From contig JAPDKB010000008.1 in assembly GCA_029258795.1 (NCBI GenBank), positions 32,001 to 96,000 on the forward strand: a stretch of DNA of 64,000 nucleotides, written 5' to 3'. Positions 1 through 64,000 of this stretch are shown piece after piece. The notes beneath the pieces were generated by a model, which saw only the letters and a program-made list of their open reading frames with translations, made no database searches and was not told where the DNA came from. A program made the translations under genes and the position numbers. How positions within the stretch are numbered: the stretch's first letter is position 1; every line of letters begins with the position of its first letter. This stretch comes from an archaeon (lineage in GTDB: Archaea > EX4484-52 > WAPT01).

Positions 1-607
1 AAGCTTCAAGGCATTCCAGAGCCCACCTGTGGGTGCGTTCAAGCGCTAAAGATGTGTATTCCTTGCTGGAAAGTGGAGAGGTGCACTCATCCAGCACATA
101 AACGACGTCGGAGCCGAGCTTGGACTGTATTTTCATGGAAAGTTCTGGTGTGAGACGCATTTTTTCTCCAGTTATCGGATTTCTGTACGTTATGCCTTCA
201 TCATCCACCTTTGCCCATCTCTCTCCAACTTTTGGCTCCTCCTTCATTTCATCTCCGGGAAATATGTTGTTGGCTATCTTGCCAACACCATGCTCCATTC
301 CGAAACCGAGGGAGAATGCCTGAAATCCTCCGGAATCCGTGAAGATCGTGCCATTATAGTTCATGAAGTTGTGAAGACCTCCAAGCTTGTTTATGAGCTC
401 CTCTCCCGGCTTGAGGTGGAGGTGGAAGGTGTTCGCTATGAGCGCCTCAACCTTCAGCTTCTTCAAATCCCTGCTGTCAAGAGCCCTAACGCTTGCCAGC
501 GTTGCTACCGGCAAAAACACAGGAGTCTTGAATTTTTTGCCCCTGACGCGCACAACTCCGGCTCTGGCTTTTCCAAGCTCTGTCTCTATGCTGAATCGCA
601 GCTTCAT
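1..607 (-). CDS. tgt: tRNA-guanine transglycosylase, bacterial queuine type (partial, runs off window start)
   Basis: Manual translation from ATG at 607: KTPVFLPVAT, ANTFHL, TDSGGFQ, LGSDVVYVLDECT, RTHRWA. Absent from ORF track because it has no stop in the window. Confidence 0.9.
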   Translation of the reverse strand, partial: MKLRFSIETELGKARAGVVRVRGKKFKTPVFLPVATLASVRALDSRDLKKLKVEALIANTFHLHLKPGEELINKLGGLHNFMNYNGTIFTDSGGFQAFSLGFGMEHGVGKIANNIFPGDEMKEEPKVGERWAKVDDEGITYRNPITGEKMRLTPELSMKIQSKLGSDVVYVLDECTSPLSSKEYTSLALERTHRWALECLEA

Positions 608-686
608 CAAGCCAAAAGAAGGAGGCAAACAATTTTAAAGTTAAGAGGGAAAAGTCAAACTCGTTGGATTGCGGGGTGGAAAAGAA

Positions 687-1991
687 ATGCTCAGGAGCAA
701 GTACATCTCGGAGGTGAAAGCGGGCGAGAAAGTCAAGCTTGCAGGTCATGTTTATGAAATAAGGGATCTGGGCAAGCTCGTGTTCGTGATTCTGAGAGAT
801 GTTAGCGGATTGATTCAGCTCGTGGCTAACAAGAAGGATTGTGGAGACGAGGTTTTCAAGAAAGTCAAGAACCTGACAAAGGAGGACTTTGTGGTTGTAG
901 AAGGGGAAGCGGTTGCGAATGAAAAAGCTCCATACAGGAAGGTTGAGGTGTTGATTAAGAAGCTTGAAGTCATCGCTGAAAGTGATTCTCCTCAGCCCAT
1001 AGACGTGTCCGGCAAAATAGAGAGCACGCTTGACAAAAGGCTGGACTGGCGCTTCATAGACATGAAAAATCCTGACGTGCTTGCAATTTTCATCTTCCAG
1101 AGCAAGCTCGTGGGTTTCATGGAGGAGTTTCTGCGCAGGAACCGGTTTGTGAGAATATTCACATCCCGCATAACAAATGCCGCTACAGAAGGAGGAGCTG
1201 ATTATTTTCCAATCATGTACTTCAACAAGGAGGCGTTTCTTGCACAAAGTCCGCAGCTCTACAAGGAGAGTGTGCTTGTGTCCGGCATAGATAGAGTGTA
1301 TGATGTTGGTATGGTTTACAGGGCTGAGCCGCACCACACCACAAGGCATCTCTGCGAGTACGTTTCCTTTGATGTGGAGATGGTTTCGGAAAGCATGAGG
1401 GATGTGCTTGAGATTCAGGAAGGTGTGCTTAGATACGCTTTCGAAAAGCTGAACAAGGATGAATGGGTAAAGGAAATGCTTGAAAAACGTAACATTCAGC
1501 TTCCTTTCCCGAAGAAGATTCCGGAAGTGAGTTTTGAGGAGGCCAATGAGATTTTGAAAGGTGCGGGGGCTGAGGTGGAGGAACACGATTTAACACCAGA
1601 AGGGGAGAGGAAGCTGTGCGAGTACTTTACAAAAGAGCATGATAGCGAGTTTGTGCTTGTTCACAGCTTTCCTTTTGCAAAGAAACCGTTCTACCTGATG
1701 AGGTATAAGGACAGGCCAGAGATCACTCATTCCTTTGATCTGCTTTACCGTGGGCTTGAGATAACGTCCGGAGGGCAGAGAGAGCACAGGTATGAGGAAA
1801 GGGTCAAGAACATAAGAGATAAGGGCATGGCTGTCGAGCAGTTCGATCATCTCCGCTTCTTCAAGTACGGCATGCCTCCTCATGGCGGCTTTGGGCTTGG
1901 AATTGAAAGGTTAACAGCTCAGATGCTCAAGCTGAAGAACGTGAGGGAAGCGAGTTTAACACCGAGGGATCCTGACAGGCTGGTGCCGTGA
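687..1991 (+). CDS. aspS: Aspartyl-tRNA synthetase, archaeal type (probably non-discriminating)
   Basis: OB-fold N-terminus, LAQSPQLYK, YRAE, EITSGGQR, GMPPHGGFGLGIERL, PRDPDRLVP. Confidence 0.95.
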   Translation: MLRSKYISEVKAGEKVKLAGHVYEIRDLGKLVFVILRDVSGLIQLVANKKDCGDEVFKKVKNLTKEDFVVVEGEAVANEKAPYRKVEVLIKKLEVIAESDSPQPIDVSGKIESTLDKRLDWRFIDMKNPDVLAIFIFQSKLVGFMEEFLRRNRFVRIFTSRITNAATEGGADYFPIMYFNKEAFLAQSPQLYKESVLVSGIDRVYDVGMVYRAEPHHTTRHLCEYVSFDVEMVSESMRDVLEIQEGVLRYAFEKLNKDEWVKEMLEKRNIQLPFPKKIPEVSFEEANEILKGAGAEVEEHDLTPEGERKLCEYFTKEHDSEFVLVHSFPFAKKPFYLMRYKDRPEITHSFDLLYRGLEITSGGQREHRYEERVKNIRDKGMAVEQFDHLRFFKYGMPPHGGFGLGIERLTAQMLKLKNVREASLTPRDPDRLVP

Positions 1992-2001
1992 AACTTGCTT
2001 T

Positions 2002-2532
2002 TTACTCAACTCTTATAACCTTCGCTATCACTGGAATATCTTCCTCCAGAACCACAGGTGTTTTTGTCTCAACTGATATGTACTGACCTACGCTAAGATT
2101 AGAAAAGGGTACGGGAATTTCTTTGAACTGTGGCTCAAAAGATTCCTCATTTATTTCGATTTCCACCATTACTATTCTTGTATCTCTTCCCACAACAACC
2201 TGCTTGATGAAATAATCCGGTTCGTATAAGAATTTTGTGATGCTTCCCCCGCGATAAATGTTTGGAACTTTCAGCTTCAGGGTTTTTATCTGAGGGCTAA
2301 TTTCGATTATCTCGCCCTCAAAACTTGTGACCTCTCTGGAAGCGTTTTCCTCCGTTACAAAAATCGGTAAAAGTCCATTTTTCACTTTCTCCATAAATTT
2401 CTGATCAATTTCTTTGAGAGTGTTTTGCTTCACAACATCTGGCGGTGTGACGAGGGATTTGCCTATATAAATTCCTATGATGAAAACTATGATGAGGGAA
2501 ATTATCCAAGTTAGAGTTTGTTTGTTAGACAT
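2002..2532 (-). CDS. Hypothetical membrane-anchored protein
   Basis: N-terminal hydrophobic helix; lies just downstream of 2538..3812 on the same strand. Confidence 0.7.
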   Translation of the reverse strand: MSNKQTLTWIISLIIVFIIGIYIGKSLVTPPDVVKQNTLKEIDQKFMEKVKNGLLPIFVTEENASREVTSFEGEIIEISPQIKTLKLKVPNIYRGGSITKFLYEPDYFIKQVVVGRDTRIVMVEIEINEESFEPQFKEIPVPFSNLSVGQYISVETKTPVVLEEDIPVIAKVIRVE

Positions 2533-2537
2533 TTTTA

Positions 2538-3812
2538 TCACGAGCAAGTTATTTTACAGCATACTCCATAGACAAATATAGTTCCCGAATCTGGACCACA
2601 ATACACATTGCAACCTTTCTTATCAACCTTAGGCACTATACCTTTTAACCACCCGTCATTAAAATAACAATAGCCACCGCAACTGACAATAGTTTCATCA
2701 TTTTTACAAAGAACTTTCCTACACTCTTTACTTCCCGTACAATAATCGCTAACACTTCTACACTGTAAAGAGCAAGATGAAGCACCTCCAGAAGGCCAAC
2801 TTGATCTGCAGTCACCTCCTATGCAGAGCTGCGAGCCTTTGACGTAGCCCGAAACTTGTAAGTCGTCAGCTACATAGAGCGTAGAATCTTCAGGATCTCT
2901 CAAAGTGTTTGCTTCTATGATGTTCGCATCTAAAATGTCGTTGTCCCGCATGTTTAGATCTCCTGTCATAGAATCTCCAGCAGTGTTTACAAATCTCGAA
3001 TCGCAATCGGAGCAGGATGAAATTCCACCACCACTCGGCCATCTTGACCTGCAATCACTTCCTATGCAGAGCTGCGAGCATCTACCAGGAGTATCACACC
3101 TCGTATCCCGATCAGTTCCACATTTAACATTACCGTAAGAGTCAGTGTAAAGTTTGTTGCAGTTCTTCTTGTTTATTATTTTGATGTCATTGGCTCGTAA
3201 ACTGTCTGAGATAATAACCCATGAATCTTCGGGGTCTCTTATTATGTTTGCTTCCACCATATTGGCGTCTAGTAAGTTGTGATCCTGCATATTTAAATCT
3301 CCTGTCAGGGAATCTCCGCTTCTGTTCACAAATACTGAGGAACAATCTGAACAGCTAGAGATCCCACCTGATCCTGCGTTATCCACTCCACAAATCCATT
3401 TATCTCCGCTCCATTTGAGCACCTGCCCATCAGAACAGGAGGTTAAACCCGTTCCTCCTTTGGATGGTTGGAGGGTCCCTAAAAGATCATTCAGGTTATG
3501 GGTGTGGGTTGCAGAAGCGAAAGCACTGGCATCCTTTCCGTCAAGCTTGTCGGCATTCAGAGCGTAATCAGCCTGAGAGGCGTTTGCAACCTTTCCCTCT
3601 ATCAAACTGGCGTTTATTTTTCCAGTTGTAGTTGCTAAAGGTATGTATTGTGTTCCTATTTTCGCATAAATTTCATCTAATGTGTGATACGCCCCGGTCG
3701 TGACAGCTGCAAGTGAGTTATCTGAGATGTTTAAAATTGTGATCAAAACCAAAAGTCCTGCCAAGATAAATGCGTGTTTTCTCTCAATTCTAATCGTTAC
3801 GTGTATCTCCAT
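2538..3812 (-). CDS. Secreted or surface Cys-rich repeat protein, tail-fibre/adhesin-like
   Basis: N-terminal TM segment; NADKLDGKDAS..THTH and KGGTG motifs; two internally duplicated modules. Confidence 0.7.
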   Translation of the reverse strand: MEIHVTIRIERKHAFILAGLLVLITILNISDNSLAAVTTGAYHTLDEIYAKIGTQYIPLATTTGKINASLIEGKVANASQADYALNADKLDGKDASAFASATHTHNLNDLLGTLQPSKGGTGLTSCSDGQVLKWSGDKWICGVDNAGSGGISSCSDCSSVFVNRSGDSLTGDLNMQDHNLLDANMVEANIIRDPEDSWVIISDSLRANDIKIINKKNCNKLYTDSYGNVKCGTDRDTRCDTPGRCSQLCIGSDCRSRWPSGGGISSCSDCDSRFVNTAGDSMTGDLNMRDNDILDANIIEANTLRDPEDSTLYVADDLQVSGYVKGSQLCIGGDCRSSWPSGGASSCSLQCRSVSDYCTGSKECRKVLCKNDETIVSCGGYCYFNDGWLKGIVPKVDKKGCNVYCGPDSGTIFVYGVCCKITCS

Positions 3813-3872
3813 ACGCTTTTATTTTGTCCAAACCGCTATATATAAATTTTCGAAAGCAAGAAAGGGGTTATT

Positions 3873-4892
3873 ATGAACCTCGAACTCGTCTGGTTCGATT
3901 CCTTCGGAGCAAAGTCCTCCTGCGTTCTTGTTAAAACTAAAGACGTCTCCATTCTAATCGATCCCGGCGTTGCGATCATGCACCGGAGCTTTCCTGCAAG
4001 CTTACCCCAAAAGCTCATGTGGGTGGAGAAGGGCTGGCATGAGGTGGAGAAGGCAGCGAGAAAAGCTGATGTGGTTGTAGTGACTCATTACCATTACGAT
4101 CATCACAGCCCAGACAGAATGAAGATTTATGGTGGCAAGCTTCTTCTTACCAAAGACCCGAACCGCTACATAAATGATTCGCAGCGCGGTAGAGCTATGA
4201 AATTTTTCGAAAACCTGTGGAGGTATTTTGGAGATGAAGAGCTAAAGCCCGGAAGTCACCAGAAAAACGAGGAGTTCAGTAAAGCTGATGCACTGGATGT
4301 TGTGCCAACAGGCAAGATGAATGAAAAGCAGAAGAAGTGGTTTGAGGCAAGAGTGAAAAAGTGGAAGGGTTACAGAAAGATTGAGGAGGCTGAGTTTGAT
4401 GACCTCAAAATAAGATTTGCTGACAGCGTTGAACTTACCTTTGGAAAAACGAAGCTGAGAACGATTGGTCCGCTCTTCCACGGTGTGGAATGCTCGCGTG
4501 TGGGCTGGGTTTTCATGGTTGTGGTGGAAGAGGGGAGCAAAAAGCTCCTTTACACCTCCGACCTTTGCGGACCGATAATTGAGAAGTATGCTGAGGTGAT
4601 GGTCAAGGAAAAGCCAACATATCTTGTGGTGGATGGTCCCAATACCTACATGCTTGGCTACTTGCTGAGCAACGAGAATCTTGAGAGAGCAATTCGTAAC
4701 GTGTGCAGAATCGTGAAGAAGGTTGATTTCGAGCTCTTCATCTGGGATCACCACCTGCCAAGGGAGCCGAATTTCAGGCATCATACATCTGAAGTGTGGG
4801 AGCTTGCAAGAAAGCTGAAGAAGGATGTGATGACAGCGCGCGAATACAAAGAGGGGAAGCCAGCTGTGGTGGAGGAACTCGTTAAGGAATGA
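3873..4892 (+). CDS. Metallo-beta-lactamase fold hydrolase (UPF0282-like)
   Basis: DSFGAKS, IDPG, THYHYDHH, DHHL motifs. Confidence 0.85.
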   Translation: MNLELVWFDSFGAKSSCVLVKTKDVSILIDPGVAIMHRSFPASLPQKLMWVEKGWHEVEKAARKADVVVVTHYHYDHHSPDRMKIYGGKLLLTKDPNRYINDSQRGRAMKFFENLWRYFGDEELKPGSHQKNEEFSKADALDVVPTGKMNEKQKKWFEARVKKWKGYRKIEEAEFDDLKIRFADSVELTFGKTKLRTIGPLFHGVECSRVGWVFMVVVEEGSKKLLYTSDLCGPIIEKYAEVMVKEKPTYLVVDGPNTYMLGYLLSNENLERAIRNVCRIVKKVDFELFIWDHHLPREPNFRHHTSEVWELARKLKKDVMTAREYKEGKPAVVEELVKE

Positions 4893-4925
4893 TTCAATTT
4901 AAAGTTTAGAATTTCTGTGTTTTTT

Positions 4926-5723
4926 ATGGTGAAACTATCTGAGCTTGTGGGGTTTCTGGATGAATATTTGGGAATTAATCGGGATTATGGTGATGCCGTT
5001 CTCAACGGGCTTGTGGTAGAAGCTTGCGATCTGGAAAAAAATGTGGAGGTTGTCTGTCTTGCGTGTGATGTGAATAAGAAGGTTATTGAGGAGGTTGCAA
5101 AGAGAAATGCAAGCCTACTCATCACTCACCACGGCATCTTTACGAAACATGATGAAGCGAAGCTTGTGGGGTTGAAGGGTAAGCTCGTCAGGATGCTGGT
5201 GAAGAATGGCATTTCTCTTTACGTTGCTCACCTGCCGCTTGACTTTCACGAAGAAATTGGAAATCATGTAGCTTTGGCAAGGGCTCTGAATTTTAGGAAT
5301 TTCCGGATTGTTGAACTGAAAAAGGGTGACAAAGATTATGGGAGTGCGGTGGTTGTTGAGCTTGAAAACGGAATGAATGCTGAAGATTTTGCAAGATTTC
5401 TGGCTGAAAAGCTTGATGTCAGCATTGACTTCCAGCCTGCGGGAGGCAAAGTGAGGAATGTTGCAATAGTCACCGGCTCAAGCATGTCAATGCTGGAAGA
5501 CGTGTTGAAAGCTGCTGATGTTGATTCATTTCTCTGCGGGGAGGCAAAACACGCTTATATTTACCATGCGGAGCAGCTGGGCGTCAATGTTTTTTATGCC
5601 ACACATTACAGGACGGAGATTTTCGGGCTGAAGGAACTTGCAAACAAGCTGGAAAACACATTTAAAGGTTTGGGGGTAGTGTTTATTGATATTCCGCCTT
5701 CCATTAAAAGGGTGGAGAGATGA
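4926..5723 (+). CDS. Nif3-like dinuclear metal centre protein
   Basis: NGL, ITHHG, HLPLD, GE.KH, HYRTE motifs. Confidence 0.9.
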   Translation: MVKLSELVGFLDEYLGINRDYGDAVLNGLVVEACDLEKNVEVVCLACDVNKKVIEEVAKRNASLLITHHGIFTKHDEAKLVGLKGKLVRMLVKNGISLYVAHLPLDFHEEIGNHVALARALNFRNFRIVELKKGDKDYGSAVVVELENGMNAEDFARFLAEKLDVSIDFQPAGGKVRNVAIVTGSSMSMLEDVLKAADVDSFLCGEAKHAYIYHAEQLGVNVFYATHYRTEIFGLKELANKLENTFKGLGVVFIDIPPSIKRVER

Positions 5724-5911
5724 TGGTAGCGAAAAACATTCCTTCCGTGTGTCTAAGCTGTGGGGGATGCGTTGGTGTGTGTCCGCAGGATGCCATAAGT
5801 TTGAAGGATATGAAGATTGTGATCGATAAGGAGAAATGCAACAACTGCGGTGCGTGTGTCAGATTCTGTCCTGTCGGAGCCATGAAGCTTGATGAAGAGC
5901 GGGGTGATTGA
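5720..5911 (+). CDS. 2x[4Fe-4S] ferredoxin
   Basis: Two CxxCxxCxxxCP motifs. Confidence 0.9.
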   Translation: MMVAKNIPSVCLSCGGCVGVCPQDAISLKDMKIVIDKEKCNNCGACVRFCPVGAMKLDEERGD

Positions 5912-7121
5912 TATCACGAGGCCAGTTAACCTGAAGGACGAGTATGATGTTGTTATCATCGGAGCTGGTCCAGCAGGCAGTAGATGTGCAAGGCTGATAG
6001 CTGAGGAAGGGTTCAGTGTGGCTGTGTTTGAGAAAAGGGCTGAGATTGGGGCTCCAAAAAGATGTGCCGAAGGCATTGGAGTAAAAGCCCTGCAAAGAAT
6101 GGGATACACGGGCAATGAGAGGTTTGTTGCGCAGCATATCGATGGCTTCTATCTTTATGCTCCCAACGGGAAGGAGTTCATGGTGGAGTATGGTTCGTCT
6201 CAGGGTTGTGTGGTTGAAAGGAAGGTGTTTGATAAGTTTCTTGCTTACGATGCCGCTAAGGCAGGAGCTTCTTTCTTCACCAGGACGGAAGTTGTTGATG
6301 TCCTGCGGGATGATGGGAAGATAAGCGGCGTCGTTATCAGATATGGTGAGGAGGAATTTGAGGTTAAAGCCAAGGTGGTTGTATCTGCGGAAGGTATTGA
6401 GGGTAAGATTGCGAGGAAAGCGGGCATAGACACGACCAACAAACTCATAAACGTTGACTCCGGCTATCAGTACGAGATGGCAAACCTTACAATGAAGGAC
6501 CCAAAGAAGCTTTACTTTTACCTCGGCAATGAGATTGCTCCTCGCGGCTACATCTGGATATTTCCGAAGGGAGAGTACGTTGCAAATGTTGGTATAGGGA
6601 TTGGAGGTGTGGGCGCTACAAAAAAAGCAAAGGAGTATCTGGATGCGTGGATAGAGAACCATCCAGAGATATTCGGAGAGGCGAGCATAATTGAGGAAAA
6701 TGCTGGAGGCATACCTGTTGGTGGCCTGCTGGAAGATATGGTGAGGGATGGATTTGTTGTTATAGGGGATGCCGCCCATACCGTCAACCCGATTCATGGC
6801 GGGGGTATGGATGAAGGTACAAAAGCAGGAGAGATGGCTGCCAGAGTTATCTGTGAGTGCCTTGAACAGGGAGATGTTAGCCATAATGCACTTGCAAAGT
6901 TCAACAAGCTGTGGTGGAAGGAGAGAGGGGAGAAGTTGAAGAGGGTGGAGAAGCTCAGGCAGGTGATTGAGAAGCTTAGGGATGATGATCTCAACTTCCT
7001 TGCGGAGGAGCTTGATGTGCAGGATGTGATTGATTTTGCAGGCGGAAAAAATCTTACCAAACTGGCGAAGATTCTCATCAAAAGACCGAAGCTGATAAAG
7101 CTTGCGACTATCTTGAGATAA
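5892..7121 (+). CDS. Geranylgeranyl reductase family flavoprotein
   Basis: GAGPAG, PKRCAEG, PRGYIWIFPKG, GDAA..VNPIHGGG. Confidence 0.9.
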   Translation: MKSGVIDITRPVNLKDEYDVVIIGAGPAGSRCARLIAEEGFSVAVFEKRAEIGAPKRCAEGIGVKALQRMGYTGNERFVAQHIDGFYLYAPNGKEFMVEYGSSQGCVVERKVFDKFLAYDAAKAGASFFTRTEVVDVLRDDGKISGVVIRYGEEEFEVKAKVVVSAEGIEGKIARKAGIDTTNKLINVDSGYQYEMANLTMKDPKKLYFYLGNEIAPRGYIWIFPKGEYVANVGIGIGGVGATKKAKEYLDAWIENHPEIFGEASIIEENAGGIPVGGLLEDMVRDGFVVIGDAAHTVNPIHGGGMDEGTKAGEMAARVICECLEQGDVSHNALAKFNKLWWKERGEKLKRVEKLRQVIEKLRDDDLNFLAEELDVQDVIDFAGGKNLTKLAKILIKRPKLIKLATILR

Positions 7122-7160
7122 GGAACCACTTATAAATTTTTGTTCTGAATAGCTGTGATT

Positions 7161-7868
7161 ATGAGCAATGAGATTGAGCACATAGCCTTCATCATGGATG
7201 GTAACAGGAGATTTGCTAAGCGTTTGATGCAGAAGCCCTGGAAGGGACATGAATGGGGGGCAAAGAAGGTCAGGGAAGTGCTCAGGTGGTGCAGAGATGC
7301 TGGAGTTAGGTATGTGACCCTTTATTCTCTCTCCATCGAAAACCTGCAGAAAAGGCCAAAGCAGGAGCTTGATATGCTGATGCGAATTTTCAAAAAGGAG
7401 TTTGAAGCTATACCTAATGATGATGAAATTCATGAGAATGAGGTTCGTATCAATGTTATAGGCAGGGTGCACTTGCTGCCCAAAGAAGTGAGAGATGCAA
7501 TAGCTAGAGCTGTTGAGGCAACGCAACACTACAACAAATACGTGGTGAACTTCGCCATAGCTTATGGTGGGAGGAGCGAGATTGTCGATGGTGTGAGGAA
7601 AGTAATGGTTGATTTTGCTTCTGGAAAGATCGGGTCGGATGAACTTGATGAAGAGAGATTCAGACATTATCTCTACACCAACGGCACGCCTGATCCTGAT
7701 CTGATAATAAGAACTGGTGGGGAAAGGAGGCTTTCCGGATTCCTGCTCTGGCAGGCAGCTTATGCTGAACTTTACTTTACCAACACTCTCTGGCCGGAGT
7801 TTAGTAGGGAGGAATTTCAAGCTGCTTTAAAGGATTTTTTCCACAGAGAGAGAAGGTTCGGGAGGTGA
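7161..7868 (+). CDS. uppS: cis-prenyltransferase (undecaprenyl diphosphate synthase)
   Basis: HIAFIMDGNRR, YGGRSEI, PDLIIRTGGERRLSGFLLWQ, RRFG. Confidence 0.95.
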   Translation: MSNEIEHIAFIMDGNRRFAKRLMQKPWKGHEWGAKKVREVLRWCRDAGVRYVTLYSLSIENLQKRPKQELDMLMRIFKKEFEAIPNDDEIHENEVRINVIGRVHLLPKEVRDAIARAVEATQHYNKYVVNFAIAYGGRSEIVDGVRKVMVDFASGKIGSDELDEERFRHYLYTNGTPDPDLIIRTGGERRLSGFLLWQAAYAELYFTNTLWPEFSREEFQAALKDFFHRERRFGR

Positions 7869-7997
7869 ACAGGATTCTTATTTTGCGGTGCTGCCGGATT
7901 GTACCTAATTTTTAAGTTTTAAATTTTAATTTTTAGGAAATTTTTCCCAATTATAAAAAAATATAAGGTAACGACTCACATCCCTAGTAAGGAATTT

Positions 7998-8403
7998 CTA
8001 TCCCTCGCTTTCGGGCTGTTCAGAATATCGCACTCCCTCTATAGAAGTTGTCTCTGGTCCCAAGTAAATTTCTCTTTTGGAATAGAGGTACAGCACAACT
8101 ATAACACCAAATATGAATGCTGCAATGTTACCTAATAATCAAATTTGTTAGCACACTCAGAGAAAACAGGGCCACGGCGATTTTCCAAGCGGTTGGGTTC
8201 AGTTTTAACAGTCCGTACCAGATCACTGCACCAGCAAGCAGGAGTATTGTTGTAAGTATGATCAGTAGTCCCATCCATGGAGCATAGTAAGATATATAGC
8301 TCCATCTCTGAAGTACCACTCCTAGTCCAAGGAAGTACCACGCCAGAGAGAAGTAAAAAAGTCCAGCAAGGATTTTTACACCGAGTGGGGCTTCCCTCTT
8401 CAT
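7998..8403 (-). pseudogene. Small multi-pass membrane protein interrupted by a one-base frameshift near 8135
   Basis: SD GGAGGTGA before ATG 8403. ORF stops at 8128, but the shifted frame continues as a further TM helix, LGNIAAFIFGVIVVLYLYSKRE..., to a stop at 7998. Confidence 0.55.
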
Positions 8404-8663
8404 AGCATCACCTCCTAAACACTAACTCCTGTCTTTTTTACTTCCAGTCGTCATCCCCGCGGACGTGCAAAGAAATCGCTCTGCCCTTCTGCCGCGGGTC
8501 ACAACAATCTCTGCGATTTGAGAGAACTAAATGCCACGCTAGCGCTTCAAAAACATTCGTCCCCAGAAGTCAAGGAATTCTGTTGTTCTTAGAACAAATC
8601 GTGATTAAAACCAGAGAACTTAAAAAGCTTTCCGCGTTGCGTTTTTACAATTTTGGAGATTGT

Positions 8664-8918
8664 TTAAACCTTTCTTCTCAGCAGTCCCAGTCTTTCTCCT
8701 ATTTCGAGCCACGCCCACGCCCAAACCACGGCTTCAAATGATCTCACATAGTCCTGTTTTTCCAGAAAATAGCGCGCATCCTTTATGTAAGCTTTGATGT
8801 TCTCCACGAAGCCCTTCTGTGAGTTATCCAGCAGCTCTATTTCGAGATTTTCAAGCTTGTTCAGCCATTTTTCCGTTTCCTGAATGAGCTGTTCTTTGAT
8901 GTTGTCTTCACCCATCAT
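8664..8918 (-). CDS. DUF357 family protein
   Basis: AYIKDARYFLEK.DYVRSFEAVVWAWAWL; overlaps dph5, a typical archaeal neighbour. Confidence 0.8.
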   Translation of the reverse strand: MMGEDNIKEQLIQETEKWLNKLENLEIELLDNSQKGFVENIKAYIKDARYFLEKQDYVRSFEAVVWAWAWLEIGERLGLLRRKV

Positions 8919-9655
8919 TTCACCTCTATGAGCCTCAAAAACTCCTCCTCATGGTGCTCCAGCTCTGCAGGCAATATGAGGCAATGTGGCGGTTTTCCGA
9001 AATCTATACTTTTAAGTTTTGAAATCGAACCATAAAGTACGTTTTTGTCCCTGCTGCCAAGACGGGAAAGGACCACAATCTTTGTCTTCTCGTTGAAAAT
9101 TCCGTTGCCTTTTTTCTCTTCCATCTTTAACAGGATGTCCAGAGCTGTCTTTACATCCATCCCTATATCGAGAAGAATTAAAGTGTGGAGGTTTGCTTTC
9201 AGGTTGTTGAGAATGTGGTCGTAAGGGCTGAGAGGAAAGTAATTTTCCCCCGGGAAGGGAAGGCTAACGACTCTGCCGAATTTATAAAGGGAAAGCCCGC
9301 TTTCACCAGCTGCCGTGAGGATTGAGGAGGCGTGTATCACCTCAACCTCTACGCCGGAAAGCATGCACTCCCTCACTATCTCCTTGTGTGTTGTTGCGAA
9401 GAGCGGATCGCCCGGCACGAGAAAAGCCACAACTTTGTTTTTAGCTTCTTTAACAACCACGTTCCTCTCTTCAACATCCTCTCTCCTCAGTTCTACAATT
9501 TCCTTCCCTATCATTTTGCTCAGATTTTCAATGTTGATATTGAGCGGAGATGTGTATCTCTCAAAAAAAACGATGTCAGCTTTCTTGCATGCTTCCAGAC
9601 CTCTTAAGCTCATGTCTTTCTCATCGCTAAGACCCAAACCCACAAGGTAAAGCAT
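8915..9655 (-). CDS. dph5: Diphthine synthase
   Basis: MLYLVGLGL, ERYTS, GDPLFATTH, LYKFG, LHTLILLD, PPHCLI. Confidence 0.95.
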   Translation of the reverse strand: MLYLVGLGLSDEKDMSLRGLEACKKADIVFFERYTSPLNINIENLSKMIGKEIVELRREDVEERNVVVKEAKNKVVAFLVPGDPLFATTHKEIVRECMLSGVEVEVIHASSILTAAGESGLSLYKFGRVVSLPFPGENYFPLSPYDHILNNLKANLHTLILLDIGMDVKTALDILLKMEEKKGNGIFNEKTKIVVLSRLGSRDKNVLYGSISKLKSIDFGKPPHCLILPAELEHHEEEFLRLIEVK

Positions 9656-9707
9656 GATTTGTGTTTTTGGATAGATATTTTAAAAGGTTGTCAACCAATT
9701 TTTGTGT

Positions 9708-10094
9708 ATGGCGAGGTTTGGGAACATACTCAAAAAGCTCATCAAGATGGCAGAAACGGATGATGATGTGTTAGCGGTGCTGCTTTTCGGTAGTGTTGCC
9801 AGAGGAGAGAAAAATGGTAAAGACCTGGACATATGTCTTGTCTTTAAGAAGGACACGGATAAAAATAAAATATTCGAGAAAATGGTGGAATACGCTTCCA
9901 TTTCCGATATTGTGGATGTTAAAGCGTTTCAGCTTCTCCCGCTTCATATGAGAATGAGGGTGATTAGAGAAGGTAAGATTTTGCATGTTAAAAATGAGGA
10001 TTTAGTGTACGATGTTGTAATATCTACACTCAGAGAGTTCGAGGAATTCAAGTTCATCTACCATTCCTATCTGGAAGGTGTGTTGAATGGATAA
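9708..10094 (+). CDS. Minimal nucleotidyltransferase (MntA-like antitoxin)
   Basis: LFGSVARGE...DLDI motif; overlaps the HEPN gene. Confidence 0.85.
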   Translation: MARFGNILKKLIKMAETDDDVLAVLLFGSVARGEKNGKDLDICLVFKKDTDKNKIFEKMVEYASISDIVDVKAFQLLPLHMRMRVIREGKILHVKNEDLVYDVVISTLREFEEFKFIYHSYLEGVLNG

Positions 10095-10512
10095 GGAAAG
10101 GATACTCGCAAAAATAGATGAAATGGATGGATATCTGGAAGAGCTTGAAAGCATCAGACCATCAACTTTTGAAGAATATGAGAGTAGCATCGAGAAAAAG
10201 CGCGCCTGCGAAAGACTTCTTCAGCTGGCCATAGAATGCGTTATAGATGTATGCGCGATGATCGTTAAGGAGTGCAAACTTGGATTGCCTGCTGATGAAG
10301 ATGACATGTTCAGAAAGATAAGGAAAGCGGGTGTGATAAACAATGAGCTTGAGGAAAAGCTGAGAAAGATGAAGGGGTTCAGAAACATTTTGATACATCG
10401 CTACGGAGAGATAGATGATGAGCTTGTTTTTGAAAAGCTGTTCATGATTGAGGATTTCGAGAAGTTTAAGGAAGCTGTGCTCGAATTTCTTAGAAAAGGT
10501 GAGATTGAGTGA
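10087..10512 (+). CDS. HEPN/DUF86 ribonuclease (HepT-like toxin)
   Basis: ERLLQLAIE and RNILIHRY (RX4HXY). Confidence 0.9.
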   Translation: MDKERILAKIDEMDGYLEELESIRPSTFEEYESSIEKKRACERLLQLAIECVIDVCAMIVKECKLGLPADEDDMFRKIRKAGVINNELEEKLRKMKGFRNILIHRYGEIDDELVFEKLFMIEDFEKFKEAVLEFLRKGEIE

Positions 10513-11399
10513 GCTCAGGCTTAAACGTTCGCAAGCTTCTCGAAGGAAAGGTAGGTGAGGATGAGTTAGAACACATACCGCGTGCTTTCGAAATAATAGG
10601 AGATATAGCCATAGTTGAGCTCGATGAAGTTGCAAGAAAGCATGCAAAGCTAATAGCTGACGCGATAATGCAGCTAAACAAAAACGTGAAGGTCGTGCTG
10701 AACAAAGTTGAAGATGTCTCCGGCAAGTATCGTGTGCCGAGGTATGAAGTCATTGCGGCTAAGCAAAACGAAAGGAATTTCTCGCACATCAAAAAAGAGT
10801 TTCGCCCCACGAAAATAACTGAAACCGTACATACAGAACATGGATGTAAGTTCCTTCTGGATGTCAGTAAAGTGTATTTTTCCGCGCGCCTGAGTTTTGA
10901 AAGGAAAAGGATAGCTGAGATGGTGAGGGATGGCGAGAGAGTGCTCGTGATGTTTGCCGGTGTTGGTCCGTTTGCCATAGTGATAGCGAAGAATGCCAAC
11001 CCTGCTGAGGTTGTTGGAGTTGAGCTGAACCCTCACGCTGTTGAATACTTCAGGAAGAACGTAGCACTAAACAAAGTTGAAGATAAGGTAAAAGTTGTGG
11101 AGGGAGATGTTGCAGAAATTGTGCCAAAACTGCAATATCAATTTGACCGTATCGTCATGCCTGCTCCGAAGGATGCTCCGGATTATCTGGAGGTTGCGCT
11201 TGAAAAGATAAAGGAGGGTGGAATGATCCATCTGTACACTTTTGCAAGCGAGGAGGAAATAGAAAGCAAGGATGTTGTGAAACGTGTGGAGGAGAGGTGC
11301 AAGAAAGCGGGTAAGAAAGCAGAGGTCGTATTCTTCAGGAAGTGTGGAGCCGTCGCTCCTTATCATTACAGAGTTGTGCTGGATTTGAAGATTGGATAA
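10509..11399 (+). CDS. Trm5/Tyw2 family SAM-dependent tRNA methyltransferase
   Basis: IIGDIAI, VYFSARLSFER, MFAGVGPF, ELNPHA. Confidence 0.85.
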   Translation: MSSGLNVRKLLEGKVGEDELEHIPRAFEIIGDIAIVELDEVARKHAKLIADAIMQLNKNVKVVLNKVEDVSGKYRVPRYEVIAAKQNERNFSHIKKEFRPTKITETVHTEHGCKFLLDVSKVYFSARLSFERKRIAEMVRDGERVLVMFAGVGPFAIVIAKNANPAEVVGVELNPHAVEYFRKNVALNKVEDKVKVVEGDVAEIVPKLQYQFDRIVMPAPKDAPDYLEVALEKIKEGGMIHLYTFASEEEIESKDVVKRVEERCKKAGKKAEVVFFRKCGAVAPYHYRVVLDLKIG

Positions 11400-11440
11400 A
11401 TTTCCCAAAAAAATAGAAAAGAAAAATGAAAAAGATCAAA

Positions 11441-11998
11441 TCAGTGCAATGTCACCCGTAATGTCTTTATCCGCATCGCTTTCGCCCCCTCTATCTGATC
11501 TCCGATTTCATTCCAGTCATGGATTCGTATCTTAAATTCTACATTGTTTGAAGGTTTTGTCTCTGGACCAACTATAGTAATAGTTATCTGTTCTCTCGGA
11601 ACTTCGATAGCAGTATAATATATGTGGTCTGTTGGAAATCCTAAACCCTCCAATTTTTCTAGAAATCTCTTAAATAAGGTTGGGATTCGGTAGAATTCTA
11701 TGTCATTATTATCAGGATCCTCCAAATTAAAGTGGAATTTGGCTCCATTTTCCGTCTCTTCAATTTCATAGCATACAAGATTAACTCCTGACTCTGTCCA
11801 GACACACCCTTCTGGATTTTCCTCTTCTAATTTTTCTATTGCTTCAGTTAATCTCTCGACAGTTTCGTACCCTTCAAATGAATAGCTCCAGAGCACTGTT
11901 CCAAGAGCCTCGCCATACCCTAACTCTAAAATAATTTTCACAATACTTTCAAAAATATCCAAAAGTTTACGAATCTCGCGTTCATACACCACCTTCAT
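11441..11998 (-). CDS. Hypothetical accessory protein
   Basis: Long ORF; SD GGAGGTGA precedes ATG at 11998. Confidence 0.7.
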   Translation of the reverse strand: MKVVYEREIRKLLDIFESIVKIILELGYGEALGTVLWSYSFEGYETVERLTEAIEKLEEENPEGCVWTESGVNLVCYEIEETENGAKFHFNLEDPDNNDIEFYRIPTLFKRFLEKLEGLGFPTDHIYYTAIEVPREQITITIVGPETKPSNNVEFKIRIHDWNEIGDQIEGAKAMRIKTLRVTLH

Positions 11999-12282
11999 AA
12001 CCACATCACCTCCCAACTTTTCAAGGTGCACAGAATGGACAACTTCAGGTGCATTAGGATAACCCAGGTCAAAGAATATCTCTGCTATATAAACGTGCTT
12101 TGCTGTTAAAGTGTGGTTCTAGGCGGGACAAACTAATGCAAACTAAGAACAAAGCTACCACTAGCACCACTAGTTATTCTGTCTCATCTAAGAACAAAGT
12201 CTGGTCAGCTCTTTGTTTGCGCAAGGAATTCTTAAACCAAAGATTTTAAATTTGTTAATAGTGGTGGCTACAGAAAGCGGCT

Positions 12283-14046
12283 TTATTTCCCGATCTTCTT
12301 CCTCGCTCCAGTCACCAGATCAACCAGCTCCTCATCCGCTATGACGTAAGGATAGTACACGAGCTGGACGCTGTCCACCTTGCCCAGTAACCGCCTTGCG
12401 AGCTGCGCTGCCTGCTCGTGACTTATCTCAGCTTTTATCACCCTCCCCGCTATCTCCTCCATGCCGTACTCTATGCTCATCTCAGCTATGCTTCCATTTC
12501 CATTTTGCTCCCTAACCACGTTTCCGTCGAAGAAAAGGAACTTGCCCTGTACAGCATCCATCACGTAGCGCTTACCTGCAACATTGAAAACCCAGCACGG
12601 ATAATAAACCTTGCTTCCCGCGGGTACAGCACTTACGGGTTTGAGAGGCAGAAATACTGGAATTTCGTTTTCCCTCTGCTCCGTAACATCCTGCGTTACA
12701 CCGCCGTGCTTGCTCCTTCTCACTCTTATCTTTACTATGATGGGGAATTCCTGCCCTATTATCAATGCCGTGCCGGTGTTCAGATTCTTTATCTCCTTCT
12801 CGAGCTCAGCACTCAGCCCTTCGGCATAGCTCACAGCTTTCAAGTCGTTTGGGTTCATCATCCTCAGTATTATCTGTGTGTTGCACTGGCTCAGCACGTT
12901 CTTGTCTATCCTTGCAGGCCTCTGGCTTATCACACACAAGCCAAGCCCGAACTTCCTGCCCTCTGAAGCCACGTTTTTGATTATCTTCGCGCTTATCTTT
13001 GCCTCGCTCTGCGGAATGAAGTTGTGAGCTTCCTCTATAACCAGAAAGCAGGGATTTATCATGCCTATCTTCCTTGCTTCGAAAATCTTCTCCACGATCT
13101 TGTAAACAACATAGGCCTGCACTTCCTGGCTCACGCCACGAAGGTTTATCACCGTTATCTTGCCCGGCACAACCAGCTTTGTTACGGGTGTTGCCTCCTC
13201 GCTGAATATCTTCATGTCCTTCAGCATCTCAAGCATGTTTATCACATTCCATTTACTCTGGCTCTGACTCTGCTCTATTTCAGCTATCACATCCTCAAGC
13301 GTGTACTTCTTTTTGGTTGACTTAACGCGCTTGAACGCAGCGTAGAGCAGGGCGAGCTGTGATGCTGTGGGTTTGGACGGGAAGAGCATGCCTATCTCCC
13401 TCGGATCTATTTCATCGTAGCCAAAGCTCAGCTGCATCGCTCCGGGATTAACGCGGGGATCAGGGCTGTAGTGCTGCACCTCGTAACCCTTCGGCTGAAT
13501 TCCGAACTTGCGGAATGCTTCAGCATCCTTAACGTCGTTCGGGAAGCGCATGGAGATGTACTCGCCATGCGGATCTATCACAACAACAGGAATCCTCCTT
13601 TCGGCTATCTCCTCCAGCAATACACCGACGGTGTATGACTTGCCCGAGCCCGTGGCAGCAAGCACAGCAACATGCTTTGAGATCAGCTCCTGTGGATCAA
13701 GAAAGACCTTCACATCCTCATTGGCTTCAAGCACGCCTATGTAAAGCCCGTCTTTCTTGAGATTGAGCACCTCACTTATTATCTTCCTGTCAGCTTTGTA
13801 CACCAGACTGTTCGGCTTTATGGGAACCTTCGGAATTTTTAGAATGCCATTCTCCCTGTAACCTATTATTCTCGCTTTGCACACCATCTTGCCGTCAGGA
13901 TGCATCTCCACATCCTCAACCCTGCAGAGAAGCCAGTTGTCATCTGCACTCTTCACAGTAACGAAATCCATTCTGTTCACTTCCTTGTACGCACGGAAGT
14001 GAAAGCTCTTCGTCCCGGTTTTGCCGAAGACCTCTCCAACCAGCAT
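12283..14046 (-). CDS. HerA-like (DUF87) ATPase with N-terminal HAS barrel and C-terminal extension
   Basis: HVAVLAATGSGKS, DPHGEY, IEEAH, EGRKFG, SQRP, SQCNT. Confidence 0.9.
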   Translation of the reverse strand: MLVGEVFGKTGTKSFHFRAYKEVNRMDFVTVKSADDNWLLCRVEDVEMHPDGKMVCKARIIGYRENGILKIPKVPIKPNSLVYKADRKIISEVLNLKKDGLYIGVLEANEDVKVFLDPQELISKHVAVLAATGSGKSYTVGVLLEEIAERRIPVVVIDPHGEYISMRFPNDVKDAEAFRKFGIQPKGYEVQHYSPDPRVNPGAMQLSFGYDEIDPREIGMLFPSKPTASQLALLYAAFKRVKSTKKKYTLEDVIAEIEQSQSQSKWNVINMLEMLKDMKIFSEEATPVTKLVVPGKITVINLRGVSQEVQAYVVYKIVEKIFEARKIGMINPCFLVIEEAHNFIPQSEAKISAKIIKNVASEGRKFGLGLCVISQRPARIDKNVLSQCNTQIILRMMNPNDLKAVSYAEGLSAELEKEIKNLNTGTALIIGQEFPIIVKIRVRRSKHGGVTQDVTEQRENEIPVFLPLKPVSAVPAGSKVYYPCWVFNVAGKRYVMDAVQGKFLFFDGNVVREQNGNGSIAEMSIEYGMEEIAGRVIKAEISHEQAAQLARRLLGKVDSVQLVYYPYVIADEELVDLVTGARKKIGK

Positions 14047-14239
14047 GAGAACCGTATGGGAATTTAATGGCTGAAATTATTTTAAGTTTCCCTGAAACAA
14101 CTTCCAGTTTAAGGGATGTTTTTCCCGAATAAAAAATTTTATCCTATACTATTACCATACTCTTTCGGAATTTCCGTGGAGTAAAACCCCACTATTTTAA
14201 AAAATTTCACGTTCAGAATTCCTTGCGTTCATGGATATT

Positions 14240-14364
14240 GGGGCCGTGGTGTAGCTTGGTTATCATTCCGGCTTTGGGAGCCGGCGACCCCGGTTCAAAT
14301 GCCATGGAGCAAGCTCCTTGCATTTCTAGCTGCTCCGCGGCTGAAAATCCGGGCGGCCCCACCA
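14240..14364 (+). tRNA. tRNA-Pro(UGG), copy 1, with 48-nt intron at 59/60 (14300-14347)
   Basis: Cloverleaf, anticodon TGG at 14275-14277, encoded CCA, strict bulge-helix-bulge (BHB; TTCA/TGAA helix, AAT bulges). Confidence 0.93.
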
Positions 14365-14670
14365 GAGCCGGAGAGAATTGAATCTACTTTTAGAATCCTA
14401 TGTGTCCCGAGAAATCTATTTTTGTTTTGGGTTCTCTGTACTGGACAATTTAGTGTATTGCCCAATTATTTAAAAGTGTTTTGTGGAGTGCCATCATCAT
14501 TAACAACTTCCGTAAATTATATAAGTATTGCTGATTTAGGAGATGTTCATCAAAAAATATCTGCGTCTTTTTCTTGGGCGGGACAGAAGTTGTGGTTTAT
14601 CTAGTTTTTAGTATGGGTCTGTATTGTCCCGCTCCTCCCTTCAAGGAGAAGGGGTTTTGGAGGTGAGAAG

Positions 14671-15072
14671 TTGAGAGATTGGATCGATGTTGTTGTAAAA
14701 TGGGGGTTGGAGGATGCGCAATACCTTATGAAAAAGGCAAGAGTCGAAATGTCGTGGGATGGAGAAGATACGGAGATGCAGCGCAAAATAACTGGCAGTA
14801 TAAGAAAAGAATTTAACGCCGCTCTCCAAGAAATAAAGAAGCAAAACGGTCTTTTGGGTAGCGAGGGCGAGATTGATACGCTCGAAATAAATTTAATACG
14901 CAAAATAGCTTGTAGGCACTGGCTGCAGGAATTGAAATCAATAGCGGAGCGCCGCAAGGTTCTGGGTGCTTCAAAGAAGATAAACGAGGCAATAAAAGAG
15001 GTGGAGAAGGAGATCAAGAATCTTCTGGAAGAAGCAGAACATATCTACATGAACAACAGCGCACTTTCTTAA
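14671..15072 (+). CDS. Hypothetical helical protein; decayed paralog at about 21610-21997
   Basis: SD GGAGGTGA before the start; shares LG.EGEID.LE motif with the 21735 region. Confidence 0.7.
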   Translation: MRDWIDVVVKWGLEDAQYLMKKARVEMSWDGEDTEMQRKITGSIRKEFNAALQEIKKQNGLLGSEGEIDTLEINLIRKIACRHWLQELKSIAERRKVLGASKKINEAIKEVEKEIKNLLEEAEHIYMNNSALS

Positions 15073-15240
15073 TTTTTTAGAAAAAGTGGGGGTGGTAGGA
15101 ATGCGTGTATCCAATATTATTAGCAAGATTGTGCTGATAATAATAATTGTGCTTGCAATGTTTGGAGCGTATAATATAATCAAGATATTCATCTTATTTT
15201 TTGTTTATTTTTGGGAAATTTATCCAACAAAAAACCTGAG

Positions 15241-16260
15241 TTAACATATTCTTGGCACCATGCTACCATAAGGCATCTGGAGAATGCGTTTTCCCCCTAT
15301 AGTGGTTTGGATTACAACCTCCTCGTGCTCTTCGGTTGTGTAACCGGCTATGGCAGCATTTTTCTCGCCAGCTTTGTGCAGTGCTTGAAGCACATCCTCC
15401 GCTTTTTCCTTCACCACCGTCATCACAACCACTCCTTCATTCGCCATGGAGAACGGATCAAGCCCCAGCACCTCGCAGAAGTTCCTTACCTCTTGCCTTA
15501 TGGGGATTTTGCTCTCCTCAATCACCATACCAACATTGCTCTGCTCGGCTATCTCGTTAAGGGCTGCTGCGATTCCTCCCCGCGTCGCATCCTTCATGGA
15601 AGTTATTCCTCCTTCTTCCATCGCCCTTCTGACAAAATGCCAGACATGCTTGCAATCCGAGCTGGCTTCCAGCTCAAAATCAAGATTTTCTCTTGCAAGT
15701 AGCACTGCTACGCTGTGCTCTGCTATGTTGCTAGTTATTATCACCGCTTCACCTTTACAAGCGCCGCAATTTCTGATCCAAGAATGCGGATATTGCCTGT
15801 AACTTCTCACCACCTCCAGATTGTGCTCAAGCCACTCGTTTCTCTTTCCAATACATGCTGTGTTTATGATCATCTCAAAATCTCCCTTCATGGTTTTGGT
15901 GTCTCCCCCCAAAAGCTCAGCATCTATCTCTTTCATGTATTGCGAGATATCTGAAATAACTTGCAAAAACTTGTCCTTCTCGAGTTCCTCATTCATGACG
16001 AGAGAAAGTAGAAAAGATGAGGGCTGCGCACCCATAACAGCAACATCATTTGCTGACCCGCAGATCGCAAGTTTTCCGATGGTACCGCCGGGAAATATTA
16101 TTGGTTCAATAGTATGGCTGTCCGTAGTTATCACCATCTCGTCTGAGATAATAGCAGCATCCTCTCTGCTCTTCACATCAATTTTTGAGAACACGAATTT
16201 CTCCAGGAACTCCATCATTTTCTTACCGCCATCTCCTACATCCCCTACGCGCTCATCCAT
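15241..16260 (-). CDS. hypE: Hydrogenase maturation protein HypE
   Basis: TTDSHT, GGTIGKLA, GGDTK, DATRGG, ANEG, C-terminal PRIC. Confidence 0.95.
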   Translation of the reverse strand: MDERVGDVGDGGKKMMEFLEKFVFSKIDVKSREDAAIISDEMVITTDSHTIEPIIFPGGTIGKLAICGSANDVAVMGAQPSSFLLSLVMNEELEKDKFLQVISDISQYMKEIDAELLGGDTKTMKGDFEMIINTACIGKRNEWLEHNLEVVRSYRQYPHSWIRNCGACKGEAVIITSNIAEHSVAVLLARENLDFELEASSDCKHVWHFVRRAMEEGGITSMKDATRGGIAAALNEIAEQSNVGMVIEESKIPIRQEVRNFCEVLGLDPFSMANEGVVVMTVVKEKAEDVLQALHKAGEKNAAIAGYTTEEHEEVVIQTTIGGKRILQMPYGSMVPRIC

Positions 16261-18583
16261 CAATCTCACCCAAAAACTTTGTGAGGTACGCCTGTCCTAA
16301 ACTTATTCCGTTATCTCCAACAGGCACTTCACTTGGAAGCACAACGTTGATTCCATGGTTCTGACAGATTTCCATAACCTTGCCAACAAAAATGGGGTTG
16401 ACCATCACACCGCCCGAAAGCACAACATCACACCCTTTTTTCCTTGCGTAATAACATGCTATTTCTGCCATTCCCGAAGCAAGGCATTCTATGGCTTCTC
16501 TCGCAACCTCTGCTCTGCTTACAACACCATCTTTTATTTTTTCATAACCTTCTTTTACGAAATTAGAAATTAAAAGTTCTTTAACCGTACCAGATTTAAA
16601 TGGCAAGTTTTCCCCTCCGTAAGGCGCGGGATAAACGCTCTTTTCTTCCTTTATCCTGAACGAAGGATAAAGCTCAATCTCCTTTTCCCATTGTGCTGCA
16701 AGCGCCTCAAGCTTCATAGCTCCCTCTCCCTCATACGTCATTCTTGAATGGATACCAAGAAGATTAGCTATCCCATCAAAGAATCTTCCAGCTGATGTGC
16801 AGGATATTGTGTTTATGCCTTCCCTCAGCGCTCTCGCTATAAGCTCAAACTCTCTATTCTTGTTTTGCTCACCGATTTCATCCTCAAGCACTCCTGCAAG
16901 ATGGAGCAAGGAAAGTTTTATTTTCTCCGGATTTAATGTTGATGCATCACCCCCTACCAGCTCAAACGGCTGGAGATGCCCTATTCTCCTGAACTCATTT
17001 TTGGTTAAATCAAGATAAAGTGCTTCGCACCCCCACACCGCTCCATCAAATCCATATCCTGTGCCATCGCAGCAGACTGCAACCGCTCTTTCCATCTTTT
17101 TCTCCATCATCGCCGCGAGAGCATGGGAAAAGTGATGCTGCACTCTGTAAAGCTTTGCGTTCATTCTTTCCGCTAGCTTTTCAGCAAAGAAAGTTGTGTT
17201 GTAAGCAGGATTCAGATCGCAGAGAACAGCATCCAGCTTTTTCACATCAAGCCAGTCGAGGAAACGGTGCACCACCTGTTTGAAGTGTGTGCTATATGTC
17301 TGGAAGTTGGAAGTATCACCAACGTACTGGCTGGGATAAACTACGCCATTTTTAACCACACAGATGGAGTTGTAGAGCTCGGCCCCCACACAAACCGCCG
17401 CCAGTTTTGCTCCAATTCTGAAGCTTGCCGGAATGAAACCCCTCGACCTTCTGATGAAGACAGGATTGCCATCGACAACTCTCATCACAGAGTCATCGCA
17501 CCTGTTCTCAATTTTCAAGTTGTGGATAAGGTAAGCGTCAGCTTCCATTTTCTCCATTACACTCTCATCTGTGAACATAGGCATGCCCGGCAGGTTTGCT
17601 GAGGTCATGATGATAGCATTGCAATTCATGTGGTTGAAAAGAATGTGATGCAGAGCTGAATAAGGAAGCATGATTCCAAGCGTGTGGAGGGAAGGTGCCA
17701 CCTCGTTCAGCAAGTCCCGCTTTTTCTTCCGAAGGATCACGATGGGTCTTGCACGAGATAGCAGTACTCTTTCCTCTTCCATGGTGATTTCACAAAGATT
17801 CCTCGCAACCCTCAAATCTCTCACCATTACGGCAAAGGGCTGCTGCTCCCTGCGCAGCATTTCTCTCATGCGCCTGACCGCATTTTCGTTGAAAGCGTCA
17901 CATGCCAAATGGTAGCCGCCCCACCCCTTGATTGCGATTATGGCTCCACCCTCAATCATGCGTGCTGCCAGTTTTACCGCTTCTAGATTCCTTGCGATTG
18001 CAACACCTTCTTTGTAAAGAATGTAAGATGGTCCGCATGCAGGACAGCACGTGGTTTGGGCATGGTATCTTCTGGATTCCACACTCTCATACTCATGCTT
18101 GCATTTTTCGCAGAGAGGGAAGGAAGCGAATGAGGTATAATCTCTGTCAAACGGAAATCCCTTGAAAATCGTGAAGCGCGGGCCGCAAGCAGTACATGAT
18201 GTGAATGGATACATGTACCTCCTGTCATTTTCATCCATCACTTCATTAAGGCATTCATCGCAGATTGCACTGTCAGGAGGGGGGAAGCTGATTTCAGACG
18301 AGACTCGGGATGATGAGCTCGCCCTTATCTCAAAAATCTCGGGAAGCTCCTCATTAACTCCCGCTTTTTCCACAACAACTTCATCTATCGATGCTATGGG
18401 TGGGAGCTCCTGTCTAACTCTTTTTATCAGCTCTTCGGGATTTCTATCCACAGCTATTTCAACCTCTCCTCCTCCCAGATTTTTCACATAGCCGCAGAAC
18501 TTCATCTCCCTCGCTATTCTGCATACCGTAGGTCTGAATCCAACTCCCTGCACCTTGCCACGCACAATCACTCTATACATCAT
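16253..18583 (-). CDS. hypF: Carbamoyltransferase HypF
   Basis: GKVQGVGFRP acylphosphatase domain, Cys zinc fingers, KGWGGYHL, QHHFSH, DGTGYG, DNGISLGQ. Confidence 0.95.
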   Translation of the reverse strand: MMYRVIVRGKVQGVGFRPTVCRIAREMKFCGYVKNLGGGEVEIAVDRNPEELIKRVRQELPPIASIDEVVVEKAGVNEELPEIFEIRASSSSRVSSEISFPPPDSAICDECLNEVMDENDRRYMYPFTSCTACGPRFTIFKGFPFDRDYTSFASFPLCEKCKHEYESVESRRYHAQTTCCPACGPSYILYKEGVAIARNLEAVKLAARMIEGGAIIAIKGWGGYHLACDAFNENAVRRMREMLRREQQPFAVMVRDLRVARNLCEITMEEERVLLSRARPIVILRKKKRDLLNEVAPSLHTLGIMLPYSALHHILFNHMNCNAIIMTSANLPGMPMFTDESVMEKMEADAYLIHNLKIENRCDDSVMRVVDGNPVFIRRSRGFIPASFRIGAKLAAVCVGAELYNSICVVKNGVVYPSQYVGDTSNFQTYSTHFKQVVHRFLDWLDVKKLDAVLCDLNPAYNTTFFAEKLAERMNAKLYRVQHHFSHALAAMMEKKMERAVAVCCDGTGYGFDGAVWGCEALYLDLTKNEFRRIGHLQPFELVGGDASTLNPEKIKLSLLHLAGVLEDEIGEQNKNREFELIARALREGINTISCTSAGRFFDGIANLLGIHSRMTYEGEGAMKLEALAAQWEKEIELYPSFRIKEEKSVYPAPYGGENLPFKSGTVKELLISNFVKEGYEKIKDGVVSRAEVAREAIECLASGMAEIACYYARKKGCDVVLSGGVMVNPIFVGKVMEICQNHGINVVLPSEVPVGDNGISLGQAYLTKFLGEIDG

Positions 18584-18617
18584 TATTTGAACTTTAGCTT
18601 GGAAGAAATTAATAGGT

Positions 18618-18800
18618 ATGTGCATAGGTGTGCGTGGCAGGATTTTGGAAAAAGAAGGGAATCAGGCTATTGTGGATTTTGGAGGAGTTAAAAGGAAAAT
18701 CAGAGTTGATTTGACCCCGGAAGTTAGGGTTGGGGATGTTGTGATGGTGCATGCCGGTTTTTCTATAGCGGTTGTTAGAGATGGTGGGAATGGAGCGTGA
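18618..18800 (+). CDS. hypC: Hydrogenase chaperone HypC
   Basis: N-terminal MC, VDFGGV, VGDVVMVHAGF. Confidence 0.93.
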   Translation: MCIGVRGRILEKEGNQAIVDFGGVKRKIRVDLTPEVRVGDVVMVHAGFSIAVVRDGGNGA

Positions 18801-19863
18801 TGCTGAGTTGTGGATTGGAAAAATAAAGGAACTTGCTTCAGAGATAGATAGGGAAATTGCCATCCTCACGCTCTGTGGTACTCATGAAAACACGGTGGCT
18901 AGAGCAGGTATAAGAAGCTTGATGCCTGAAAACGTAAAGCTCGTGCCCGGACCGGGCTGTCCCGTGTGTGTCATCGTTGATGAAGAAATTGCGAAATTTA
19001 TGCATTTTCTTGAAAATGTTGATAGCATAGTCACATGCTTTGGGGATGTGGCGAAGCTTCCTTACAGGGGCAGATCCCTAAAAAGCGTTAATGGCAAAGG
19101 CAAACTGCATGTTGTTTACAGTGTTTTTGACGCCCTAAAGCTTGCAGAAAAAGTTTCAAAGCCAGTGGTTCATCTTGCAATCGGATTTGAGACCACGATG
19201 CCATCAACCGCTCTGGCTTTGCTTGATGCTCCGGAGAATTTTTACGTTCTCAACGCTCACAGATTTTTTATTCCAGCCATTTCTGCCTTGCTGAGCAGAA
19301 CAGCACGCAGAGTTGATGCTCTCATCAACCCCGGACACGTGTCTGCAATAGTGGGTGTTATACCTTACAGAGAAGTTGTGAAGAAGTTTCAAGTTCCCCA
19401 AGTTATATCCGGATTTGAGCCATTAGATGTGGTTGAGTCCATAGCTTTGCTGCTTGAGATGTTAAAGGAAGGAAAGGCTGAAGTTATCAACCAGTATCAC
19501 AGGGTTGTGAAGGAAGAGGGTAATGAGGAAGCTCTGAAACTATTAGATCAGGTGTTTACGAGAGATGATGTGGAATGGAGGGGGCTCAGGGTGATAGAGA
19601 AGAGCAAGCCCGCTTTAAAGAAAGAATTTGAGGAGAAGGATGCTGAAAAAGCTTTTGAAGACGTGTTTGATGATTTTGAATTTGAAGAGGATGAAAGGAA
19701 GAAAGCATGCAGGTGTGGAGATGTGCTGCTTGCCAACATAACCCCGCACGAGTGTCCTCTTTTCGGAAAGGTATGCGCACCATCCAATCCTATCGGACCG
19801 TGCATGGTCAGCATAGAGGGAGCGTGCAACATATGGTACGGGCTTGCTAGCAGAAAGTGGTGA
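18790..19863 (+). CDS. hypD: Hydrogenase maturation protein HypD
   Basis: CGTHE, GPGCPVC, GFETT, PGHVS, GPCMVSIEGAC. Confidence 0.95.
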   Translation: MERDAELWIGKIKELASEIDREIAILTLCGTHENTVARAGIRSLMPENVKLVPGPGCPVCVIVDEEIAKFMHFLENVDSIVTCFGDVAKLPYRGRSLKSVNGKGKLHVVYSVFDALKLAEKVSKPVVHLAIGFETTMPSTALALLDAPENFYVLNAHRFFIPAISALLSRTARRVDALINPGHVSAIVGVIPYREVVKKFQVPQVISGFEPLDVVESIALLLEMLKEGKAEVINQYHRVVKEEGNEEALKLLDQVFTRDDVEWRGLRVIEKSKPALKKEFEEKDAEKAFEDVFDDFEFEEDERKKACRCGDVLLANITPHECPLFGKVCAPSNPIGPCMVSIEGACNIWYGLASRKW

Positions 19864-20095
19864 AAACGTAACAAATTCAATTTGTATATGGTTTAGTGTG
19901 ATTGTAGTCCATTCGTCTATTTTTGAGAATGAATATTAGGAGGTAAATTGATAACCCATACCTAGATACGGTGGTTCTCTGAAGAGGGACTCTAATAGTT
20001 AAGATGAGTCGCTGATACAACTAAATCTTTTTAAAAATTCTACCTGACAGAAAAATTCTTACACTCAAAGGCATGGGTTAGCCTTGGGTTGTGAA

Positions 20096-20214
20096 GGGGC
20101 CGTGGTGTAGCTTGGTCATCATTCCGGCTTTGGGAGCCGGCGACCCCGGTTCAAATGCTGCAGCCCACAAACTAATCCTACAAGTTGCGGCTGAAAATCC
20201 GGGCGGCCCCACCA
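20096..20214 (+). tRNA. tRNA-Pro(UGG), copy 2, with 42-nt intron at 59/60 (20156-20197)
   Basis: Exons match copy 1 except one D-loop base; different intron core; strict BHB; CCA encoded. Confidence 0.93.
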
Positions 20215-20616
20215 GAGCCGGAGAGAATTGAATCTATTTCTTTGATGATCTGGTGTCCCGAGAAAACAAAACTCACACTCCTACTTGTCCTTTGGGATGA
20301 GTTTAAAGTATTCTCAAAATATTTTGAAACTTGTTTAAACATTTGTAGGGGTTCTTTGACCAAAAACTATATAACCATTAAAAACAAAGACACTGTTAGC
20401 CCGAAACGAATGAGCTCAAAAGAGCAAACTTGGGACAGGCATGCGTTTTCTTTAGAGCGTAGTATGGTGCATGTGTTCGCTCCTCCCTTCACTTCTCCCC
20501 TCGAGGGAGGAGCGAGTTGATTGGCGAGAGGGCAATGAGAAAAGCTGCTGGATAGCCATACGTGCTTGAGGTGTCTATGGCGGGAAAAGAGGTTGTGGTT
20601 AAGGAGGTGAGGTGAG

Positions 20617-20970
20617 ATGGGAGTAAAGGAAGTGGTTGATGATACAGATACCTCGAAGGAAGTGCTCAGAAAGGTTATTCTGGAGGAACTAGCAGATATA
20701 AAAAGAAGACTGGACAAACTAGATAAACTAGATGATATTGAGAGGAGAATCGATGATATTGAAGAGAGACTGAATAAGATAGAGAAAAGTGTAAGAAGAC
20801 TTAATTGGCGTGTGGGGGAGTTAGAAGAGGAAGTCGATTCCTTAAGACGTCGCTTAAGTGGGCGCCCCATTATCTTTGATGATGACAAGGTTCCGGTGAT
20901 CGAACCAACGCCTGCATTGGGCGGCATAATGAGCTGCGAGTGGGACAGATCCGGACAGAGCCTTGATTGA
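20617..20970 (+). CDS. Coiled-coil hypothetical protein
   Basis: Strong SD; heptad repeats LDKLDKLDDIERRIDDIEERL. Confidence 0.7.
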   Translation: MGVKEVVDDTDTSKEVLRKVILEELADIKRRLDKLDKLDDIERRIDDIEERLNKIEKSVRRLNWRVGELEEEVDSLRRRLSGRPIIFDDDKVPVIEPTPALGGIMSCEWDRSGQSLD

Positions 20971-21316
20971 TTAACTTCGAACTAAAGCATATCCTAAAAT
21001 TTACGCGAATGCAACATTCTCTTAATTTTTTTCGAAATGACGTGACTGCGGAATTTTCCCTGACTAGAAAAGTATATAAGTGTTAAGGATTAAAGATGAC
21101 TCTGTTCAAAAAAACGAGTTCTTTATATTTGGTGTTGAAGCTTGGACGTGTTGGACATGTTGGTGTTTTTTCTACTCGAACATATGATCTCCTGTGTCCC
21201 GCTCCTCCAGTCAGGGAGGAGGGAACAGGAGGTGAGGAGGTGGGGTTATGAAGGATTTGGAATGGTTGATTGAAGTGACACAGCGAGAGCGTGAAAGGCA
21301 GTAGAAGTTACAGAAT

Positions 21317-21610
21317 ATGGAATTTATGAAGGTATTCAAGGAGATTGAGGAACTCGAGAGACAAAAGGAAGAGTATCGTAGTAAGGTTGAGGAAGTTGAG
21401 AAGCAGATACAAGAATTGGGGTCACGATTGAGATGTGCAGATGTGGATGAGAAATTTAGTTATTCGGTTGAGATTCGTAAAGATGTGGTAGTGTTCAGAG
21501 TGAGACGCCGAAGAGATATGAGTGTTGAGGGTCAGGTAGAGATTCCACATGATATGTTGCAAGGGTTTGTGGATTGGTTGAGACGGAAAGGTGTGATAGA
21601 TGTGAGGTGA
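21317..21610 (+). CDS. Hypothetical protein with N-terminal coiled coil
   Basis: ORF with protein-like composition. Confidence 0.55.
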   Translation: MEFMKVFKEIEELERQKEEYRSKVEEVEKQIQELGSRLRCADVDEKFSYSVEIRKDVVVFRVRRRRDMSVEGQVEIPHDMLQGFVDWLRRKGVIDVR

Positions 21611-21997
21611 TGAAATGCAGTATGAGGTGATCGGTGAGTGGGAGGCAGTGACCTTTCAGAGACAAAGGACCGAATAACAGAGATTCTGAAAAAGAGAGGC
21701 GTTGGGTATGGTGACGAGGGCGGGTAACAGTAGTATGTTGGGACGTGAGGGTGAAATCGATGTCCTTGAGACAGATGATCTGATGCAAAAGAAAGCTCTA
21801 GTATGCTGGCTAGAGAAAATGATGCTAATCGCACTTTGGCACTCCAACGATCTTACAACAAGCGTTCTCAAAAAATAGAAGAGATGGAGATAATAAAAGA
21901 GAAAGGCAAGACAACGTCCAAAGAGATTCTAGAGATCATAGATCAAATAGAACAATTACTAGAGGTATTAAAACAAAAGGTTTCTAGTTCTTCTTAA
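21610..21997 (+). pseudogene. Frameshifted paralog of ORF 14671..15072
   Basis: Fragments in different frames: SDLSETKDRITEILKK and MLGREGEIDVLETDDLMQKKALVCWLEKM (from 21735), versus WDGEDTEMQRKITGSIRK and LLGSEGEIDTLEINLIRKIACRHWLQEL. Confidence 0.6.
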
Positions 21998-22220
21998 TTT
22001 TTTTGTATTTTGTAAGTTGGGTTTTATTTTTCGATTTATGGGAAAATTATCCAATTAAGTGGATTGTATCGTGTGTTGTGAGAAGGTTAGTCGAAATGAG
22101 AGATGAGTGTTGTCACGTTGGTGTGCTCAACGTAACAACAATAATCTATATAAAGATTTTTTCGCTCACAATATATCAACATATCACACGTGAGCTCCGC
22201 CCAGAAAAAGATGAAGGTGA

Positions 22221-22385
22221 GTGAACTTGGTCATATACGTTAAGGTGATATGCCCGAAATGCGGCGGCACCTTTGAATGGAAATGGGGTCGTCAAAAAGG
22301 CGTGTGCGATATATGTGAGGCGGAGCTCACGATAAGGGATGTCAAGCTTGCCAAAGGCGAGATTTTGAAGCTATTGCAAGGTTGA
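22221..22385 (+). CDS. Small zinc-ribbon protein (54 aa)
   Basis: Manual translation: CPKC...CDIC; below ORF-track length cutoff. Confidence 0.55.
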   Translation: MNLVIYVKVICPKCGGTFEWKWGRQKGVCDICEAELTIRDVKLAKGEILKLLQG

Positions 22386-22473
22386 TGAGATTTCTTGCAA
22401 AAACTGAAATTGGTTGTTGAAGTCATTGAAATTAATGTGTTTCGTGGATATTGGAAGCAAGCCAACACATTCT

Positions 22474-22680
22474 TCAAAAATCGTATCTTGGATCTCTCCC
22501 CCATCCACGGTACATTATACCTTCTATGTATACTCTAGGCGGAACGCTGCCTTCGAGGGGACCTTTAAGTAATTCTGCTCTTGAAAAAGCTGCATCTAAA
22601 GCCGCTTCCTCAGTAATGGGTCCACATATATTTTTCGCCCTTTCAAATACGTAGCTTTCCCTTCCAAACATTTTCAACAC
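22474..22680 (-). CDS. Hypothetical protein
   Basis: Short ORF directly downstream of 22693..23061. Confidence 0.4.
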   Translation of the reverse strand: MLKMFGRESYVFERAKNICGPITEEAALDAAFSRAELLKGPLEGSVPPRVYIEGIMYRGWGRDPRYDF

Positions 22681-22692
22681 CCCCGTTGAAAT

Positions 22693-23061
22693 TTAGCTTA
22701 TGTGAGATATCTCCAAACTCTTGCAAGTTTGGGCAAGATCCTGCTCAAGGTTTATAATGTTCTTGTAGACGATCTCTTCCAAAAACGCTCTCACCTGTTT
22801 GGCAATTTCAGGAATATGCTTTTCATAAAGTTTTTTATTTTTCTTAAGATCATTCTCGACATTAACTACCTGCCTGTAAAGATTTTCAAGACCCCATAGT
22901 TCCTCGATTTTATTGTGATTTGCTGCTCCCGCTTTTGCTATGTTAAGTGCTTCCTTAACCTCATTAACGGCACCCAGCACACCTTGGTAAGTGAGCCGGG
23001 GATTTTCAAGAGATTTGATCGCACCATACACCTTTTTTTCAGCAAGTCTATATTCAAACAT
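22693..23061 (-). CDS. Hypothetical helical protein
   Basis: SD-like GGGGGTG upstream; 122 aa ORF. Confidence 0.6.
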   Translation of the reverse strand: MFEYRLAEKKVYGAIKSLENPRLTYQGVLGAVNEVKEALNIAKAGAANHNKIEELWGLENLYRQVVNVENDLKKNKKLYEKHIPEIAKQVRAFLEEIVYKNIINLEQDLAQTCKSLEISHIS

Positions 23062-23206
23062 CCCACAACCACCCCCAAAATTTTCTTGCTCTTTATTATG
23101 GTATTAAAAGTATTTAAATGTTTCGTTACTTTTAAGTGGTTACAATTTAAAAAGGTTAAACATTTAAAGATGTCCTCAAAATTTAAAAAGGCAAGGGGTG
23201 TGTGGT

Positions 23207-23785
23207 ATGGCCAAAAGCAAGAAGGACGAGAACTTCGTTGACAAGGAGGATGAGATAAAGATAGAGAATGTTGTGGTTTCTGCTGACTTGAAAACACGTT
23301 TACCTCTTGAAAAGATAGCGATGGAACTGGAAGGAGCTGAATATGAACCCGAGAGCTTTCCCGGTCTGGTTTACAGAATAAAGGAGCCAAAAGCTTCCCT
23401 GCTGATTTTCACCACCGGTAAGATAATATGCGCGGGCACACGCTCTCAGGAAATCGCAATGCAGGCCATAAAAAAGGTCATTCAGGACCTCAGAAAGATC
23501 GGAATTGAGGTAAAGGGCGAGCCAGAACTGAAAGTGGAGAACCTTGTAGCTTCCGCTAATCTCAAGGCGAGATTCGATCTGAACCGCATAGTTTACGAGC
23601 TTGAGGATTGTGAGTACGAGCCGGAGCAGTTCCCGGGCTTGGTGCACAGGATGGAGGACCCACCTGTTGTGTTCCTCATCTTCAACTCGGGAAGGCTCGT
23701 GTGTACTGGCGCTAGGTCAAAAGAGGAAGTGAAGAGAGCCATAAACAACCTCAAGAAAGAGCTTGAGGCGATAGGTGCGTTCTAA
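23207..23785 (+). CDS. tbp: TATA-box binding protein
   Basis: Two repeats of ENxVxS...YEPExFPGLVxR...LIFxxGxxxCxG. Confidence 0.97.
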   Translation: MAKSKKDENFVDKEDEIKIENVVVSADLKTRLPLEKIAMELEGAEYEPESFPGLVYRIKEPKASLLIFTTGKIICAGTRSQEIAMQAIKKVIQDLRKIGIEVKGEPELKVENLVASANLKARFDLNRIVYELEDCEYEPEQFPGLVHRMEDPPVVFLIFNSGRLVCTGARSKEEVKRAINNLKKELEAIGAF

Positions 23786-23821
23786 ATTCTTCCCACTCAA
23801 AATATTTTTGGGTGAGATTTC

Positions 23822-24421
23822 ATGAAGTTGCTGTGTGCTTCAGATTACCATGCAAACCACCGCTTTCTTGAGAGCACTGTGGAGCACGCTGAAAAGCTGG
23901 AGCCGGATGTGTTCGTTTACTGTGGGGATTTCGTAATGCAGGAGTATGCGGAGGAACTCATAAAAAGGTTGGAGGAAGTTGGCGTGCCGGTGCTTGCGGT
24001 TGCCGGCAATCTTGATCTCGGTATCATCTATGAAAGCGAGATGTCGGAAATAGTGATGTACGGTTTGAGAGAGCTTAAGGGCTATCACTTTTTACTTGTG
24101 AGCGCCACCTATCCCTTCATTCTGGATGAAGCTCTTGCCGATGTTGAGGGTATAGACCCTTCCAAGCTGATATTCGTGACACATTACCCGCCAAAAGGTG
24201 TGCTTGACAAAATATGGAGCAACGAGCATGTTGGCTATGATGGTTATGCTGAATTTGATGAGAATGTCAAGCCAGCGCTCCACGTTTTCGGTCACATTCA
24301 TGAGGACAACGGGTTTGAGATTAAGAGCAACACGATTTTTGTTAATTGCGCTGCCACACCATCCAGAAAGATCTACTTGGTTGATCTGAAAAAAAGAGAG
24401 GTAAGGGATGTTAAGCTATGA
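23822..24421 (+). CDS. Calcineurin-like metallophosphoesterase
   Basis: SDYH, GD, GNLD, THYPP, GHIHE. Confidence 0.88.
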   Translation: MKLLCASDYHANHRFLESTVEHAEKLEPDVFVYCGDFVMQEYAEELIKRLEEVGVPVLAVAGNLDLGIIYESEMSEIVMYGLRELKGYHFLLVSATYPFILDEALADVEGIDPSKLIFVTHYPPKGVLDKIWSNEHVGYDGYAEFDENVKPALHVFGHIHEDNGFEIKSNTIFVNCAATPSRKIYLVDLKKREVRDVKL

Positions 24422-25353
24422 AGCAAAAGCTGAATGTGCCGCGGCTCTTCAGGGAGCGCTACAGGAGGATTCTTGGGGATGAGGTAAAGGTTCTTGTTGA
24501 TTACTGCTTCAAACCGCTCAGGAAAAGCATAAGGATCAACACGCTAAAGATTGATGTGGATGAATGTGTGAAAATGCTTGAATCCAAAGGGTGGGAACTG
24601 AAGCAGGTGCCATGGTGTAGCAACGGCTTCTGGGTGGAGAACAGAAATGAGGAGCAGCTTGGAAACACGCTGGAGCACTTTATGGGCTACTATTACGTGC
24701 AGGAAGCATCATCCATGATCCCTCCTATTGTGCTGCAGCCAGAGGAAAAGGATTTCGTGCTTGACATAGCTGCCGCGCCAGGCTCTAAGACCACGCAGAT
24801 GGCTGAAATGATGAAGAACAAGGGGTGTATAGTGGCAAACGACATCCAGATTCAGCGGATAAAGGTGTTGAGGTTCAATCTGGAGAAGCTCGGAGTCATA
24901 AACACCGTTGTGACGAGAATGGATGGAAGGAAGTTCATAAAGTTTAAGGAGAGGTTTGATAAAGTTCTGGTGGATGCCCCTTGCTCATCCGAGGGTATCA
25001 TGAGGAAGGACTGGAAAGCGTTTTCCAGATGGAACATCAAATTCATAAAGGAGATGGCAAAGCTGCAGAAAAAGCTGGTGGATGCTGCTGCGGTCACGCT
25101 TAAGAGAGGGGGTGTAATGGTTTACTCCACATGCACCATGTCTCCGGAGGAGAATGAGGCGGTGGTGGATTATGCTGTAAAGAAGCACGGGCTGGTGGTG
25201 GAGAAGGTAAAGGTTAAGGGGCTTAAAGCCAGGCACGGCATAACTGAATGGGAAAGCCAGCAATTCGATGAAAGTGTGAGGAACTGCTTGCGCATCTGGC
25301 CTCAGGATAATGACAGCGAGGGATTTTTCGTTGCAAAGTTGAGGAAGGAGTGA
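24418..25353 (+). CDS. NOL1/NOP2/Sun family RNA m5C methyltransferase
   Basis: QEASSM, AAAPGSKT, DAPCS, YSTCT...ENE. Confidence 0.93.
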   Translation: MKQKLNVPRLFRERYRRILGDEVKVLVDYCFKPLRKSIRINTLKIDVDECVKMLESKGWELKQVPWCSNGFWVENRNEEQLGNTLEHFMGYYYVQEASSMIPPIVLQPEEKDFVLDIAAAPGSKTTQMAEMMKNKGCIVANDIQIQRIKVLRFNLEKLGVINTVVTRMDGRKFIKFKERFDKVLVDAPCSSEGIMRKDWKAFSRWNIKFIKEMAKLQKKLVDAAAVTLKRGGVMVYSTCTMSPEENEAVVDYAVKKHGLVVEKVKVKGLKARHGITEWESQQFDESVRNCLRIWPQDNDSEGFFVAKLRKE

Positions 25354-25358
25354 GGGAA

Positions 25359-25826
25359 ATGAGCAAGCTGAAAATTATGAGTGAAGAGGAAAAGAGGGAG
25401 ATGCTGGACTATCTGGAGGAGAGGTTCGGGATAGATAGGGGTGTATTTAACGGTTACATTTTCATTAAGAGCGGGAGGAAGGTGTGGATAACAAACAGGG
25501 ATGTTGTGGAGAAGAACTTCTCCGGGATGAATGTGGAAGCTGCGGGCATGCTTTTTGTTAGATGGGAAAAAATTAAGGACAAGATCAAGATCACCACGAA
25601 TGCTGCGCAGATTTTTGGAAAGTACGCAACAAAGAACGTTGTGGAAGTGGATGAAATTCAGCTCCACCAAGTTCTATGCGGACTCAACCTGTATGATGTG
25701 GATGTTGATTGTGAAGACGGATACGTGCTTTTAAAGTATGGGGAACACATTCTTGGGGTGGGGTTGAAGCACGGGAACTTCATCAAAAACCTGATTCCAA
25801 AAGCAAGGAGAGTTAAAAAGCTTTAA
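25359..25826 (+). CDS. RsmF C-terminal/Nip7-like PUA-fold accessory protein
   Basis: Follows the m5C methyltransferase; GYVLL...LGVG...IKNLIPK. Confidence 0.65.
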   Translation: MSKLKIMSEEEKREMLDYLEERFGIDRGVFNGYIFIKSGRKVWITNRDVVEKNFSGMNVEAAGMLFVRWEKIKDKIKITTNAAQIFGKYATKNVVEVDEIQLHQVLCGLNLYDVDVDCEDGYVLLKYGEHILGVGLKHGNFIKNLIPKARRVKKL

Positions 25827-25930
25827 AACTTTGGCTTTAAAAGGGTGAATTGAAAGCAAAAAAATTCGCTTCATGGATTTTTCAGTTAGGACGCATGTTG
25901 TGTTTGAGCAGATAGCTCCATGTTCTTCCA

Positions 25931-26035
25931 AATCCCGGCTCCGGGGACAGTGCTTTCTCTCATCCTTCCTCTCCAGACGGAATTCTTATCCGTCGCATCC
26001 CCCATGAGAAAAGCGTCCATACCGGAGCCCGGATT
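25931..26035 (+). ncRNA. About 105-nt long irregular hairpin directly 5' of the tRNA-Gly-like gene
   Basis: Nested pairings AATCC/GGATT, GGCTCCGG/CCGGAGCC, GGAC/GTCC, GCTTT(C)TCTCAT/ATGAGAAAAGC, GACGGA/TCCGTC. Confidence 0.5.
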
Positions 26036-26039
26036 CCAT

Positions 26040-26110
26040 GCGGCCGTGGTGTAGTGGGATCACGCCCCGTATCCAGCGGGGAAACGCCGGTTCGATTCCG
26101 GCCGGCCGCA
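26040..26110 (+). tRNA. tRNA-Gly(UCC)-like gene with atypical anticodon loop
   Basis: Full cloverleaf (GCGGCCG/CGGCCGC, T-loop TTCGATT); anticodon loop TATCCAG has A33 and G38; no CCA. Confidence 0.6.
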
Positions 26111-26140
26111 AATTCATGAAGATGTGTGGAGGTGGAGAAG

Positions 26141-26305
26141 ATGGCACCTCCTGAGAAATGTGATGAGTGCGGTTCCACCAACCTCAAGAAAGTTGTGATC
26201 GCCAAAATACCAACAGGGCCAATGGTCATTGGAGGGAGCACACCGTTAATGGAGTTAGCAGTATATCAATGTCGAGAGTGTAAAAACATAATGGGTCCCA
26301 AGTAA
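26141..26305 (+). CDS. Small zinc-ribbon protein (54 aa)
   Basis: SD GGAGGTG; CDECG...CREC; manual translation. Confidence 0.7.
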   Translation: MAPPEKCDECGSTNLKKVVIAKIPTGPMVIGGSTPLMELAVYQCRECKNIMGPK

Positions 26306-26552
26306 AAGCAAGCTTTCAGACCATTTTATTTTTTCTTTTTATTTTTGGGAAATTTGTCCTGATTTTGGTTTTGGATGAATGTGGAAGGGGCTCAGTTCAG
26401 CAAAAGGTTTATAAATTTTCGAGATATGTGTGACTAAAGAGTAACAAAAGTTGTCGATGCTGTAAATAATGGATCCCGTGAAAAAGCGGGATACCTAATT
26501 CTGGTTTAAGTAGTGGACAGCGTGAAGATGGCTGTCTCTATCTGTCCCGCAT

Positions 26553-26599
26553 GCCCCTGTTCAGGTTTTCTTTCCCGGGTGCAATTCCCGGCAAGGGTC
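26553..26599 (+). ncRNA. Mini tRNA-like element (acceptor stem plus T-arm)
   Basis: GCCCCTG-15nt-CCGGG TGCAATT CCCGG-CAAGGGT; one mismatch in acceptor stem. Confidence 0.55.
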
Positions 26600-26624
26600 G
26601 GAAGATATTAAAAGGAGGTGAAGA

Positions 26625-26927
26625 ATGATGGTGTCGTACTGCGCAGCATCGGAAATGCTGAAGGGCACTTCCGAACTATGCGAGGTGTATCTGTTCGTTA
26701 TACTCTATCTATCTGGATTATTGGCCGCATACGTCATCATAAAGCTGGAGAGAGAGCCAGAGATTCTGGAAAAGCTGACGAACAAACTGAATAGGAAGAT
26801 AAGCTGGACTGGAAAGACGCTAGATAACATGGATGTTTGGGAAATAATAGTCACGAGCATCATTCTGATTTCGCCAGTGCTATTTGTTATTCCATTCCTG
26901 CTAGGGTTCTGCCCGCGCTACTGCTAG
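26625..26927 (+). CDS. Hypothetical two-TM membrane protein
   Basis: SD AGGAGGTGA; two hydrophobic helices. Confidence 0.7.
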   Translation: MMVSYCAASEMLKGTSELCEVYLFVILYLSGLLAAYVIIKLEREPEILEKLTNKLNRKISWTGKTLDNMDVWEIIVTSIILISPVLFVIPFLLGFCPRYC

Positions 26928-26967
26928 CATAAATGTCCGCTAAGCTTTTCCCCAAATTTTTTGTCAT

Positions 26968-27095
26968 GCCCCCGTAAGGTAGCCAGGCATCCTTCCTTCC
27001 GGCGGATGGTTCGTTTTTCTGGAAAAGGAGGAGGTGCTATCCCGCCGCCACCTCATTGCCGGAAGGAAACCCGGGTTCAAATCCCGGCGGGGGCA
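26968..27095 (+). ncRNA. tRNA-like RNA with the anticodon loop replaced by a branched insert of about 60 nt
   Basis: Acceptor GCCCCCG/CGGGGGC, D-arm, extended stem CCTTCCGGC/GCCGGAAGG, canonical T-arm; no BHB or 7-nt anticodon loop found. Confidence 0.65.
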
Positions 27096-27139
27096 CTTTT
27101 CGAAATTTTTGGTGAAAACAAAACCTTCCTATTTTTTGT

Positions 27140-27185
27140 GCGGCCGAAAAAGCACTGTGTCCGGGTGCAATTCCCGGCGGCCGCT
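27140..27185 (+). ncRNA. Mini tRNA-like element (acceptor stem plus T-arm)
   Basis: GCGGCCG-14nt-CCGGG TGCAATT CCCGG-CGGCCGC; perfect 7+5 bp. Confidence 0.7.
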
Positions 27186-27209
27186 GGAAAACTGTGAAAA
27201 AAGGAGGAG

Positions 27210-27488
27210 GTGAGAATTTTGAGGGAGAAAAAACCGGGGTCTGATTGGATATTGATATGGGTTGAAAAGGATATTAAGAAAGAAGGTATGTTGAAGAAAA
27301 TAATAGAGTATGCTAGGGAAAATGAGTTGATTGAGCAGGATAGAAAGTGGCTTCACCCTACAGAAATAGAGGAAGTAGTAGGAAAGGTGCTAAAACACAT
27401 AATGAAAGAAAAAGATCCTAACGCACCCCTGACACCAGAGAGGGCTGAAGAGCTCTATAACAAACACTATGTCACCCACGAACACTAA
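27210..27488 (+). CDS. Hypothetical protein
   Basis: Strong SD AGGAGGAGGTGA; 92 aa ORF. Confidence 0.65.
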   Translation: MRILREKKPGSDWILIWVEKDIKKEGMLKKIIEYARENELIEQDRKWLHPTEIEEVVGKVLKHIMKEKDPNAPLTPERAEELYNKHYVTHEH

Positions 27489-27594
27489 TCGTCACCCATT
27501 AATTTTTATTTTTTGAAATTTATGGGAAGAAATTCCCGTTTAATTGAGATTAAAAAATTTAAATGCGAGAAATAAAAAGCTGTGTGTTGTTGGT

Positions 27595-27716
27595 GGGCCG
27601 GTGGTCTAGCCTGGAAGGACGCTGGCTTCGCACGCCAGAGACCCCGGGTTCAAATGCTGCGGAGCAAGCATGAATATGCTGGAACTCCGCAGCTGAGAAT
27701 CCCGGCCGGTCCACCA
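27595..27716 (+). tRNA. tRNA-Ala(CGC) with 45-nt intron at 59/60 (27655-27699)
   Basis: G3:U70 pair, anticodon loop TTCGCAC, BHB, CCA. Confidence 0.93.
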
Positions 27717-27719
27717 CAT

Positions 27720-28394
27720 CTATTTCAGCACTTTTCCTGTCATTTTCCACCATATGAGAAGGTCAAGCTCTCCCACCTGCATTTTCTTGTGATGTGCTAT
27801 ACCACACAACAACTTTTCAAGCTTGAGATAATCTTTTCTTTTTGAAAGATTTGGATCCCACCAGAAGGGTATACACCCTTCTCGATAAAGCCAGTCGAGC
27901 ACATGCCTGTCAACTATGGCAACATCAAGCTGTCCCGTGTTTCTTAAAAAGTGACTTGCCTCCTTGTATCCAATACCCTTGATATTTTTAACCAGCCATT
28001 CCCGAACCATTGCACTTTCTTCCAGCTTGAGCACTTCCAGCACTTCATCCATCTTTTGCCATGCATCGATGATGTATTTTGCTTTTCTCTGATAAAACCT
28101 CACCCCACATTTTCTGAGAGCATTACGAATCCGTCGCTCATCCATATTGTCATTCTCCTTTTCAGCGAGCATCTTCTGAAACTTCAGACCCGCAATTGCT
28201 GACGAATTGGCGGCAGAGATGCAGAACGCAAGCTCGGAAAATATGGTGGCGTCAAACTCCGTATCAAAATATGGCTGAAAGTTGTGATGTGTTTTTCCTT
28301 TCCTTCCAAGCTCGATGAATTTAAGCACTCTATCTCTTATCGCTTTTATCACTTCAGGCCTCTCCTCCAGACGTTTGTAAGCATCGCAGGACAT
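27720..28394 (-). CDS. ogg: 8-oxoguanine N-glycosylase/DNA lyase
   Basis: ELAFCI..ANSSA, KGIGYKEASHFLRN, AIVDRHV, C-terminal TGKVLK; start uncertain. Confidence 0.92.
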   Translation of the reverse strand: MSCDAYKRLEERPEVIKAIRDRVLKFIELGRKGKTHHNFQPYFDTEFDATIFSELAFCISAANSSAIAGLKFQKMLAEKENDNMDERRIRNALRKCGVRFYQRKAKYIIDAWQKMDEVLEVLKLEESAMVREWLVKNIKGIGYKEASHFLRNTGQLDVAIVDRHVLDWLYREGCIPFWWDPNLSKRKDYLKLEKLLCGIAHHKKMQVGELDLLIWWKMTGKVLK

Positions 28395-28783
28395 ATTCTG
28401 ACAACTCCCTCAAAGTTCTCTATCTTTTTGTGCACTTCCATCAGCTCATCCATGCTGTTGCATACCACTTCCACTATCAAATTGTGATCACCACTGGTTA
28501 TATATATCACTTCCACTTCCTTAAATCCCTTGAGTTTTTCGTAAACCTCAACCAGTTTTTCTGGTTTCACATCAATGCCAGTTAGCGATATTGCCATTCC
28601 TGCTCTCACGGGATCGATTAGAGCTTTGTATCCCAGCACAACACCGCTTGCTTCAAGCTTCTCTATCCTTTTTCTTATTGCTGCCTCACTTACCTTAAAA
28701 AGCTTTGCCAAAGCCACATTCGGGATTCTTGCGTTTCTTATCAGTGCTCTTATCAGGAGTTTATCGTTTATTCTATTCTTCAT
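28349..28783 (-). CDS. Lrp/AsnC family transcriptional regulator
   Basis: N-terminal HTH (VSEAAIRKRIEKL...GVVLGY) and SGDHNL in the RAM domain. Confidence 0.9.
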   Translation of the reverse strand: MKNRINDKLLIRALIRNARIPNVALAKLFKVSEAAIRKRIEKLEASGVVLGYKALIDPVRAGMAISLTGIDVKPEKLVEVYEKLKGFKEVEVIYITSGDHNLIVEVVCNSMDELMEVHKKIENFEGVVRICPAMLTNVWRRGLK

Positions 28784-28873
28784 ATTTCGCATTTCGAACT
28801 TAAAGTTTTTAAATCTTTAAAATAATGTTTATATAAGATACCGAAATGTTCGAATTTGTGAAGGTGGAAAAGA

Positions 28874-29458
28874 ATGGAGAAGACAATGGAGAATCTTGTC
28901 AAGGCGTTCATAGGGGAAAGTCAGGCAAGGAATCGCTATAACATGTATGCAAAGATCGCCAAGAAAGAGGGATACGAGCAGATAGCAGAAATATTTGAAA
29001 TCACAGCAGAAAATGAAAGAGAGCATGCAAAATGGCTCATGAAAATGATCCAAGAGTTGCTCAAAAAAATGAATAAGGGTATGAGCAGCATTAAGGTGGA
29101 GGCTGAAGCCCCTCTGGTTGTGGGAAACACAGTGGAGAACCTGAGGGCGGCTATAGAGGGGGAGCACTATGAGAACAGTGAAATGTATCCTGAATTTGCA
29201 AGGATTGCGGAAGAGGAAGGGCTGAAAGATATTGGTGAAAGGTTGAGAGCAATAGCGAAAGCTGAAGAGCATCACGAGGAGCGTTACAGGAAGCTGTTTG
29301 AGCTTGTGGAAGCAGGTAAGTTCTTCAAGAGGGATAAGGAAGTTGTGTGGGTTTGCAGGAAGTGCGGCTATGTCCGTACTGGGACAGAACCTCCAGCCAA
29401 ATGTCCTTCGTGTGACCACCCATACAATTACTTTCAGGTTAAGTGTGAGGAGTTTTGA
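28874..29458 (+). CDS. rbr: Rubrerythrin
   Basis: GESQARNRY, NEREHA, GEHYE, AEEHHE, CRKCG...CPSC. Confidence 0.95.
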   Translation: MEKTMENLVKAFIGESQARNRYNMYAKIAKKEGYEQIAEIFEITAENEREHAKWLMKMIQELLKKMNKGMSSIKVEAEAPLVVGNTVENLRAAIEGEHYENSEMYPEFARIAEEEGLKDIGERLRAIAKAEEHHEERYRKLFELVEAGKFFKRDKEVVWVCRKCGYVRTGTEPPAKCPSCDHPYNYFQVKCEEF

Positions 29459-29583
29459 TTTTCCCTCTTCCTTCCATTTATTCTCTGGAGTCGTTTAAAG
29501 CATTTACATTTAATTAGTGAAAAAACTGATGTGCAGGAAAGAAATATATTTTTGTTCTGCCCACCTTAATCTTGGTGAGTGTC

Positions 29584-29754
29584 ATGGAGAACATAGCGGA
29601 GATTAAGGAGAGGATCTTGAAAGCTGGCCTCGGGGTTCAGACGGAAAAGGTGGAAAAAGATAATGAGCAGTTCTGCCCAGAGTGCGGTATGCGGCTTGTG
29701 CCAGCAGAGGGCTGTGTATTCTGTCCGTCATGCGGGTGGAGTCCGTGTAAATAG
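29584..29754 (+). CDS. Small zinc-ribbon protein resembling the C-terminus of class II ribonucleotide reductases
   Basis: CPECG..L...EGC..CPSCGWS.C. Confidence 0.65.
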   Translation: MENIAEIKERILKAGLGVQTEKVEKDNEQFCPECGMRLVPAEGCVFCPSCGWSPCK

Positions 29755-29767
29755 TTAGGGTGGTGTT

Positions 29768-30340
29768 ATGACGAGTGATCTTGAATGCATATTTTGCAAG
29801 ATAATAGAGAAGAAAATTCCTGCAGCGGTGATTTATGAGGATCCTTATGTCATCTCATTTCTTGATATAAATCCTCGATTTAAGGGGCATGCACTCGTCA
29901 TTCCAAAGGTGCACGTCTCAACCCTTGATGAGTTGGGGGATGAGGCTTTGGCACACCTTTTCGTGGTGGTGAAGCATGTTGCCAAGAATTTGAAGGAAAC
30001 GCTTGGCGCGGATGGCTACAACATCATAAGCAACAACGGAAGTGTTGCAGGACAGGTTGTTCCACACTTGCACATCCATGTTGTTCCGCGATACGCTGAT
30101 GAGAAGAAAGGAATTGGTTTTGAAGCCACATTCCCTGTTGATGAAGAGGCCAAGAACAAACTGCACGAAATTGCTGAAAAGGCCAAGATAAAGCACGAGA
30201 TAAAACCAGCATTTAGGAAAGATGATAAAGCAGATACGAGCGAAAAAGAGGAAAAGAAGGATGGAAAGGAAGAAAATAAAGAAGCATTACCATATGAAAG
30301 CGAGTATTTTGAGGACAACGGTGTGCCGAAGTTCAGGTGA
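29768..30340 (+). CDS. HIT family hydrolase
   Basis: CIFCKI, GHALVIPK, HLHIH. Confidence 0.93.
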   Translation: MTSDLECIFCKIIEKKIPAAVIYEDPYVISFLDINPRFKGHALVIPKVHVSTLDELGDEALAHLFVVVKHVAKNLKETLGADGYNIISNNGSVAGQVVPHLHIHVVPRYADEKKGIGFEATFPVDEEAKNKLHEIAEKAKIKHEIKPAFRKDDKADTSEKEEKKDGKEENKEALPYESEYFEDNGVPKFR

Positions 30341-30403
30341 GCTCTACTTTTTGCTTTTTTTATTTTAATGGGATTAATTTCCTAAAAAACAAAGAAAAAA
30401 AAA

Positions 30404-30619
30404 TCAAGAAATCTTCTTTAAGCGAATTTTGTAAATCTCTCCTTCATTGGTGATACTTGAAATACACCAGCTATAACCTTCCGGCCATATTTCTCCATTC
30501 ATCCCTATTATTTTGTTGTCCTTTACCCTCCCCCACGTTACGATCTCTCCCGCGCGTTTATCCTTGCTAACGGCACCGCATACCTCTAGCAAGCCAAGTA
30601 AGAACTCGTTATCCTCCAA
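30404..30619 (-). CDS. Hypothetical protein
   Basis: SD GGAGGTGA; downstream of the SPFH gene. Confidence 0.55.
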   Translation of the reverse strand: MEDNEFLLGLLEVCGAVSKDKRAGEIVTWGRVKDNKIIGMNGEIWPEGYSWCISSITNEGEIYKIRLKKIS

Positions 30620-30680
30620 TCTTACTCACCTCCATCCGGAATTGATCTTTTGCTAAAAGCGCATCTTCAAAAAAAGAGAA

Positions 30681-31697
30681 TTATTGTTGCGGCAGTATTA
30701 TTGGTGGTGCCACTGGCTCGGTAAGATTTACTCCGGGGTAGAAGTTAGATGGTGCAGGCACTATGATTATTGCGTTGTTCTCCGATTCCGCGAACTTCTG
30801 AAGCACCTGTAGATAGTACCACTGCACGTATTCTGGATTTCTTCTCAGCGATTCTCCAATTATCTGGTTAGCCTTTGCTATACCCTCTGCCTCAACCTGC
30901 TTTCTTTCTGCCTCTCTCTTTTCTTTCTCAAGAATGTACTGCATTCTCTGGGCTTCTTGTTGTGCCTGCAGTTTAGCCTCGATTGCATCCTTCAGTCGGG
31001 TTGGAAGTTCTATTTTTCTCAGGTACACTCCCGTGACATCAAAGTACTGTGATAGTCTCTTCTCCAGCTCATTGTGAATTGATGCTTCCACTTCACTTCT
31101 TTTTGATCCATAAATTTCCTCTGCGTCGTACTGGGAAATCACATCCCTCACCGCGCTTCTAATGGTTGCTATCTTCCATTGCTCCAGATAGTCCTGATTC
31201 TTGAACGTCTTTGCGATTTCTTCCAGCTTGTCCTTTCTTATCTTTGTCGCAACCGAGAGATCAATTCGAATCTCCAGTGCGTCCTTGCTCAGAACCACGA
31301 TGCTCGGATAGACAAGCCTAGAGGTAGCTATTTCCTCGGATTCGGCGGAAGCTGTGGCGGGTATCATTTCCTCCTTGCTTACAAAATCGACGGTTCTCAC
31401 ACCAACATAATAGATCTCCACGCTCTGTGTTAGTGGGTTCCTCCAGTGAATGCCGGGTTCTGCAGTACCTACGAATTTTCCGAACTCTTTGATCACCGCT
31501 TCTTCCGTTTGGTCTACCGTGTAGACTCCTAGCGCGCAGAAAGCTATTATGATTGCAATTGCACCAGCAATTACCCACTTCAACCACCATGGCCTTCGCT
31601 TTTTCTCTTCAGATCTTCTTTCACTCCCTCCACTCCAACCTTCAACTCTAGCTTCCTCCGGAGAAATAGGTCCATCCATCTCCAAGGGGTCTTCCAT
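30681..31697 (-). CDS. SPFH/prohibitin (band 7) membrane protein
   Basis: TM helix, EPGIHW..P, AIEAK...QQEA coiled coil. Confidence 0.9.
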   Translation of the reverse strand: MEDPLEMDGPISPEEARVEGWSGGSERRSEEKKRRPWWLKWVIAGAIAIIIAFCALGVYTVDQTEEAVIKEFGKFVGTAEPGIHWRNPLTQSVEIYYVGVRTVDFVSKEEMIPATASAESEEIATSRLVYPSIVVLSKDALEIRIDLSVATKIRKDKLEEIAKTFKNQDYLEQWKIATIRSAVRDVISQYDAEEIYGSKRSEVEASIHNELEKRLSQYFDVTGVYLRKIELPTRLKDAIEAKLQAQQEAQRMQYILEKEKREAERKQVEAEGIAKANQIIGESLRRNPEYVQWYYLQVLQKFAESENNAIIIVPAPSNFYPGVNLTEPVAPPIILPQQ

Positions 31698-31704
31698 CTT
31701 TCTA

Positions 31705-31763
31705 ACCTCCCCCGGGCCGCTATTCCCTGACTTGCGTCAGGGGCGACACCCGGTGTGGGAGGT
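31705..31763 (-). promoter_or_regulatory. GCAA-tetraloop leader hairpin that pairs with the SD of the SPFH gene
   Basis: ACCTCCC/GGGAGGT outer stem; CCCTGAC-GCAA-GTCAGGG apical stem. Confidence 0.5.
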
Positions 31764-32040
31764 AGAGAAGTATCACTACAATACTCATATCTTTCGTCTC
31801 GAGGTAAGAAGTCAGATTTTGTTTTTAACAGAAACCGTTTTTATCTAAACCTTTATATTTTTTACTATTTGGTGGTTCTTTCAGGTTAACATGATCTTCA
31901 ATCTCTCTCTGGCTAACAAATAAATTCTTGACTGAGGATATACTTACTGAACATCAATAAAAGTTGTGGAACGTGTGGGAGCTGTTTCTTGTCCAAGTAG
32001 CTTTCAGAATATGATTGATGTGTCCCGCTCTGTCCCGTGT

Positions 32041-32090
32041 GCTCCCGTGCGAGCCCTGCTTGTGCCCGGGTTCAAATCCCGGCGGGAGAT
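32041..32090 (+). ncRNA. Mini tRNA-like element (acceptor stem, one small arm, T-arm)
   Basis: CTCCCG-18nt-CCGGG TTCAAAT CCCGG-CGGGAG. Confidence 0.55.
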
Positions 32091-32517
32091 GATATGTGGC
32101 GGGAGATGAATTTTGGAATGCCGCCGGGGGGCGCCAGCCCGGTGGTTTGTGACCGCCTACTTTTCGGCGGTACTGGCGCACAAAAGTTTGTAATGGTTAG
32201 AGGGGGGTGGATATGGAAGCTCCAGGCTTCGAGCTAATATTCGCAATAATTGGACTTTTAGCAACTCTGTGGTTATGAAAAAAGCGATTACAAGAGAGGA
32301 GGTGAAAATGTGCTGAGGCGAAGGGATGGAGGCCCCATCGACAGAACGGGCCAATGAATTATAGTGATTCTAATGACTCTCACTTTTGTGTACATACTAC
32401 TGGGTGCTGTGAATATTCTTAGAGAGCTCATGAGCTAAACAATTTCCCAATTTTTTATTTTTCATAATTTGGGAAATATTTCCCATAAAATGAAAAAATA
32501 AAAAATGGGAAGGAAGT

Positions 32518-33255
32518 TCAGGTTGTGAAGTGTCCCTCCTCCGCAAACCTGACAAGCTGCATCTTCTTTTCTACCTCTTCCATCAGCTTTCCTTTCATAT
32601 TTTCGACATCGCGTTTGATGGAGCTCTCTATTCCCTCAAGCCGCTTGAACAGCATAACGTCCGTGTTCGCTACGGACATTTTGAGATGGTGGGTTAATCT
32701 TTCCACCGCCATCATTCTCAAAGTATCTCTGAATACGTCTGGAACCTCATTTCCATTTTCTATGAGCCCCTCAAATTCTTGAGTCAGGTCTACCCGGACT
32801 TTATCCAGAATATCCCGCAACATGGCTTCGCCCAAAAGGGACTTTATTTGCTTCACCACCTCTTCGCTCAGCAGGTATCTCAGTGTGTGGTAAGCATCCC
32901 CAACCATGACAGGTATCTCTTTCTCCGATACTGCTCTGCACCTCATCTCCCTCGCTTTTTCCAGCAGAATCTCTGCTTCCGTGTAATCCATGGGAACTGG
33001 TGCTGCCAGAATTTTAGCATCGGACACTACGACACCCTTTTCTTTTATGTACGTTGCAGCAATCTCTATTATTTTGTTTATTTCCCAGACATCCTTGTCC
33101 AATTTGTTTTTCCGGCAGAACTCCGCCAATTCCAAGATATCCACAGCATATCTTTCCTCCAGCAGCGCTCTCAAAGAAAGCACTTCCTCCTCGCTACTCC
33201 TTACATCTTCCACTACCGGTTTCTCAAACTCTACTTCCTCTCCACTCCCTACCAA
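32518..33255 (-). CDS. Hypothetical helical protein
   Basis: SD AGGAGGTGA favours the in-frame TTG at 33255 over the ORF-track start at 33378. Confidence 0.7.
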   Translation of the reverse strand: MVGSGEEVEFEKPVVEDVRSSEEEVLSLRALLEERYAVDILELAEFCRKNKLDKDVWEINKIIEIAATYIKEKGVVVSDAKILAAPVPMDYTEAEILLEKAREMRCRAVSEKEIPVMVGDAYHTLRYLLSEEVVKQIKSLLGEAMLRDILDKVRVDLTQEFEGLIENGNEVPDVFRDTLRMMAVERLTHHLKMSVANTDVMLFKRLEGIESSIKRDVENMKGKLMEEVEKKMQLVRFAEEGHFTT

Positions 33256-33274
33256 ACTCTCACCTCCTGAAGCC

Positions 33275-33322
33275 AGGGGCGCTCCGGACTCGAACCGGAG
33301 AAAAAACATCCCGTTGCGCCCC
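33275..33322 (-). ncRNA. Mini tRNA-like element (acceptor stem plus T-arm)
   Basis: On minus strand GGGGCGC-16nt-TCCGG TTCGAGT CCGGA-GCGCCCC; perfect 7+5 bp with canonical T-loop. Confidence 0.72.
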
Positions 33323-33519
33323 ATGAAGATAAGTTGAGACGAGGTAGAGCATAGGTAGAAGTAGACCATCCCATACAAACCGTCTCAAGAGCCCTTGTAG
33401 TTATTTGACAGCCCCCTATTTCGGGTTTAAAATTTTTAATCATTGCTGAAAGAATTGAGAGTGTAAAACGCCAAAGTAAAAAATTTAAGGTGCATAAATG
33501 ATAAGCTGTGTGATGCCAC

Positions 33520-36500
33520 ATGCAGTATGACTTCCACAAAATCGAGAAGGAGGTAAAGGAGTACTGGGAAAAGAACAAAATTCCGGAAAGGATTGCTGAC
33601 TTCAATGCCAACCTAAAGACACGTAAAAAGAAATTCTATCTGCTTGATGGACCGCCTTATGCCAACGCCCCTCCTCACGCTGGACATGCCATGACCATAG
33701 TTTTCAAGGATCTCTGGGGTAAGTTCAAGTTCATGAACGGCTATGCTGTCTGGTTCCAGCCGGGTTTTGACTGTCACGGCCTGCCGATTGAGAATATGGT
33801 TGAGAAGAAGTTTGGGATAGGATCAAAGAAGGATATAGAGAACAAGATTGGTGTTGCCAAGTTCATTCAGATGTGTAAAGAATATGCTACTCAAAACCTG
33901 AAAGAATGGATGGAATACTACAAAGATCTTGGAGCATGGAAGGGCTGGCTCACGCCTTACTTAACTTACGAGCCATACTACATAGAGAGCATATGGTGGA
34001 CCGTCAAAAAGCTTTTCGATGAAGGGTTGATGGTTAAGGGCAAGAAGCCCATACACTGGTGCCCGAGATGCCAGACATCCATTTCAGGGTATGAGGCTAC
34101 CGACTCCTACAAAAACGTTACCGACCCCTCCATTTATGTTAAGTTCAAGGTGAAGGATAGGGATAACGAGTACCTGCTCGCATGGACCACAACACCTTGG
34201 ACGCTTCCGGCTAACGTTGCGCTTGTTGTTCATCCTGATGAGACCTACGTTAAGATTGAGGTTGATGGCGAGTATTTAATTCTCGCTGAAAAACGCCTTA
34301 AGGATGTGATGGAAAGAGCTGGCATCAAGGACTACAAGGTTATTGAGAAGTTTGAGGGTAAGAAGCTGGATGGTGTGGAGTACGAGCCATTAATGCCAGA
34401 GCTTCAGACGCAGCAGGAGGCTGCCAAGAGTGGAAAAGCGCACAGAATTGTTATGTCCGTCCCTATTCTGAAGAAGGTTGTTGCCTCCAAGATAAAAGCA
34501 AAGAAAGAGGTTGAGGAGGAAGAGGAAGGAGAAGCTTTTGGTCACATGGTTACCATGGATGCCGGTACAGGCATAGTGCACTGTGCTCCCGGCCATGGAG
34601 CAGAAGACAACAAGCTTGGTGCTTATTATGGCTTGCCAGTAATCTCGCCTGTTGATGATGAGGGCAAGTTCACAAGCGAAGCTGGTTGGCTGGAAGGAAA
34701 GTTTGTGAAGGATGCGGATAAGGAAATAATAGAGCATCTTAAGCAAAAAGGTCTGCTATTCCACGCTGAAAGGATAGTTCACAGCTATCCTCTCTGCTGG
34801 AGGTGCAAAACCCCCCTCATTTACCGCACCACAGACCAATGGTTCTTCCTCATAGACCCAATAAAGGAGATGATGCTCAAATTCAATGAAGAGACAAGAT
34901 GGCTTCCTGACTTTGCAAAGGAGCGCATGAGGAACTGGGTCAAGGACGAGGCGGACTGGTGCATATCGACGCAGAGATACTGGGGCGCGCCAATCCCAAT
35001 CTGGGAGTGTAAGAACTGCGGGCACATGATCGCTGTGGGAAGCAAGAAGGAGCTTGAGGAGAAAATGGTGAACGATGTCAAGCTTGATGACCTCCACAAG
35101 CATGTTGTGGATAAGGTTGTGCTGAAATGTGAGAAGTGTGGAGGGGAGATGAAGAGAATTCCGGACATAATAAACATCTGGGTGGAGAGCGGCGTTGCTC
35201 CATGGGCTTCGCTCGGCTATCCTTATTATGATGGCGGTCTACTCAAAAAGCTGTGGCGCGTTGATCTGGTGGATGAGTCCCAGGATCAAATAAGGGGTTG
35301 GTTCCACGCCATGCTGTTCATGTCCGCTGCCACGTTCAAGGAGAGACCATATAACACCGTTTGCATGAACGGCTGGGTGCTGGATGAAAAAGGAGAGAAG
35401 ATGAGCAAGAGCTTGGGGAACGTGATTTCAGCGGAAGAGGCATTCGAGCAGCTCGGCGCTGATGTGCTCCGCTTGTACGTTTGCTACAGCACAGCTCCGT
35501 GGGAGACACATAAGTTCAGCATGAAGGAAGCAAAGGAACTCTTCCGCTTCATGAACATAATGGTCAATCTTGTCAACTTTGTGGACATGTATGGTGTAGA
35601 TATCAATGTTGATGGCGGCATGCCCAATCTCACCCGTGTTGAGGACAGATGGCTTCTTTCGAGGCTTAACTCCATAATAAGGAAGGTTGAAAGCCACATT
35701 GAAAACTTCCACTTCCATGCAGCAGCAAGAGAGCTTGTGGAGTTCGTGATGGAGGACTTCTCCCGCCTCTATCTGAAGCTGGTAAAGGAGAGGTATGATA
35801 AAAATGAGGAAAGAGAAGCGATGGATCATGTAATATCCAAGACAATCTTTGATGTGGTGAGAATGCTCGCACCCTTCTGCCCGTACATAAGCGAGTACAT
35901 CTATCTGAAGCTGTTCAAGGATGCTGTTAAGGAGGATTCAGTACACATGTTGGAGTGGCCCGTGGCTAATGAGAAGCTGATTGATGAGAAGTTGGAAAGG
36001 GAGATGGAGCTCGTTATGAAGATTGTGGAGGAACTCAATTCAATCAGGCAGAGCAAGGGCATAAGGTTGAGGTGGCCTCTTGAAGAAGTTGTGCTCTCGT
36101 CCAACGAGATCACTGCAAGGATTGGGGATGACATCAAGGAAGTCATAAAGACGCTTGCAAACGTGAAAAAGGTTGTTGTTAAGGATGTTGAGCTGAGCTA
36201 TGCGCTGAAGCCCAGATATGATGTGATAGGGCCGAAGTTTGGAGAGAAAACAAGAGAGGTTGTTGCCCTCCTGCAGAAACAAAGGCCTGAGGAGCTTTTG
36301 AACCGGCTTGAGGAAGAGGGGGCTGTAATGGTTGGTGAGTTTGAAATAACAAAAGAGATGGTGGATGTTGATGTCAAGCTTGAAAACGTGCCTGCTGGCT
36401 ATGAAGGTGGAGTTGTTGACGGCACAGCTGTGCTTCTCAAGGTTGAGATCGCGCCTGAACTGAAGGAAGAAGGGATAGCCAGAGAGTTCATAAGAAGAGT

Positions 36501-36705
36501 GCAGCTGGCAAGGAAGGAACTTGGCTTAAGGTTTGAGGATGAGGCAAAGCTGCTTGTCGATGGCATGTCTCCTTTCATCAACAAGTGGAAGGATTTGATT
36601 GAGGAAGAGACGAACACGAAAATTGTTGTTAGCGAGCTGAAAGAAGAGAGTGCTGAGAAGTTTGAGTTTGAAGAGGTCAAGCTTATTTTCAGGGTGGAAA
36701 AATAG
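33520..36705 (+). CDS. ileS: Isoleucyl-tRNA synthetase
   Basis: DGPPYAN..PHAGH, GFDCHGLP, WTTTPWTLP, GTGIVH.APGHG, DWCIS.QRYWG, DQIRGWF, KMSKS. Confidence 0.97.
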   Translation: MQYDFHKIEKEVKEYWEKNKIPERIADFNANLKTRKKKFYLLDGPPYANAPPHAGHAMTIVFKDLWGKFKFMNGYAVWFQPGFDCHGLPIENMVEKKFGIGSKKDIENKIGVAKFIQMCKEYATQNLKEWMEYYKDLGAWKGWLTPYLTYEPYYIESIWWTVKKLFDEGLMVKGKKPIHWCPRCQTSISGYEATDSYKNVTDPSIYVKFKVKDRDNEYLLAWTTTPWTLPANVALVVHPDETYVKIEVDGEYLILAEKRLKDVMERAGIKDYKVIEKFEGKKLDGVEYEPLMPELQTQQEAAKSGKAHRIVMSVPILKKVVASKIKAKKEVEEEEEGEAFGHMVTMDAGTGIVHCAPGHGAEDNKLGAYYGLPVISPVDDEGKFTSEAGWLEGKFVKDADKEIIEHLKQKGLLFHAERIVHSYPLCWRCKTPLIYRTTDQWFFLIDPIKEMMLKFNEETRWLPDFAKERMRNWVKDEADWCISTQRYWGAPIPIWECKNCGHMIAVGSKKELEEKMVNDVKLDDLHKHVVDKVVLKCEKCGGEMKRIPDIINIWVESGVAPWASLGYPYYDGGLLKKLWRVDLVDESQDQIRGWFHAMLFMSAATFKERPYNTVCMNGWVLDEKGEKMSKSLGNVISAEEAFEQLGADVLRLYVCYSTAPWETHKFSMKEAKELFRFMNIMVNLVNFVDMYGVDINVDGGMPNLTRVEDRWLLSRLNSIIRKVESHIENFHFHAAARELVEFVMEDFSRLYLKLVKERYDKNEEREAMDHVISKTIFDVVRMLAPFCPYISEYIYLKLFKDAVKEDSVHMLEWPVANEKLIDEKLEREMELVMKIVEELNSIRQSKGIRLRWPLEEVVLSSNEITARIGDDIKEVIKTLANVKKVVVKDVELSYALKPRYDVIGPKFGEKTREVVALLQKQRPEELLNRLEEEGAVMVGEFEITKEMVDVDVKLENVPAGYEGGVVDGTAVLLKVEIAPELKEEGIAREFIRRVQLARKELGLRFEDEAKLLVDGMSPFINKWKDLIEEETNTKIVVSELKEESAEKFEFEEVKLIFRVEK

Positions 36706-36712
36706 GGGTAAA

Positions 36713-36928
36713 TTAGCACACAGCAACATTTATGCCCAGCACATCCAAAAAGCTAACTATGATACTTGCGATATCACAAGCTATTCCCTGAATCTTGTCC
36801 AAAAACCCTCCTTCTTTTGTCAGGAAAATGAAAATAATCATACCTACAAACAGTGCCAGCATTATCAATCCGAACTCAGTTAATCCAAGCTCAATCCCCT
36901 TTCGTCTCATGGTGAGTTGATGGTTCAT
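36713..36928 (-). CDS. Small pilin-like protein (class III signal peptide)
   Basis: RRKG|IELGL followed by hydrophobic helix. Confidence 0.6.
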   Translation of the reverse strand: MNHQLTMRRKGIELGLTEFGLIMLALFVGMIIFIFLTKEGGFLDKIQGIACDIASIIVSFLDVLGINVAVC

Positions 36929-36941
36929 GCTAATTCTACCT

Positions 36942-37049
36942 CTAAGGTCTTCCTAAATAATTGAAAGCTGTAGCAAAGAGCACATATAACAGCAATAGCC
37001 CGAGTAAAAGCATTAACAGAAGGCTGACCGAAAGGCCTGCTTTTTTCAT
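36942..37049 (-). CDS. Very small pilin-like/hydrophobic peptide (35 aa)
   Basis: MKKAG|LSVSLLLMLLLGLLLL; manual translation. Confidence 0.4.
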   Translation of the reverse strand: MKKAGLSVSLLLMLLLGLLLLYVLFATAFNYLGRP

Positions 37050-37093
37050 CCTTACCACAACATATTTAAGGGAGGACAACAGATTTATAAGTT

Positions 37094-37288
37094 ATGTACT
37101 GCTCTTTAAGGAAAAGAAAAGGAGCTTCATATATAGAAATCATATTTTTGGTGTTATTGCTTGCATTCATCACATTTTTGTTTGTGGCTTTGTTCCGGCA
37201 CTGGGACATTAGCCTGGATGAAAAGGTTAAAAATGCTTTTGACACTGTTATGGCGAAAGCTCAGGAAAAGTTCGGGGTGGTGTTTTAA
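37094..37288 (+). CDS. Small pilin-like protein
   Basis: KRKG|ASYIE (E at +5) followed by hydrophobic helix. Confidence 0.7.
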   Translation: MYCSLRKRKGASYIEIIFLVLLLAFITFLFVALFRHWDISLDEKVKNAFDTVMAKAQEKFGVVF

Positions 37289-37480
37289 ATGGGAAGGAAG
37301 GGTATGGATAAAGTGGTGTGGATAGTTCTGAGTGTGTTATTAGCATTTGTTGTTGTTTATTTAGCTATCAAAATAACGGGTGGTAGCTTTTTTGGGTTTG
37401 AAAGCCTAGTACATAGTGGGCTCGAAGAATCAAACCAAACAATTAATGAAAGCATAGAAAATATAACAAAAGGTTGGTGA
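37289..37480 (+). CDS. Small pilin-like protein
   Basis: RKG|MDKVVW followed by hydrophobic helix. Confidence 0.7.
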   Translation: MGRKGMDKVVWIVLSVLLAFVVVYLAIKITGGSFFGFESLVHSGLEESNQTINESIENITKGW

Positions 37481-37486
37481 TGTGTT

Positions 37487-37993
37487 ATGAGACCGCTGAA
37501 AAAAGGTTTCTCATTTTCTATATCCACCATAGCAGTGATTTTTCTCGTAGTGATAGTGATAGCCATCATTATTAAGTTCTATGGGGGAAGTATAGTTCCC
37601 CATCTCAATACTACTAAACTCAATATAGGTAGACTTGGTAATGTTACTACCACTATCGTTAATGAATCAACTTCCTCTTATCTCAACCCCTCAGGTGGCT
37701 CATCCAGTAGCTCATCTTATACTTTGACTCTATCGAATATGGGTGCTGGAAGCGGTAATAATTGTACCATAAACCTCAATGTCACTGATTCAAACAACAA
37801 GCCAGTTCCGAGTATAACCGTTACCGCACGGTATGACACCACATCTTCGAGCTGTACAAGCCAGAATGATGGCTCCTGTAAGATAGAAATTCCAAAACCT
37901 AGCCAAGAAGTAAACGTCTCTATCACTTGTTCTGGTTGCAATTCATTATGCATTAAAACAAACCCCTCATGTGGTAATCTGGGTGGGTGTTAA
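37487..37993 (+). CDS. Pilin-like protein with Ser linker and Ig-like Cys-containing domain
   Basis: KKG|FSFSI followed by hydrophobic helix; VTDSNNKPV Ig-like motif; many N-x-S/T sequons. Confidence 0.75.
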   Translation: MRPLKKGFSFSISTIAVIFLVVIVIAIIIKFYGGSIVPHLNTTKLNIGRLGNVTTTIVNESTSSYLNPSGGSSSSSSYTLTLSNMGAGSGNNCTINLNVTDSNNKPVPSITVTARYDTTSSSCTSQNDGSCKIEIPKPSQEVNVSITCSGCNSLCIKTNPSCGNLGGC

Positions 37994-38157
37994 TGAAAAT
38001 TACCAAAAAAAGTAAGGGTTATTCTTGGCTGGAGATAATATTTTTTGTGCTGTTGCTTTCTGCATTGATATTTATTCTCATGAAATTCGGTAAAGGAGCG
38101 ATAGATAAAATATTGGGGCTTGCTGACCTCGGTTGGGAGAAAGGAGGGTTGAAATGA
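37993..38157 (+). CDS. Small pilin-like protein (54 aa)
   Basis: KSKG|YSWLE (E at +5) followed by hydrophobic helix; TAATG and ATGA overlaps with neighbours; manual translation. Confidence 0.7.
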   Translation: MKITKKSKGYSWLEIIFFVLLLSALIFILMKFGKGAIDKILGLADLGWEKGGLK

Positions 38158-38396
38158 ACAGGAAAGGACTGGTAGGAAGTCAGATCATGCTCATCATCTA
38201 CATAGTTATTTTTATAATCTGTTTAGCTCTTGCTTACATAATTCTTAATAAAATAGGCGTGCCCATTGTTGATACTTTGAAGAGGCAGTGGGGCTGGGTT
38301 AGCACAGTGGTCAAGACAGTGAGCTTTATTGGAAATGCCATTGATACTGTGATGAACATAGCTGGCAAGATATGGGGTTTTCTCACAGGCGGATAA
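38154..38396 (+). CDS. Small pilin-like protein
   Basis: NRKG|LVGSQ followed by hydrophobic helix. Confidence 0.7.
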   Translation: MNRKGLVGSQIMLIIYIVIFIICLALAYIILNKIGVPIVDTLKRQWGWVSTVVKTVSFIGNAIDTVMNIAGKIWGFLTGG

Positions 38397-38419
38397 GAAA
38401 TTAAAATTTCCAAATTGAG

Positions 38420-38824
38420 GTGGAAAGTATGGATGAGAAAGCGAGGTCGATAGAGGTTTCTGGAAATAGCATAATCATTACTCTATCTCCATCGTTGTAT
38501 TCCAAAAACGCGGTAATGCGGGCCGCTTACAGGATGCTGGGTAATTGCAGCGCCAGGGTGCTGGGAGATGGCATAAATTCATTATCCGTTGAGCTGAGAG
38601 TGCTTGATGATGATGGGAGGGTGGACAAAGAGGATTTGGTTGACGCTTTTTTCGCTGAGCTGCTTCAGGCGGAGATGGAAGAGATTAACATGCGCAAATT
38701 CGGAGATGTGAGGAAAATGCTTCTTGAACTTGCCATAAGAGGGCTTGCAGCAGGAAAAAATGCAAATGTGGGTCAAAATCAGGATAATAAAGGTGAGGTG
38801 AATGAGGAAGAAAGAATTGTTTAG
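38420..38824 (+). CDS. HxsD-like accessory protein of His-Xaa-Ser-type radical SAM systems
   Basis: LYSKNAVMRAAY...F.AELL...VRKMLL pattern; next to paired radical SAM genes. Confidence 0.7.
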   Translation: MESMDEKARSIEVSGNSIIITLSPSLYSKNAVMRAAYRMLGNCSARVLGDGINSLSVELRVLDDDGRVDKEDLVDAFFAELLQAEMEEINMRKFGDVRKMLLELAIRGLAAGKNANVGQNQDNKGEVNEEERIV

Positions 38825-39092
38825 AAAACTCAGATCTCTTGTCAAACCACCTCAACTCAATGATGATGGGGCATTGAATGTGCTCACACTTCTTGCAATT
38901 ATAAGTGCGCTCCCTCTCCTTTCCAAGCTCGCTCACTCAGTTGTAACTCATGAATGCGTCACCAACAAACAGGAATGGAGTGAGGTGGAGGGCGAGTACA
39001 ATACTTGGCTTCATAATGAGTGGAGCAACTGGATAGAGTGGGCTGATTGGAAGGAATGGTGTGAGTGGGGAAAGTGGGGAAACGGTGGTTAG
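38802..39092 (+). CDS. Putative RiPP precursor with (Trp-X-X)7 core
   Basis: SD GAGGTGA; basic N-terminus, hydrophobic segment, then WSN WIE WAD WKE WCE WGK WGN. Confidence 0.85.
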   Translation: MRKKELFRKLRSLVKPPQLNDDGALNVLTLLAIISALPLLSKLAHSVVTHECVTNKQEWSEVEGEYNTWLHNEWSNWIEWADWKEWCEWGKWGNGG

Positions 39093-39096
39093 ACAG

Positions 39097-40008
39097 ATGA
39101 GACTCATGCTCAAGAAGGCTTACTGCGTGTTCGGATATCAGTGCAACAATAACTGCAGGATATGCGCGGTCAGCTCGCAGGAGAGAGCGAGAAAGGAGCG
39201 GATCGGCACGGAAGAGCTCGTAAACTTTCTTATAGGGCTCCCACGCGAAATAAGGATTGTGGAGATTTCTGGAGGGGAGCCAACAATAAGAAGTGATTTT
39301 TTCACCGTTCTTGAAAAGGTAAGCAGTGAAAAACCCCATCTGAAATATCATCTTCTCACAAACGGAAGAATGCTGTCTTCAATCACCTTTGCGGAAAAAC
39401 TTGCAGACCTCCCTGTGGATTTCATAATTACGGCTCTTCACTCCGCCACACCGGAGAGACATGACTGGATGACCAGAGCTGAAGGAAGTTACATGCAGAC
39501 CATACAGGGTGTGAGAAACGCTTTAGATATGGGGTTTCGAGTCTCCCTAAAAACAATTGTGAATAAATCTAACTACAGAGAGCTGGAAAATATAGCAACT
39601 TTTGTCTGCTCTAGGTTTGATGACATCGATTTCTTTTCTTTTCACGCGCTTGACCTGACGGGAAATGCTCTTAAACACGCTTCCGAAGTTGCCGTAAGGA
39701 TGAGTGAAACCATCGATAATCTTCTTAGGGCTGTGACCATCCTTGACTCCTCGGGAATTAGAGTCAGGATATATGGATACCCTTACTGCATGGTGTCCGA
39801 AGACCTCTGGAAATATATTGCACCACAACCAAAACTGATTTACGGATATAAATCTCCATCACTGGAAATTGTAAACCAGAAATTTGATGATAACTACGGT
39901 CTGCTCGATGTTTGCGAGGGCTGCTCGCTCAGATACAAGTGCTCGGGATTGTGGTATACTTATGTCGAGTTTTTCGGCAAAGATGAGATTGTGCCAGTAG
40001 GAGGGTGA
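39097..40008 (+). CDS. Radical SAM enzyme, HxsC-like
   Basis: CNNNCRIC, SGGEPT, LTNGR, PYC, C-terminal CEGC...C. Confidence 0.88.
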   Translation: MRLMLKKAYCVFGYQCNNNCRICAVSSQERARKERIGTEELVNFLIGLPREIRIVEISGGEPTIRSDFFTVLEKVSSEKPHLKYHLLTNGRMLSSITFAEKLADLPVDFIITALHSATPERHDWMTRAEGSYMQTIQGVRNALDMGFRVSLKTIVNKSNYRELENIATFVCSRFDDIDFFSFHALDLTGNALKHASEVAVRMSETIDNLLRAVTILDSSGIRVRIYGYPYCMVSEDLWKYIAPQPKLIYGYKSPSLEIVNQKFDDNYGLLDVCEGCSLRYKCSGLWYTYVEFFGKDEIVPVGG

Positions 40009-41387
40009 AGGACGTGTACCTACTCAACGATGTACTCGAAGATAAATTGGACGGGAACAGAACTCTTCTCACCACGAGGTATGGAAGCTGGGTCATACTT
40101 ACAGAGGATGATGTAAAGGCTCTGAGGTCCGGCAAGGCTGATGAGGAACTTCTTCAGAAGCTGGAAGAGGCGGGGATCATACTCACCGAGAGGAACATCA
40201 GATCAGAACTGGAAAAAATCGTCAGGAGGTTTGGATACCTTTACAATATGCCGTTTCTCAACGTTCAGATCAATCTGACCCTGAGGTGCAATCTTTTATG
40301 CAAGTATTGTCACGCAAACTCTAGTCCAAGCTCAAGGCTGGAGATGGACAGAGATATCCTGCTTGATGTCGTAAGATTCCTTGAGCGCCTGCCGAAAACC
40401 TACATTTCCCTCGAATTTCAGGGTGGAGAACCCTTTCTCAAGTTTGACCTAATGGAGGAGCTCGTCGAGAGGGTGCGGAATGAGGTCAAGGATAAAAAGG
40501 TGGTCGAGACTGTGGTGATTTCCAACGGCACCGTTATCGATAAGGATATAGCAAGGTGGGTTGCTAAAAATAACGTTTCTGTTTCCGTGTCGCTTGACGG
40601 TCCGAAGGAAATGCACGATTCTCAGCGCGTTTATCCAAATGGCAAGGGAACTTACGAAGATGTTTTGCATGCCATCACACTGCTGCGGGATGCCGGGGGT
40701 TTTCCAACTTCCACCGCGACCATCACAAAGAACACCGTTAAGCTCGGAGGTGCGGAAAGGGTGATTGAGGAGTATGTTAAGAGGGGGTTTCCATTCATCT
40801 TTTATAGACCCATCATGGATGCGGGGCGTGGGGAGGATAACGAGGAGCTTGCACTGAGAGCTGAGGAGTTCTTCGAGTTTGTTAAGGGAAGCATTGAGAA
40901 GGTTGTGCAGCTGAAGCGTGAGGGTGTTGTTTTTAGGGATAAGTTTGTCGAAAAATTCCTTCAGAATATTTTTGGAAAGGGTACGCGTTCCTATTCATGT
41001 CTGCGCGATGTGTGTGGGGCAGGAATTACGCAGCTCGTGGTGGCTCCGGATGGTTGGCTGTATCCGTGTGATGTTATGAAGGTCTTGCCGGAATTCCGGG
41101 TCGGAAGGCTCGAGAACCAATACGAGGAAGTTATGATGAATGTGCTCAACAGCATGATGGTTCTGCCGGACATCTCCGCTGAGTGTCCTTCCTGTCCCTA
41201 CATAGCGTTCTGCGGTTTCTGCAAGCGGTGGAACTACGGAATATCCCGCTCACTGCTGCCGTACCACTTCCTGAGCGAGGACTGCAAATTCAAAAAAATG
41301 TTTTTCAAGTACATATTTCAGAATCTGAAATTCTTCCGTAAAAATGTGGACTGCTTTGTGGTTGAGGAGGGAGTGAGGTATGACTAG
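40005..41387 (+). CDS. Radical SAM/SPASM peptide maturase, HxsB-like
   Basis: N-terminal extension (LLTTRYGSW), CNLLCKYCH, EFQGGEP, SLDGP..MHD, CGAG...YPCD, CPSC...CGFC. Confidence 0.9.
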   Translation: MKDVYLLNDVLEDKLDGNRTLLTTRYGSWVILTEDDVKALRSGKADEELLQKLEEAGIILTERNIRSELEKIVRRFGYLYNMPFLNVQINLTLRCNLLCKYCHANSSPSSRLEMDRDILLDVVRFLERLPKTYISLEFQGGEPFLKFDLMEELVERVRNEVKDKKVVETVVISNGTVIDKDIARWVAKNNVSVSVSLDGPKEMHDSQRVYPNGKGTYEDVLHAITLLRDAGGFPTSTATITKNTVKLGGAERVIEEYVKRGFPFIFYRPIMDAGRGEDNEELALRAEEFFEFVKGSIEKVVQLKREGVVFRDKFVEKFLQNIFGKGTRSYSCLRDVCGAGITQLVVAPDGWLYPCDVMKVLPEFRVGRLENQYEEVMMNVLNSMMVLPDISAECPSCPYIAFCGFCKRWNYGISRSLLPYHFLSEDCKFKKMFFKYIFQNLKFFRKNVDCFVVEEGVRYD

Positions 41388-42174
41388 CTGCTTTCGCTAT
41401 TTTTATCTGGTTTCCGCCCTCATCATGATTATCCTTGCGTTTCACATAACCAAAAGTTTTGTTCTCACATCCGCTCTTGTGTTCGCTTCCTTTTTTGGAG
41501 CAACCCTTCTTGCCATCGGGAAGGAATATGGATGGAGTGTTGTCTTTTCTGCATTTCACACAGCTATGAAAACACTCTCTCTTCTTATGCTTTCATTCAG
41601 TTTGCTGTTTTCCCTCTGCAAACAGGCGGTGGATATTAATTCCTTTTTATTGTTCATCCTGCTACTTTTCTCTTCGGTGAGTGCAGGAGCGATTGTGAAG
41701 CGTGCAGAAAATGTGTTGAGGTTCTGGCATGCGCTGCTACTTCTTGGATTTGCGCTTTCCGTTTACTTCCACTTTTACTTCATTTTTCTCAAAATTTCGG
41801 CCTTGCTCTTCATGATTTACGCAACCCCTTCCCTTACAACCCTACAGGTTGAGGTCTCTGAAAAGATTGTGGGAGAGTTCCCCGCAGAGATTGTGAAGGT
41901 CAGCAAGAAAGGTGTGAAAAAGGAAAGAATTTCTGTTTCTAAGATCAGGCTGGCACGCGCGGCCTTTTGCATCAGTAAGGGAGAGGTTATTGCCCAGCCC
42001 TTCAGAAGGCTGGATGATGCAGCGGTGAAGCTGTTGAAGAAAGCAGGGGTTAAGGAAATAAGGATTCAGAGGAAGGTGCTCCCGCAAAATATCTTTTTTC
42101 TTTCGATTCTCCTGTTCTTCCTTCTTATCCTTCTGGTAGCTCTACTGAATACGTTCCGAATGACTGTGGTGTGA
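41380..42174 (+). CDS. Multi-pass membrane protein; C-terminus resembles archaeal prepilin peptidase C-terminal domain
   Basis: About five TM segments, soluble loop GEFPAE...LLKKAGVKEIRI, final TM; no clear GxGD. Confidence 0.6.
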   Translation: MTSCFRYFYLVSALIMIILAFHITKSFVLTSALVFASFFGATLLAIGKEYGWSVVFSAFHTAMKTLSLLMLSFSLLFSLCKQAVDINSFLLFILLLFSSVSAGAIVKRAENVLRFWHALLLLGFALSVYFHFYFIFLKISALLFMIYATPSLTTLQVEVSEKIVGEFPAEIVKVSKKGVKKERISVSKIRLARAAFCISKGEVIAQPFRRLDDAAVKLLKKAGVKEIRIQRKVLPQNIFFLSILLFFLLILLVALLNTFRMTVV

Positions 42175-44353
42175 TGGCTGTATTGGAAATTATATCGTCA
42201 GGCACACACGTCTCTGTTCCTCCGTTGCATTTGTTGTCATCAACATTCACGTTCACGATGAATCGCAGAACTACTGGAGTCCACTTATTCTGCGAGACAT
42301 CGAAGAGCTTGTATTTGGAATCGATAATTTCAACCAGTATTTTCAGATCCTTGAAGATGTAACGGTGGTAGTATTTCATAGTGCATTTGTGCCAATAATT
42401 CCATGCGATTTTGCACTTCCACTTTGGACAGCAATATTTATAACAATCCACATGAGGGGGTGGTTTCTGGATTAGCACCTGCCTTTCCACATGAATCAGG
42501 TTCTTATCTGTCCCTTCAATCTCCAGACCGCATCCAGAAGTGATGGTTTCGGTTACGGTTTTTTTTGCAAGCGTGTCTTTGTTTTCCACGAGTTCATTGA
42601 TTAACTCGTCTATTCGTGAAATGTAAGAATTATAGCTGCTATTTACGGTTAAGCAGAAGTCATCTATACTAGTTGTGTGTATACTTGAACATGCTGATTG
42701 AATGGAGTTGCACAAATCGTAAATATAGGGGGAATTGCAATATTCTTCAAGTTTTGGTGTGGTATCGTGAAACACAGAGCTAGGCAAATGGCCTGAACAA
42801 ATTACATTTACTCCCTCTTTTAGCGAATTACACCTAGAAATAAGATCTGAGCAATCTTCGTCCGTGACTGTTCCGGCTGCGCATATCGTGTCTATTTCTC
42901 TTCCCAGATCTTCCCTATCCGGGTTATAACCCATGAAATCGTTTATTGCGTTAAGTGTGTCATCATCCGTTCTATCAAGGGTGATGCTTCCCGCTTTACT
43001 CGGTGTTGCACTGTCACAGCACGGCTTCTTGTTGTCGTTCACACTCTCCCAAACATGCTTATCATCAAGATAGATGAGCTTCCATCCTATTCCTTCTGCA
43101 GAGCTCGCATTGAGATCGGCTTCAAGCTCGCTGAGAGCGCTTGTTATGACATTTTCAAAATCTGCTTCACCATATGTTGGTGTCTTATCCTCAGGACAAT
43201 CGTTACAAGTTAAAGGTCTGCAAACTTCCTCGCTTTCCTCTGTATAGTAATCCTGTAGCTTTTCATTGGACTTTTCAAATATCTTCCTTATCAACCATTC
43301 CTCAATGTTATCCACAAAGGTGTTGCCATAGTTCACCATCAATCCAAGCCTGGTGGAAACGTTCGTTTCGGTAAACATGTTGGAATGCAGCATGACCGTG
43401 ACCTTACCCTCTCTAGAAACTCTCGTTACGTTCATCCCTTCACTCATCCACACACTTCCGTGGATAGTATTTGTTGATGGGTCAAAAGTCACGTTGGGTT
43501 TTGATCCTTTGAAAGTCATACCATACATGTTGGTGGGTGTCCCTCTATAGTACTGTTCAAGATACCTTTCCATTATTTCCTGAATCATATCTCTACCACA
43601 ACCTACAGCGGAAAACTTGTTGGAGTCCTTATGCTTGTATATGGTCGCCACGATTCCGCGAAGCTTAACAGTATTGTTTCTGGATGCTTTGATTTCTATT
43701 CGATTTCCTTCTATAGAATCCCCTTTCAGGAAGTAAACACCCGTGTGATTTGCATTCATTAGTATTGTGCCTCCTGATTTTATAGTCACTGTCGCGTTTT
43801 TGAGGAAGTAGAGAGTTAGCATAACCTCTCCGACTCTGAACCCGGGATCCACGCTGAACTCTATAGTGGTGGGCACTCTTCCAATCCACCCATTGAAATC
43901 CTTGAAATATGAGATGGGTTTGTAAACCTGCATCCCTGTTCCCTCCGCTTGAACCCAGTAGAGCACATACTCTCCATCAACATCTTCTATCCTCATACAA
44001 CCCCTATCCACACCCTCAAAATTCACTCTCATGTTCAGAACGTACTTTCGATTGCCGCTTTCATAAGTTATACCGTTTTCAGCTATGAGCTTGGACGTTA
44101 TCATTCCATGCGATGCGTAGTCAAGAACTGTTTTCATCATCGCAAATATTAGCGCTGGCTGTTCCTGACTTTCCTTTATCATCGATATCTCGAATTTCCC
44201 TTTCTCTATGAAATTTCTCAGCACTTCACCCTCTATTATTTGCATCGCCTCAAAAGTTCTGGTTAGCATAACCCAAGAGGCAAAAGCTACCCACACCATC
44301 AGGAGTAACGCTACTGCCAAAACCGATGCAAATCCCTTATCCCTATCTTTCAT
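42125..44353 (-). CDS. Large Cys-rich extracellular protein with class III-like signal peptide (minor pilin/adhesin)
   Basis: DKG|FASVL followed by hydrophobic helix; many Cys. Confidence 0.75.
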   Translation of the reverse strand: MKDRDKGFASVLAVALLLMVWVAFASWVMLTRTFEAMQIIEGEVLRNFIEKGKFEISMIKESQEQPALIFAMMKTVLDYASHGMITSKLIAENGITYESGNRKYVLNMRVNFEGVDRGCMRIEDVDGEYVLYWVQAEGTGMQVYKPISYFKDFNGWIGRVPTTIEFSVDPGFRVGEVMLTLYFLKNATVTIKSGGTILMNANHTGVYFLKGDSIEGNRIEIKASRNNTVKLRGIVATIYKHKDSNKFSAVGCGRDMIQEIMERYLEQYYRGTPTNMYGMTFKGSKPNVTFDPSTNTIHGSVWMSEGMNVTRVSREGKVTVMLHSNMFTETNVSTRLGLMVNYGNTFVDNIEEWLIRKIFEKSNEKLQDYYTEESEEVCRPLTCNDCPEDKTPTYGEADFENVITSALSELEADLNASSAEGIGWKLIYLDDKHVWESVNDNKKPCCDSATPSKAGSITLDRTDDDTLNAINDFMGYNPDREDLGREIDTICAAGTVTDEDCSDLISRCNSLKEGVNVICSGHLPSSVFHDTTPKLEEYCNSPYIYDLCNSIQSACSSIHTTSIDDFCLTVNSSYNSYISRIDELINELVENKDTLAKKTVTETITSGCGLEIEGTDKNLIHVERQVLIQKPPPHVDCYKYCCPKWKCKIAWNYWHKCTMKYYHRYIFKDLKILVEIIDSKYKLFDVSQNKWTPVVLRFIVNVNVDDNKCNGGTETCVPDDIISNTAITPQSFGTYSVELPEG

Positions 44354-45042
44354 TTGAACACCTCTGCTGTTGCAATCCCTTCAGGTAACTCTTTGTTATT
44401 GGCATTAACAAATAAGAGTGTGTAATTTACTGCGGGATAATATTCTTCAGATGGTGTAGGGATAAACACTTCCTCCTTGAAAAGATACTTACCCCCAACA
44501 CACTTACCAACATCGTAAGGGTAACGGAGATGGTGCTGCCATGTAGGTGTATTCACAAACTTGTTATAAAAAACTCTCTGGGGAAAGTGTCTCTCCCCAC
44601 TGCCAACTATAGAGGGTAGAGAGGGTGGGGGTGTGCATTCATCCGGCCCTTGCGGAGATGGGAGCATTAGCTTTACTGTGTTGTTCAGATTGACTTTACC
44701 CTTAACACCACCATAATCAATATACACTTCACTCCATCCAGGAATGAAATGATTAACTTGAGATAAATCGTGCTGCGCTCCGTAAGTGTAAATGCCCAGC
44801 AGTTCATCAATCTGGAGTGTGCTGCGCTCACCCGAGTCAAGTGTTGGTTTTACATTGAAGTATGTTAAATAGGTGGATGCGTTTCTCTCCGTAGCGTAAT
44901 ACTGAATTACAGCCCCGATTGACTTGAAATTCTTCAGCCACGGCATGAAAATGGAGATGACTAGTGTTAATGTTATCAGGAGCACGAATACAGGTAGCTC
45001 CAATCCAAGCGCCTTATTTCTGTATTTTTTAAACATCGTCAC
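44350..45042 (-). CDS. Pilin-like protein
   Basis: NKA|LGLEL followed by hydrophobic helix; overlaps neighbours. Confidence 0.7.
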   Translation of the reverse strand: MTMFKKYRNKALGLELPVFVLLITLTLVISIFMPWLKNFKSIGAVIQYYATERNASTYLTYFNVKPTLDSGERSTLQIDELLGIYTYGAQHDLSQVNHFIPGWSEVYIDYGGVKGKVNLNNTVKLMLPSPQGPDECTPPPSLPSIVGSGERHFPQRVFYNKFVNTPTWQHHLRYPYDVGKCVGGKYLFKEEVFIPTPSEEYYPAVNYTLLFVNANNKELPEGIATAEVFK

Positions 45043-45518
45043 CGCCCTTCAAGAGTTACGTTCAGGTATGTGAATTCCACGATTACTGGATATCCGTCAT
45101 CTGTGGATAGATGATACTTCATGGTAGCGTTTAGTTTTTTCCCTGCCACGTTTTTGAAGGTTTTTCTGGAAAGTACATTATTAAAGTCTGGAGTGTAGAT
45201 TGTTATGTTGAGAATGTATTCAATATCATCTCCAAGACAGGGTAGTGGTGCGCCATCGGGTGTGCTTTCTATAAACGTTCGGTTTAAAATGAACCACCTT
45301 CTATTGTTTAGAGAGTCGTTCGCAAGCAGGCAGCTATCGGTGATTATCTTGTTGGCGTAAGCTTCCATTAATCTGGCTCTGGCTAGCTCATCTATCGTTT
45401 TTGCGTTCATACCGGATTCAGCTTTATATACTAAGAGAGCTGCTGATGCGATTATGATGAGCACCATGGCACTAAATACCTGGGTGTATGGGAGCCCTCC
45501 TTTCATTGCTTTCAACAT
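45039..45518 (-). CDS. Pilin-like protein
   Basis: MKG|GLPYTQ followed by hydrophobic helix. Confidence 0.7.
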   Translation of the reverse strand: MLKAMKGGLPYTQVFSAMVLIIIASAALLVYKAESGMNAKTIDELARARLMEAYANKIITDSCLLANDSLNNRRWFILNRTFIESTPDGAPLPCLGDDIEYILNITIYTPDFNNVLSRKTFKNVAGKKLNATMKYHLSTDDGYPVIVEFTYLNVTLEGR

Positions 45519-45997
45519 ATATTCTCACCTATATTACAGCAGGATTTATTCGATGCATCGCAGATCATTATATATGGAGTGCAGTTCAAAATCTTCTTGA
45601 CCACGCACAACTCTTCAGCATTGGTTACTGCGGAGCTAACCACATTGGATATGTTGTGACGAATATGATAGGTTATGTTCCTTGAAGGGGTGTGAAGCAC
45701 AACCACCAACTTGGAATCTGTCAAATTGACTGTAAATTTTGGGGTTATTGATGTGTATATACTGTATCCTTGTTCCGAAGAGGAAATTTCCAAGAGGAGT
45801 GCGTAGATGGTGGAAGCTGTGTTTTTGGCTATGATTCTCGAATCCATAAGTATTTCTCTGTAAGAATTCAAGTAATATGATGCGACCAAGAACGCAATAA
45901 TTACCATTATGCCCGTAACTACTAACATGGTCTGCGTCTCGTCCTCCATTGATAGAAATTTGTGTTTCAACCCATATAAAGCTTGAGAAGTAGGCAT
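45512..45997 (-). CDS. Membrane-anchored pilin-like protein
   Basis: N-terminal TM, C-terminal Cys cluster; start uncertain. Confidence 0.6.
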   Translation of the reverse strand: MPTSQALYGLKHKFLSMEDETQTMLVVTGIMVIIAFLVASYYLNSYREILMDSRIIAKNTASTIYALLLEISSSEQGYSIYTSITPKFTVNLTDSKLVVVLHTPSRNITYHIRHNISNVVSSAVTNAEELCVVKKILNCTPYIMICDASNKSCCNIGENIC

Positions 45998-46042
45998 AGG
46001 GTAGGAAACGGTTACTGGTGCTTCTGGATTGAAAAATTCGAA

Positions 46043-46168
46043 TGGTGCCCCCGCCGGGATTTTCAGCTGCGGGACAGCCCTAAGGTTTCAAGCTTTGCTT
46101 CCGCAGCATTTGAACCCGGGTCATCGGCTCGAAAGGCCGATATCCTTGCCTGGCTAGACTACGGGGGC
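46043..46168 (-). tRNA. tRNA-Glu(UUC) with 49-nt intron at 59/60 (46060-46108)
   Basis: Cloverleaf on minus strand, loop CTTTCGA, strict BHB, CCA. Confidence 0.93.
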
Positions 46169-46273
46169 AACGAAAGATACATTTCTCGTGAGATTTATTA
46201 ATTTTTTCCTACTGCCAGTTCGGGCTTGTAAAATAATAAAAATAAAAAGGAGGCAGCAGTGCATGCCCATTTT

Positions 46274-46561
46274 TCACTCCTTCGCCAGAACTATGGTAAT
46301 GGAAGAGACATTCACTTCCTGTCCGTTCTCTGATTTCAATGTGTCGGTTGCGATGCTGATGTCCTTCACTTTGACATCGGGGATGAACCTGTTCCTCACT
46401 ATCTCCGCTACATCCACTGCCCTGCTTATCGCTTTACCTCTCGCCTTTATCACCACTTCCTTGTTTCCTTTCTCGTTGAACTGAGTTACCACAGCTAGCA
46501 CATAGCTCATGGCTGGCTTGTTACCCACAAGCACTGCATTGTCTTCCTGCGCCATCTTCAT
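46274..46561 (-). CDS. albA: DNA/RNA-binding protein Alba
   Basis: [28 protein letters not shown]. Confidence 0.97.
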
Positions 46562-46634
46562 GCACCTCCTTCAAGCTGTTGTTACTTAACTACCTCAACA
46601 TTTGCGCGAGAAAATATTTAAAAATAAGTCAAAA

Positions 46635-47228
46635 TCACAGCATGTCCTTAAGCTCGCTCCATTCAAGCTTTTCTTCCAGCCTTTTTCCATTTGTGTTGAT
46701 GATGTACAGCTCCGGCTTCCTGCTGCTGAAATCATAATACAACCCTATAAGCTTTTTGAGCATACCTCTGTCCATCGTGTTCTTCACAACCTCATCCTTC
46801 ATCATCAGTTTTATCTGTCTGTGAACGTTCTCCTTTGCGAGCTCATCAACATCATTTGTGGGTAGCGTGCCTCCAAAAACCTCGTTCTTTATTGTGTTTA
46901 TCGCATCCTGTATGTAAGGATTCTCATCCCCTCCCTTAATCACGGCTTTCATCATCCCGCAGTTGTTGTGTCCGCAAACCAGTACAACCTCAATCCTCAG
47001 ATGCTCCACACCATAATAAAAGGTTTCTTTGTTGAAAAAGTAACAATTTCCCGCGTTGCTGATTGTAAATACCTCTCCCGGCTGAAACGTGAAGCCAGTT
47101 AACATCTCGCCTTTTGGCACGCGGGAATCTGCACAGCATATCACCATGTACTTTGGTTTCTGTCCTTTTAACAGGTCCTCACCGTAAGATGGTATATTAC
47201 TTTCTTCCATCAGAATCACCTCCACCAT
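46635..47228 (-). CDS. Beta-class carbonic anhydrase
   Basis: GQKPK, CADSR, NAGN, GHNNCG. Confidence 0.92.
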   Translation of the reverse strand: MVEVILMEESNIPSYGEDLLKGQKPKYMVICCADSRVPKGEMLTGFTFQPGEVFTISNAGNCYFFNKETFYYGVEHLRIEVVLVCGHNNCGMMKAVIKGGDENPYIQDAINTIKNEVFGGTLPTNDVDELAKENVHRQIKLMMKDEVVKNTMDRGMLKKLIGLYYDFSSRKPELYIINTNGKRLEEKLEWSELKDML

Positions 47229-47311
47229 TATTAACAGGAAGTAGATAACTTCAGAAACACATAAAAATATTTTGAAAGAGCAGAATGTATATCACATTGT
47301 TTTTGTCATGT

Positions 47312-47436
47312 GGGCCCGTAGCTCAGCCTGGACATTTTGGAAAGCTGGGCTTCATGTGTTTCCGGCTTTCCAATCCAGAAAGAGCGGCAGCCTCCTAAGC
47401 TGTAGGTCGCGGGTTCAAATCCCGCCGGGCCCGCCA
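47312..47436 (+). tRNA. tRNA-Arg(CCU) with about 47-nt D-loop intron (about 47334-47380)
   Basis: Anticodon loop CTCCTAA; intron hairpin TTGGAAAGC/GCTTTCCAA with relaxed BHB; CCA. Confidence 0.88.
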
Positions 47437-47438
47437 CT

Positions 47439-47726
47439 TCATAATTCTTTCTTTTTCGAGTAACTGGCAATGTATCGATACAGCGCTCTCTTCTGCTCCA
47501 TGGATATGTGGAGAGTTTCTTCAATCGCTTCAATGATTCTGTCATCTTTCTGAAGCTCTTCGTATTTCAAATATCTCTTTTCATTTCCTTTTCGGAGGTA
47601 CACCCCACTACCATCCACACATAAAGGGATGTGCGCTTCCAGGAATCCAAGACATAAAGCGATGTTATTGTTTCTCTCTTTCAATCTATCCTGCAAATAT
47701 GAAATGAACCCAAGGACTTCATTCAT
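47439..47726 (-). CDS. Hypothetical protein
   Basis: 95 aa ORF convergent with tRNA-Arg. Confidence 0.5.
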   Translation of the reverse strand: MNEVLGFISYLQDRLKERNNNIALCLGFLEAHIPLCVDGSGVYLRKGNEKRYLKYEELQKDDRIIEAIEETLHISMEQKRALYRYIASYSKKKEL

Positions 47727-47829
47727 AATGGAAGAATCCGAGTTGAGAGTTAAATTTTTAAAGTTCCCAATATATCTTAGTTATTGCAAGATGTATGAAA
47801 TATCTTGCAAAAACTTGGAGTGATATAAA

Positions 47830-48234
47830 ATGGTTGACGAGGTTGAGAGGATCAAGATGGATAAATTGAAGAGACTGATGGGGAAGATGCAGCAAAATGA
47901 AGGCGATGTTGGTATGGTGATGGATGTTGATGAGAGGGGTTTCGATGAAGCCGTGCTTAAAAGTAGTGTGCCAGTGGTGGTGGATTTTTGGGCGGAGTGG
48001 TGCATGCCGTGCGGGATGCTCGCGCCAATATTTAAGGAACTTGCAAAAGAATATGCAGGAAAGCTCAAGTTCGTGAAGGTGAATGTGGATGACAACCCTG
48101 TGTTGGCAGCCAGATATGGAGTGCAGGGAATACCCACACTGGTCATCTTCAGAAATGGTAAAGAAGTTGAAAGGGTTGTTGGGGCTTATCCAAAAGCCGT
48201 GCTCAATGAGATTCTGGATAGAGTGTTGGGATGA
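47830..48234 (+). CDS. trxA: Thioredoxin
   Basis: [15 protein letters not shown]. Confidence 0.93.
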
Positions 48235-48240
48235 TGGAGC

Positions 48241-48684
48241 ATGAGCAGCGGTAAAAAAGGCAGAGTGCTTAGCGATGACAAATTTGAAAGCGTGCTCTCC
48301 AAAGCGAAGAGGGTGGTGGTGATCGGTCTTTCCAGAAATGAATACAAGGCATCAAATATCATAGCTAGGCAACTGGCAGAAAAGTACGAGGTAGTGGGAG
48401 TTAATCCTGCAGGAGATGTTGAGGGCTTTAAAACCTATTCTGATATTGAGGAGATGGCAGGAGAGGTTGGCGAAGCGGACATAGTTGTTGTGTTCCGCCC
48501 TTCCGAAGAGGTTGGAGAGATAGCAGAAAAGCTCCTCAAATCCGGGTTGAAGTTTCAGGTGCTATGGATGCAGGAAGGAATTGAGAACGAGGGGGCTGCG
48601 AAGCTTTTGATTGAGCAAGGAATTGATGTTGTCATGAACAGATGTATGGGGAAAGCGCTTCACATGCTGGAGAAAAATTTTTAA
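48241..48684 (+). CDS. CoA-binding protein (YccU-like)
   Basis: VIGLS, VNP, VFRPS, WMQEG, NRC. Confidence 0.88.
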   Translation: MSSGKKGRVLSDDKFESVLSKAKRVVVIGLSRNEYKASNIIARQLAEKYEVVGVNPAGDVEGFKTYSDIEEMAGEVGEADIVVVFRPSEEVGEIAEKLLKSGLKFQVLWMQEGIENEGAAKLLIEQGIDVVMNRCMGKALHMLEKNF

Positions 48685-48721
48685 ACGAGATGTATATAAC
48701 TCAATATATTAGTGTTGCAAT

Positions 48722-49315
48722 ATGATGCCCGTCTACAGGGATAGTGGCGGGGCGCACTATTTAGTTCAGCTGCGTTTGCCACCCCAGGAGCTCGATCTCA
48801 GCCCCCTGAATGACTATACAAGGGATGCTATTCTTGTCAATGATGTTGCTTATATGGTGGCTAAAAAGAAGGAGGAGTATCAGACAGGCGGCCATTCGGA
48901 GAATGAACATTCACTAGTGTTCTATCCTTCGAGCATTTACGTCAGCGGGAAGGATCCAAAAGATGTGTCAATTTTTGATGAGATTGCTGTTGTGAGGTAT
49001 TTTACTCTTCCAGGCAACTACTCGAATATAAGTGGAGGAACCGATGTGACTAAATGGTTCTGGAGAACCTTTATTGCTTTCTATGGCGATAAAAATCTGG
49101 AATATGCAAAAATAACTTGTGGAGGTATACCTGCTCTCCCGAATTATAGAGTTATCAAAAAATTGAAAGATATAGATATCAACCTTAAAAACCTCGAAAA
49201 GGAAGGAAAGTGTGTGTGGCTTGAGGGAACATTACGTATGGTTGAAATGAAAGAGCCTGACGAATTTCTGGAAGACGGATTTTATTCCTTTCCTCATTCC
49301 CACAAATACATATAA
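48722..49315 (+). CDS. Hypothetical protein
   Basis: 197 aa ORF with TATA-like TATATAA upstream. Confidence 0.65.
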   Translation: MMPVYRDSGGAHYLVQLRLPPQELDLSPLNDYTRDAILVNDVAYMVAKKKEEYQTGGHSENEHSLVFYPSSIYVSGKDPKDVSIFDEIAVVRYFTLPGNYSNISGGTDVTKWFWRTFIAFYGDKNLEYAKITCGGIPALPNYRVIKKLKDIDINLKNLEKEGKCVWLEGTLRMVEMKEPDEFLEDGFYSFPHSHKYI

Positions 49316-49375
49316 AAACCAAAAACAACAAACAGATCTTGCCGTTCAGAATTTCATGAATTATGAATGTTGATT

Positions 49376-49618
49376 TCATTCCATCAATGTGTCCAGCGCT
49401 TTCTTCACCTCTTCAACAACACCTTTATCGTAAGGCAGGGCTATGCTTCTCTTGAAGCGCTTCTCGTTCTCCCTCGTGATGAAACCTCTAGAAAGAGAGA
49501 TGAATTCGTTCTCTCCCTCGCTCGTTATGGCTTTCTTGTGCGCAACTTCCAGAAAGTTGTTTCCACCAAGCTGCACATCCATACTCTTTATGGTTTCAAA
49601 CTTCACCACGTTCTTCAC
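49376..49618 (-). CDS. Small hypothetical protein, possibly a PC4/PUR-like nucleic-acid-binding fold
   Basis: Beta-rich N-terminus and C-terminal helix; SD GGGGTGA. Confidence 0.6.
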   Translation of the reverse strand: MKNVVKFETIKSMDVQLGGNNFLEVAHKKAITSEGENEFISLSRGFITRENEKRFKRSIALPYDKGVVEEVKKALDTLME

Positions 49619-49730
49619 CCCTTTGCAAGTTTGTCCATCCTTAACCTTTCTCTGGAAGATTTATATAGCTATGCAGACATGCGTGCCGATAGAGAAGAAA
49701 AATTTTGGTTTTGCTCCATCCGATTGAGCT

Positions 49731-51557
49731 TTAATCAACCAGCACCCTCAGATTGCCAAGTGCAACGGCCTGCAGTACTTTCTTGCCGGCATCGCTCTTC
49801 TTTTTGACCCTTATCTGCCCTCTCTTGCCTACAGTTGCAGAAAAGAGAAACTCCTCGCCCTTGTAAACATCAACGTTCTTGCCGACCAGCTTTCTGTCCA
49901 CCTCGATGATAACCGAGCCGGAAGCTTCCCTCACCCTGAAGGGTATGGCTTTTTTCAACGTGTCAACTATCGGCTCGACAGAAAGCCTTATGCCAACGAG
50001 CTCCTCCAGCTTGGCTATGTTCCTGCCCTCCTTACCAATAACTTTCGGCACATCCTCCTTCTTCACCCTCAGTACAGCTCTGTTCGGTCCGACTATCTCA
50101 ACGCTGAAGTCCTTTATGTAGCGCTTCAGAATTTGAGTGAGCCGCTCCTCAGCAAGCTTGGCTATGGTCGATTCCTTAGCTTCCCGGACCTTCATCACCA
50201 CCGTCTGCTCTCCGTAGGTGTAAATCTCGTACTCAAGCTTGCCCGTCTCAAAATCTATGACCTCCACTATTGGCCTCGCAAGGTCCTCAGCGGTCATGCC
50301 AGAAGGCACGCGCACATTCAAGTCAAGCACGTAAACCTTCTCTATCCTTCCGTTCTTCACGAAAATTATCGTGTCCACTATATGCGGAATCAAGCCCAGC
50401 TCAACTCTTTGGATGAAACGCTGCACCGCATCTATTGGCTGGGTGGCATGAACCACACCCACCATCCCAACTCCCGCTAATCTCATATCCGCAAAAACCT
50501 TGAAATCGTGGGTGGTGCGCAGCTCATCATAAATGGTGTAGTCGGGCCTCACAAGCAGAAGTATGTCTGAGGTTTTGGCCATGTCTCCTTCAAGGGGAGC
50601 GTATTGAGTTATCTCTGCGCTGACCTGCAAATCTCTCGGCTGCTCCATGGTTTTGACTATCTTGCCCTTGGACGCGTAGAATTCAGCGAGAGCCTGAGCA
50701 AGCGTGGTTTTTCCATGACCGGGAGGGCCGGCTATCAGTATGCCCTCAGCCCTCTCTTCCAGCCTTTTCTTCAGCTTGTCCGAGAGCTTGTAGTCCTCAA
50801 GCGTGACCTTCAGAATCGGCCTAACCAGCGTTATCTCCATCGCTTCAGAGAATGGTGGGCGTGTTATCGCTATCCTGTAGGAGCCAAGCTGCACAACGGT
50901 TGCGCCCTTCCTGCTTATCTCCACCATGGCCTTTTCGTCCATTCTAGCGCGTTCCATTATCTCTCTCGCAAACTCCTCCAGCATCTCTCTGGTCAAGACC
51001 ACATCATCCACATCCACCAGCTTGAAAGCTCCAGGCTTTCCTCTCTTTGCCTTTGGTCTGCACCCTTCCTTGAGGTGAAGAGACATCGTGTCCTTCGTGA
51101 TCCACCTCTCTATTGATAGCTTTTCCGGCATCTCGTGCTCCACATATATGATCTCTATACCCAGAGCTTCAGCACCCTTGGCTTGGATCATATCGCATGT
51201 TATGAGCACACCACCCATCTCTTTGGCAACGTCTCTTATGAGCGCGTCTATCCTCCCGCTCCTCGCAAGCTGAATCTCCTCAAGCGTGGGCTTTCTTCCT
51301 GCCTCTTTAAACTCGATCCCCCTCTTTTCACATTCCTCCCTTATCATCTTGAGCTCCTCAAGCCCCTCTATCCCTATCTCTCTTCCCCTGTTGGCCTGAT
51401 TTTCAAGCTCAGAAATCACGAATTCAGGAACAACTATGATGTCGTTCTTCTTTATTCTTCCTTCTTCCATCAACCTTCTTACCACTCCAGCGATTATGGC
51501 TGAAGTGTCAGGTACATACACTTTTCCTTTTGTTTTGCTTTTCGTTTTGCTTCCCAT
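49731..51557 (-). CDS. PIN-domain ATPase with KH domain (PINA family)
   Basis: VPDTS PIN domain, GPPGHGKT, YDELR, IGKEG KH motif. Confidence 0.93.
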   Translation of the reverse strand: MGSKTKSKTKGKVYVPDTSAIIAGVVRRLMEEGRIKKNDIIVVPEFVISELENQANRGREIGIEGLEELKMIREECEKRGIEFKEAGRKPTLEEIQLARSGRIDALIRDVAKEMGGVLITCDMIQAKGAEALGIEIIYVEHEMPEKLSIERWITKDTMSLHLKEGCRPKAKRGKPGAFKLVDVDDVVLTREMLEEFAREIMERARMDEKAMVEISRKGATVVQLGSYRIAITRPPFSEAMEITLVRPILKVTLEDYKLSDKLKKRLEERAEGILIAGPPGHGKTTLAQALAEFYASKGKIVKTMEQPRDLQVSAEITQYAPLEGDMAKTSDILLLVRPDYTIYDELRTTHDFKVFADMRLAGVGMVGVVHATQPIDAVQRFIQRVELGLIPHIVDTIIFVKNGRIEKVYVLDLNVRVPSGMTAEDLARPIVEVIDFETGKLEYEIYTYGEQTVVMKVREAKESTIAKLAEERLTQILKRYIKDFSVEIVGPNRAVLRVKKEDVPKVIGKEGRNIAKLEELVGIRLSVEPIVDTLKKAIPFRVREASGSVIIEVDRKLVGKNVDVYKGEEFLFSATVGKRGQIRVKKKSDAGKKVLQAVALGNLRVLVD

Positions 51558-51657
51558 TTTCAATTCACCAGAACATTCAATTCTCTACCACTTTTAAAAA
51601 AGTTGTGGGAAAAAGAAAAAAAGCTCCCTGCTGCTGCGCTTCTTCTTTCAAGCTGGC

Positions 51658-51996
51658 TCATGCGATGTTCTCCGCTATGTTGCCCACGATGGGCAGCTTG
51701 AAATCCTCGTGCTTTATCGCTTTGATCATGCACACTATCCAGAGCACAAATCCAAGAAGTCCGAGCAGCACTCCTGTAATCCAGCCCAGTATTGGAATGA
51801 AGCCGAGCACGAACTTGATCACGAAAAGTCCGAGAAACAGCACCGTTGATTGTGCTGCATGAAACCTTACATACCTGCTCTTCTTTTCGACCAGCAGAAA
51901 TATTATTCCAGTCACAAATCCGAGCAGGTATGCAAGAAACGCTTCCACGTTCTCGGCCATACCAAGGCTTGTATCTCCACCTTTTTTCTCAGCCAT
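51658..51996 (-). CDS. DUF4870 family membrane protein
   Basis: LAYLLG, VRFHAAQS, FKLPIVG. Confidence 0.85.
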   Translation of the reverse strand: MAEKKGGDTSLGMAENVEAFLAYLLGFVTGIIFLLVEKKSRYVRFHAAQSTVLFLGLFVIKFVLGFIPILGWITGVLLGLLGFVLWIVCMIKAIKHEDFKLPIVGNIAENIA

Positions 51997-52032
51997 TTCT
52001 TTTCACCTCTGTTGATTTAAATGATCAGAACC

Positions 52033-52950
52033 TCAGCTCACCACCGCCATGTAAGATATCTCCACAACCTGTGAACCGATGGTGGATGAGATTCCATAAG
52101 TTACGCCTTCCTTAACCACCACTCCGCTTATCTCATCCCCGCTGACTTGCACACCACTTGCCTGATACCCTTCCTTTGAAAGCTCGTTCACAAGCTCTTG
52201 TATATCCTCACTGCTAACTGCGCGTGGCACAGCATAGGATAGCACAACATAATTTGCTGTGCCGGTGCTCACCGTACCTACATCTGCCAGCTTTGCCCCT
52301 CCAAAGATGGAGATCAAAACAGGCCTTATGTCCTCATCCAGCTGTTGCGCGTATCCTGAAGGAGGTGTGACGTCAGCTGCTGACTCGTAGTAATCTTCCT
52401 GTGTGCTCTCACCTTGTGATGTCTCACCGGTTTCACCACAGGGTTTGGACAAATCGAGATTGATAAGTGTGTATTCTTTATCGCCGATCTTTACCAGTCC
52501 AACATCCACGTACAATATGTTGTTACCTTTTGAGAAAGTGAGTGACGTTCCCTCAACATAATGCATCGTGCCCACCCCCGGCACCACAATTCCGGCTCCT
52601 GCGGAAGAGCTCTTGCTTTCAAGATTCCAGCCATCGTTCTCCAGCTCGGAAGTGTAAAACTCAACCGCACCATCCATCTTGTTACCCTTAAGGTAGTATG
52701 AAGCGCTCTCAGAACATTCATCGAAAGAGTAGCTCACTCTTGTGGTGTCCGGATAGCGGGGCACACCATCTATATCTTTATCTCCAACATCATGCTTGGG
52801 AAGAAGCAGCTGAGCTGCATTTTCGACAACGCTCGTTGATGGCTTCCCACCACCTATGCAACCGCTTGCCAGAACAACGACAAAAACCAGAGACAAGACC
52901 GCAAATGCGCTTTTAATCGAAATTTTTTCTTTTATCATCAAGTTCACCAC
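52033..52950 (-). CDS. Putative lipoprotein
   Basis: Lipobox LASGC. Confidence 0.75.
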   Translation of the reverse strand: MVNLMIKEKISIKSAFAVLSLVFVVVLASGCIGGGKPSTSVVENAAQLLLPKHDVGDKDIDGVPRYPDTTRVSYSFDECSESASYYLKGNKMDGAVEFYTSELENDGWNLESKSSSAGAGIVVPGVGTMHYVEGTSLTFSKGNNILYVDVGLVKIGDKEYTLINLDLSKPCGETGETSQGESTQEDYYESAADVTPPSGYAQQLDEDIRPVLISIFGGAKLADVGTVSTGTANYVVLSYAVPRAVSSEDIQELVNELSKEGYQASGVQVSGDEISGVVVKEGVTYGISSTIGSQVVEISYMAVVS

Positions 52951-53103
52951 AATTTTTTGTTTTAATTCACTTTGTTCAAAAAATTTATATAAGTATCTGG
53001 TTGTTCTGAAAAGAGACGAAATTCGAACTTTTTATTTGTTTAAATTTTGATGTTTCTGGTTAAACCGCAATCTTTTTATGATGATTTGAACAAAAACTGA
53101 TTC

Positions 53104-53367
53104 ATGGGATTGCATGGAGTGTGCACACGTCCAGACCACAAATTCGATATGGACTCTGTGGAGATGATATATGATCCGGAGACCAATACAGAATACTTGT
53201 GGGGGAAGTGTCTTGTCTGCGGAGCACCGAGAATAGAAAAGAGGCATCCCGGTTGTTCTGAGAAACAGCAGGTAAGCGCGAGAGAAATTTACAATACATT
53301 ACTCGCGCTTAAAGAACATGAGAAATACCCCACCATCATCCCTGTTACCACCTACACTTCCCACTAG
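53104..53367 (+). CDS. Hypothetical Cys/His protein
   Basis: CLVC; short ORF. Confidence 0.45.
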   Translation: MGLHGVCTRPDHKFDMDSVEMIYDPETNTEYLWGKCLVCGAPRIEKRHPGCSEKQQVSAREIYNTLLALKEHEKYPTIIPVTTYTSH

Positions 53368-54289
53368 CTTTCAACGCGCTGATTATATCATCGATCATCT
53401 CAAGCGCGGCCTGTCTGGCCGCCTCCTCAAACCTGTCTTCACCCGCCTCATATTTCTCTGATCTGTACGCTGCTATAACACCTCTCGCTGAGTGGATTAT
53501 GGCTCCGAGTCCATCCTCATTGAAGTTGTGCACAACGTCCTTTGCTTTTGCACCCTGCGCTCCGTAGCCCGGCACGAGCACCACAGCTCTTGGAACAAGC
53601 TTCCTGCACACCTTTGCCTGCTCGGGATAGGTTGCGCCAACAACCATACCAACGGAAGAGTAGCCGTACTCCGTGCCGATCAGCTCGGCACCCCATTCAT
53701 CCACCTTCCTTGCAACCATCTGGAAGAGCGTTGAACTATCGTTGTCCATTTTCACGTCCTGAAACTCGTGGCTGGAAGGATTGGAGGTCTTCACGAGCAC
53801 AAAGATGCCTTTGCCGAAATTCCCGCACGCATCAAGGAACGGCTTTATCCCATCCGTGCCGAGGTACGGGTTGACTGTTATTGCGTCAGCATCAAAATAG
53901 CTACTTGCCTTTGTTCCGTCACACAGTTCAACTCTGCCCAAATAAGCGTTAGCGTAAGCTTCTGCTGTGCTTCCGATGTCGTTGCGCTTCACATCCAAAA
54001 TCACAATTCTGTCCCTCTTTTTCACATGCTCTACGGTCTTTTTCAGCGCTTTTATGCCGTGCTTCCCGTAAAGTTCGTAGAACGCTGAATTGATTTTGTA
54101 GCACGGCACTAAATCGTATGTAGCATCCACAATTTTCCTGTTAAACTCAAGTATGGCTTCTGCTGTGGCTTCAAACACGTTATCCTCCTTTTCCACGGCT
54201 TGCTGCTTTATGAACGAGGGCACGAAGCTTATTCTTGTGTCAAGCCCTATGCAGCACGGATTTTGTAGTTTATCCATTAGGTTTAACAA
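53345..54289 (-). CDS. pyrF: Orotidine 5'-phosphate decarboxylase (subfamily 2)
   Basis: CIGLD, DVKRNDIGST, VNPYLG, KTSNP, VVGATYP, VPGYGAQG; true start unclear (frame extends upstream as NFADCL). Confidence 0.93.
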   Translation of the reverse strand: MLNLMDKLQNPCCIGLDTRISFVPSFIKQQAVEKEDNVFEATAEAILEFNRKIVDATYDLVPCYKINSAFYELYGKHGIKALKKTVEHVKKRDRIVILDVKRNDIGSTAEAYANAYLGRVELCDGTKASSYFDADAITVNPYLGTDGIKPFLDACGNFGKGIFVLVKTSNPSSHEFQDVKMDNDSSTLFQMVARKVDEWGAELIGTEYGYSSVGMVVGATYPEQAKVCRKLVPRAVVLVPGYGAQGAKAKDVVHNFNEDGLGAIIHSARGVIAAYRSEKYEAGEDRFEEAARQAALEMIDDIISALKASGKCRW

Positions 54290-54322
54290 GCAGTCAGCGA
54301 AATTTTTCTTGATGATATCGCA

Positions 54323-54733
54323 TCACCAAGACAATAAAGTTATGGCAGCTATAGCAAGCAATACTCCCATAGCTTTGATGAGCGTTATCTTCTCCTCCAG
54401 CACCAGTATGCCTAGCAGCACTGTCACAGCAGTACTCATACCAACTATCGGCTTGACTATACTTATCTTACCTGAGCTTATTGCACGAATGTAAAAGAAG
54501 AATGCTATGCTTGCTATAAAGCCAGCGGTGCTTACATAAGGCACAACTTGCTTGTTGATGGATTTTGACGGAGCTTGATAAACCCACATCAGAGCAAGAA
54601 AGAGGAGCATGAAGCCTGTGGTGAGGAAAGTCACGGTTAAAGAGTCTGCATAGTTTGATGCGAGCTTATAAAGCAGAGGCGTGATACCATAAAGGAGCAT
54701 GGCGACCAGAGCAAAAATTACGTAAGCTTCCAT
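54323..54733 (-). CDS. EamA/DMT family transporter
   Basis: About five TM helices; G.ISIV.PI, LEEKIT. Confidence 0.85.
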   Translation of the reverse strand: MEAYVIFALVAMLLYGITPLLYKLASNYADSLTVTFLTTGFMLLFLALMWVYQAPSKSINKQVVPYVSTAGFIASIAFFFYIRAISSGKISIVKPIVGMSTAVTVLLGILVLEEKITLIKAMGVLLAIAAITLLSW

Positions 54734-54794
54734 GAAACTTCGATGAAGTTTAAAAACTTTAAATTTCTGTCGCTGCATATCTGTCCTTGTATCG

Positions 54795-55175
54795 TTAAAG
54801 TTGTACCACAAAACCCAGCTCTTCCAGAGCTTCCTTTGCATTTTTCAAGTCATTCTCCTTCACCAGAATGTGATCAGTCGAGTAGGAAGAGATAACAAAG
54901 ATAGATACGCTTTTTTTGGCGAGTGCACTAGCTACTTTTGCGAGAAATCCGACAAGGTTGAAAGGCAGCACCATGTCAAAAGTAAGAAGCTTCCATCCCG
55001 GCTCCATCTCCAGTGTGTCCACTTCATCAATCTTTGCTTCATCGATTATGACCGTTATTTCCTTCCCATCCATTATGTTGGCAAAAGCTTCAGGGTGTGG
55101 TTTCTTGGCTTTGACTATCGCAAATCTCTCTTTCCACACGTATACTCTTCCATCAGAACGAACATCTTGTTCCAT
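54795..55175 (-). CDS. ACT-domain protein
   Basis: LVGFLA.VASALA...SIFVISSYSTDHILVK. Confidence 0.85.
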   Translation of the reverse strand: MEQDVRSDGRVYVWKERFAIVKAKKPHPEAFANIMDGKEITVIIDEAKIDEVDTLEMEPGWKLLTFDMVLPFNLVGFLAKVASALAKKSVSIFVISSYSTDHILVKENDLKNAKEALEELGFVVQL

Positions 55176-55200
55176 GGTTTGATGATGCTCAAGAACATAT

Positions 55201-56043
55201 TTATTTGTAGGGCTCCAATCCCTCAAAAAACTCCACCGCAAGCTTCCCTATGTCTTGACTGTAACCTCCTTCAAGAACAGCAAAACATCTTGCTTTGCAT
55301 TCTTTAACTGTGTTTGCTATGGGTTTAGCAATTTTTTGGTAGCTTTCTTTTTTGAGCAGAAAACCCGTAAGAGGATCCTTCTCGTAAGTGTCGAAACCCA
55401 ACGAGATTGCAAGCACATCCGGCATGAATTGCTGTATTCTTGTCAGAGCTTTTTCCAGCGTTTTAAGGTAAGCTTTCTCATCCGTTCCGGCTGGGAGCGG
55501 GAAGTTTATGCAGTTATCAGTGCTTTCCGTTCCTGTGCCGGGATAAAATGGATACTGATGAATGGAAACGTAAAGCACGTTGTCATCATGCAAGAAGATG
55601 TCCTGAGTGCCGTTTCCGTGATGCACATCGATATCAAGAATGGCTACTCTTTCTCCAGAATAAACCTTCCTCACCGCTACGGCTATGTTGTTGAAGTAGC
55701 AAAATCCTCCGAGAAAGTTCTTGCCAGCGTGATGGCCCGGCGGTCTTGTCAGGGCAAAGCCCTCAAGCTCGGCAGCCTTTATTGCGCATCCTGCTGCAAG
55801 AATCGGGTACTTAACGTCTATGGGCGGTGTGTCAGCATCAAAATAGTTCATACTCTCCACGCGTTTCACATGCTCTTCTGTGTGCACCACCAGCAGATCT
55901 TCAAGCTTTGCAGGCCTTGCATCCACAAAATCATGGTCAGTCTTTTCAAGCGCCTCCGCAATCCTTTTTACCCTTTCCGGAGTTTCCGGATGAAAGTCAT
56001 CATGTCTGTATTCCAAACAGAGCGGGTTGTAGATGACGAGCAT
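55201..56043 (-). CDS. Histone deacetylase family protein
   Basis: HPETPER, RPPGHHA, GFCYFNN, DVHHGNGTQ, LEGGY. Confidence 0.95.
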   Translation of the reverse strand: MLVIYNPLCLEYRHDDFHPETPERVKRIAEALEKTDHDFVDARPAKLEDLLVVHTEEHVKRVESMNYFDADTPPIDVKYPILAAGCAIKAAELEGFALTRPPGHHAGKNFLGGFCYFNNIAVAVRKVYSGERVAILDIDVHHGNGTQDIFLHDDNVLYVSIHQYPFYPGTGTESTDNCINFPLPAGTDEKAYLKTLEKALTRIQQFMPDVLAISLGFDTYEKDPLTGFLLKKESYQKIAKPIANTVKECKARCFAVLEGGYSQDIGKLAVEFFEGLEPYK

Positions 56044-56086
56044 ACTTTTCAATTGAAAAAAGAAGAAAGTTTAAGGCGCTTTTTCA

Positions 56087-56749
56087 TCACTTCTTTCTCA
56101 ACGTGTGTGCTGCCACAAGCACGGCAAGGAAGAGAAATACTGCACCAATCATGGACGATGCTGTGCCGACAGCCATCCCCGAAATGCTTCTTTCAGCCAG
56201 AGATGCCATGTTGAAAGCGGCTGTGGCAAGGAGTAATATCGGTGTGATGAGCAGAGCAAGCTCCAAGCCGTGGGATGTCGATTGACTTGTTTCTTCCCTC
56301 ACAGGGGCCTGTGGAACTTGCTCTTGCTCTTCTTCTTTCTGGAATTTATCTTCGAAAGCATGCCACCTATGTAGTTCATAAGCTATGGACTCCCTTATTA
56401 TGTTTCTTATCCTCTCAAGCCGGTGGCCCTCCTTCCTTTTAGCAAAGCGGTATGAATGCCCATCAGTGTGCAGGAAATCCTTCACAGCTCTTGCATTCAG
56501 GATTACATGTTCCTTTTCATGGTCTATGTGCACCAGCTTATCGGGTGGTGTGGGCTCAACATAGAATCTAAATCTTCTGAGCATATCGTGATAAACAACA
56601 TCCGGGCTCAAATTTGGGTGGTGCGCGACTATTCTCTCTGCCGCAAGCCTGACAGCTTCCGGGAATATGCTTCCGAACACTCCTTTTATATCCTTTCTAA
56701 CAACTGACTTGTAAGCATCCTTCATTGCATCAAGGTATCTCTTTGTCAT
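56087..56749 (-). CDS. Hypothetical protein with C-terminal membrane anchor
   Basis: Two C-terminal TM helices flanking ISGMAVG. Confidence 0.7.
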   Translation of the reverse strand: MTKRYLDAMKDAYKSVVRKDIKGVFGSIFPEAVRLAAERIVAHHPNLSPDVVYHDMLRRFRFYVEPTPPDKLVHIDHEKEHVILNARAVKDFLHTDGHSYRFAKRKEGHRLERIRNIIRESIAYELHRWHAFEDKFQKEEEQEQVPQAPVREETSQSTSHGLELALLITPILLLATAAFNMASLAERSISGMAVGTASSMIGAVFLFLAVLVAAHTLRKK

Positions 56750-56915
56750 GTTAGAAAGGAAGAAAATAACCTAAATATATTGATTTGTATAGTGTAATAT
56801 ACATTATACGGAATGTAATTTTGATTCAGAGCTATGTTCGGTTACGACACATTATTGAAAAATCAATTTTTCTCGTGAAATAAACCCTTTTAAAACTCCA
56901 CCCGAAATTTTGTTT

Positions 56916-59573
56916 ATGGCTTCTGCGGAGCAGGGTGAAGCTTCAGCCGGAAGAATCGTCTGGATGGATAAGCCCTACAGCAGGGAGGAGATAGAGAGCA
57001 TACTAGACCCGCTGGTTAGAGAGTGGTTCTTCTCCCGCTTTAAAGATTTTTCTCCACCCCAGCGCTTCGCCATCATGGAGATACACAGGCAGAACAACGT
57101 GCTCGTTTCAAGCCCAACTGGAAGCGGGAAGACGCTTGCTGCCTTCCTTGCAATCATAAACGAGCTTGTGATCCTTGCAAGGAACAACATGCTTGAAGAT
57201 AAGATTTACTGCATCTACATCTCTCCTTTGAGGGCTTTGAGCAACGACATAGAAAGAAATCTGCAAGTACCCCTTGCTGAGATCTACGAGCTCGCGAAGA
57301 AAAAAGGAATAAAATTGCAAAGGATACGCGTGGCAAAGCGCACCGGAGACACCACCGCAAGTCAAAAATCCAGCCAGCTGAAGAAGCCGCCACACATACT
57401 CATCACCACACCCGAAAGCTTCACCATAGCTCTGTCTTCCCCAAAATTCTCGCAGCTGATGGCTCAGGCAAGGTATGTTGTGGTGGATGAAATACACAGC
57501 ATAGCCGAAAATAAGCGCGGCTCCCTGCTGTCTCTGGCTTTGGAAAGGCTCGAAGCCAAAGCTCAGAACAGCTTTGTCAGAATTGGTCTTTCAGCCACGA
57601 TCCACCCGCTGGAAGAGGTGGCTAAATTCCTCGTTGGATTTGAGGAAGAGGGGTTGCCAAGGCACTGTAAAATTGTGGATGTCTCGTTTGAAAAAAGGAT
57701 CGATGTTGAGGTGCTTTCTCCAGTGGAGGATCTGATCTACACACCAACAGAAGTTATGCATGAAAAGCTTTACCAGCTGCTGGACAAGCTGATAGAAAAG
57801 CACACCACCACCCTCATCTTCACCAATACGAGATCGGGCACGGAAAGGGTTGTGCACCATCTCAAAACCAAGTTCAAGGATAAGTACGCTGAGCTTGTTG
57901 AAGCGCACCACGGTTCTCTCTCAAGAGAGATAAGGTTGGACGTGGAGAGAAAGCTGAAGGAGGGCAAGCTGAAGTGCGTGGTGTCATCCACTTCCCTTGA
58001 GCTTGGAATAGACATAGGTTATATCGATCTTGTGGTGCTCATAGGCAGCCCGAAGTCGGTAACGAGAGCTATCCAGCGCATAGGGAGAAGTGGTCATAGG
58101 CTGGAGGATGTGGCCAAAGGCAAGATAGTCGTGCTTGACAGGGATGATCTTGTTGAATGTGTGGTGATGGCGAAGAACATAAGGGAGAGGAAACTCGACA
58201 AGATTCACATACCCACAAACACGCTCGATGTGTTATGTCAGCATCTGGTCGGCATGAGCATAGAGAGGGGGTGGAAAGTTGAGGAAGCTTTCAGCATGAT
58301 AAAAAGGAGCTATACCTTTCACAATCTCAGCTGGGAAGATTACATGGCGGTGCTGCGCTATCTGAATGGAGAGTACGTGCAGCTGGAAGAGAGAAACGTG
58401 TACGCGAAGCTCTGGTTTGATGAGGAGACGATGGAGTTTGGAAGGCGTGGCAAGATGATAAGACCCATCTACTATTTAAACGTGGGGACGATACCTGAGG
58501 AGAGCTACGCCAAGATCTATTCAGCTGACAAGAAGTCCTTCATCGGGATGGTGGAGGAGGAGTTTATGGAGAAGCTGACAAAAGGAGATAGGTTTGTTCT
58601 TGGTGGTAAGGTTTACGAGTTTCTTTATTCGAGGGGGAATAAGGGCTATGTCAAGCTGGTGGAGGATGCCAAGCCAACCGTGCCGTCATGGTTTTCCGAG
58701 CAGCTCCCTCTGACATATGAACTCGCTCAGGACATCGGCCGCTTCAGGTTCGAGATGAGGAGCCTGCTGGAGAGCGGGGCCGATAAACCTTACATAATAA
58801 GACATTTGATGGAGAAGTACAAGGTGAATAGAGTCACAGCTGAAGCCATCTACAACTACTTCAGGGAGCAGTATGACTATCTCTTCGTGCCAACGCATGC
58901 TGAGGTGCTTGTTGAGAACTACATGGATGAGCTGGGCAGGCAGAACATAATATTCCACACTCTTGTGGGAAGGAGAGCTAATGAAGCTTTGAGCAGAGCT
59001 TATGCTTATGCTCTTTCCCGCTACAAAAGGTGCAACGTCAGGATAATGCTCAATGATAACGGCTTTGCATTGATTCTGCCGAGGGATGTACGGGTTGACC
59101 CTCATCTCGTGGTTGAGCTTGTAACATCTGACAATCTGGAAGAAATGCTCAGACATGCGCTCGAAGGCACGGAAATTCTGAAGCGCAGATTCAGGCATGT
59201 GGCGACGAGAAGCTTCCTGATACTCAGGCGTTACGGAAAGCGTGAGAAAAGTGTGGCAAGGCAGCAGGTGAATGCCGAGATGCTTCTCAAGCTTATAAAG
59301 CGCATCGATCCGAACTTCCCTCTTCTCAAGGAGACGTACCGCGAGATAATGGAGGATGCCATGGACATAAAGAATGCGAAGCTCTTCCTGAAGGACATCG
59401 AGGCGGGAAGAAAGAGGTTCGTGATAAAGGACAGCGTAGAGCTCCCATCTCCGTTTGCGCTGAATCTCGTGGTGCTCGGATCAACGGATGCCGTGCTCAT
59501 GGAGGACAGGAGGGAGCTGATAAAGCTCTTCCATCACCAGCTCATGAAACGGCTTGGAGGTGAGGTGTCTTGA
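56916..59573 (+). CDS. lhr: Lhr family SF2 helicase
   Basis: SPTGSGKT, TTPES, DEIH, SAT, HHGSLS, SLELGID, QRIGRSGH. Confidence 0.95.
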   Translation: MASAEQGEASAGRIVWMDKPYSREEIESILDPLVREWFFSRFKDFSPPQRFAIMEIHRQNNVLVSSPTGSGKTLAAFLAIINELVILARNNMLEDKIYCIYISPLRALSNDIERNLQVPLAEIYELAKKKGIKLQRIRVAKRTGDTTASQKSSQLKKPPHILITTPESFTIALSSPKFSQLMAQARYVVVDEIHSIAENKRGSLLSLALERLEAKAQNSFVRIGLSATIHPLEEVAKFLVGFEEEGLPRHCKIVDVSFEKRIDVEVLSPVEDLIYTPTEVMHEKLYQLLDKLIEKHTTTLIFTNTRSGTERVVHHLKTKFKDKYAELVEAHHGSLSREIRLDVERKLKEGKLKCVVSSTSLELGIDIGYIDLVVLIGSPKSVTRAIQRIGRSGHRLEDVAKGKIVVLDRDDLVECVVMAKNIRERKLDKIHIPTNTLDVLCQHLVGMSIERGWKVEEAFSMIKRSYTFHNLSWEDYMAVLRYLNGEYVQLEERNVYAKLWFDEETMEFGRRGKMIRPIYYLNVGTIPEESYAKIYSADKKSFIGMVEEEFMEKLTKGDRFVLGGKVYEFLYSRGNKGYVKLVEDAKPTVPSWFSEQLPLTYELAQDIGRFRFEMRSLLESGADKPYIIRHLMEKYKVNRVTAEAIYNYFREQYDYLFVPTHAEVLVENYMDELGRQNIIFHTLVGRRANEALSRAYAYALSRYKRCNVRIMLNDNGFALILPRDVRVDPHLVVELVTSDNLEEMLRHALEGTEILKRRFRHVATRSFLILRRYGKREKSVARQQVNAEMLLKLIKRIDPNFPLLKETYREIMEDAMDIKNAKLFLKDIEAGRKRFVIKDSVELPSPFALNLVVLGSTDAVLMEDRRELIKLFHHQLMKRLGGEVS

Positions 59574-59902
59574 AGGGAATTGATTTTTTCAGGCTGAATG
59601 AGGAGGGATTGAAGAGAAGAAAGGAGAAGGAAATGGAAGAAGAGAAGATGATTTACGATGCTCTCCGCAAGTATGTGAAAGATGGAGAGGGGCTTGTGCT
59701 TCTCTATACTATCGGGCCGGGGGCTGAGAGGGAAGAGTACAGGGTCGTGATGGACAGATTCAACGTCAAGGAGGTTAGGAAGGCTCTGGAGTACATGGGA
59801 GGTAAGCTTGAAATCTCCGTGCCATCCGAAGGCTTGTGCCTCGTGCTGAAAAAGGATGATACCCTCCAAGAATTTTACGTGGAAGTGAAAAATGATGAGT
59901 GA
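59570..59902 (+). CDS. Hypothetical protein between lhr and the phosphoesterase
   Basis: Overlaps both neighbours; SD GGAGGTGA. Confidence 0.65.
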   Translation: MKGIDFFRLNEEGLKRRKEKEMEEEKMIYDALRKYVKDGEGLVLLYTIGPGAEREEYRVVMDRFNVKEVRKALEYMGGKLEISVPSEGLCLVLKKDDTLQEFYVEVKNDE

Positions 59903-60662
59903 TGATATTATACCAAAGGAAGTTTTGGTGGACAGCAAGATTAAGTTATTGCCGGAAGGGGGAGCGGTCATTGACGACAAAATTCTTGTTATAGCGGATC
60001 TCCACCTTGGTTTTGAAGGTGTGATGGCCACAAGCGGGCTATTCATGCCGCGCATCATGCTTGAGGACGTAAAAGCTCTGCTTTCCCGAATTGTGGATAA
60101 GCACAAAAAACTTGAGGAGCTCGTTGTTGCTGGAGACATGAAGCATGAATTTGCGGAGATGCACGGGTTTGAGTGGAAGGATGTGCATGCCTTCATGGAG
60201 TTCGCGCTTGAAAAATTCAAAAGGGTCGTGGTGGTGAGGGGAAATCATGACAACTATCTCAAAGTTGCACTCAAGAGGTATGAGAGAGTGGTGTTTGAGG
60301 AAGCTGCCTATGTTAAAGATGATTTTGTGGTGGTGCATGGCGATAAGGATAATGTTGCGGCTTTTTCCAGACCCTTCCTGATAATGGGGCACGAGCATCC
60401 AGCCATCGTTGTGAAGGATGATGTTGGTGCCGTTGTGAGAACAAGATGTTTCATGGTTGGCAAGTATGGGAGGACTAGGATTGTTGTGCTTCCGGCATTC
60501 TCTCCGATTTTTATGGGTACCGACATCCTTTCAATGCCGGACAGCGAGCTCCTCTCGCCGATTCTAAGAAGGATTGGCATAGAGGATTTCAAGCTTTACG
60601 CCTGCCTTGAAGATGAGGTTCTCGAATTTCCCACCATAGCTGAGATAAGAGCTCACATGTGA
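59892..60662 (+). CDS. Lhr-associated metallophosphoesterase/nuclease
   Basis: ADLHLG, GDMKH, GNHD, HG, GHEHP, LPAFS. Confidence 0.9.
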   Translation: MMSDDIIPKEVLVDSKIKLLPEGGAVIDDKILVIADLHLGFEGVMATSGLFMPRIMLEDVKALLSRIVDKHKKLEELVVAGDMKHEFAEMHGFEWKDVHAFMEFALEKFKRVVVVRGNHDNYLKVALKRYERVVFEEAAYVKDDFVVVHGDKDNVAAFSRPFLIMGHEHPAIVVKDDVGAVVRTRCFMVGKYGRTRIVVLPAFSPIFMGTDILSMPDSELLSPILRRIGIEDFKLYACLEDEVLEFPTIAEIRAHM

Positions 60663-60668
60663 TGCGCG

Positions 60669-61838
60669 ATGGATGCTGAAAAGCTGAAAAAAAGGGTGGT
60701 GGATGCTTACCACTTGGGCAGATTTGCCGGGTGGGAAGGGAATAAAAACCTTGCTGTATATCGTTGGTTTCCTTACAAGGAAGCGTTTTCAAAGCAGCTG
60801 ATGGATGAGATTCTCAGCGCTCATTCCACCAAAAATGTGGAAAGAGTCCTCGACCCTTTCTGTGGGACAGGCACAACAATACTTGCGTGTCTTGAGCGCG
60901 GGATAAGCGCTGTTGGGGTTGAGGCAAGCAGGATGATGGTTGCAGTTGCGAAAACAAAAACCACACGCTATAACGCTTTCGAGCTCAGGAACAAGCTTGC
61001 GCTTTTGGTGAAAGAAGCTAAAAAGATGGATGTGGATGAGGAGGAAGTAAGAGAAGCTCTCAACAACCCTCTGCTCGCAAGAGCATTCTCTCCAAGAAAA
61101 ATGAAGGAGTTGCTCGCCCTCAAGAAAGCAATAAACAACGTTTGTGAAGATGGAAATGAAGCCCGGTTTTTTAGGCTTGCGCTTGCAACCGCTGCTTATG
61201 AAGCATCCGCACTCCTCAGAGATGGAGCGGTTTTCAAGCAAAGGAAACGGGTTAAACCCGCGCTCCTTGAAGAATTTGAAAGGCAGGCAAGCAGGATGAT
61301 TCAAGATGTTGCAAGTTTCTGGCAAAAACATGCAAAAACTCATGCAGAGACAGGCGTTGTTCATGGAGATGCGAGAAACCTTCCTTTTCATAATGAAAGC
61401 TTTGACCTTCTCATTACCTCTCCACCCTATCTTAAAAAAGAGGAGTACGTGAAGGTGTACGGAATAGAGAGGTTCTGCATGCTCAACGAAACCATGGAAA
61501 ATGCGAGCAGGTTTCTCGGCACATCCTACAGGAAGGGCGGTAAGGAGGGGGATGAAAGTGTTGAAGAAATGGTCGAATCTTATTTTAATGATCTGGGGAA
61601 GTTTCTGGTTGAGGCATTCAGGTGTTTAAGGGGGGGTGGAAGCGCGTACATCATTATTGGGGATGCGTGCATAGATGGAAAAGCATACGACTGCTGCTTT
61701 AGAACGGCTGAGATAGCAAGCAAAACCGGGTTTGAAGTGAAGCGAATATACATGTTAAATGAGAGGTGGTGTGTGAGGCAGCGCGTCTTCAAAACATCCA
61801 AAGTTTATGAGGCTGCTGTATGGATTAGAAAGCCGTAA
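60669..61838 (+). CDS. DNA amino-methyltransferase (probably m4C)
   Basis: WFPYKEAFS, DPFCGTGTT before TSPPY. Confidence 0.85.
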   Translation: MDAEKLKKRVVDAYHLGRFAGWEGNKNLAVYRWFPYKEAFSKQLMDEILSAHSTKNVERVLDPFCGTGTTILACLERGISAVGVEASRMMVAVAKTKTTRYNAFELRNKLALLVKEAKKMDVDEEEVREALNNPLLARAFSPRKMKELLALKKAINNVCEDGNEARFFRLALATAAYEASALLRDGAVFKQRKRVKPALLEEFERQASRMIQDVASFWQKHAKTHAETGVVHGDARNLPFHNESFDLLITSPPYLKKEEYVKVYGIERFCMLNETMENASRFLGTSYRKGGKEGDESVEEMVESYFNDLGKFLVEAFRCLRGGGSAYIIIGDACIDGKAYDCCFRTAEIASKTGFEVKRIYMLNERWCVRQRVFKTSKVYEAAVWIRKP

Positions 61839-61898
61839 ACAGCAAGTTTTTACCTGAAAGAGGTAAAAATTAAAATTTTTTGAACAATCAGAACAACC

Positions 61899-62681
61899 AT
61901 GATAAAATTTATTCACCTTCCTGAATTCGGGATGGTTCGCTTTACATCTAAAGATGAAAGCCGCGACTACAAATTCACTCCCGAAACAACGCCACGGCTT
62001 GAATTGGGGTTGCCCTATTCTTACCTCTCCTCGCTTCCTGATGTGAAGCTGGGCGACGAGTATTATGTAAAATGTGTGGATAGTGGTTTTCGGATTCATT
62101 CCATCTACAAAAATGTTGTGAGAAAGGAGAGTGACGATTATAGGGAGGTGGGATTTGAAGAGCGCGGCAAGGTGGAAATAGGAGGTCATGAATTGTTTTT
62201 TAGGAGGAGGATGTCTCGGGTGGAGAAGGAAGAGGAGGTTGTTGAGGACGGAGTTCCTGCTTCAAAGATGGTTGGAGGTTTTGAGAGTATAATGAGGATT
62301 GGTAAAGCGAGGGAGCTGGTGGAATGTGATTACGAGAGCGAGAATGGGCTTTACCGCTTTTACACCAGAGTTAGAGGGATGGAGGCTAATGGTCCTGCAA
62401 AGGATGCAACCTACTGGCACATGTTTCCCTCCAGGAGATGGGTGCCCGAGCTCAACCTTTCAGAATACGATGTTGAGTTCTGCGGGTTTGTGAGAGAGCT
62501 CTCCCATCCCTCCTCCAAAATCAGGACAAAGGAATGGTGGATATTTCAGATGGGAGAGAATGCTGAAAAGCTACGCGCTCTTCAAGTGGTGTCAAACTTC
62601 GAAAGGGATTACGGGGAAGTGGAGACAGTGTACAGAAGCATGAAGGATAGGTTAGCAGAAACAATGGCACAGCTGGTTTGA
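61899..62681 (+). CDS. Hypothetical protein
   Basis: 260 aa ORF. Confidence 0.65.
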   Translation: MIKFIHLPEFGMVRFTSKDESRDYKFTPETTPRLELGLPYSYLSSLPDVKLGDEYYVKCVDSGFRIHSIYKNVVRKESDDYREVGFEERGKVEIGGHELFFRRRMSRVEKEEEVVEDGVPASKMVGGFESIMRIGKARELVECDYESENGLYRFYTRVRGMEANGPAKDATYWHMFPSRRWVPELNLSEYDVEFCGFVRELSHPSSKIRTKEWWIFQMGENAEKLRALQVVSNFERDYGEVETVYRSMKDRLAETMAQLV

Positions 62682-62736
62682 TTTGGGAGTGATATCAGAA
62701 AAATTTATATGTAAGTTCTCAACCTTAATTACCTTT

Positions 62737-62892
62737 ATGGCGAAATGTCCTATCTGCGGGGAAAAGATAAGTCTTTCCGGTCACAGACACGTTCTTTGTA
62801 AGCATCACAAATGGTTTGTGCATCTGGAATGCTGCAAGAAAAAGTGTAGCATGCATGGCGAGCCATGCGAGCATGCTTTCAAAATCTACTGA
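62737..62892 (+). CDS. Small Cys/His-rich putative zinc-binding protein
   Basis: CPICG...CKHH...HLECC...C...CEH. Confidence 0.55.
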   Translation: MAKCPICGEKISLSGHRHVLCKHHKWFVHLECCKKKCSMHGEPCEHAFKIY

Positions 62893-63248
62893 ACGCTTAT
62901 TCTTTTGCTCATCCACGTGCCGTGAAGATTGCACCTCGCTTTTGCAAAGATTGTTGAGCTGGGCGTTGCGTGCACAAGAACTTCCACAGAAGGATGGGCA
63001 AGAGATGCCGTGAAATCAACTCTTACTGCAGGAGTGTCATCCACACAAAGCTCAATCCACTGTATAAAATGTGAGGGTTCATTGGGATGTTTGAGGTATT
63101 TTCCCACCTCAACCCTCACTCTGGCAAGCTGCTTTTCCTCATCAAAACTCAGCACATCAACATCAACATGATGTTTCTTCTCGGCATCGCTCATCTCAAC
63201 CGGATCCCAGCTTCTGGGTCTGTTCACACCGTATAGCAAGGCATTCAT
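62886..63248 (-). CDS. Superoxide reductase (neelaredoxin-type)
   Basis: EKKH, HPNEPSHFIQWIEL, CNLHG. Confidence 0.92.
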   Translation of the reverse strand: MNALLYGVNRPRSWDPVEMSDAEKKHHVDVDVLSFDEEKQLARVRVEVGKYLKHPNEPSHFIQWIELCVDDTPAVRVDFTASLAHPSVEVLVHATPSSTIFAKARCNLHGTWMSKRISVQ

Positions 63249-63320
63249 ACCCACCACCTCCGATATGAATGGTGAGCAGGAATTTTTAAAATAAAAATCT
63301 AAGCCACCAAGCTGAAAAAC

Positions 63321-64000
63321 ATGGACCTCCCTAAGGTTGAAAAGCCAACTCCTGTTCAAATTAGGAACTACTATTCCCAGCCAGAACTCATGGAGTTCAT
63401 GTTTGAAGTTGCAAAGCAGAGGGAGTTCGTGCCCGTGTATGACGGAAAATATGGCAAGAGGCCTGACATGCTGAACATGCCCGGAGATCTTAAAACCATG
63501 ATTCTAAGTGGCGCTACATCCTTCCACATGTCTGTGGAGAGGTGGCACAACCCTCTTAACCTCAGCAACGAGATGAGGCCGGATGAGATTGAGAAGCTGC
63601 GTGCCGGCTGGGACCTGATTCTTGATATTGACTGCAATGAGGGCTACATTTATGCGAGAGAAGCTGCGTTGATTCTTGTTAAGGCGTTGAAAGCGCACGG
63701 AATAAAGAATGTTTTCGTTAAGTTCTCGGGCAGCAGGGGTTTTCATGTTGCCGTGCCGTTCGAGTCCCTTCCAAAAGAGGTGGAGGGCAAGCCCATCCAG
63801 TCGTTTTATCCGGAACTGCTGCAAGGAATAGCAGCTTATCTCAAACACCTGATAAAGGAAAAGCTTGGCCAGGAGCTTTTGCGCAAGTATCCGGAGCTTT
63901 ACGAAAAGATTGCTGTTGATGATGAGAGGGTTGATCCTTACAAAATCATGGAGATAGAGGAAAACTGGTCGGTCAGGCATCTGTTCAGGGCTCCTTACTC
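63321..64000 (+). CDS. priS: DNA primase catalytic subunit (partial; resembles DPANN fused PriS-PriL type)
   Basis: Manual translation: GKRPD, GATSFHMSVERW, GWDLILDID, KFSGSRGFHV; runs off window end. Confidence 0.88.
   Translation, partial: MDLPKVEKPTPVQIRNYYSQPELMEFMFEVAKQREFVPVYDGKYGKRPDMLNMPGDLKTMILSGATSFHMSVERWHNPLNLSNEMRPDEIEKLRAGWDLILDIDCNEGYIYAREAALILVKALKAHGIKNVFVKFSGSRGFHVAVPFESLPKEVEGKPIQSFYPELLQGIAAYLKHLIKEKLGQELLRKYPELYEKIAVDDERVDPYKIMEIEENWSVRHLFRAPY

What the first reader, a model, noticed from the sequence alone, without database searches (positions are those of the whole stretch)
26553..33322. Family of 46-50 nt 'top-half' mini-tRNAs placed just upstream of orphan ORFs
Seen: four elements (26553-26599 +, 27140-27185 +, 32041-32090 +, 33275-33322 -) share one geometry. 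Each has a 7-nt strand, a 14-18 nt unconserved linker, a 5-bp stem with a 7-nt T-loop (TGCAATT, TGCAATT, TTCAAAT, TTCGAGT), then the complement of the first strand. Acceptor sequences differ yet stay paired (GCCCCTG/CAAGGGT, GCGGCCG/CGGCCGC, CTCCCG/CGGGAG, GGGGCGC/GCGCCCC), which points to selection on structure. Three end about 20-25 nt before the start codon of an orphan ORF with a strong GGAGGTGA SD. Known: acceptor stem plus T-arm is the part recognised by RNase P, RNase Z and the CCA-adding enzyme. Inference: they may be processing or stability tags that set mRNA 5' ends, released mascRNA-like small RNAs, or decoys. I know no described archaeal equivalent, and tRNA finders would likely miss them.
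Basis: partly seen in the sequence, partly recalled or inferred. Interest (0 to 1): 0.85.

Follow-up and report, generated by a model that had tools for sequence, protein, structure and literature searches.

The report
tRNA top-half minihelices before small genes
A small archaeal genome carries four 45-49 nt remnants of tRNA genes that keep only the acceptor stem and T-arm, mostly sitting just ahead of small lineage-specific genes, and they probably act as cutting signals for tRNA-processing enzymes, much like the t-elements already known from Haloferax and plant mitochondria.

Summary
All four elements exist at the stated coordinates with the stated stems and loops. A descriptor scan finds 10 hits in the 1.17 Mb genome against a mean of 2.2 in 20 shuffles. 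Four of the 10 are these elements, all within 6.8 kb.

This is a local cluster rather than a genome-wide family. A covariance model finds 4 copies here and 1 syntenic copy in each of two same-genus genomes. It finds none in the other 39 genomes of the phylum held.

The elements derive from tRNA and share homology in the 5' leader, the linker and a downstream hairpin. The stems are kept through compensatory changes: 97.2% of cells paired, 7 of 12 pairs changed on both sides, 0 of 500 shuffles as good. Next to them lie a near-complete tRNA-Gly-like gene and a tRNA-Glu-like gene with a wrecked anticodon arm. Neither neighbour nor any of the six mini-tRNAs has the encoded CCA seen in 36 of 42 inventoried tRNA rows.

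Best reading, at 0.4: t-element-like RNase P / tRNase Z processing signals in the leaders of accessory mRNAs. No RNA data were available. An archaeal precedent exists, the Haloferax t-element. I class this as a new variant of a known kind, of moderate interest.

The parts
26553..26599 (+). E1 mini-tRNA: GCCCCTG / 15-nt linker / CCGGG-TGCAATT-CCCGG / CAAGGGT plus discriminator C. The weakest copy.
   Evidence: 51.7 bits. The acceptor has a C-A mismatch and a G-U pair. The MFE fold does not form it. Its linker resembles that of the G002 copy.
27140..27185 (+). E2 mini-tRNA: GCGGCCG / 14 nt / CCGGG-TGCAATT-CCCGG / CGGCCGC plus T. It is the syntenic counterpart of the single copies in G001 and G002.
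   Evidence: 53.1 bits. MFE fold equals the minihelix. It has the same acceptor as tRNA-Gly* at 26040.
32041..32090 (+). E3 mini-tRNA: GCTCCCG / 18-nt linker able to form a hairpin / CCGGG-TTCAAAT-CCCGG / CGGGAGA.
   Evidence: (48.7 bits). A 22-nt stretch of T-arm plus 3' strand is identical to tRNAx (family D2).
33275..33322 (-). E4 mini-tRNA: GGGGCGC / 16 nt / TCCGG-TTCGAGT-CCGGA / GCGCCCC plus T.
   Evidence: (55 bits).
26040..26110 (+). tRNA-Gly*(TCC): a full cloverleaf that is atypical for this genome. Acceptor is GCGGCCG (host Gly tRNAs have GCGCCGG), position 33 of the anticodon loop UAUCCAG is A, and it has no encoded CCA and no T-loop intron. An SD-led ORF follows 30 nt after its 3' acceptor strand.
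   Evidence: (55.5 bits, alignment).
26968..27097 (+). tRNAx: a tRNA-Glu-like gene with intact acceptor and T-arm. The anticodon arm is replaced by a long hairpin with no sensible anticodon loop, and there is no CCA.
   Evidence: (ARAGORN forces Gly-GCC with a 57-nt intron).
26141..26305 (+). Small zinc-ribbon-like ORF (54 aa from ATG 26141) downstream of tRNA-Gly*.
   Evidence: (weak Zn_ribbon_8 match).
26625..26927 (+). ORF100, SD GGAGGTGA at 26614-26621, downstream of E1. No family match.
27219..27488 (+). ORF92 (89 aa from TTG 27219, or 92 aa from GTG 27210) downstream of E2. Homologues found in G001 and G002 only.
   Evidence: (41-43% identity; 3 of 41 genomes, own genome included).
32518..33255 (-). 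ORF245, SD GGAGGTGA at 33260-33267 (- strand), downstream of E4. No homologue found anywhere searched.
   Evidence: (1 of 41 genomes, the own one).
32098..32179 (+). Two hairpins downstream of E3: GGCGG...CCGCC at 32098-32125 and GCGCCAG...CTGGCGC at 32131-32179. The second has its only other copy, among the three genomes of the genus, downstream of the G002 mini-tRNA.
26520..26552 (+). Pyrimidine-rich 5' leader of E1. The motif CTnTGTCCCnnnTG is shared with E3 and with the G001 and G002 copies, and is degenerate in E2 and E4. It resembles the leaders of host tRNA genes.

Best explanation
E1-E4 are tRNA-derived minihelices, consisting of acceptor stem plus T-arm with the D-arm and anticodon arm replaced by an 11-18 nt linker. 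They work in cis as t-element-like processing signals.

Inferred mechanism: each is transcribed with a tRNA-like pyrimidine-rich leader and, with no terminator in between, runs on into a small accessory ORF. RNase P cuts at the 5' end of the minihelix. tRNase Z cuts after the discriminator, which it can do because no CCA is encoded. The mRNA is then released with a short 19-33 nt leader carrying the SD, and a 45-49 nt minihelix RNA is freed that the CCA-adding enzyme could tail.

Shown: the elements, their tRNA ancestry, their conservation and covariation, their position before SD-led ORFs, and the presence of the three enzymes.

Inferred: transcription, co-transcription with the ORF, and both cleavages.
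For: 1. Structure is conserved and sequence is not. Across E1-E4 and the G001 and G002 copies, 97.2% of cells pair, 7 of 12 pairs change on both sides, and 0 of 500 shuffles match. Slid controls give 38-53% paired.

2. E2 and its syntenic counterparts keep all 7 acceptor pairs. G002 has one G-C to G-U change. The T-stem swaps one pair (CCGGG/CCCGG against CCCGG/CCGGG). The linker, 3 of 7 loop bases and the flanks differ. The neighbouring ORF92 is only 41-43% identical.

3. G001 and G002 hold no full-length tRNA with this acceptor that could refresh it by gene conversion. The only pattern matches there are the mini-tRNAs themselves.

4. The copies are homologous to one another beyond the stems, so the acceptor differences are real covariation and not inheritance from four different parent tRNAs. 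The 5' leader motif is shared. The E1 linker TTCAGGTTTTCTTT resembles the G002 linker TCAGGTTGTGTTT. The GCGCCAG...CTGGCGC hairpin occurs only after E3 and after the G002 copy.

5. The locus shows a graded series that keeps only the top half. It runs from tRNA-Gly* (A33, no CCA), to tRNAx (anticodon arm destroyed, no CCA), to the mini-tRNAs.

6. An SD plus ORF lies within 60 nt downstream of tRNA-Gly*, E1, E2 and E4. That is 4 of 5 tRNA-like units, counting E3 as negative. The figure is 6 of 42 for inventoried tRNA rows and 1392 of 20000 for random positions.

7. None of the 6 mini-tRNAs, nor tRNA-Gly* or tRNAx, encodes CCA, against 36 of 42 inventoried tRNA rows. From general knowledge, CCA is an anti-determinant for tRNase Z.

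8. RNase P RNA, RNase Z and the archaeal CCA-adding enzyme are all encoded.

9. Precedent: the Haloferax t-element is processed by tRNase Z and RNase P (PMC4326828 passages). Plant mitochondrial t-elements coincide with mapped mRNA 5' ends (PMC1920247 passages).
Against: - There is no transcript evidence of any kind. No RNA run was listed.
- E1 is weak. It has a C-A mismatch and the MFE fold does not form the acceptor (z = -0.29).
- E3 and the G002 copy are not next to a start codon. They lie 123 nt and about 105 nt away, with hairpins in between.
- E1 and E2 carry TGCAATT in place of the GGTTCRANYCC T-loop motif.
- Six of 42 ordinary tRNA rows also precede an SD-ORF closely. Adjacency is therefore partly a property of this compact genome.
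- E1 and E2 have identical T-arms, and E3 shares 22 nt with tRNAx. That shows gene conversion, which can keep stems paired without selection for function in G000.
- The family is tiny and restricted to the genus.
- Recalled from the abstract of Hoelzle et al. 2012, which I did not see: other predicted tRNA-like elements of Haloferax were not cleaved in vitro.
Confidence: 0.4

Rival explanations
1. Relics without function. On this view the elements are tRNA pseudogenes: internal-deletion derivatives of extra, possibly imported, tRNA-Gly-like and tRNA-Glu-like genes. They were duplicated locally and kept looking paired by gene conversion and by their youth. Their position before ORFs would reflect new genes landing beside, or borrowing the promoters of, dead tRNA genes.
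For: - The locus is full of degenerate tRNA-like genes (tRNA-Gly* with A33, tRNAx).
- The T-arms of E1 and E2 are identical, and E3 shares 22 nt with tRNAx, which shows gene conversion.
- E1 is already losing pairing.
- Three of the four copies are specific to G000, and G000 is the largest genome of its genus at 1.17 Mb against about 0.9 Mb.
- The host set is complete for Gly and Glu without them: Gly GCC, TCC and CCC and Glu TTC and CTC are all present.
Against: - The E2 lineage is retained at the same place in three species. All acceptor pairs are kept and one T-stem pair is compensated, while the surrounding intergenic DNA no longer aligns.
- G001 and G002 have no donor tRNA with this acceptor.
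- Covariation among paralogues that share leader and linker homology is not expected of decaying DNA.
Confidence: 0.25
2. The mini-tRNAs are the product and not just a signal. After release and CCA addition, a stable 45-50 nt minihelix RNA would act in trans. It might be a decoy or sponge for proteins that bind the tRNA top half, such as tRNA-targeting nucleases or modification enzymes, or a regulator like mascRNA.
For: - They have the same structural conservation as above.
- E3 and the G002 copy are not tightly coupled to an ORF and carry extra conserved hairpins.
- E3 resembles the mascRNA model weakly, at 20.9 bits.
- The CCA-adding enzyme is present although most tRNAs encode CCA.
Against: - The discriminator base is not conserved among the three orthologues (T, G, C), which argues against aminoacylation or a specific protein partner reading it.
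- The mascRNA match is far below threshold.
- No candidate partner is encoded nearby. Pfam, PHROGs and NCBIfam gave nothing for the adjacent ORFs.
- There are no abundance data.
Confidence: 0.15
3. The elements mark recombination sites or cassette boundaries. tRNA-like sequences are targets of integrases, so each unit of tRNA-like element plus ORF would be a small inserted cassette or the scar of an integrated element.
For: - Each ORF in this stretch that lacks a detected counterpart beside the syntenic genes of G001 and G002 (ORF59, ORF100, ORF245) has a tRNA-like element directly upstream. ORF59 and ORF100 were not themselves searched against the relatives.
- Gene content between the PUA-domain ORF and tRNA-Ala differs in all three species.
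- Partial tRNA genes are commonly integration scars (PMC9897764 passages).
- A 12-nt direct repeat GGCGGGAGATGA sits at the 3' end of E3.
Against: - Integration scars copy only the 3' part of a tRNA as a long direct repeat of an intact gene at the other end of a 9-23 kb element (PMC9897764). These elements also carry the 5' acceptor strand, and no such repeat partner exists.
- No integrase or other mobile-element gene appeared among the 20 ORFs scanned between 18772 and 36705.
- There was no similarity to phage or plasmid records.
- No minihelix was found in viral contigs. The 3 hits to the Gly-type pattern are ordinary tRNAs, and the E4-type pattern gave 0 hits.
Confidence: 0.08
4. The elements are pieces of split tRNAs. 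The mini-tRNA would supply both acceptor strands and the T-arm, and a middle fragment encoded elsewhere would be spliced in.
For: This genome makes heavy use of the splicing machinery. 29 of 42 inventoried tRNA rows need a T-loop intron removed. Tri-split tRNA-Gly is known in Caldivirga (recalled).
Against: All Gly (GCC, TCC, CCC) and Glu (TTC, CTC) isoacceptors exist as complete genes with a different, uniform host acceptor for Gly and an encoded CCA. Rfam hits limited to the D and anticodon arms all fall in long-arm Ser/Leu-type genes.
Confidence: 0.02

Closest known systems
t-element upstream of 5S rRNA in Haloferax volcanii (Hoelzle et al. 2008 and 2012, known to me only through citing passages in PMC4326828, and PMC3296008)
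   Same: It is an archaeal, non-decoding tRNA-like structure placed directly upstream of another RNA. tRNase Z, and RNase P for t-elements in general, cut it to set that RNA's 5' end.
   Different: There it precedes an rRNA, and cleavage is shown in vitro and exploited in vivo. Here the elements precede protein-coding ORFs, lack both the D-arm and the anticodon arm, form a small paralogous family, and have no experimental support. I could not read the original papers (not held), so the exact arm content of the Haloferax element is not compared.
Plant mitochondrial t-elements (Forner et al. 2007, PMC1920247, passages read)
   Same: They are tRNA-like structures carrying the T-arm motif, found upstream of mRNA 5' ends or downstream of 3' ends. 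Their ends coincide with mapped transcript ends, which is attributed to RNase Z and RNase P. The released t-elements carry non-encoded C residues.
   Different: They are organellar, with non-canonical cloverleaves rather than bare top halves, and their termini were mapped experimentally.
mascRNA / MEN-beta tRNA-like RNAs (Rfam RF01684)
   Same: They are tRNA-like modules cut out of a longer transcript by RNase P and RNase Z, then CCA-tailed (general knowledge). E3 gives a weak match.
   Different: They are eukaryotic, lie at the 3' end of lncRNAs and retain a reduced anticodon arm. The match of 20.9 bits is far below the gathering score of 42.5.
Partial tRNA genes left by integrated elements (attR copies; PMC9897764)
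   Same: Both are tRNA-derived fragments beside accessory DNA, and both are misread or missed by tRNA finders.
   Different: attR copies are 3' parts only. They repeat about 44 bp of an intact gene and flank 9-23 kb elements that carry integrases. E1-E4 carry both acceptor strands, have no such partner, and no integrase is nearby.
tRNA-mRNA co-transcripts (tRNA punctuation)
   Same: In this same genome, ordinary tRNAs such as Val-TAC and Leu-TAA are followed within about 25 nt by SD-led ORFs. tRNA 3' processing may therefore already define some mRNA 5' ends here.
   Different: Those are decoding tRNAs with CCA. E1-E4 cannot decode.

Membership tests
tRNA (RF00005) | Cloverleaf with D-arm and anticodon arm | tested here: not met
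   No ARAGORN or Rfam tRNA hit for E1-E4. Only an 11-18 nt linker lies between the acceptor 5' strand and the T-stem.
tRNA (RF00005) | 7-bp acceptor stem stacked directly on a 5-bp T-stem with a 7-nt T-loop (T at loop position 1, A at position 5) | tested here: met
   The T-loops are TGCAATT, TGCAATT, TTCAAAT and TTCGAGT. The 3' T-stem strand abuts the 3' acceptor strand in all copies.
t-element (tRNA-like processing signal) | Non-decoding tRNA-like fold next to another RNA or ORF | tested here: met
t-element (tRNA-like processing signal) | GGTTCRANYCC T-arm motif (used to find them in PMC1920247) | tested here: inconclusive
   Present in E3, E4 and the G001 and G002 copies. E1 and E2 have GGTGCAATTCC.
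t-element (tRNA-like processing signal) | Transcript ends coincide with the ends of the element; cleavage by RNase P or RNase Z | not testable with these tools
   No RNA run was listed. The enzymes are encoded.
mascRNA-menRNA (RF01684) | Score at or above the Rfam gathering threshold | tested here: not met
   E3 scores 20.9 bits against 42.5. E1, E2 and E4 give no match.
Integration scar (attR partial tRNA) | 3' part of a tRNA repeated from an intact gene at the far end of an element that carries an integrase | tested here: not met
   The 5' acceptor strand is present. The longest repeat is 22 nt. No integrase appeared among the 20 ORFs scanned.
Split / tri-split tRNA | An isoacceptor otherwise missing, with a partner fragment whose flanks are complementary | tested here: not met
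   Gly and Glu sets are complete in the inventory.

The most novel reading that the evidence does not exclude
A lineage of small-genome vent archaea has turned the tRNA top half into a portable expression module. The module would consist of a tRNA-type promoter and leader plus an acceptor/T-arm minihelix. It would be duplicated in front of newly acquired small genes so that RNase P and tRNase Z trim the transcript to a short SD-bearing mRNA and release a CCA-tailable minihelix RNA. The series seen in one locus, from full tRNA to wrecked anticodon arm to bare minihelix, would then be a natural experiment. It would show that the top half alone is the unit under selection, and it would be the first case of t-element punctuation of protein-coding genes in Archaea.
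Probability: 0.3. Interest if true: 0.75.

Novelty: new variant of a known kind. Interest (0 to 1): 0.55.

Why it matters
If these elements are processed, they would extend t-element or tRNA-punctuation logic from organelles, and from one haloarchaeal rRNA, to protein-coding genes of a free-standing archaeal genome. They would also give a minimal natural substrate of 42-49 nt for archaeal RNase P, tRNase Z and the CCA-adding enzyme.

The locus further documents how tRNA genes decay when only their processing half is needed.

In practice, these elements and the many tRNAs with T-loop introns here show how far standard tRNA finders under-annotate such genomes. ARAGORN finds 27 genes, 4 of them on a probably foreign contig, against 42 rows after in-silico intron removal.

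Tried and rejected
- **Split-tRNA idea.** Rejected, because the inventory shows complete Gly and Glu sets.

- **Leader-to-SD (anti-SD) pairing enclosing the minihelix.** MFE folds suggested it for E2, E4, the G001 copy and tRNA-Gly*. Duplex energies are no better than with shuffled leaders. The fraction of shuffles at least as good is E1 0.75, E2 0.31, E3 0.28, E4 0.20, Gly* 0.56, G001 0.03 and G002 0.76. I treat it as a composition effect.

- **RNA evidence.** No RNA holder was listed.

- **Laying DNA contigs of 4 runs.** This showed only that the assembly is reproduced. Contigs of the possible source run have 0 differences, and two contigs of another run cover E3 and E4 with 4 differences each. 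The joints were too ambiguous to call indels.

- **More copies elsewhere.**
  - 28 metagenome loci encoding relatives of the upstream PUA-domain ORF: 0 model hits.
  - Genome contigs pattern scan: 52 loci, of which 2 are the G001 and G002 copies. Most of the other 50 are parts of ordinary tRNAs and a few are other sequences.
  - Viral contigs: 3 hits, all ordinary tRNAs, and 0 for the E4-type pattern.

- **Phage and plasmid records.** No match to 26000-27250.

- **ORF245.** No homologue in the 5.8-billion-protein search at near lengths, and no usable Atlas hit.

- **Family searches.** PHROGs and NCBIfam gave nothing meaningful for the adjacent ORFs.

- **A possible extra T-arm fragment at 25925-25939.** It has 3 mismatches and is within chance expectation.

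- **Redundant searches.** The class and phylum searches repeated the same 42 genomes as the order search.

- **Closed or unavailable.** Hoelzle 2008 (PMC2327364) is not held. Hoelzle 2012 was not seen.

- **Literature.** Searches for such elements in this kind of archaeon found nothing relevant.

Full report
**Setting.** The window is contig C3:32001-96000 of a 1.17 Mb, 23-contig archaeal metagenome-assembled genome. Its phylum holds only 42 species genomes in the collection. The stretch 23-37 kb carries housekeeping genes: TBP, a metallophosphoesterase, an RsmB-type methyltransferase with a separate PUA-domain ORF, Ogg, Lrp, rubrerythrin, HIT, a Band-7 protein and IleRS. Small ORFs without family matches lie between them.

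Reading the sequence and running an independent descriptor scan recover exactly the four elements. E1 is at 26553-26598 (+), E2 at 27140-27184 (+), E3 at 32041-32089 (+) and E4 at 33276-33322 (-). Each has a 7-nt 5' strand, a 14-18 nt linker, a 5-bp G+C-rich stem, a 7-nt loop with T at position 1 and A at position 5, and then directly the complement of the 5' strand. E2 and E4 pair perfectly. E3 pairs at 6 of 7 positions. E1 has one C-A mismatch and one G-U pair.

ARAGORN and the Rfam tRNA model miss all four. E3 gives a sub-threshold match to the mascRNA model, at 20.9 bits against 42.5.

A stricter descriptor gives 10 genome-wide hits against a mean of 2.2 (range 0-5) in 20 dinucleotide shuffles. 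Four of the 10 are these elements, four lie inside ordinary tRNAs and two look like chance. All four elements fall within 6.8 kb of a 1.17 Mb genome. Single-sequence folding reproduces the minihelix for E2, E4 and (with a linker hairpin) E3, but not for E1.

**How wide is the family?** A covariance model was built from six copies (A2, R1) and searched in all 42 genomes of the order, which is also the whole class and phylum. Scores of 48.7-55 bits occur only for the four copies here and for one copy in each of the two same-genus genomes, G001 and G002. These six are the model's own training sequences.

The other nine hits, at or below 34.2 bits, are 3' parts of normal tRNAs in which an anticodon-stem strand happens to pair with the acceptor.

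Wider searches added nothing:
- 28 metagenome loci encoding relatives of the upstream PUA-domain ORF gave no hit.
- A pattern for the Gly-type copy matched 52 loci in one genome per species of 185,579 species. Only the G001 and G002 copies are minihelices.
- Viral contigs gave only ordinary tRNAs.

So this is not a genome-wide family enriched before ORFs. It is a small, genus-restricted family with one old locus and three extra copies in this genome.

**The old locus.** In G001 and G002 the order is PUA-domain ORF, mini-tRNA, ORF92 homologue, tRNA-Ala, Ogg. G001 has one extra Cys-rich mini-ORF after the mini-tRNA, and G002 has two hairpins there. Here the same interval holds tRNA-Gly*, ORF59, E1, ORF100, tRNAx, E2, ORF92 and tRNA-Ala.

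E2 and the two orthologues share the acceptor GCGGCCG/CGGCCGC, with one G-U in G002. The T-stem has swapped one pair (CCGGG/CCCGG against CCCGG/CCGGG). Three loop bases, the whole linker and the flanks differ. The neighbouring protein ORF92 is only 41-43% identical, and intergenic DNA does not align apart from tRNA-Ala and a promoter/terminator motif. G001 and G002 contain no full-length tRNA with this acceptor that could act as a gene-conversion donor. This is the best evidence that the minihelix itself is under constraint.

**Relationship among copies.** The copies are homologous beyond the stems.
- E1, E3 and the G001 and G002 copies share a pyrimidine-rich leader, CTnTGTCCCnnnTG, immediately 5' of the element. 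It is degenerate in E2 and E4.
- The E1 linker is close to the G002 linker.
- A GCGCCAG...CTGGCGC hairpin occurs in only two places across the three genomes: about 40 nt after E3, and about 60 nt after the G002 copy.

The different acceptor stems (GCGGCCG, GCCCCTG, GCTCCCG, GGGGCGC) are therefore covariation within one family. Overall, 97.2% of cells pair, 7 of 12 pairs change on both sides, and 0 of 500 shuffles reach this. Slid controls give 38-53% paired.

Two caveats apply. The elements were first found by their pairing. There is also local gene conversion: E1 and E2 have identical T-arms, and E3 shares 22 nt with tRNAx.

**tRNA ancestry and the contrast with host tRNAs.** I removed candidate T-loop introns in silico and re-ran ARAGORN. 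This gave 42 tRNA rows, of which 29 need a T-loop intron removed and 36 encode CCA. ARAGORN alone finds 27, four of them on the probably foreign contig C11.

All three Gly isoacceptors use GCGCCGG/CCGGCGC plus ACCA. Both Glu isoacceptors use GCCCCCG/CGGGGGC plus ACCA. The tRNA-Gly(TCC) at 26040-26110 is therefore an extra gene. It has a different acceptor (GCGGCCG, the same as E2), no intron, no CCA, and A instead of the near-universal U at position 33 (alignment). My filter dropped it from the 42 rows because ARAGORN starts it one base early. Searches find it directly.

tRNAx (26968-27097) is Glu-like in its acceptor, D region and T-arm. Its anticodon arm is a long hairpin with no workable anticodon loop, and it also lacks CCA. 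E1 and E3 have Glu-like stems with compensated changes.

The locus thus shows a series running from full cloverleaf, to cloverleaf with a destroyed decoding arm, to bare top half. Only the acceptor stem and T-arm are always intact.

**Position relative to genes.** An SD (GGAGGTGA or similar) and a start codon follow within 19-33 nt of the discriminator for E1, E2 and E4, and 30 nt after the 3' acceptor strand for tRNA-Gly*. E3 is 123 nt from a 21-codon ORF. The same test is positive for 6 of 42 tRNA rows and 1392 of 20000 random positions. So close tRNA-to-ORF spacing also occurs for a few ordinary tRNAs here, for example Val-TAC and Leu-TAA, but it is much commoner for the tRNA-like units.

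No T-run terminator lies between element and ORF. Upstream, weak TATA-like boxes sit at about the distance seen for host tRNA genes, and stronger AAAnTTTAAA-type promoters lie 85-150 nt upstream of E1, E4 and the G001 and G002 copies. Which of these is used cannot be told without RNA data.

ORF92 has homologues in the two congeners only. ORF245 has no homologue in 41 genomes, in the large protein collection or in the Atlas. It is absent upstream of IleRS in G001.

**Mechanism.** The part that is conserved is the part read by RNase P, tRNase Z and the CCA-adding enzyme (general knowledge), and all three are encoded. The lack of an encoded CCA, in a genome where most tRNAs have one, fits tRNase Z cleavage after the discriminator.

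I therefore favour a cis processing role of the t-element type. This is the known role of the tRNA-like element upstream of Haloferax 5S rRNA (PMC4326828; PMC3296008) and of plant mitochondrial t-elements (PMC1920247).

An attractive extension was that cleavage frees the SD from pairing with the pyrimidine-rich leader. It did not survive a shuffle control.

Rivals that remain open:
- Functionless relics kept similar by conversion. This is weakened by the three-species conservation without a donor.
- A trans-acting released minihelix.
- Recombination scars. This is weakened by the presence of the 5' strand, the absence of an integrase and the contrast with documented attR fragments (PMC9897764).

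Split-tRNA pieces are rejected.

**Limits.**
- No RNA run holds this DNA. Contigs from four DNA runs only confirm the assembly.
- The family has six members from three related genomes, so the covariation counts are not independent events.
- I could not read the primary Haloferax papers. My memory that other predicted Haloferax tRNA-like elements were not cleaved is unverified.

**Verdict.** The elements are real, tRNA-derived and structurally constrained, and the cluster is small and lineage-restricted. It is most likely a t-element-like processing signal for accessory mRNAs (0.4). I class it as a new variant of a known kind, with interest 0.55.

Noticed in passing
whole genome; in the window e.g. 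27595-27717 (tRNA-Ala CGC), 20096-~20215 and ~14240-14360 (two tRNA-Pro TGG), 46040-46170 (- strand, tRNA-Glu TTC): 29 of 42 inventoried tRNA rows carry a 24-52 nt intron inside the T-loop, and many of these introns are similar to each other. 36 of 42 rows encode CCA. ARAGORN alone finds only 27 genes, and Rfam scores many below threshold. The orthologous tRNA-Ala of G001 and G002 has no intron.
   Followed up: partly
window 22022-22061, 26329-26368, 27506-27545, 32453-32492: A repeated intergenic motif consisting of a T-rich run followed by TTTGGGAAAT..ATTTCCC-type palindromes. It sits at gene ends just before promoters and is also present in G001 and G002. It may be a terminator or a regulator site.
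   Followed up: no
window 32081-32109: A 12-nt direct repeat GGCGGGAGATGA, separated by TATGT. It duplicates the 3' acceptor strand and trailer of E3.
   Followed up: no
G000:C4:81489 (+) and C4:86496 (-), outside the window: Two 12-bp hairpins with a 3-nt bulge and T-loop-like 7-nt loops. One is GGCCGTG-cct-CCTCC-TTCGAGG-GGAGG-CACGGTT and the other is GAGCCGG-tcc-GAGGG-TGCAAGT-CCCTC-CCGGCTC. They lie 5 kb apart on opposite strands.
   Followed up: no
G000 contigs C10, C11, C12, C17: C11 carries a tight Thr-Gly-Tyr-Thr cluster of tRNAs without introns that look bacterial. C10, C12 and C17 have 28-31% G+C against about 44% for the rest of the genome. These contigs are probably foreign to the bin.
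   Followed up: no
window ~14240-14360 and 20096-~20215: Two tRNA-Pro(TGG) genes with nearly identical 3' flanks (accagagccggagagaattgaatcta...), which suggests a segmental duplication about 6 kb apart.
   Followed up: no
G000:C4 tRNA-Val(TAC) and C5 tRNA-Leu(TAA), outside the window: Ordinary CCA-bearing tRNAs are followed within about 20-25 nt by SD-led ORFs of 181 and 122 codons. This suggests tRNA-mRNA co-transcripts are normal in this compact genome.
   Followed up: partly

Follow-up and report, generated by a model that had tools for sequence, protein, structure and literature searches.

An Hxs-like radical SAM cassette among pilin-like genes in a DPANN archaeon

In bacterial HXS systems the effector HxsA is described as bearing a signal peptide; HxsB, HxsC and HxsD assist in its processing and modification, and after export it works at the envelope and stops phage DNA entry (PMC13128918). 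In the same account 99.7% of the systems are found in Pseudomonadota, and the word "archaea" is absent from the main text of that paper (PMC13128918). Here we describe a locus, within a 64,000-nucleotide stretch of archaeal DNA (the window), that resembles this antiviral system in an archaeal, cell-surface form.

Hxs-like genes between two pilin-like gene sets

Between the pilin-like flanks lie, in this order, genes for an HxsD-like protein, a 96-aa precursor, an HxsC-like enzyme, an HxsB-like enzyme and a membrane protein. The features of the region are listed below, with identities given to same-genus genomes.

36713..36928, minus strand: 71-aa pilin-like small protein (ORF with RRKG/hydrophobic motif); 70% identity over 64 aa in two genomes
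36942..37079, minus strand: 45-aa pilin-like small ORF, KKAG/hydrophobic; likely start at internal Met 37049; weakly conserved (65% over 29 aa)
37094..37288, plus strand: 64-aa pilin-like small protein, RKG/ASYIE...; opens the plus-strand array; 53-57% identity
37289..37480, plus strand: 63-aa pilin-like small protein, RKG/...; 50% identity
37487..37993, plus strand: 168-aa pilin-like protein, its C-terminal domain weakly Ig-like/CarboxypepD_reg-like (Pfam matches sub-threshold, PF13620 at 23.4 against a cut-off of 32.3 bits); 34-35% identity
37987..38157, plus strand: 56-aa pilin-like small protein, SKG/YSWLE...; 56-57% identity
38133..38396, plus strand: 87-aa pilin-like small protein, RKG/...; ends 23 nt upstream of the HxsD-like gene
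38420..38824, plus strand: HxsD-like small protein (TIGR03976, E 5e-8, 33.2 bits, cut-off 50)
38802..39092, plus strand: 96-aa precursor with basic leader helix, Gly23, hydrophobic segment, A-H-S, Cys52 and W-x-x triads
39061..40008, plus strand: HxsC-like radical SAM enzyme (TIGR03977, 177.4 bits, cut-off 267.9; PF04055, 74.3 bits)
40005..41387, plus strand: HxsB-like radical SAM/SPASM enzyme (TIGR03978, 265.5 bits, cut-off 370; PF04055; weak SPASM)
41380..42174, plus strand: 264-aa polytopic membrane protein with A24-paralog homology, lacking both catalytic Asp motifs
42125..44353, minus strand: 742-aa modular pilin-like protein ("big"), DKG/hydrophobic start, N-terminal helix, β-rich domains
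44350..45042, minus strand: 230-aa pilin-like protein, NKA/LGLE...; 53-55% identity
45039..45518, minus strand: 159-aa pilin-like protein (ORF with MKG/... motif); homologs in the same genus
45512..45997, minus strand: 161-aa protein with a "lollipop" pilin model; probably 145 aa, from start 45949

The Hxs families are the best NCBIfam matches of the cassette proteins, with every score under the NCBIfam cut-off, and cyclophane and Trp cross-linking maturases are among the weaker NCBIfam matches of the HxsB-like protein. The precursor matches no family in Pfam or NCBIfam, and PADLOC gives only generic radical-SAM (pVip) matches. The HxsD-like gene starts at GTG 38420, with an alternative ATG at 38429 that has GAGGTGG ahead of it, and the start of the HxsC-like gene is probably ATG 39100. 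HxsB-like genes are found in 27 of 41 genomes of the phylum.

We found that the maturase genes are indeed surrounded by pilin-motif genes, as a sequence-only reading of this DNA had noted: between 36713 and 45997, in 10 of the 11 flanking ORFs [KR][GA] precedes a run of 15 or more uncharged residues. A crude motif screen of the 1,168,407-bp genome returned 124 such ORFs, which corresponds to 0.99 expected by chance per 9,285 bp (Poisson P ~1e-7, or ~1e-5 once corrected for 126 windows), and the next densest genome windows hold 6. The eleventh ORF, 45512-45997, has an N-terminal hydrophobic helix but, in this genus, no K/R-G; KKG or MKG is present in homologs from two other families. The sequence also bears out the tight coupling of the five plus-strand ORFs, which abut or overlap up to the last stop, 23 nt before GTG 38420, and the 44-nt divergent spacer at the head of this array may contain TATA-like boxes. 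The small flanking ORFs are kept as proteins at 35-70% identity in two same-genus genomes. A search with the Pfam pilin families matched none of the 16 cluster proteins, the small flanking ORFs giving no match to such a family at E <= 0.1.

The right-hand pilin-like genes form a four-gene operon led by "big". The AF2 model of this protein (pLDDT 75.3) has a 74-residue N-terminal helix (8-81) followed by β-rich domains, and Foldseek gives partial CBM/jelly-roll matches for it (best E 5e-4, TM at most 0.11 on the query). The family is narrow, with 43 representatives at E <= 1e-10 among 1.84 billion, and its members beside the cassette across the phylum are pilin-like proteins of 600-1100 aa. Judged by the modelled β-domains and their weak carbohydrate-binding/jelly-roll matches, "big" is likely an adhesin. 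The 230-aa protein has positional equivalents of 211-267 aa after "big" in other families. For the 159-aa protein, the ESM Atlas look-alikes are DPANN proteins that carry no family name (0.95), and the nearest Pfam family, DUF7287 (0.91), is a lead only. The 161-aa protein has homologs in four other families; its AF2 model (pLDDT 82.8) consists of a helix (2-57) and seven strands, and type IV pilins or pseudopilins make up 10 of the top 17 chains in a VIA-wide fold list, with a best Z of only 5.1.

The precursor and the membrane protein

The C-terminal part of the precursor has seven W-x-x triads in a row and finishes with GNGG, and Cys52 is conserved. Across 13 W-type precursors a Trp spacing of 3 occurs 44 times, with N, D or E as the third residue in 33 of the 44. 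The leader reads ...LNDDG and then a hydrophobic stretch of 17 residues, exactly as had been described, and the Gly ahead of this stretch is the sole invariant leader residue (13 of 13 W-type precursors), so that the expected G/hydrophobic junction holds in the homologs.

The further claim that the precursor is itself pilin-like stood only in part. The invariant Gly speaks for it, but K or R is never found at position -2, where the window precursor has D, its same-genus relatives have E and the remaining W-type precursors have T, preceded by K at -3. In addition, the hydrophobic segment is short and rich in small residues (17-19 residues, 42% Gly/Ala/Ser, hydropathy 1.89) compared with 56 neighbouring pilin-like N-termini (median 21 residues, 22% Gly/Ala/Ser, hydropathy 2.47), and in 19 of 19 precursors the segment is followed by [AV]-x-[AST], a motif of signal-peptidase-I type. 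W-type leaders can also be aligned with those of sister His-x-Ser precursors, which match the NCBIfam HxsA3 and HxsA4 models. In the His-x-Ser-type precursors polar or charged residues follow the Gly, and K-G stands at -2/-1 in three of the four precursors that are adjacent to an A24 gene.

Support for a pilin link came unexpectedly from the A24 family. We observed that the sister His-x-Ser cassettes have their own A24 prepilin-peptidase paralog, a second, longer protein that retains the D and GD motifs; Hxs genes are on the same contig in 9 of 12 long-paralog loci, and most genomes of the phylum have a single A24. These paralogs could act on other neighbouring proteins. Also newly seen, the window's membrane protein is, on profile comparison, a non-catalytic derivative of such an Hxs-linked paralog. 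It is homologous to the post-catalytic two thirds of the long paralogs (TM helices, Arc_PepC, last TM), with an hhalign probability of 98.7% (E 4e-16, 223 columns) as against 94.6% (E 6.5e-8, 76 columns) for the housekeeping A24, and no Asp is conserved among 15 sequences. A homolog in L031 matches PF06819 at 38.3 bits against a cut-off of 23.4; the window's own protein has no Pfam match. Its gene overlaps the HxsB-like gene by 8 nt and is translationally coupled to it.

No catalytic peptidase was found within the W-type cassette. The window genome has one A24, about 19 kb from the cluster, an archaeal signal peptidase I (111.9 bits) and three good T2SSE-type ATPases outside the cluster. A complex prediction for the membrane protein and the precursor gives weak support for contact: the score is 0.32, against 0.00 for the best of three controls, the runs share at least 59% of contacts and the partner pLDDT is at least 48. 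Of 157 solved complexes, 116 attain the pass mark for such scores, as do 2 of 215 mismatched pairs, yet passing scores up to 0.60 include only 18 of the 157 and both mismatches, and 0.32 lies in a zone where most passes are false.

Conservation across the phylum and competing readings

Across 42 genomes from one DPANN phylum, which are related and so do not give independent counts, the membrane-protein end of the W-type cassette abuts a "big" homolog in 15 of 15 mapped loci (14 genomes, at least five families). The synteny of maturase and pilin-like genes that had been anticipated is thus upheld, and four further W-type loci agree by coordinates. The outer flanks vary (IleRS, thiolase, Nop5, TBP). 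The two convergent genes overlap at their 3′ ends, by 50 nt in the window, or end at most 45 nt apart. "Big" is present in all 20 genomes that have the membrane protein (a tally), and in one genome (G017) it lies beside HxsB with the membrane protein on a separate contig. "Big" operons that lack the cassette were tallied in at least seven genomes (four loci inspected), which indicates that the pilin module is independent of the cassette. Within two genera, the cassette is present in one genome and absent from another at the equivalent site beside "big" (G009 versus G014; G036 versus G038).

We put the probability at about 0.5 that the cassette makes a surface effector which is modified by the radical SAM enzymes, exported or anchored in the membrane, and coupled to the pilin-like adhesin module. 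The precursor could instead be a genuine class III substrate, cut between Gly23 and Ala24, that serves as a minor or decorating subunit of a type IV filament and places the Trp ladder along the pilus or at its tip. The invariant Gly, the conserved adjacency to pilin-like genes and the A24 proteins, both the genome's peptidase and those of or derived from the cassettes, are in keeping with this, and archaeal class III signals are described on non-pilin cargo inserted in T4F-type structures, as in the bindosome (PMC13705601). The length, composition and hydropathy of the segment, the residue at -2 and the [AV]-x-[AST] motif argue the other way, as do the 56-74-residue N-terminal helices of the modelled pilin-like neighbours and the absence of pilus ATPase and platform genes from the cluster and from every related mapped locus, and we consider a true filament subunit unlikely. 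Pilus display, filament stiffening or aromatic stacking by the Trp ladder are accordingly kept as speculation.

The same segment could be an ordinary Sec signal peptide behind a long RiPP leader, cut after A-H-S47 to release a soluble antimicrobial, signal or host-interaction factor, with the pilin link reflecting co-regulation or shared inheritance and not physical contact. A basic n-region, a Gly/Ala-rich h-region of 17-19 residues, the motif in all 19 precursors and the signal peptidase I of the genome make this possible, if doubtful; bacterial HxsA is likewise described with a signal peptide and as exported (PMC13128918), and the HxsA3/A4 match of the sister leaders points to a family trait and not a pilin trait. 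Release would not account, however, for why the Gly is invariant, why the sister cassettes have dedicated A24 paralogs and why this cassette encodes an A24-derived membrane protein coupled to HxsB, nor for an adjacency to "big" that survives rearrangements. That adjacency could also be a historical accident, in which a mobile Hxs-like cassette landed once by an ancestral pilin locus and was inherited with no functional link. The presence/absence difference between close relatives, the "big" operons that work without a cassette and the single phylum behind all the data would suit an accident. It is nevertheless quite improbable, as the junction is kept in every mapped locus while the other flank changes, its 3′ ends stay close, the membrane protein occurs only in genomes with "big", and in one locus (L074) it stays with "big" although no longer downstream of HxsB.

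If the cassette does make a surface effector coupled to the adhesin module, the region would be a cell-surface module of a small-genome, symbiont-type DPANN archaeon in two coupled parts: an ancestral class-III-signal (type IV pilin-like) set, with seven small genes on the left and the four-gene operon on the right, and between them a version of the HXS radical-SAM system that is accessory and specific to the lineage. The short precursor would be synthesised in the cytoplasm, and the HxsD, HxsB and HxsC proteins would bind its basic N-terminal helix. The radical-SAM pair may then modify the C-terminal W-x-(N/D/E) triads, plausibly by cyclophane-type three-residue cross-links. Membrane entry would be through the Gly hinge and the hydrophobic stretch, which would leave the basic leader on the inner side and the Trp-rich part on the outer side, and docking would probably be by the membrane protein, as a non-catalytic descendant of an Hxs-dedicated A24 paralog. 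The leader could be cut at Gly23 by the single A24 peptidase of the genome; alternatively or additionally, signal peptidase I might take off the whole signal after A-H-S47. The Trp ladder would come to lie on or just outside the membrane, beside the pilin-like adhesin apparatus, and would either keep viruses out at the envelope, as the analogy with bacterial HXS suggests, or assist in attachment. We lean slightly towards the defence-like role because close relatives differ in carrying the cassette.

Comparison with described systems

With bacterial HXS, as described in PMC13128918, the locus shares a pair of radical SAM enzymes, one from the HxsB and one from the HxsC lineage, a small HxsD-like protein, and a substrate with tripeptide repeats behind a hydrophobic N-terminal export signal. 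The repeat is W-x-x here (W-x or WWDHx in relatives) instead of H-x-S, the substrate is a 96-aa peptide that lacks a peptidoglycan-binding domain, and the genes run D-A-C-B, with one for the membrane protein as the fifth, instead of D-B-C-A. The host is an archaeon, and a defence role would follow by analogy alone. The sister HxsA3/HxsA4 His-Xaa-Ser cassettes of the same phylum (NF038309, NF038313, NF038315) have in common with it HxsB, HxsC and HxsD homologs, a leader made of a basic helix, an acidic/Gly hinge, a Gly/Ala-rich segment and A-x-A, and an A24-related membrane protein in the cluster. They differ in that their cores are H-x-S, that they have two HxsD-like genes and that their long A24 paralog is catalytically intact, and, unlike the W-type, they have no "big" neighbour.

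As in the account of archaeal type IV filament systems in PMC13705601, there is a second A24 peptidase for a subset of substrates (EpdA of the Epd pilus), prepilin-type signals occur on non-pilin proteins (bindosome binding proteins), and DPANN pilin genes are scattered away from ATPase and platform genes. The main text of that account has no radical SAM or peptide-maturation genes and the term "SAM" occurs in it 0 times; the peptidase paralog here, unlike EpdA, lies inside a peptide-maturation cassette, and in the W-type its catalytic domain is lost. A SPASM-type maturase and a repeated aromatic-x-x motif are shared with the radical SAM cyclophane RiPPs, the triceptides and relatives, as described in PMC11499958 and PMC11851443. 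Compared with these, the cassette combines a predicted chemistry with two maturases and HxsD, an export or anchor segment on the precursor and a setting among surface-protein genes.

A maturation cassette enclosed by pilin-like genes

Sixteen tightly packed genes are enclosed by the IleRS and Alba genes in this archaeal genome of 1.17 Mb (96% complete), with Alba, TBP, HerA and Hyp maturation genes in the vicinity.

Layout of the gene cluster, in window coordinates
33520-36705: IleRS
left end of the cluster: two small ORFs on the - strand, then five small + strand ORFs that abut or overlap one another (45-aa ORF: 36942-37079, - strand)
38420-42174, + strand, after a 23-nt gap: cassette of HxsD-like gene, 96-aa precursor (38802-39092), HxsC-like gene, HxsB-like gene and 264-aa membrane protein (41380-42174), with overlaps of 23, 4 and 8 nt
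right side, - strand, convergent with the cassette: operon of 742 (42125-44353), 230, 159 and 161 (45512-45997) codons
46274-46561: Alba

A class III signal is a short, charged leader with [KR][GA] at its end and some 20 hydrophobic residues after it. We found that 10 of the 11 ORFs flanking the cassette carry [KR][GA] at the end of a short charged stretch, followed by at least 15 uncharged residues. A genome-wide screen with the same rule, which is crude and returned 124 ORFs, many of them surely spurious, predicts 0.99 motif ORFs per 9,285 bp compared with the 10 observed here and 6 in the next densest windows (Poisson P ~1e-7). The pilin-like N-termini that the sequence-only reading had described around the maturases are thus borne out. 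Furthermore, the small ORFs share 35-70% amino-acid identity with their counterparts in two congeneric genomes (about 76% identity in IleRS), indicating that they are real genes; the 45-aa ORF is the sole doubtful one. None of the 16 cluster proteins matched a curated pilin family in Pfam or NCBIfam (E <= 0.1).

Predicted structures of two proteins of the right-hand operon are compatible with a pilin-type build. The 161-aa model (pLDDT 82.8) has a 56-residue N-terminal helix (residues 2-57) followed by seven strands, and the 742-aa model (pLDDT 75.3) has a 74-residue helix (8-81) followed by β-rich domains. Structure searches with both models are only suggestive: type IV pilins and pseudopilins make up 10 of the 17 top rows of the VIA-wide list for the 161-aa model, with a best Z of only 5.1, in a range that the tool calls common, and Foldseek returned nothing at E <= 0.001 for this model. 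With the 742-aa model, Foldseek found partial similarity, at low TM, to carbohydrate-binding modules and jelly-roll domains (best E 5e-4). The 742-aa protein is probably a modular pilin-like protein with an adhesive role.

Two TATA-like boxes lie in the 44-nt divergent spacer at 37050-37093, positioned for leaderless transcripts in both directions. The stretch ahead of the HxsD-like gene (38397-38428) contains a ribosome-binding-like GAGGTGG in front of the ATG at 38429, and no T run.

Of the filament machinery, three strong T2SSE ATPases and a single A24 prepilin peptidase (35.5 bits, above the cut-off) are encoded in this genome, all of them outside the cluster.

The genome's only A24 prepilin peptidase
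G000:C3:97188-97556 (contig C3 of the window's genome; would be window 65188-65556), 317-aa frame

This gene is on the same contig, about 19 kb downstream of the cluster and about 1.2 kb past the end of the window. Elsewhere in the window, a 610-aa PIN-domain protein with an NTPase-like middle region is encoded at 49731-51563 (- strand); we rejected it as a pilus ATPase, its weak PF00437 match (24.2 bits) coming from the NTPase part. A nucleotidyltransferase/HepT-like toxin-antitoxin pair of MNT-HEPN type (PF18765 and PF01934) occupies 9702-10512.

Conservation of the cassette beside the 742-aa protein family

We compared 42 species genomes of the same DPANN phylum, all from one order, and mapped 31 loci. 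HxsB-like genes are present in 27 of 41 genomes, and the mapped loci fall into two cassette types. In W-type cassettes, such as the one in the window, a Trp-repeat precursor is accompanied by HxsC, HxsB and the membrane protein; HxsD is usually present as well, and a U32-family gene in some cases. His-x-Ser cassettes contain HxsD, a second HxsD-like gene, HxsB, a precursor, several HxsC genes and a long A24 peptidase of 350-430 aa.

In all 15 mapped W-type loci whose contig continues (14 genomes, at least five families), a convergent homolog of the 742-aa gene, here called the big family, directly follows the membrane-protein gene, and four further W-type loci agree by their coordinates. An exception is genome G017, where HxsB is followed directly by the big gene and the membrane-protein gene is found on another contig. 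The 3′ ends of the two convergent genes overlap by 50 nt in the window (42125-42174), and in relatives they overlap or lie no more than 45 nt apart, leaving no space for separate terminators. The opposite flank varies by family, with IleRS and small pilins in the window and a thiolase, Nop5 or TBP region elsewhere. Past the big gene, the operon of other families continues with a 211-267-aa protein, a 159-401-aa protein and a homolog of the 161-aa protein, often together with a second protein of 600-650 aa and small pilin-like ORFs. This constancy supports the view that the peptide cassette and its pilin-like neighbors, noted in the sequence-only reading as RiPP genes inside a pilin cluster, are linked by more than chance, and we consider it very improbable that the adjacency is a historical accident.

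The big family is found in 29 of the 42 genomes. All 20 genomes with the membrane protein also have a big gene, and at least seven genomes with a big gene have no membrane protein. Within one genus, Nop5 is followed by the cassette and the big gene in G009 and by the big gene alone in G014; G036 and G038 show the same contrast of cassette presence and absence in a second genus. A small-pilin array beside IleRS also occurs in another family that has no W-type cassette. Accordingly, the locus of pilin-like genes is the older of the two and can stand alone, with the cassette as an accessory kept beside the big gene.

The arrangement at window 33520-38396, namely IleRS, two - strand and several + strand small pilin-like ORFs, recurs between families at L038 (genome G038) and L111 (G031). 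In G038, a His-x-Ser cassette lies on the opposite side of IleRS.

The precursor leader and the A24 peptidase paralogs

We aligned 13 W-type precursors with six other precursors of the phylum, five with His-x-Ser cores and one with a Thr/Cys-rich core, and found a common leader composed of a basic amphipathic stretch, an acidic/Gly hinge, a hydrophobic segment and a small-residue motif, after which come a linker and the repeat core. A conserved Cys precedes the linker in W-type precursors. The leaders of His-x-Ser precursors match the NCBIfam HxsA3/HxsA4 models with sub-cut-off scores and can be aligned with the W-type leaders, indicating that the leader is a family trait of such Hxs substrates. 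The window precursor itself matched no family in Pfam or NCBIfam, and no HxsA model at E <= 0.1. A search for the hinge motif with an eight-sequence alignment across 185,579 species genomes recovered 12 loci, all archaeal and all from this lineage, plus one match in Bifidobacteriaceae (E 7e-4, 28 residues matched), which we discounted as dubious.

The cores of W-type precursors show three periodicities: W-x-x, as in the window, W-x and WWDHx. The window core consists of seven W-x-x triads with no H-x-S run, and the third residue of W-x-x triads is N, D or E in 33 of 44 cases. A third kind of precursor is encoded at L069:1326-1700 (- strand, genome G033), where its neighbors are an HxsD gene and a long A24 paralog. 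It shares the basic leader and has a GEKG hinge, with a core of Thr/Cys-rich repeats rather than a Trp or His-x-Ser core.

The sequence-only reading had taken the precursor itself to be membrane-anchored or pilin-like. A prepilin peptidase site requires Gly at position -1, and the hinge Gly (Gly23 in the window) is the only invariant leader residue, conserved in 13 of 13 W-type precursors, as would be expected if the precursor were a true pilus subunit. Against this stand position -2, which is D in the window, E in relatives of the same genus and T, preceded by K at -3, in the remaining W-type precursors, and the hydrophobic segment, which spans 17-19 residues including an internal Asn and is shorter, richer in small residues and less hydrophobic (longest uncharged run averaging 16 residues, 42% Gly/Ala/Ser, mean hydropathy 1.89) than the 56 pilin-like N-termini of the same loci (median 21 residues, 22% Gly/Ala/Ser, hydropathy 2.47). 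Furthermore, a signal-peptidase-I-type [AV]-x-[AST] motif follows the segment in 19 of 19 aligned precursors, and we regard a pilus subunit as quite unlikely. The idea of a pilin-like precursor is thus supported in part, by the conserved Gly/hydrophobic junction and by a family history with prepilin peptidases, while the segment resembles a cleavable or weakly anchoring signal more than a filament-forming helix.

The same motif argues for free secretion of the Trp peptide, and the genome encodes an archaeal signal peptidase I (TIGR02228, 111.9 bits). By motif reading, the precursor has the features of a cleavable Sec-type signal, with an unusually long n-region of 23-45 residues. We rejected a Tat signal, there being no twin-arginine motif, and a lipobox at the conserved Cys52, which is preceded by T, S, E, N, L, R, C or P in no lipobox pattern. 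Free secretion is possible and, in our estimate, clearly less probable than the reading that we favor. In this favored reading, to which we give about even odds (probability roughly 0.5), the Trp-repeat product would be an effector modified by the radical SAM enzymes and either exported or anchored in the membrane, acting together with the pilin-like adhesin apparatus or as its guard.

The link to prepilin peptidases comes from the A24 family. In most of the phylum's genomes there is one A24 copy of about 300 aa, and two or three copies are found where His-x-Ser cassettes occur. The long paralog passes PF01478 (27-28 bits against a cut-off of 26.5) and retains its D and GD motifs; of two copies scanned, that at L038 passes PF06819 as well. 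Hxs genes are on the same contig in 9 of 12 long-paralog loci, the other three being on contigs of 3-5 kb, and three of the four precursors adjoining a long paralog have K-G at positions -2/-1.

The membrane protein of W-type cassettes, including that at 41380-42174, is a homolog of the post-catalytic part of the long paralog, comprising TM helices, the Arc_PepC domain and the last TM. With a mixed A24 alignment, the match was confined to the C-terminal domain, and the comparison was resolved by splitting housekeeping A24 peptidases from long paralogs: hhalign then gave 98.7% (E 4e-16, 223 columns) against the long paralogs, and 94.6% over 76 columns, in the C-terminal domain only, against the housekeeping A24. 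The window protein has no Pfam match at E <= 0.1, neither to PF01478 nor to PF06819; its homolog at L031 passes PF06819 (Arc_PepC; 38.3 against 23.4 bits) and that at L032 matches weakly (17.6). There is no conserved Asp among the 15 homologs, so we rejected an active prepilin peptidase, and read the membrane protein as a putative pseudo-peptidase kept for binding or docking. Complex prediction lends weak support to its pairing with the precursor, with a score of 0.32 compared with 0.00 for the best of three controls (contact agreement at least 59%, partner pLDDT at least 48), in a range (passes at or below 0.60) that takes in 18 of 157 solved complexes and both of the two mismatched pairs, out of 215, that passed. 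A PDB sequence search with the membrane-protein and A24-paralog profiles found nothing significant (best E 0.091 and 0.046). At C-terminal positions 307-364 of the long paralogs, covering the last amphipathic stretch and TM, there is a non-significant resemblance to Sec61 gamma/SecE (E 0.046-0.16); we treated the Sec61 gamma match (E 0.046) as noise.

More tentatively, we propose that this DPANN lineage may have recruited class III signal peptidases as proteins dedicated to the leader processing and docking of radical-SAM-modified repeat peptides, as a catalytic enzyme in His-x-Ser cassettes and a pseudo-enzyme in Trp cassettes. The Trp-ladder peptide would then be passed to the pilin-like adhesin apparatus and displayed on the surface as a virus-entry barrier or a host-attachment element.

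Relation to HXS and other known systems

The maturases are most similar to HXS enzymes, below the family cut-offs. HxsB-like has TIGR03978 as its best match (265.5 bits, cut-off 370), HxsC-like TIGR03977 (177.4 bits, cut-off 267.9) and HxsD-like, within NCBIfam, TIGR03976 (33.2 bits, cut-off 50), a model that the HxsD of a sister His-x-Ser cassette passes at 51.2 bits. PADLOC returned generic viperin-like radical-SAM matches only for the two maturases. TIGR03977 is passed, at 292.5 bits, by a fused double HxsC (587-611 aa, two radical SAM domains) found in one family and one further genome.

Fused double HxsC genes in relatives
L033:7492-9255
L034:10645-12411
L073:391-2154
L068:6780-8615

In three of these four loci the HxsD gene is not on the mapped stretch; L068 has one. 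A Peptidase_U32-family gene, absent from the window's cassette, recurs in both cassette types of relatives, the L037 copy being assigned by PF01136 (E 3.6e-10) and the rest by their BLAST matches to two reference copies. Its product may be a leader protease or an additional modifying enzyme.

U32-family genes in relatives
L031:6815-7873
L075:1020-2069
L076:6060-7109
L081:845-1894
L037:11822-12829
L083:4218-5198
L132:40-198
L135:7-711

The aromatic-x-x motif and a SPASM radical SAM enzyme, a combination known from the three-residue cyclophanes of triceptides, are both present in the cassette. By analogy with radical SAM cyclophane RiPPs, as far as the available text of that literature describes them, the chemistry likely consists of cross-links on the aromatic-x-x motif.

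If the recruitment and display scheme holds, no earlier RiPP-like product would have used a type IV filament pathway, and the system would be the first of HXS type in archaea. The HXS principle, a radical-SAM-matured repeat protein at the cell envelope, would extend from Pseudomonadota to archaea with Trp instead of His repeat chemistry. DPANN archaea are attached to hosts and dependent on surface structures, and a modified Trp ladder encoded next to a probable adhesin-pilin offers a concrete candidate for a part in attachment or antiviral defence. The A24 link suggests a candidate for a new class of leader peptidase, together with a pseudo-peptidase descended from it. It is also the first genomic link between prepilin-type signal peptidases and peptide-maturation cassettes in the literature searched, where we found neither a connection of prepilin peptidases to RiPP or Hxs systems nor Hxs-like cassettes in archaea. 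'SAM' and 'Hxs' each occur zero times in the main text of two archaeal surveys.

Archaeal type IV filament systems are described, in the available text of one study, as using class III signals on non-pilin cargo and dedicated second peptidases, and DPANN as seldom holding filament genes in one locus (PMC13705601). The lack of an ATPase in the cluster, with three elsewhere in the genome, fits this scattering.

The closest characterised system to the window's cassette is bacterial HXS. Its HxsA protein carries a signal peptide as well as His-x-Ser repeats, and after export it prevents phage DNA from entering (PMC13128918). According to the available text of that paper, 99.7% of HXS systems are in Pseudomonadota, and its authors make no mention of archaea there (PMC13128918). 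The three enzymes, a substrate made of repeats and a leader of export type are common to bacterial HXS and the window's cassette; the latter differs in the repeat residue, the substrate size, the gene order, the fifth gene and the genomic company.

Follow-up and report, generated by a model that had tools for sequence, protein, structure and literature searches.

The closest characterized relatives of the locus described here are the bacterial HXS systems, which were shown in 2026 to act broadly against phages (PMC13128918). In the accessible text of that report, HXS is the only characterized Hxs system, and its effector is an exported repeat protein matured by radical SAM (rSAM) enzymes: HxsA carries a signal peptide, is matured by HxsB, HxsC and HxsD, and acts outside the cytoplasm. 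The same text gives +8 Da as the only measured Hxs modification, requires basic, DNA-binding repeats in its anti-phage model and places 99.7% of HXS systems in Pseudomonadota. The HxsA3/HxsA4-type systems (NF038309, NF038313) have precursors that open with a basic leader, continue into a hydrophobic segment and close with a C-terminal repeat core (70–200 residues), composed of (H-x-S)n and often ending in HSSY. They are seen in Woesearchaeota, Iainarchaeum, Aenigmatarchaeota, Patescibacteria, Omnitrophota, Elusimicrobia and Clostridia. Finally, the triceptide synthases (XyeB, YhhB, HaaB, HtkB) are rSAM/SPASM enzymes that, according to the accessible part of PMC11499958, link an aromatic residue, which may be Trp or His, to the Cβ of the residue two positions on.

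The window, a stretch of 64,000 nucleotides of archaeal DNA, holds a plus-strand operon of five ORFs at 38420–42174. The ORF listing agrees with the initial annotation, which had described five overlapping or abutting genes including one for a 96-residue peptide. The features of the locus are as follows.

36713..38396, strand not specified: seven small pilin-like genes, 45–168 aa, directly 5′ of the operon (translations, by eye)
38420..38824, plus strand: HxsD-like small protein, 134 aa (only NCBIfam match TIGR03976)
38802..39092, plus strand: precursor peptide, 96 aa (translation, composition, hydropathy, alignment A2)
39021..39083, plus strand: (Trp-X-X)7 repeat, WSN WIE WAD WKE WCE WGK WGN (translation)
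39097..40008, plus strand: HxsC-like radical SAM enzyme, 303 aa (best match TIGR03977)
40005..41387, plus strand: HxsB-like radical SAM/SPASM enzyme, 460 aa (best match TIGR03978)
41380..42174, plus strand: membrane protein E, 264 aa (homologues follow the HxsB-like gene in Trp-type loci)
42125..44353, minus strand: large pilin-signal protein, 742 aa, convergent with the operon (tblastn homologues at Trp-type loci)
44350..45997, minus strand: three genes, 230, 159 and 161 aa, with hydrophobic pilin-like N-terminal segments (translations)

Neighbouring ORFs of the operon overlap by 4–32 nt or abut, and each of the five is preceded by a Shine–Dalgarno-like GGTG/GGAGG stretch. The order D, peptide, C, B is found again in related genomes from several families. 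The complete order in the window, D-A-C-B-E, differs from the D-B-C-A order of HxsA-D (NCBIfam TIGR03976–03979) and from that of the HxsA3/HxsA4-type loci, in which the peptide gene usually follows hxsB. The host genome is 1.17 Mb in size with a completeness of 96.3%; its earlier placement as a probable DPANN archaeon is consistent with relatives that include Candidatus Aenigmatarchaeota or Nanohaloarchaea. An archaeal host also sets the locus apart from the HXS systems and their concentration in Pseudomonadota.

The precursor gene lies within the enzyme operon. Its translation contains Trp at positions 59, 69, 74, 77, 80, 83, 86, 89 and 92, together with Tyr66, His45, His50, His71, Cys52 and Cys87. 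The repeat from Trp74 to Trp92 extends from nt 39021, the first of the W74 codon, to nt 39083, the last of the WGN triplet, and, like the additional Trp59, Tyr66 and Trp69, is exactly as initially annotated. When the whole peptide was shuffled 200,000 times, no shuffle gave a run of seven Trp at spacing 3; shuffling residues 57–96 gave it 4 times in 200,000. The peptide matches no NCBIfam or Pfam family. Like HxsA, it bears repeats and an N-terminal export-like signal, but it has neither an H-x-S motif nor a peptidoglycan-binding domain, and its core is acidic and Trp-rich whereas that of HxsA is basic. The N-terminal region (residues 1–20) has a net charge of +6 and is followed by a hydrophobic helix at about residues 22–45, with a hydropathy peak of 2.4 over residues 27–41. 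A putative cleavage site, A-H-S at residues 44–46, is of the A-x-A/S type and precedes a core of about 50 residues (47–96) with a net charge of −7. Small residues occupy the −3 and −1 positions in 13 of 13 aligned precursors. With the export signal and cleavage site assigned by eye, the basic N-terminus, hydrophobic helix, A-x-A/S site and acidic core make the precursor look like an exported protein.

The leader is homologous to those of the HxsA3/HxsA4-type precursors (hhalign probability 93%, E = 3e-7, 52 columns), and the HxS-repeat precursors used in this comparison themselves match NCBIfam HxsA2, HxsA3 or HxsA4. In the alignment of 13 peptides (A2), G23, C52, W74, W80, W83 and W86 are invariant, and the residues between the Trp vary while these four Trp stay. 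These features bear on whether the ORF is a substrate at all. It might instead exist by chance or encode a small, unrelated membrane protein, with the enzymes acting on, for example, a domain of the 742-residue protein, whose conserved segment (about residues 640–716) abounds in Cys, Trp, Tyr and His and which is strictly linked to the cluster. We consider this highly improbable, as five families keep the peptide ORF in position and frame, its Trp stay constant amid varying neighbours, its leader resembles those of known Hxs precursors, and GGTGAGGTG, 1 nt upstream of its ATG, is predicted to be a strong ribosome-binding site. The 96-residue peptide very probably serves as substrate for an Hxs-like maturation machine.

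Regarding this machinery, the window shares with HxsA-D a small HxsD-type protein and a pair of HxsB (SPASM)- and HxsC-type radical SAM enzymes. First, the HxsD-like protein has TIGR03976 (HxsD) as its sole NCBIfam match at E < 1e-3 (E = 5e-8, 33.2 bits, cut-off 50). The likelier start of its gene is ATG 38429, behind GAGGTG, and its homologues open 11 related Trp-type loci. The AlphaFold model (pLDDT 76) is a β-β-α-β-β arrangement with a long helix, for which Foldseek returned no convincing structural relative (best E = 3.8e-3, TM 0.43–0.50); thus, the idea of a leader-binding chaperone comes solely from the HxsC–HxsD pull-down reported for the bacterial system in the accessible text of PMC13128918. 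Second, the HxsC-like enzyme matches TIGR03977 (HxsC) best, with 177.4 bits against a cut-off of 267.9, and shows a Pfam Radical_SAM match of 74 bits and a CX3CX2C motif. Its ORF gives 303 residues from ATG 39097, past the peptide stop, or 315 from GTG 39061, and the gene keeps its place after the peptide gene across related loci. Third, the HxsB-like enzyme matches TIGR03978 (HxsB) best, with 265.5 bits against a cut-off of 370; it has a Pfam Radical_SAM match and a weak SPASM match, and C95, C99, C102 and eight C-terminal Cys are invariant. All three scores lie under the curated cut-offs, so these enzymes fall outside the curated Hxs equivalog families. The earlier assignment to an HxsA-D-type gene set therefore stands for the top matches but not for family membership. 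The HxsB cut-off separates the two types: HxsA3/HxsA4-type enzymes exceed it (5/5 tested, 408–606 bits), whereas Trp-type enzymes stay below (3/3 tested, 265–300 bits). In the enzyme trees, the 16 Trp-branch enzymes and the HxS-associated enzymes do not intermingle in either direction, with weak support (41) for monophyly of the Trp branch. HxS-type sister enzymes occur in the same phylum as the window's host (loci L039–L048).

To place the peptide among its relatives, we compared the cores of the family. A six-frame search of 42 genomes of the phylum found the Trp-rich peptide in 19, and among 1.84 billion proteins a profile search picked out 17 peptide clusters, all with the same leader. A Trp-rich tail with 5–11 Trp is present in 16 of the 17, and the remaining cluster (P0014) retains only three Trp. 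Homologous clusters lacking any Trp-periodic peptide had been named as evidence that would count against the initial reading; that objection falls away, since Trp-rich cores recur in every readable homologous cluster of the Trp branch. The literature search returned no published description of such a Trp-repeat Hxs type, as the initial annotation had supposed, and the type appears rare and as yet without a name. Relatives' cores mostly carry a net charge between −3 and −12 and mostly have 2–4 Cys beside Trp and Asp/Glu.

The spacing of the Trp is less uniform than in the window. The commonest Trp–Trp gap is 3 (63 of 185); gaps of 2 account for 56 and gaps of 1, 4 or 5 together for 57, and relatives show cores with a spacing of 2 (W-x-W-x) or of 1+4 (WW-D-H-x). 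The W-x-x cyclophane register is therefore not conserved in the family, and the seven tandem Trp to +2 crosslinks become one of several hypotheses. Accordingly, the earlier description of a Trp-for-His Hxs variant holds for the leader homology and the peptide's place in the operon, but not for a fixed W-x-x register. A conventional RiPP with seven three-residue cyclophanes (−2 Da each), serving as a diffusible antibiotic or signal, would draw on the acceptance of Trp or His by triceptide synthases, as stated in the accessible part of PMC11499958, and on the rSAM/SPASM enzyme found here beside an aromatic-X-X repeat. H-x-S and W-x-(N/D/E) both fit that pattern, seven such triplets stand in the window's peptide, and a +2 partner would still be available in W-x-W and W-W-D. 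However, the HxsB-like enzyme lies outside the family, with 79.8 bits for the YhhB model (cut-off 445) and 118.7 bits for DynA (cut-off 450). The window's system would also call for two rSAM enzymes together with an HxsD-type protein, and the precursor is much longer than those of triceptides and predicted to be exported, with a signal-like leader and linkage to surface genes. The measured +8 Da of the anti-phage system likewise departs from the −2 Da steps initially proposed, and we regard such a cyclophane product as improbable.

A similarly low probability is given to thioether or quinone-type crosslinks between Cys and Asp, Glu or Trp, modelled on the γ subunit of quinohemoprotein amine dehydrogenase or on ranthipeptides, with the Trp mainly structural or redox-active. 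The invariant Cys and the placement of the other core Cys fit this idea, and the second-best models for the HxsB-like enzyme belong to maturases that form thioethers (PapB, the next-best NCBIfam model, at 150.7 bits, and the QhpD-type TIGR03906 at 90.8 bits, rising to 112–120 bits in two relatives). These scores are, however, far under the cut-offs, and Cys is wholly absent from many HxS-type precursors that the sister enzymes serve, so it cannot be a family-wide target. Trp itself may be the residue modified in the core, at a probability somewhat short of even.

Unlike HxsA-D, the locus also has the conserved protein E and the large pilin-signal protein, and, as judged from the loci compared, the conserved Trp-type module takes in both. 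E starts with about six hydrophobic segments, which are followed by a soluble domain (about 80 residues) and a single C-terminal segment. Its homologues (279–310 aa) come after the HxsB-like gene in eight Trp-type loci (alignment A4), and Arc_PepC (Pfam PF06819), the C-terminal domain of A24 prepilin peptidases, is matched by five of eight family members, with a best E of 1.7e-9. The window's own E does not reach Arc_PepC; it has no NCBIfam match and one chance-level Pfam match below the cut-off (PF15939, E = 0.048). E thus resembles archaeal prepilin peptidases (FlaK/PibD, Peptidase_A24 plus Arc_PepC) in this domain and in having a soluble domain set among several membrane segments, but the family has no Peptidase_A24 match and the catalytic GxGD/GxHD motif is missing in 7 of 8 members. 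The single A24 peptidase of the host genome is encoded elsewhere (C3:97188–97556).

The 742-residue protein has an N-terminus of the pilin type (class III-like; MKDRDKG/FASVLAV...) and matches no Pfam, NCBIfam or PADLOC family. Its tblastn homologues all lie at Trp-type loci (L021, L022, L024 (=L049), L025, L026 (=L028), L030, L031 (=L051), L032, L033, L034, L035, L036 and L037), with none at the other loci, L039–L048 and L052–L128. They adjoin every Trp-type locus with sufficient flanking DNA and measure 700–1000 residues; HxsA3/HxsA4-type loci lack such a protein. Linkage to pilin-like genes is not proof of a common function.

Taken with the homologies above, this arrangement leads us to favour, with some confidence, a Trp-repeat branch of Hxs radical SAM protein maturation whose exported product works with pilin-like surface partners. 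This departs from the ordinary small diffusible RiPP first envisaged; we give even odds to a joint action of the product and the pilin-like proteins at the surface. In the proposed sequence of events, the operon would yield the 96-residue precursor, and the HxsD-, HxsC- and HxsB-like (SPASM) proteins would bind its basic, conserved N-terminal leader in the cytoplasm and covalently modify the Trp/Cys/acidic-rich C-terminal core. The hydrophobic segment would then act as the export signal, and cleavage after the A-x-A/S site would release a Trp-laddered acidic peptide of about 50 residues at the cell surface. There, the peptide may cooperate with the Arc_PepC-like membrane protein and the large pilin-signal protein, within a pilin-gene locus.

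The matured peptide could alternatively form an anti-virus barrier outside the membrane, stopping viral genome entry or virus attachment. Enzyme homology and an export-like precursor are common to HXS and the window, and the exported repeat protein of HXS, the sole characterized Hxs system in the accessible text of PMC13128918, is an anti-phage effector. Several genomes of the phylum (G022, G034, G035) also hold both HxS-type and Trp-type clusters, as is often the case for defence systems. Such a barrier is nevertheless unlikely: the acidic core does not suit a model built on basic repeats, PADLOC found nothing at the locus beyond generic radical SAM/viperin similarity, and pilin-like rather than defence genes flank the cluster. 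An isoleucyl-tRNA synthetase gene adjoins it with synteny maintained within the genus, unlike a mobile defence island.

Lastly, the smaller neighbours recall type IV pilin loci in their N-termini, although the locus contains no gene for a pilus ATPase. The seven upstream genes, read as pilin-like by eye only, begin with K/R-G and a hydrophobic stretch; they have no family matches, and neither do the 230-, 159- and 161-residue genes, which share the minus-strand row of the 742-residue gene. The 161-residue gene has no listed match in the same genus, where the 230- and 159-residue genes are kept, and the seven upstream genes are kept in two same-genus genomes.

Five open reading frames on the + strand occupy 38420-42174; they abut or overlap by a few bases, and each has an upstream Shine-Dalgarno-like sequence.

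Open reading frames of the operon (coordinates, strand, product and family scores)
38420-38824, + strand: ORF1, an HxsD-like protein (D) of 134 aa; sole NCBIfam match HxsD TIGR03976, E = 5e-8, 33.2 bits (cut-off 50)
38802-39092, + strand: ORF2, the precursor peptide of 96 aa; without a match in NCBIfam or Pfam
39061-40008, or from the ATG at 39097, + strand: ORF3, an HxsC-like radical SAM enzyme (C) of 315 or 303 aa; HxsC TIGR03977, 177.4 bits (cut-off 267.9)
40005-41387, + strand: ORF4, an HxsB-like radical SAM enzyme (B) of 460 aa; HxsB TIGR03978, 265.5 bits (cut-off 370), runner-up PapB at 150.7 bits
41380-42174, + strand: ORF5, a membrane protein (E) of 264 aa; no NCBIfam family, a single chance-level Pfam match

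In the window, the gene for D lies together with both radical SAM genes and the gene for a repeat-bearing precursor, and related loci keep this arrangement. The initial annotation had matched the gene set to the His-Xaa-Ser (Hxs) systems. The match holds for the best family models, the co-location and the homology of the precursor leader, but all three enzymes score below the family cut-offs. B falls below that of TIGR03978 (265.5 versus 370 bits), although HxsB is its top match, and it carries the CX3CX2C motif and eight more conserved Cys residues for SPASM-type clusters. C remains below the TIGR03977 cut-off at E = 2.9e-52, leading the next model by about 97 bits, and D reaches 33.2 of the 50 bits set for TIGR03976. 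As controls for TIGR03978, all five enzymes associated with a His-Xaa-Ser repeat precursor (HxS-type) pass at 407.6-606 bits, one of them from the window's own phylum, whereas the three enzymes from loci with a Trp-rich peptide (Trp-type) all fail at 265.5 (window), 279.7 and 299.7 bits. The HxsD motifs are given as LYW and LLNDYxLRE in PMC13128918, a 2026 paper on a bacterial HXS anti-phage system; at these places the window's D has LYS and FFAELLQAE. A fold search of the D model against the PDB gave no match at E ≤ 0.001, the top entries being Rpb11-like subunits (TM 0.35-0.50), and D as a PqqD-type RRE was rejected on this fold search alone, made with a model of moderate quality (pLDDT 76). 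Complex prediction of the HxsB-like enzyme with the peptide, using alignments of both families and run without controls, returned a score of 0.00 and a mark of 0.32, which counts neither for nor against binding.

Translation of the peptide confirms the Trp positions first annotated, namely 59, 69, 74, 77, 80, 83, 86, 89 and 92. None of 200,000 shuffled versions of the peptide reached a run of seven Trp at a spacing of three, and the seven W-x-x triplets of its core are aromatic-X-X motifs. There is no H-x-S in the 96 residues; His45, His50 and His71 precede SV, EC and NE, respectively. At every locus extracted from the phylum with the gene order D, small ORF, C and B, the small ORF encodes a protein of about 92-116 aa built of four parts. 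First, the N-terminus is basic, with the consensus M-S-x-x-D-K-x-K-K-I-R-K. It is followed by a hydrophobic segment, E-K-T-G-V-x-N-G-L-V-L-L-G, and by a short linker, with small residues in positions -3 and -1, before an invariant Cys. Finally, the C-terminal core is rich in Trp. In the window's peptide, the first 20 residues have a net charge of +6 and the acidic core of -7, the hydropathy peak spans residues 27-41 and A-H-S stands just before the core; the N-terminus reads like an extended Sec-type signal. Bacterial HxsA is described as having a signal peptide and acting in the periplasm, with N-terminal processing only when HxsB, HxsC and HxsD are present (PMC13128918).

An alignment of 13 Trp-type peptides shows no variation at Gly23, Cys52 and Trp74, 80, 83 and 86 (numbered as in the window's peptide), whereas the positions separating the Trp vary, which indicates that selection acts on the Trp residues themselves. 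In 28 distinct family members, each Trp follows the previous one at a distance of 3 residues in 63 cases, 2 in 56, 5 in 28, 1 in 15 and 4 in 14. The W-x-x pattern occurs in the genus of the window, in two more groups and in two members from metagenomes; other members have W-x-W-x-W or WW-D-H-x. Thus, the three-residue register stressed in the initial annotation is real in the window's peptide but is no hallmark of the family, since the spacing varies among relatives. The conserved feature is a dense run of Trp among Cys, Asp/Asn and His, with W-x-N/D-H-C-W as a frequent opening.

The source genome (1.17 Mb, 96.3% complete) has relatives in its phylum of which some carry the title Candidatus Aenigmatarchaeota or Nanohaloarchaea; the earlier assignment to a probable DPANN archaeon is reasonable. 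We compared 42 species genomes of the phylum, all from one order. An HxsB-like gene at E ≤ 0.001 is present in 32 of the 41 genomes searched, and among the 28 loci extracted around the best matches many have the order D, small ORF, C and B. A six-frame profile search located the peptide in 19 of the 42 genomes, representing 7 of 13 genera and 5 of 8 families; the homologous archaeal clusters with a Trp-rich ORF beside the enzymes, which the initial annotation had led us to look for, were therefore recovered. In 1.84 billion representative proteins, the profile search returned only 17 peptide clusters at E ≤ 0.001. The leader is common to all 17, and in 16 of them the tail is rich in Trp, with 5-11 of these residues, the exception (P0014) keeping three. 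The sole member with a source name is called 'hypothetical protein'. A family so small and unannotated is easily missed.

HxsB relatives number 556 in 185,579 species genomes. Among the best 80 of these 556, a precursor of similar layout, with a (His-x-Ser)n core that often ends in HSSY, adjoins the majority of the relatives that come from other archaea and from many bacterial phyla. These HxS-repeat peptides match the NCBIfam models HxsA2, HxsA3 or HxsA4, some beyond the cut-off. NCBIfam release 20 holds models from HxsA to HxsA4, and none matches a Trp-type peptide among the six that were scanned; no NCBIfam model at all matches that of the window, and the five others have at most chance-level matches (E ≥ 0.03) to unrelated models. 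When the alignment of the 13 Trp-type peptides was compared with that of the HxS-repeat precursors by hhalign, the leaders aligned over 52 columns with a probability of 93.1% and E = 3.1e-7, which identifies the Trp-type precursor as a homologue of the Hxs precursors with the repeat core replaced. The earlier proposal of a Trp-for-His variant is borne out in this sense, the leader being homologous and a Trp core standing in place of H-x-S. Systems of the HxS type (HxsA3/A4-like) occur widely among small-genome archaea, Patescibacteria, Omnitrophota and Elusimicrobia (loci L039-L048 and many of L052-L128); their cores range from one HxS to 33 repeats, with C-terminal H-S-S-Y frequent. Many of these loci consist of D, B and the peptide alone, with no HxsC-like gene nearby.

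To place the enzymes, a FastTree phylogeny of 103 rows was built from 99 distinct HxsB-like ORFs, the window's enzyme and three outgroups. The ORFs are of at least 400 aa and E ≤ 1e-40 and come from loci L021-L128, of which L021-L048 belong to the same phylum and the rest to a wider scan; exact duplicates were left out. A 51-row IQ-TREE phylogeny used a subset, comprising all rows of the Trp branch and a hand-picked spread of the others. Neither tree places an HxS-associated enzyme among the 16 Trp-branch rows (14 of them beside a Trp peptide, two at contig ends), or any Trp-branch row among the HxS-associated enzymes. We also considered whether the Trp-type enzymes are nested within the HxS-type. 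The base is left unsettled in both trees, and the best tree has the 16 rows as a single clade with a weak support of 41. On the basis of the enzyme trees and the split at the TIGR03978 cut-off, the cluster is filed as a sister branch of the Hxs family, outside the curated equivalogs. The initial annotation knew of no described example, and this agrees with our searches: NCBIfam release 20 gave no match, and the literature searched, with the supplements of PMC13128918 outside its scope, contained no described Trp-repeat precursor of Hxs type. The HxsA survey described in that paper covers bacteria only. The case at the level of sequence is strong, and the Trp-repeat precursor is a new branch beside the known HxS-repeat systems.

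We compared the cluster with other families of modified peptides and with defence systems. Triceptides resemble it in the aromatic-X-X motifs of the core, but the spacing varies among the relatives of the window's peptide, and B is no member of the triceptide maturases, with 79.8 bits for YhhB (NF041707, cut-off 445) and 77.9 bits for WgkB (NF050035, cut-off 650). Likewise, B lies below the cut-offs for the darobactin/dynobactin enzyme DynA (NF041298, 118.7 versus 450 bits) and, among ranthipeptide and sactipeptide enzymes, for PapB (150.7 versus 340) and SCIFF (97.4 versus 425). PADLOC-DB 2.0, a library of 2023 that predates the HXS publication, gave no defence-system match among the proteins scanned. 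C and B resemble viperin-type radical SAM proteins in a generic way (43-49 bits), D has one chance-level match to a restriction enzyme (E = 0.0077, 13.4 bits) and the other six proteins have nothing.

Downstream of the HxsB-like gene, the Trp-type loci encode multi-pass membrane proteins, the E proteins, which are homologous to each other. Five of eight members match Pfam Arc_PepC (best E = 1.7e-9), a domain that lies at the C-terminal end in archaeal A24 prepilin peptidases; the window's copy stays below the threshold. There is no Peptidase_A24 match to protein E, and the GxGD/GxHD motif is absent from seven of the eight members. Since the catalytic motif is missing, E as an active prepilin peptidase was rejected. 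The E profile had one chance-level match among PDB sequences. A second conserved neighbour is the 742-aa ORF at 42125-44353 on the - strand, whose homologues of 670-1040 aa lie a few kb from the Trp-type cluster at L021, L022, L024, L025, L026 and L030-L037 (for example L034:6338-9316, L036:43-3165 and L037:6284-8377). The Trp-type loci without it (L023, L027, L029 and L038) end less than 1 kb from the HxsB-like gene, and no homologue occurs at the rest of the loci examined, L039-L048 and L052-L128. The window's protein begins with M-K-D-R-D-K-G / F-A-S-V-L-A-V..., which resembles the pilin-type signals of archaea, and the family shares a domain rich in Cys and aromatic residues, C-x-M-x-Y-x-H-R-Y-I-L-K-N ... 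V-D-D-N-C-C. The ESM Atlas gave no usable match for E or the 742-aa protein.

A dense array of at least eleven pilin-like genes, the 742-aa ORF and at least ten smaller ones, surrounds the operon (36713-38396 and 42125-45997). Their products begin with a short basic stretch, K/R-G and then a hydrophobic segment, and gave no match to a Pfam, NCBIfam or PADLOC family. There is no pilus ATPase or platform gene near the operon, T2SSE matches being on other contigs, and the sole Peptidase_A24 match of the genome is at 97188-97556 of the contig carrying the window, about 1.2 kb past the window's end and about 23 kb downstream of the operon. A 610-aa protein (49731-51563, - strand) has a weak match to T2SSE-type ATPases at 24.2 bits; by eye it seems to combine a PIN-like N-terminus with a KH-like C-terminus and looks unrelated to the cluster. 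Directly upstream of the pilin-like genes lies a 1061-aa ORF (33520-36705, + strand), probably isoleucyl-tRNA synthetase to judge by its translation. It stands in the same place in both same-genus genomes, which argues against a recently moved island.

Homology, conservation and gene linkage are observed in these comparisons; we infer the recognition of the leader, the type of modification, export and function as follows. First, the two radical SAM enzymes would mature the Trp/Cys/acidic core in the cytoplasm, with D as a partner. The hydrophobic signal would then drive export, with cleavage following the signal, and finally the matured peptide would act at the surface with E and the large pilin-signal protein. 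Three possibilities for the chemistry can be ranked. In the first, the enzymes may form Trp-centred C-C or C-N crosslinks, and a link from Trp to the residue at +2 is possible in all spacing variants; radical SAM cyclophane synthases are reported to accept Trp or His (PMC11499958). Cys thioethers come second, the second-best family models being of the PapB and QhpD types. The third possibility is the same change as on HxsA, where one HxS motif carries a still unexplained +8 Da (PMC13128918). The bacterial model, in which basic repeats bind DNA, misfits the acidic core, so an anti-virus role is ranked below a role in a pilin-like apparatus, and the two need not exclude each other.

A bolder reading, a 'tryptophan ladder', would make the family a new class of radical SAM-modified peptides; with all its parts taken jointly, we regard it as rather unlikely. 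According to it, the Hxs enzyme pair would have been retargeted from His to Trp, and 5-11 Trp with spacings of 2, 3 or 1+4 would be stitched into a rigid crosslinked aromatic stack. After export, the stack would become part of a pilus-like surface apparatus of small-genome archaea or dock on it, and E and the large pilin-signal protein would be dedicated processing and docking partners. Such a ladder would serve host-cell attachment, a virus barrier or an aromatic electron path. The small-genome archaea in question have few cultured members, and to our knowledge little is known of the surface biology of the phylum and its dealings with hosts and viruses.

Between 2011 and 2026, Hxs systems were a bioinformatic curiosity. 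In 2026, one was reported to block phage DNA entry (PMC13128918). The Trp branch provides a natural second substrate, chemically very different, for the same enzyme pair, and could help to reveal how HxsB and HxsC actually act. Its peptides would also be the first radical SAM-matured family linked to archaeal pilin-like surface genes.

Several Trp-type loci depart from the gene set of the window. In one family, C has 587-588 aa, with two radical SAM domains fused in tandem (L034:2292-4055, L035:391-2154 and L036:5445-7211), and no HxsD-like gene was detected at these three loci; L037 has a second, separate HxsC-like gene. In one genus, the genes for D and the peptide are separated by a member of the Peptidase_U32 family (Pfam E = 2.6e-9; L030:1515-2573 and L033:1020-2069, both - strand). 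This family includes oxygen-independent hydroxylases, and the inserted gene may add a further modification. Lastly, the D protein at L037:1078-1740 is extended at its C-terminus, and the extension carries a putative Fe-S cluster motif (Pfam FeS PF04060, E = 1.8e-5); several other D homologues terminate in C-G-x-C.
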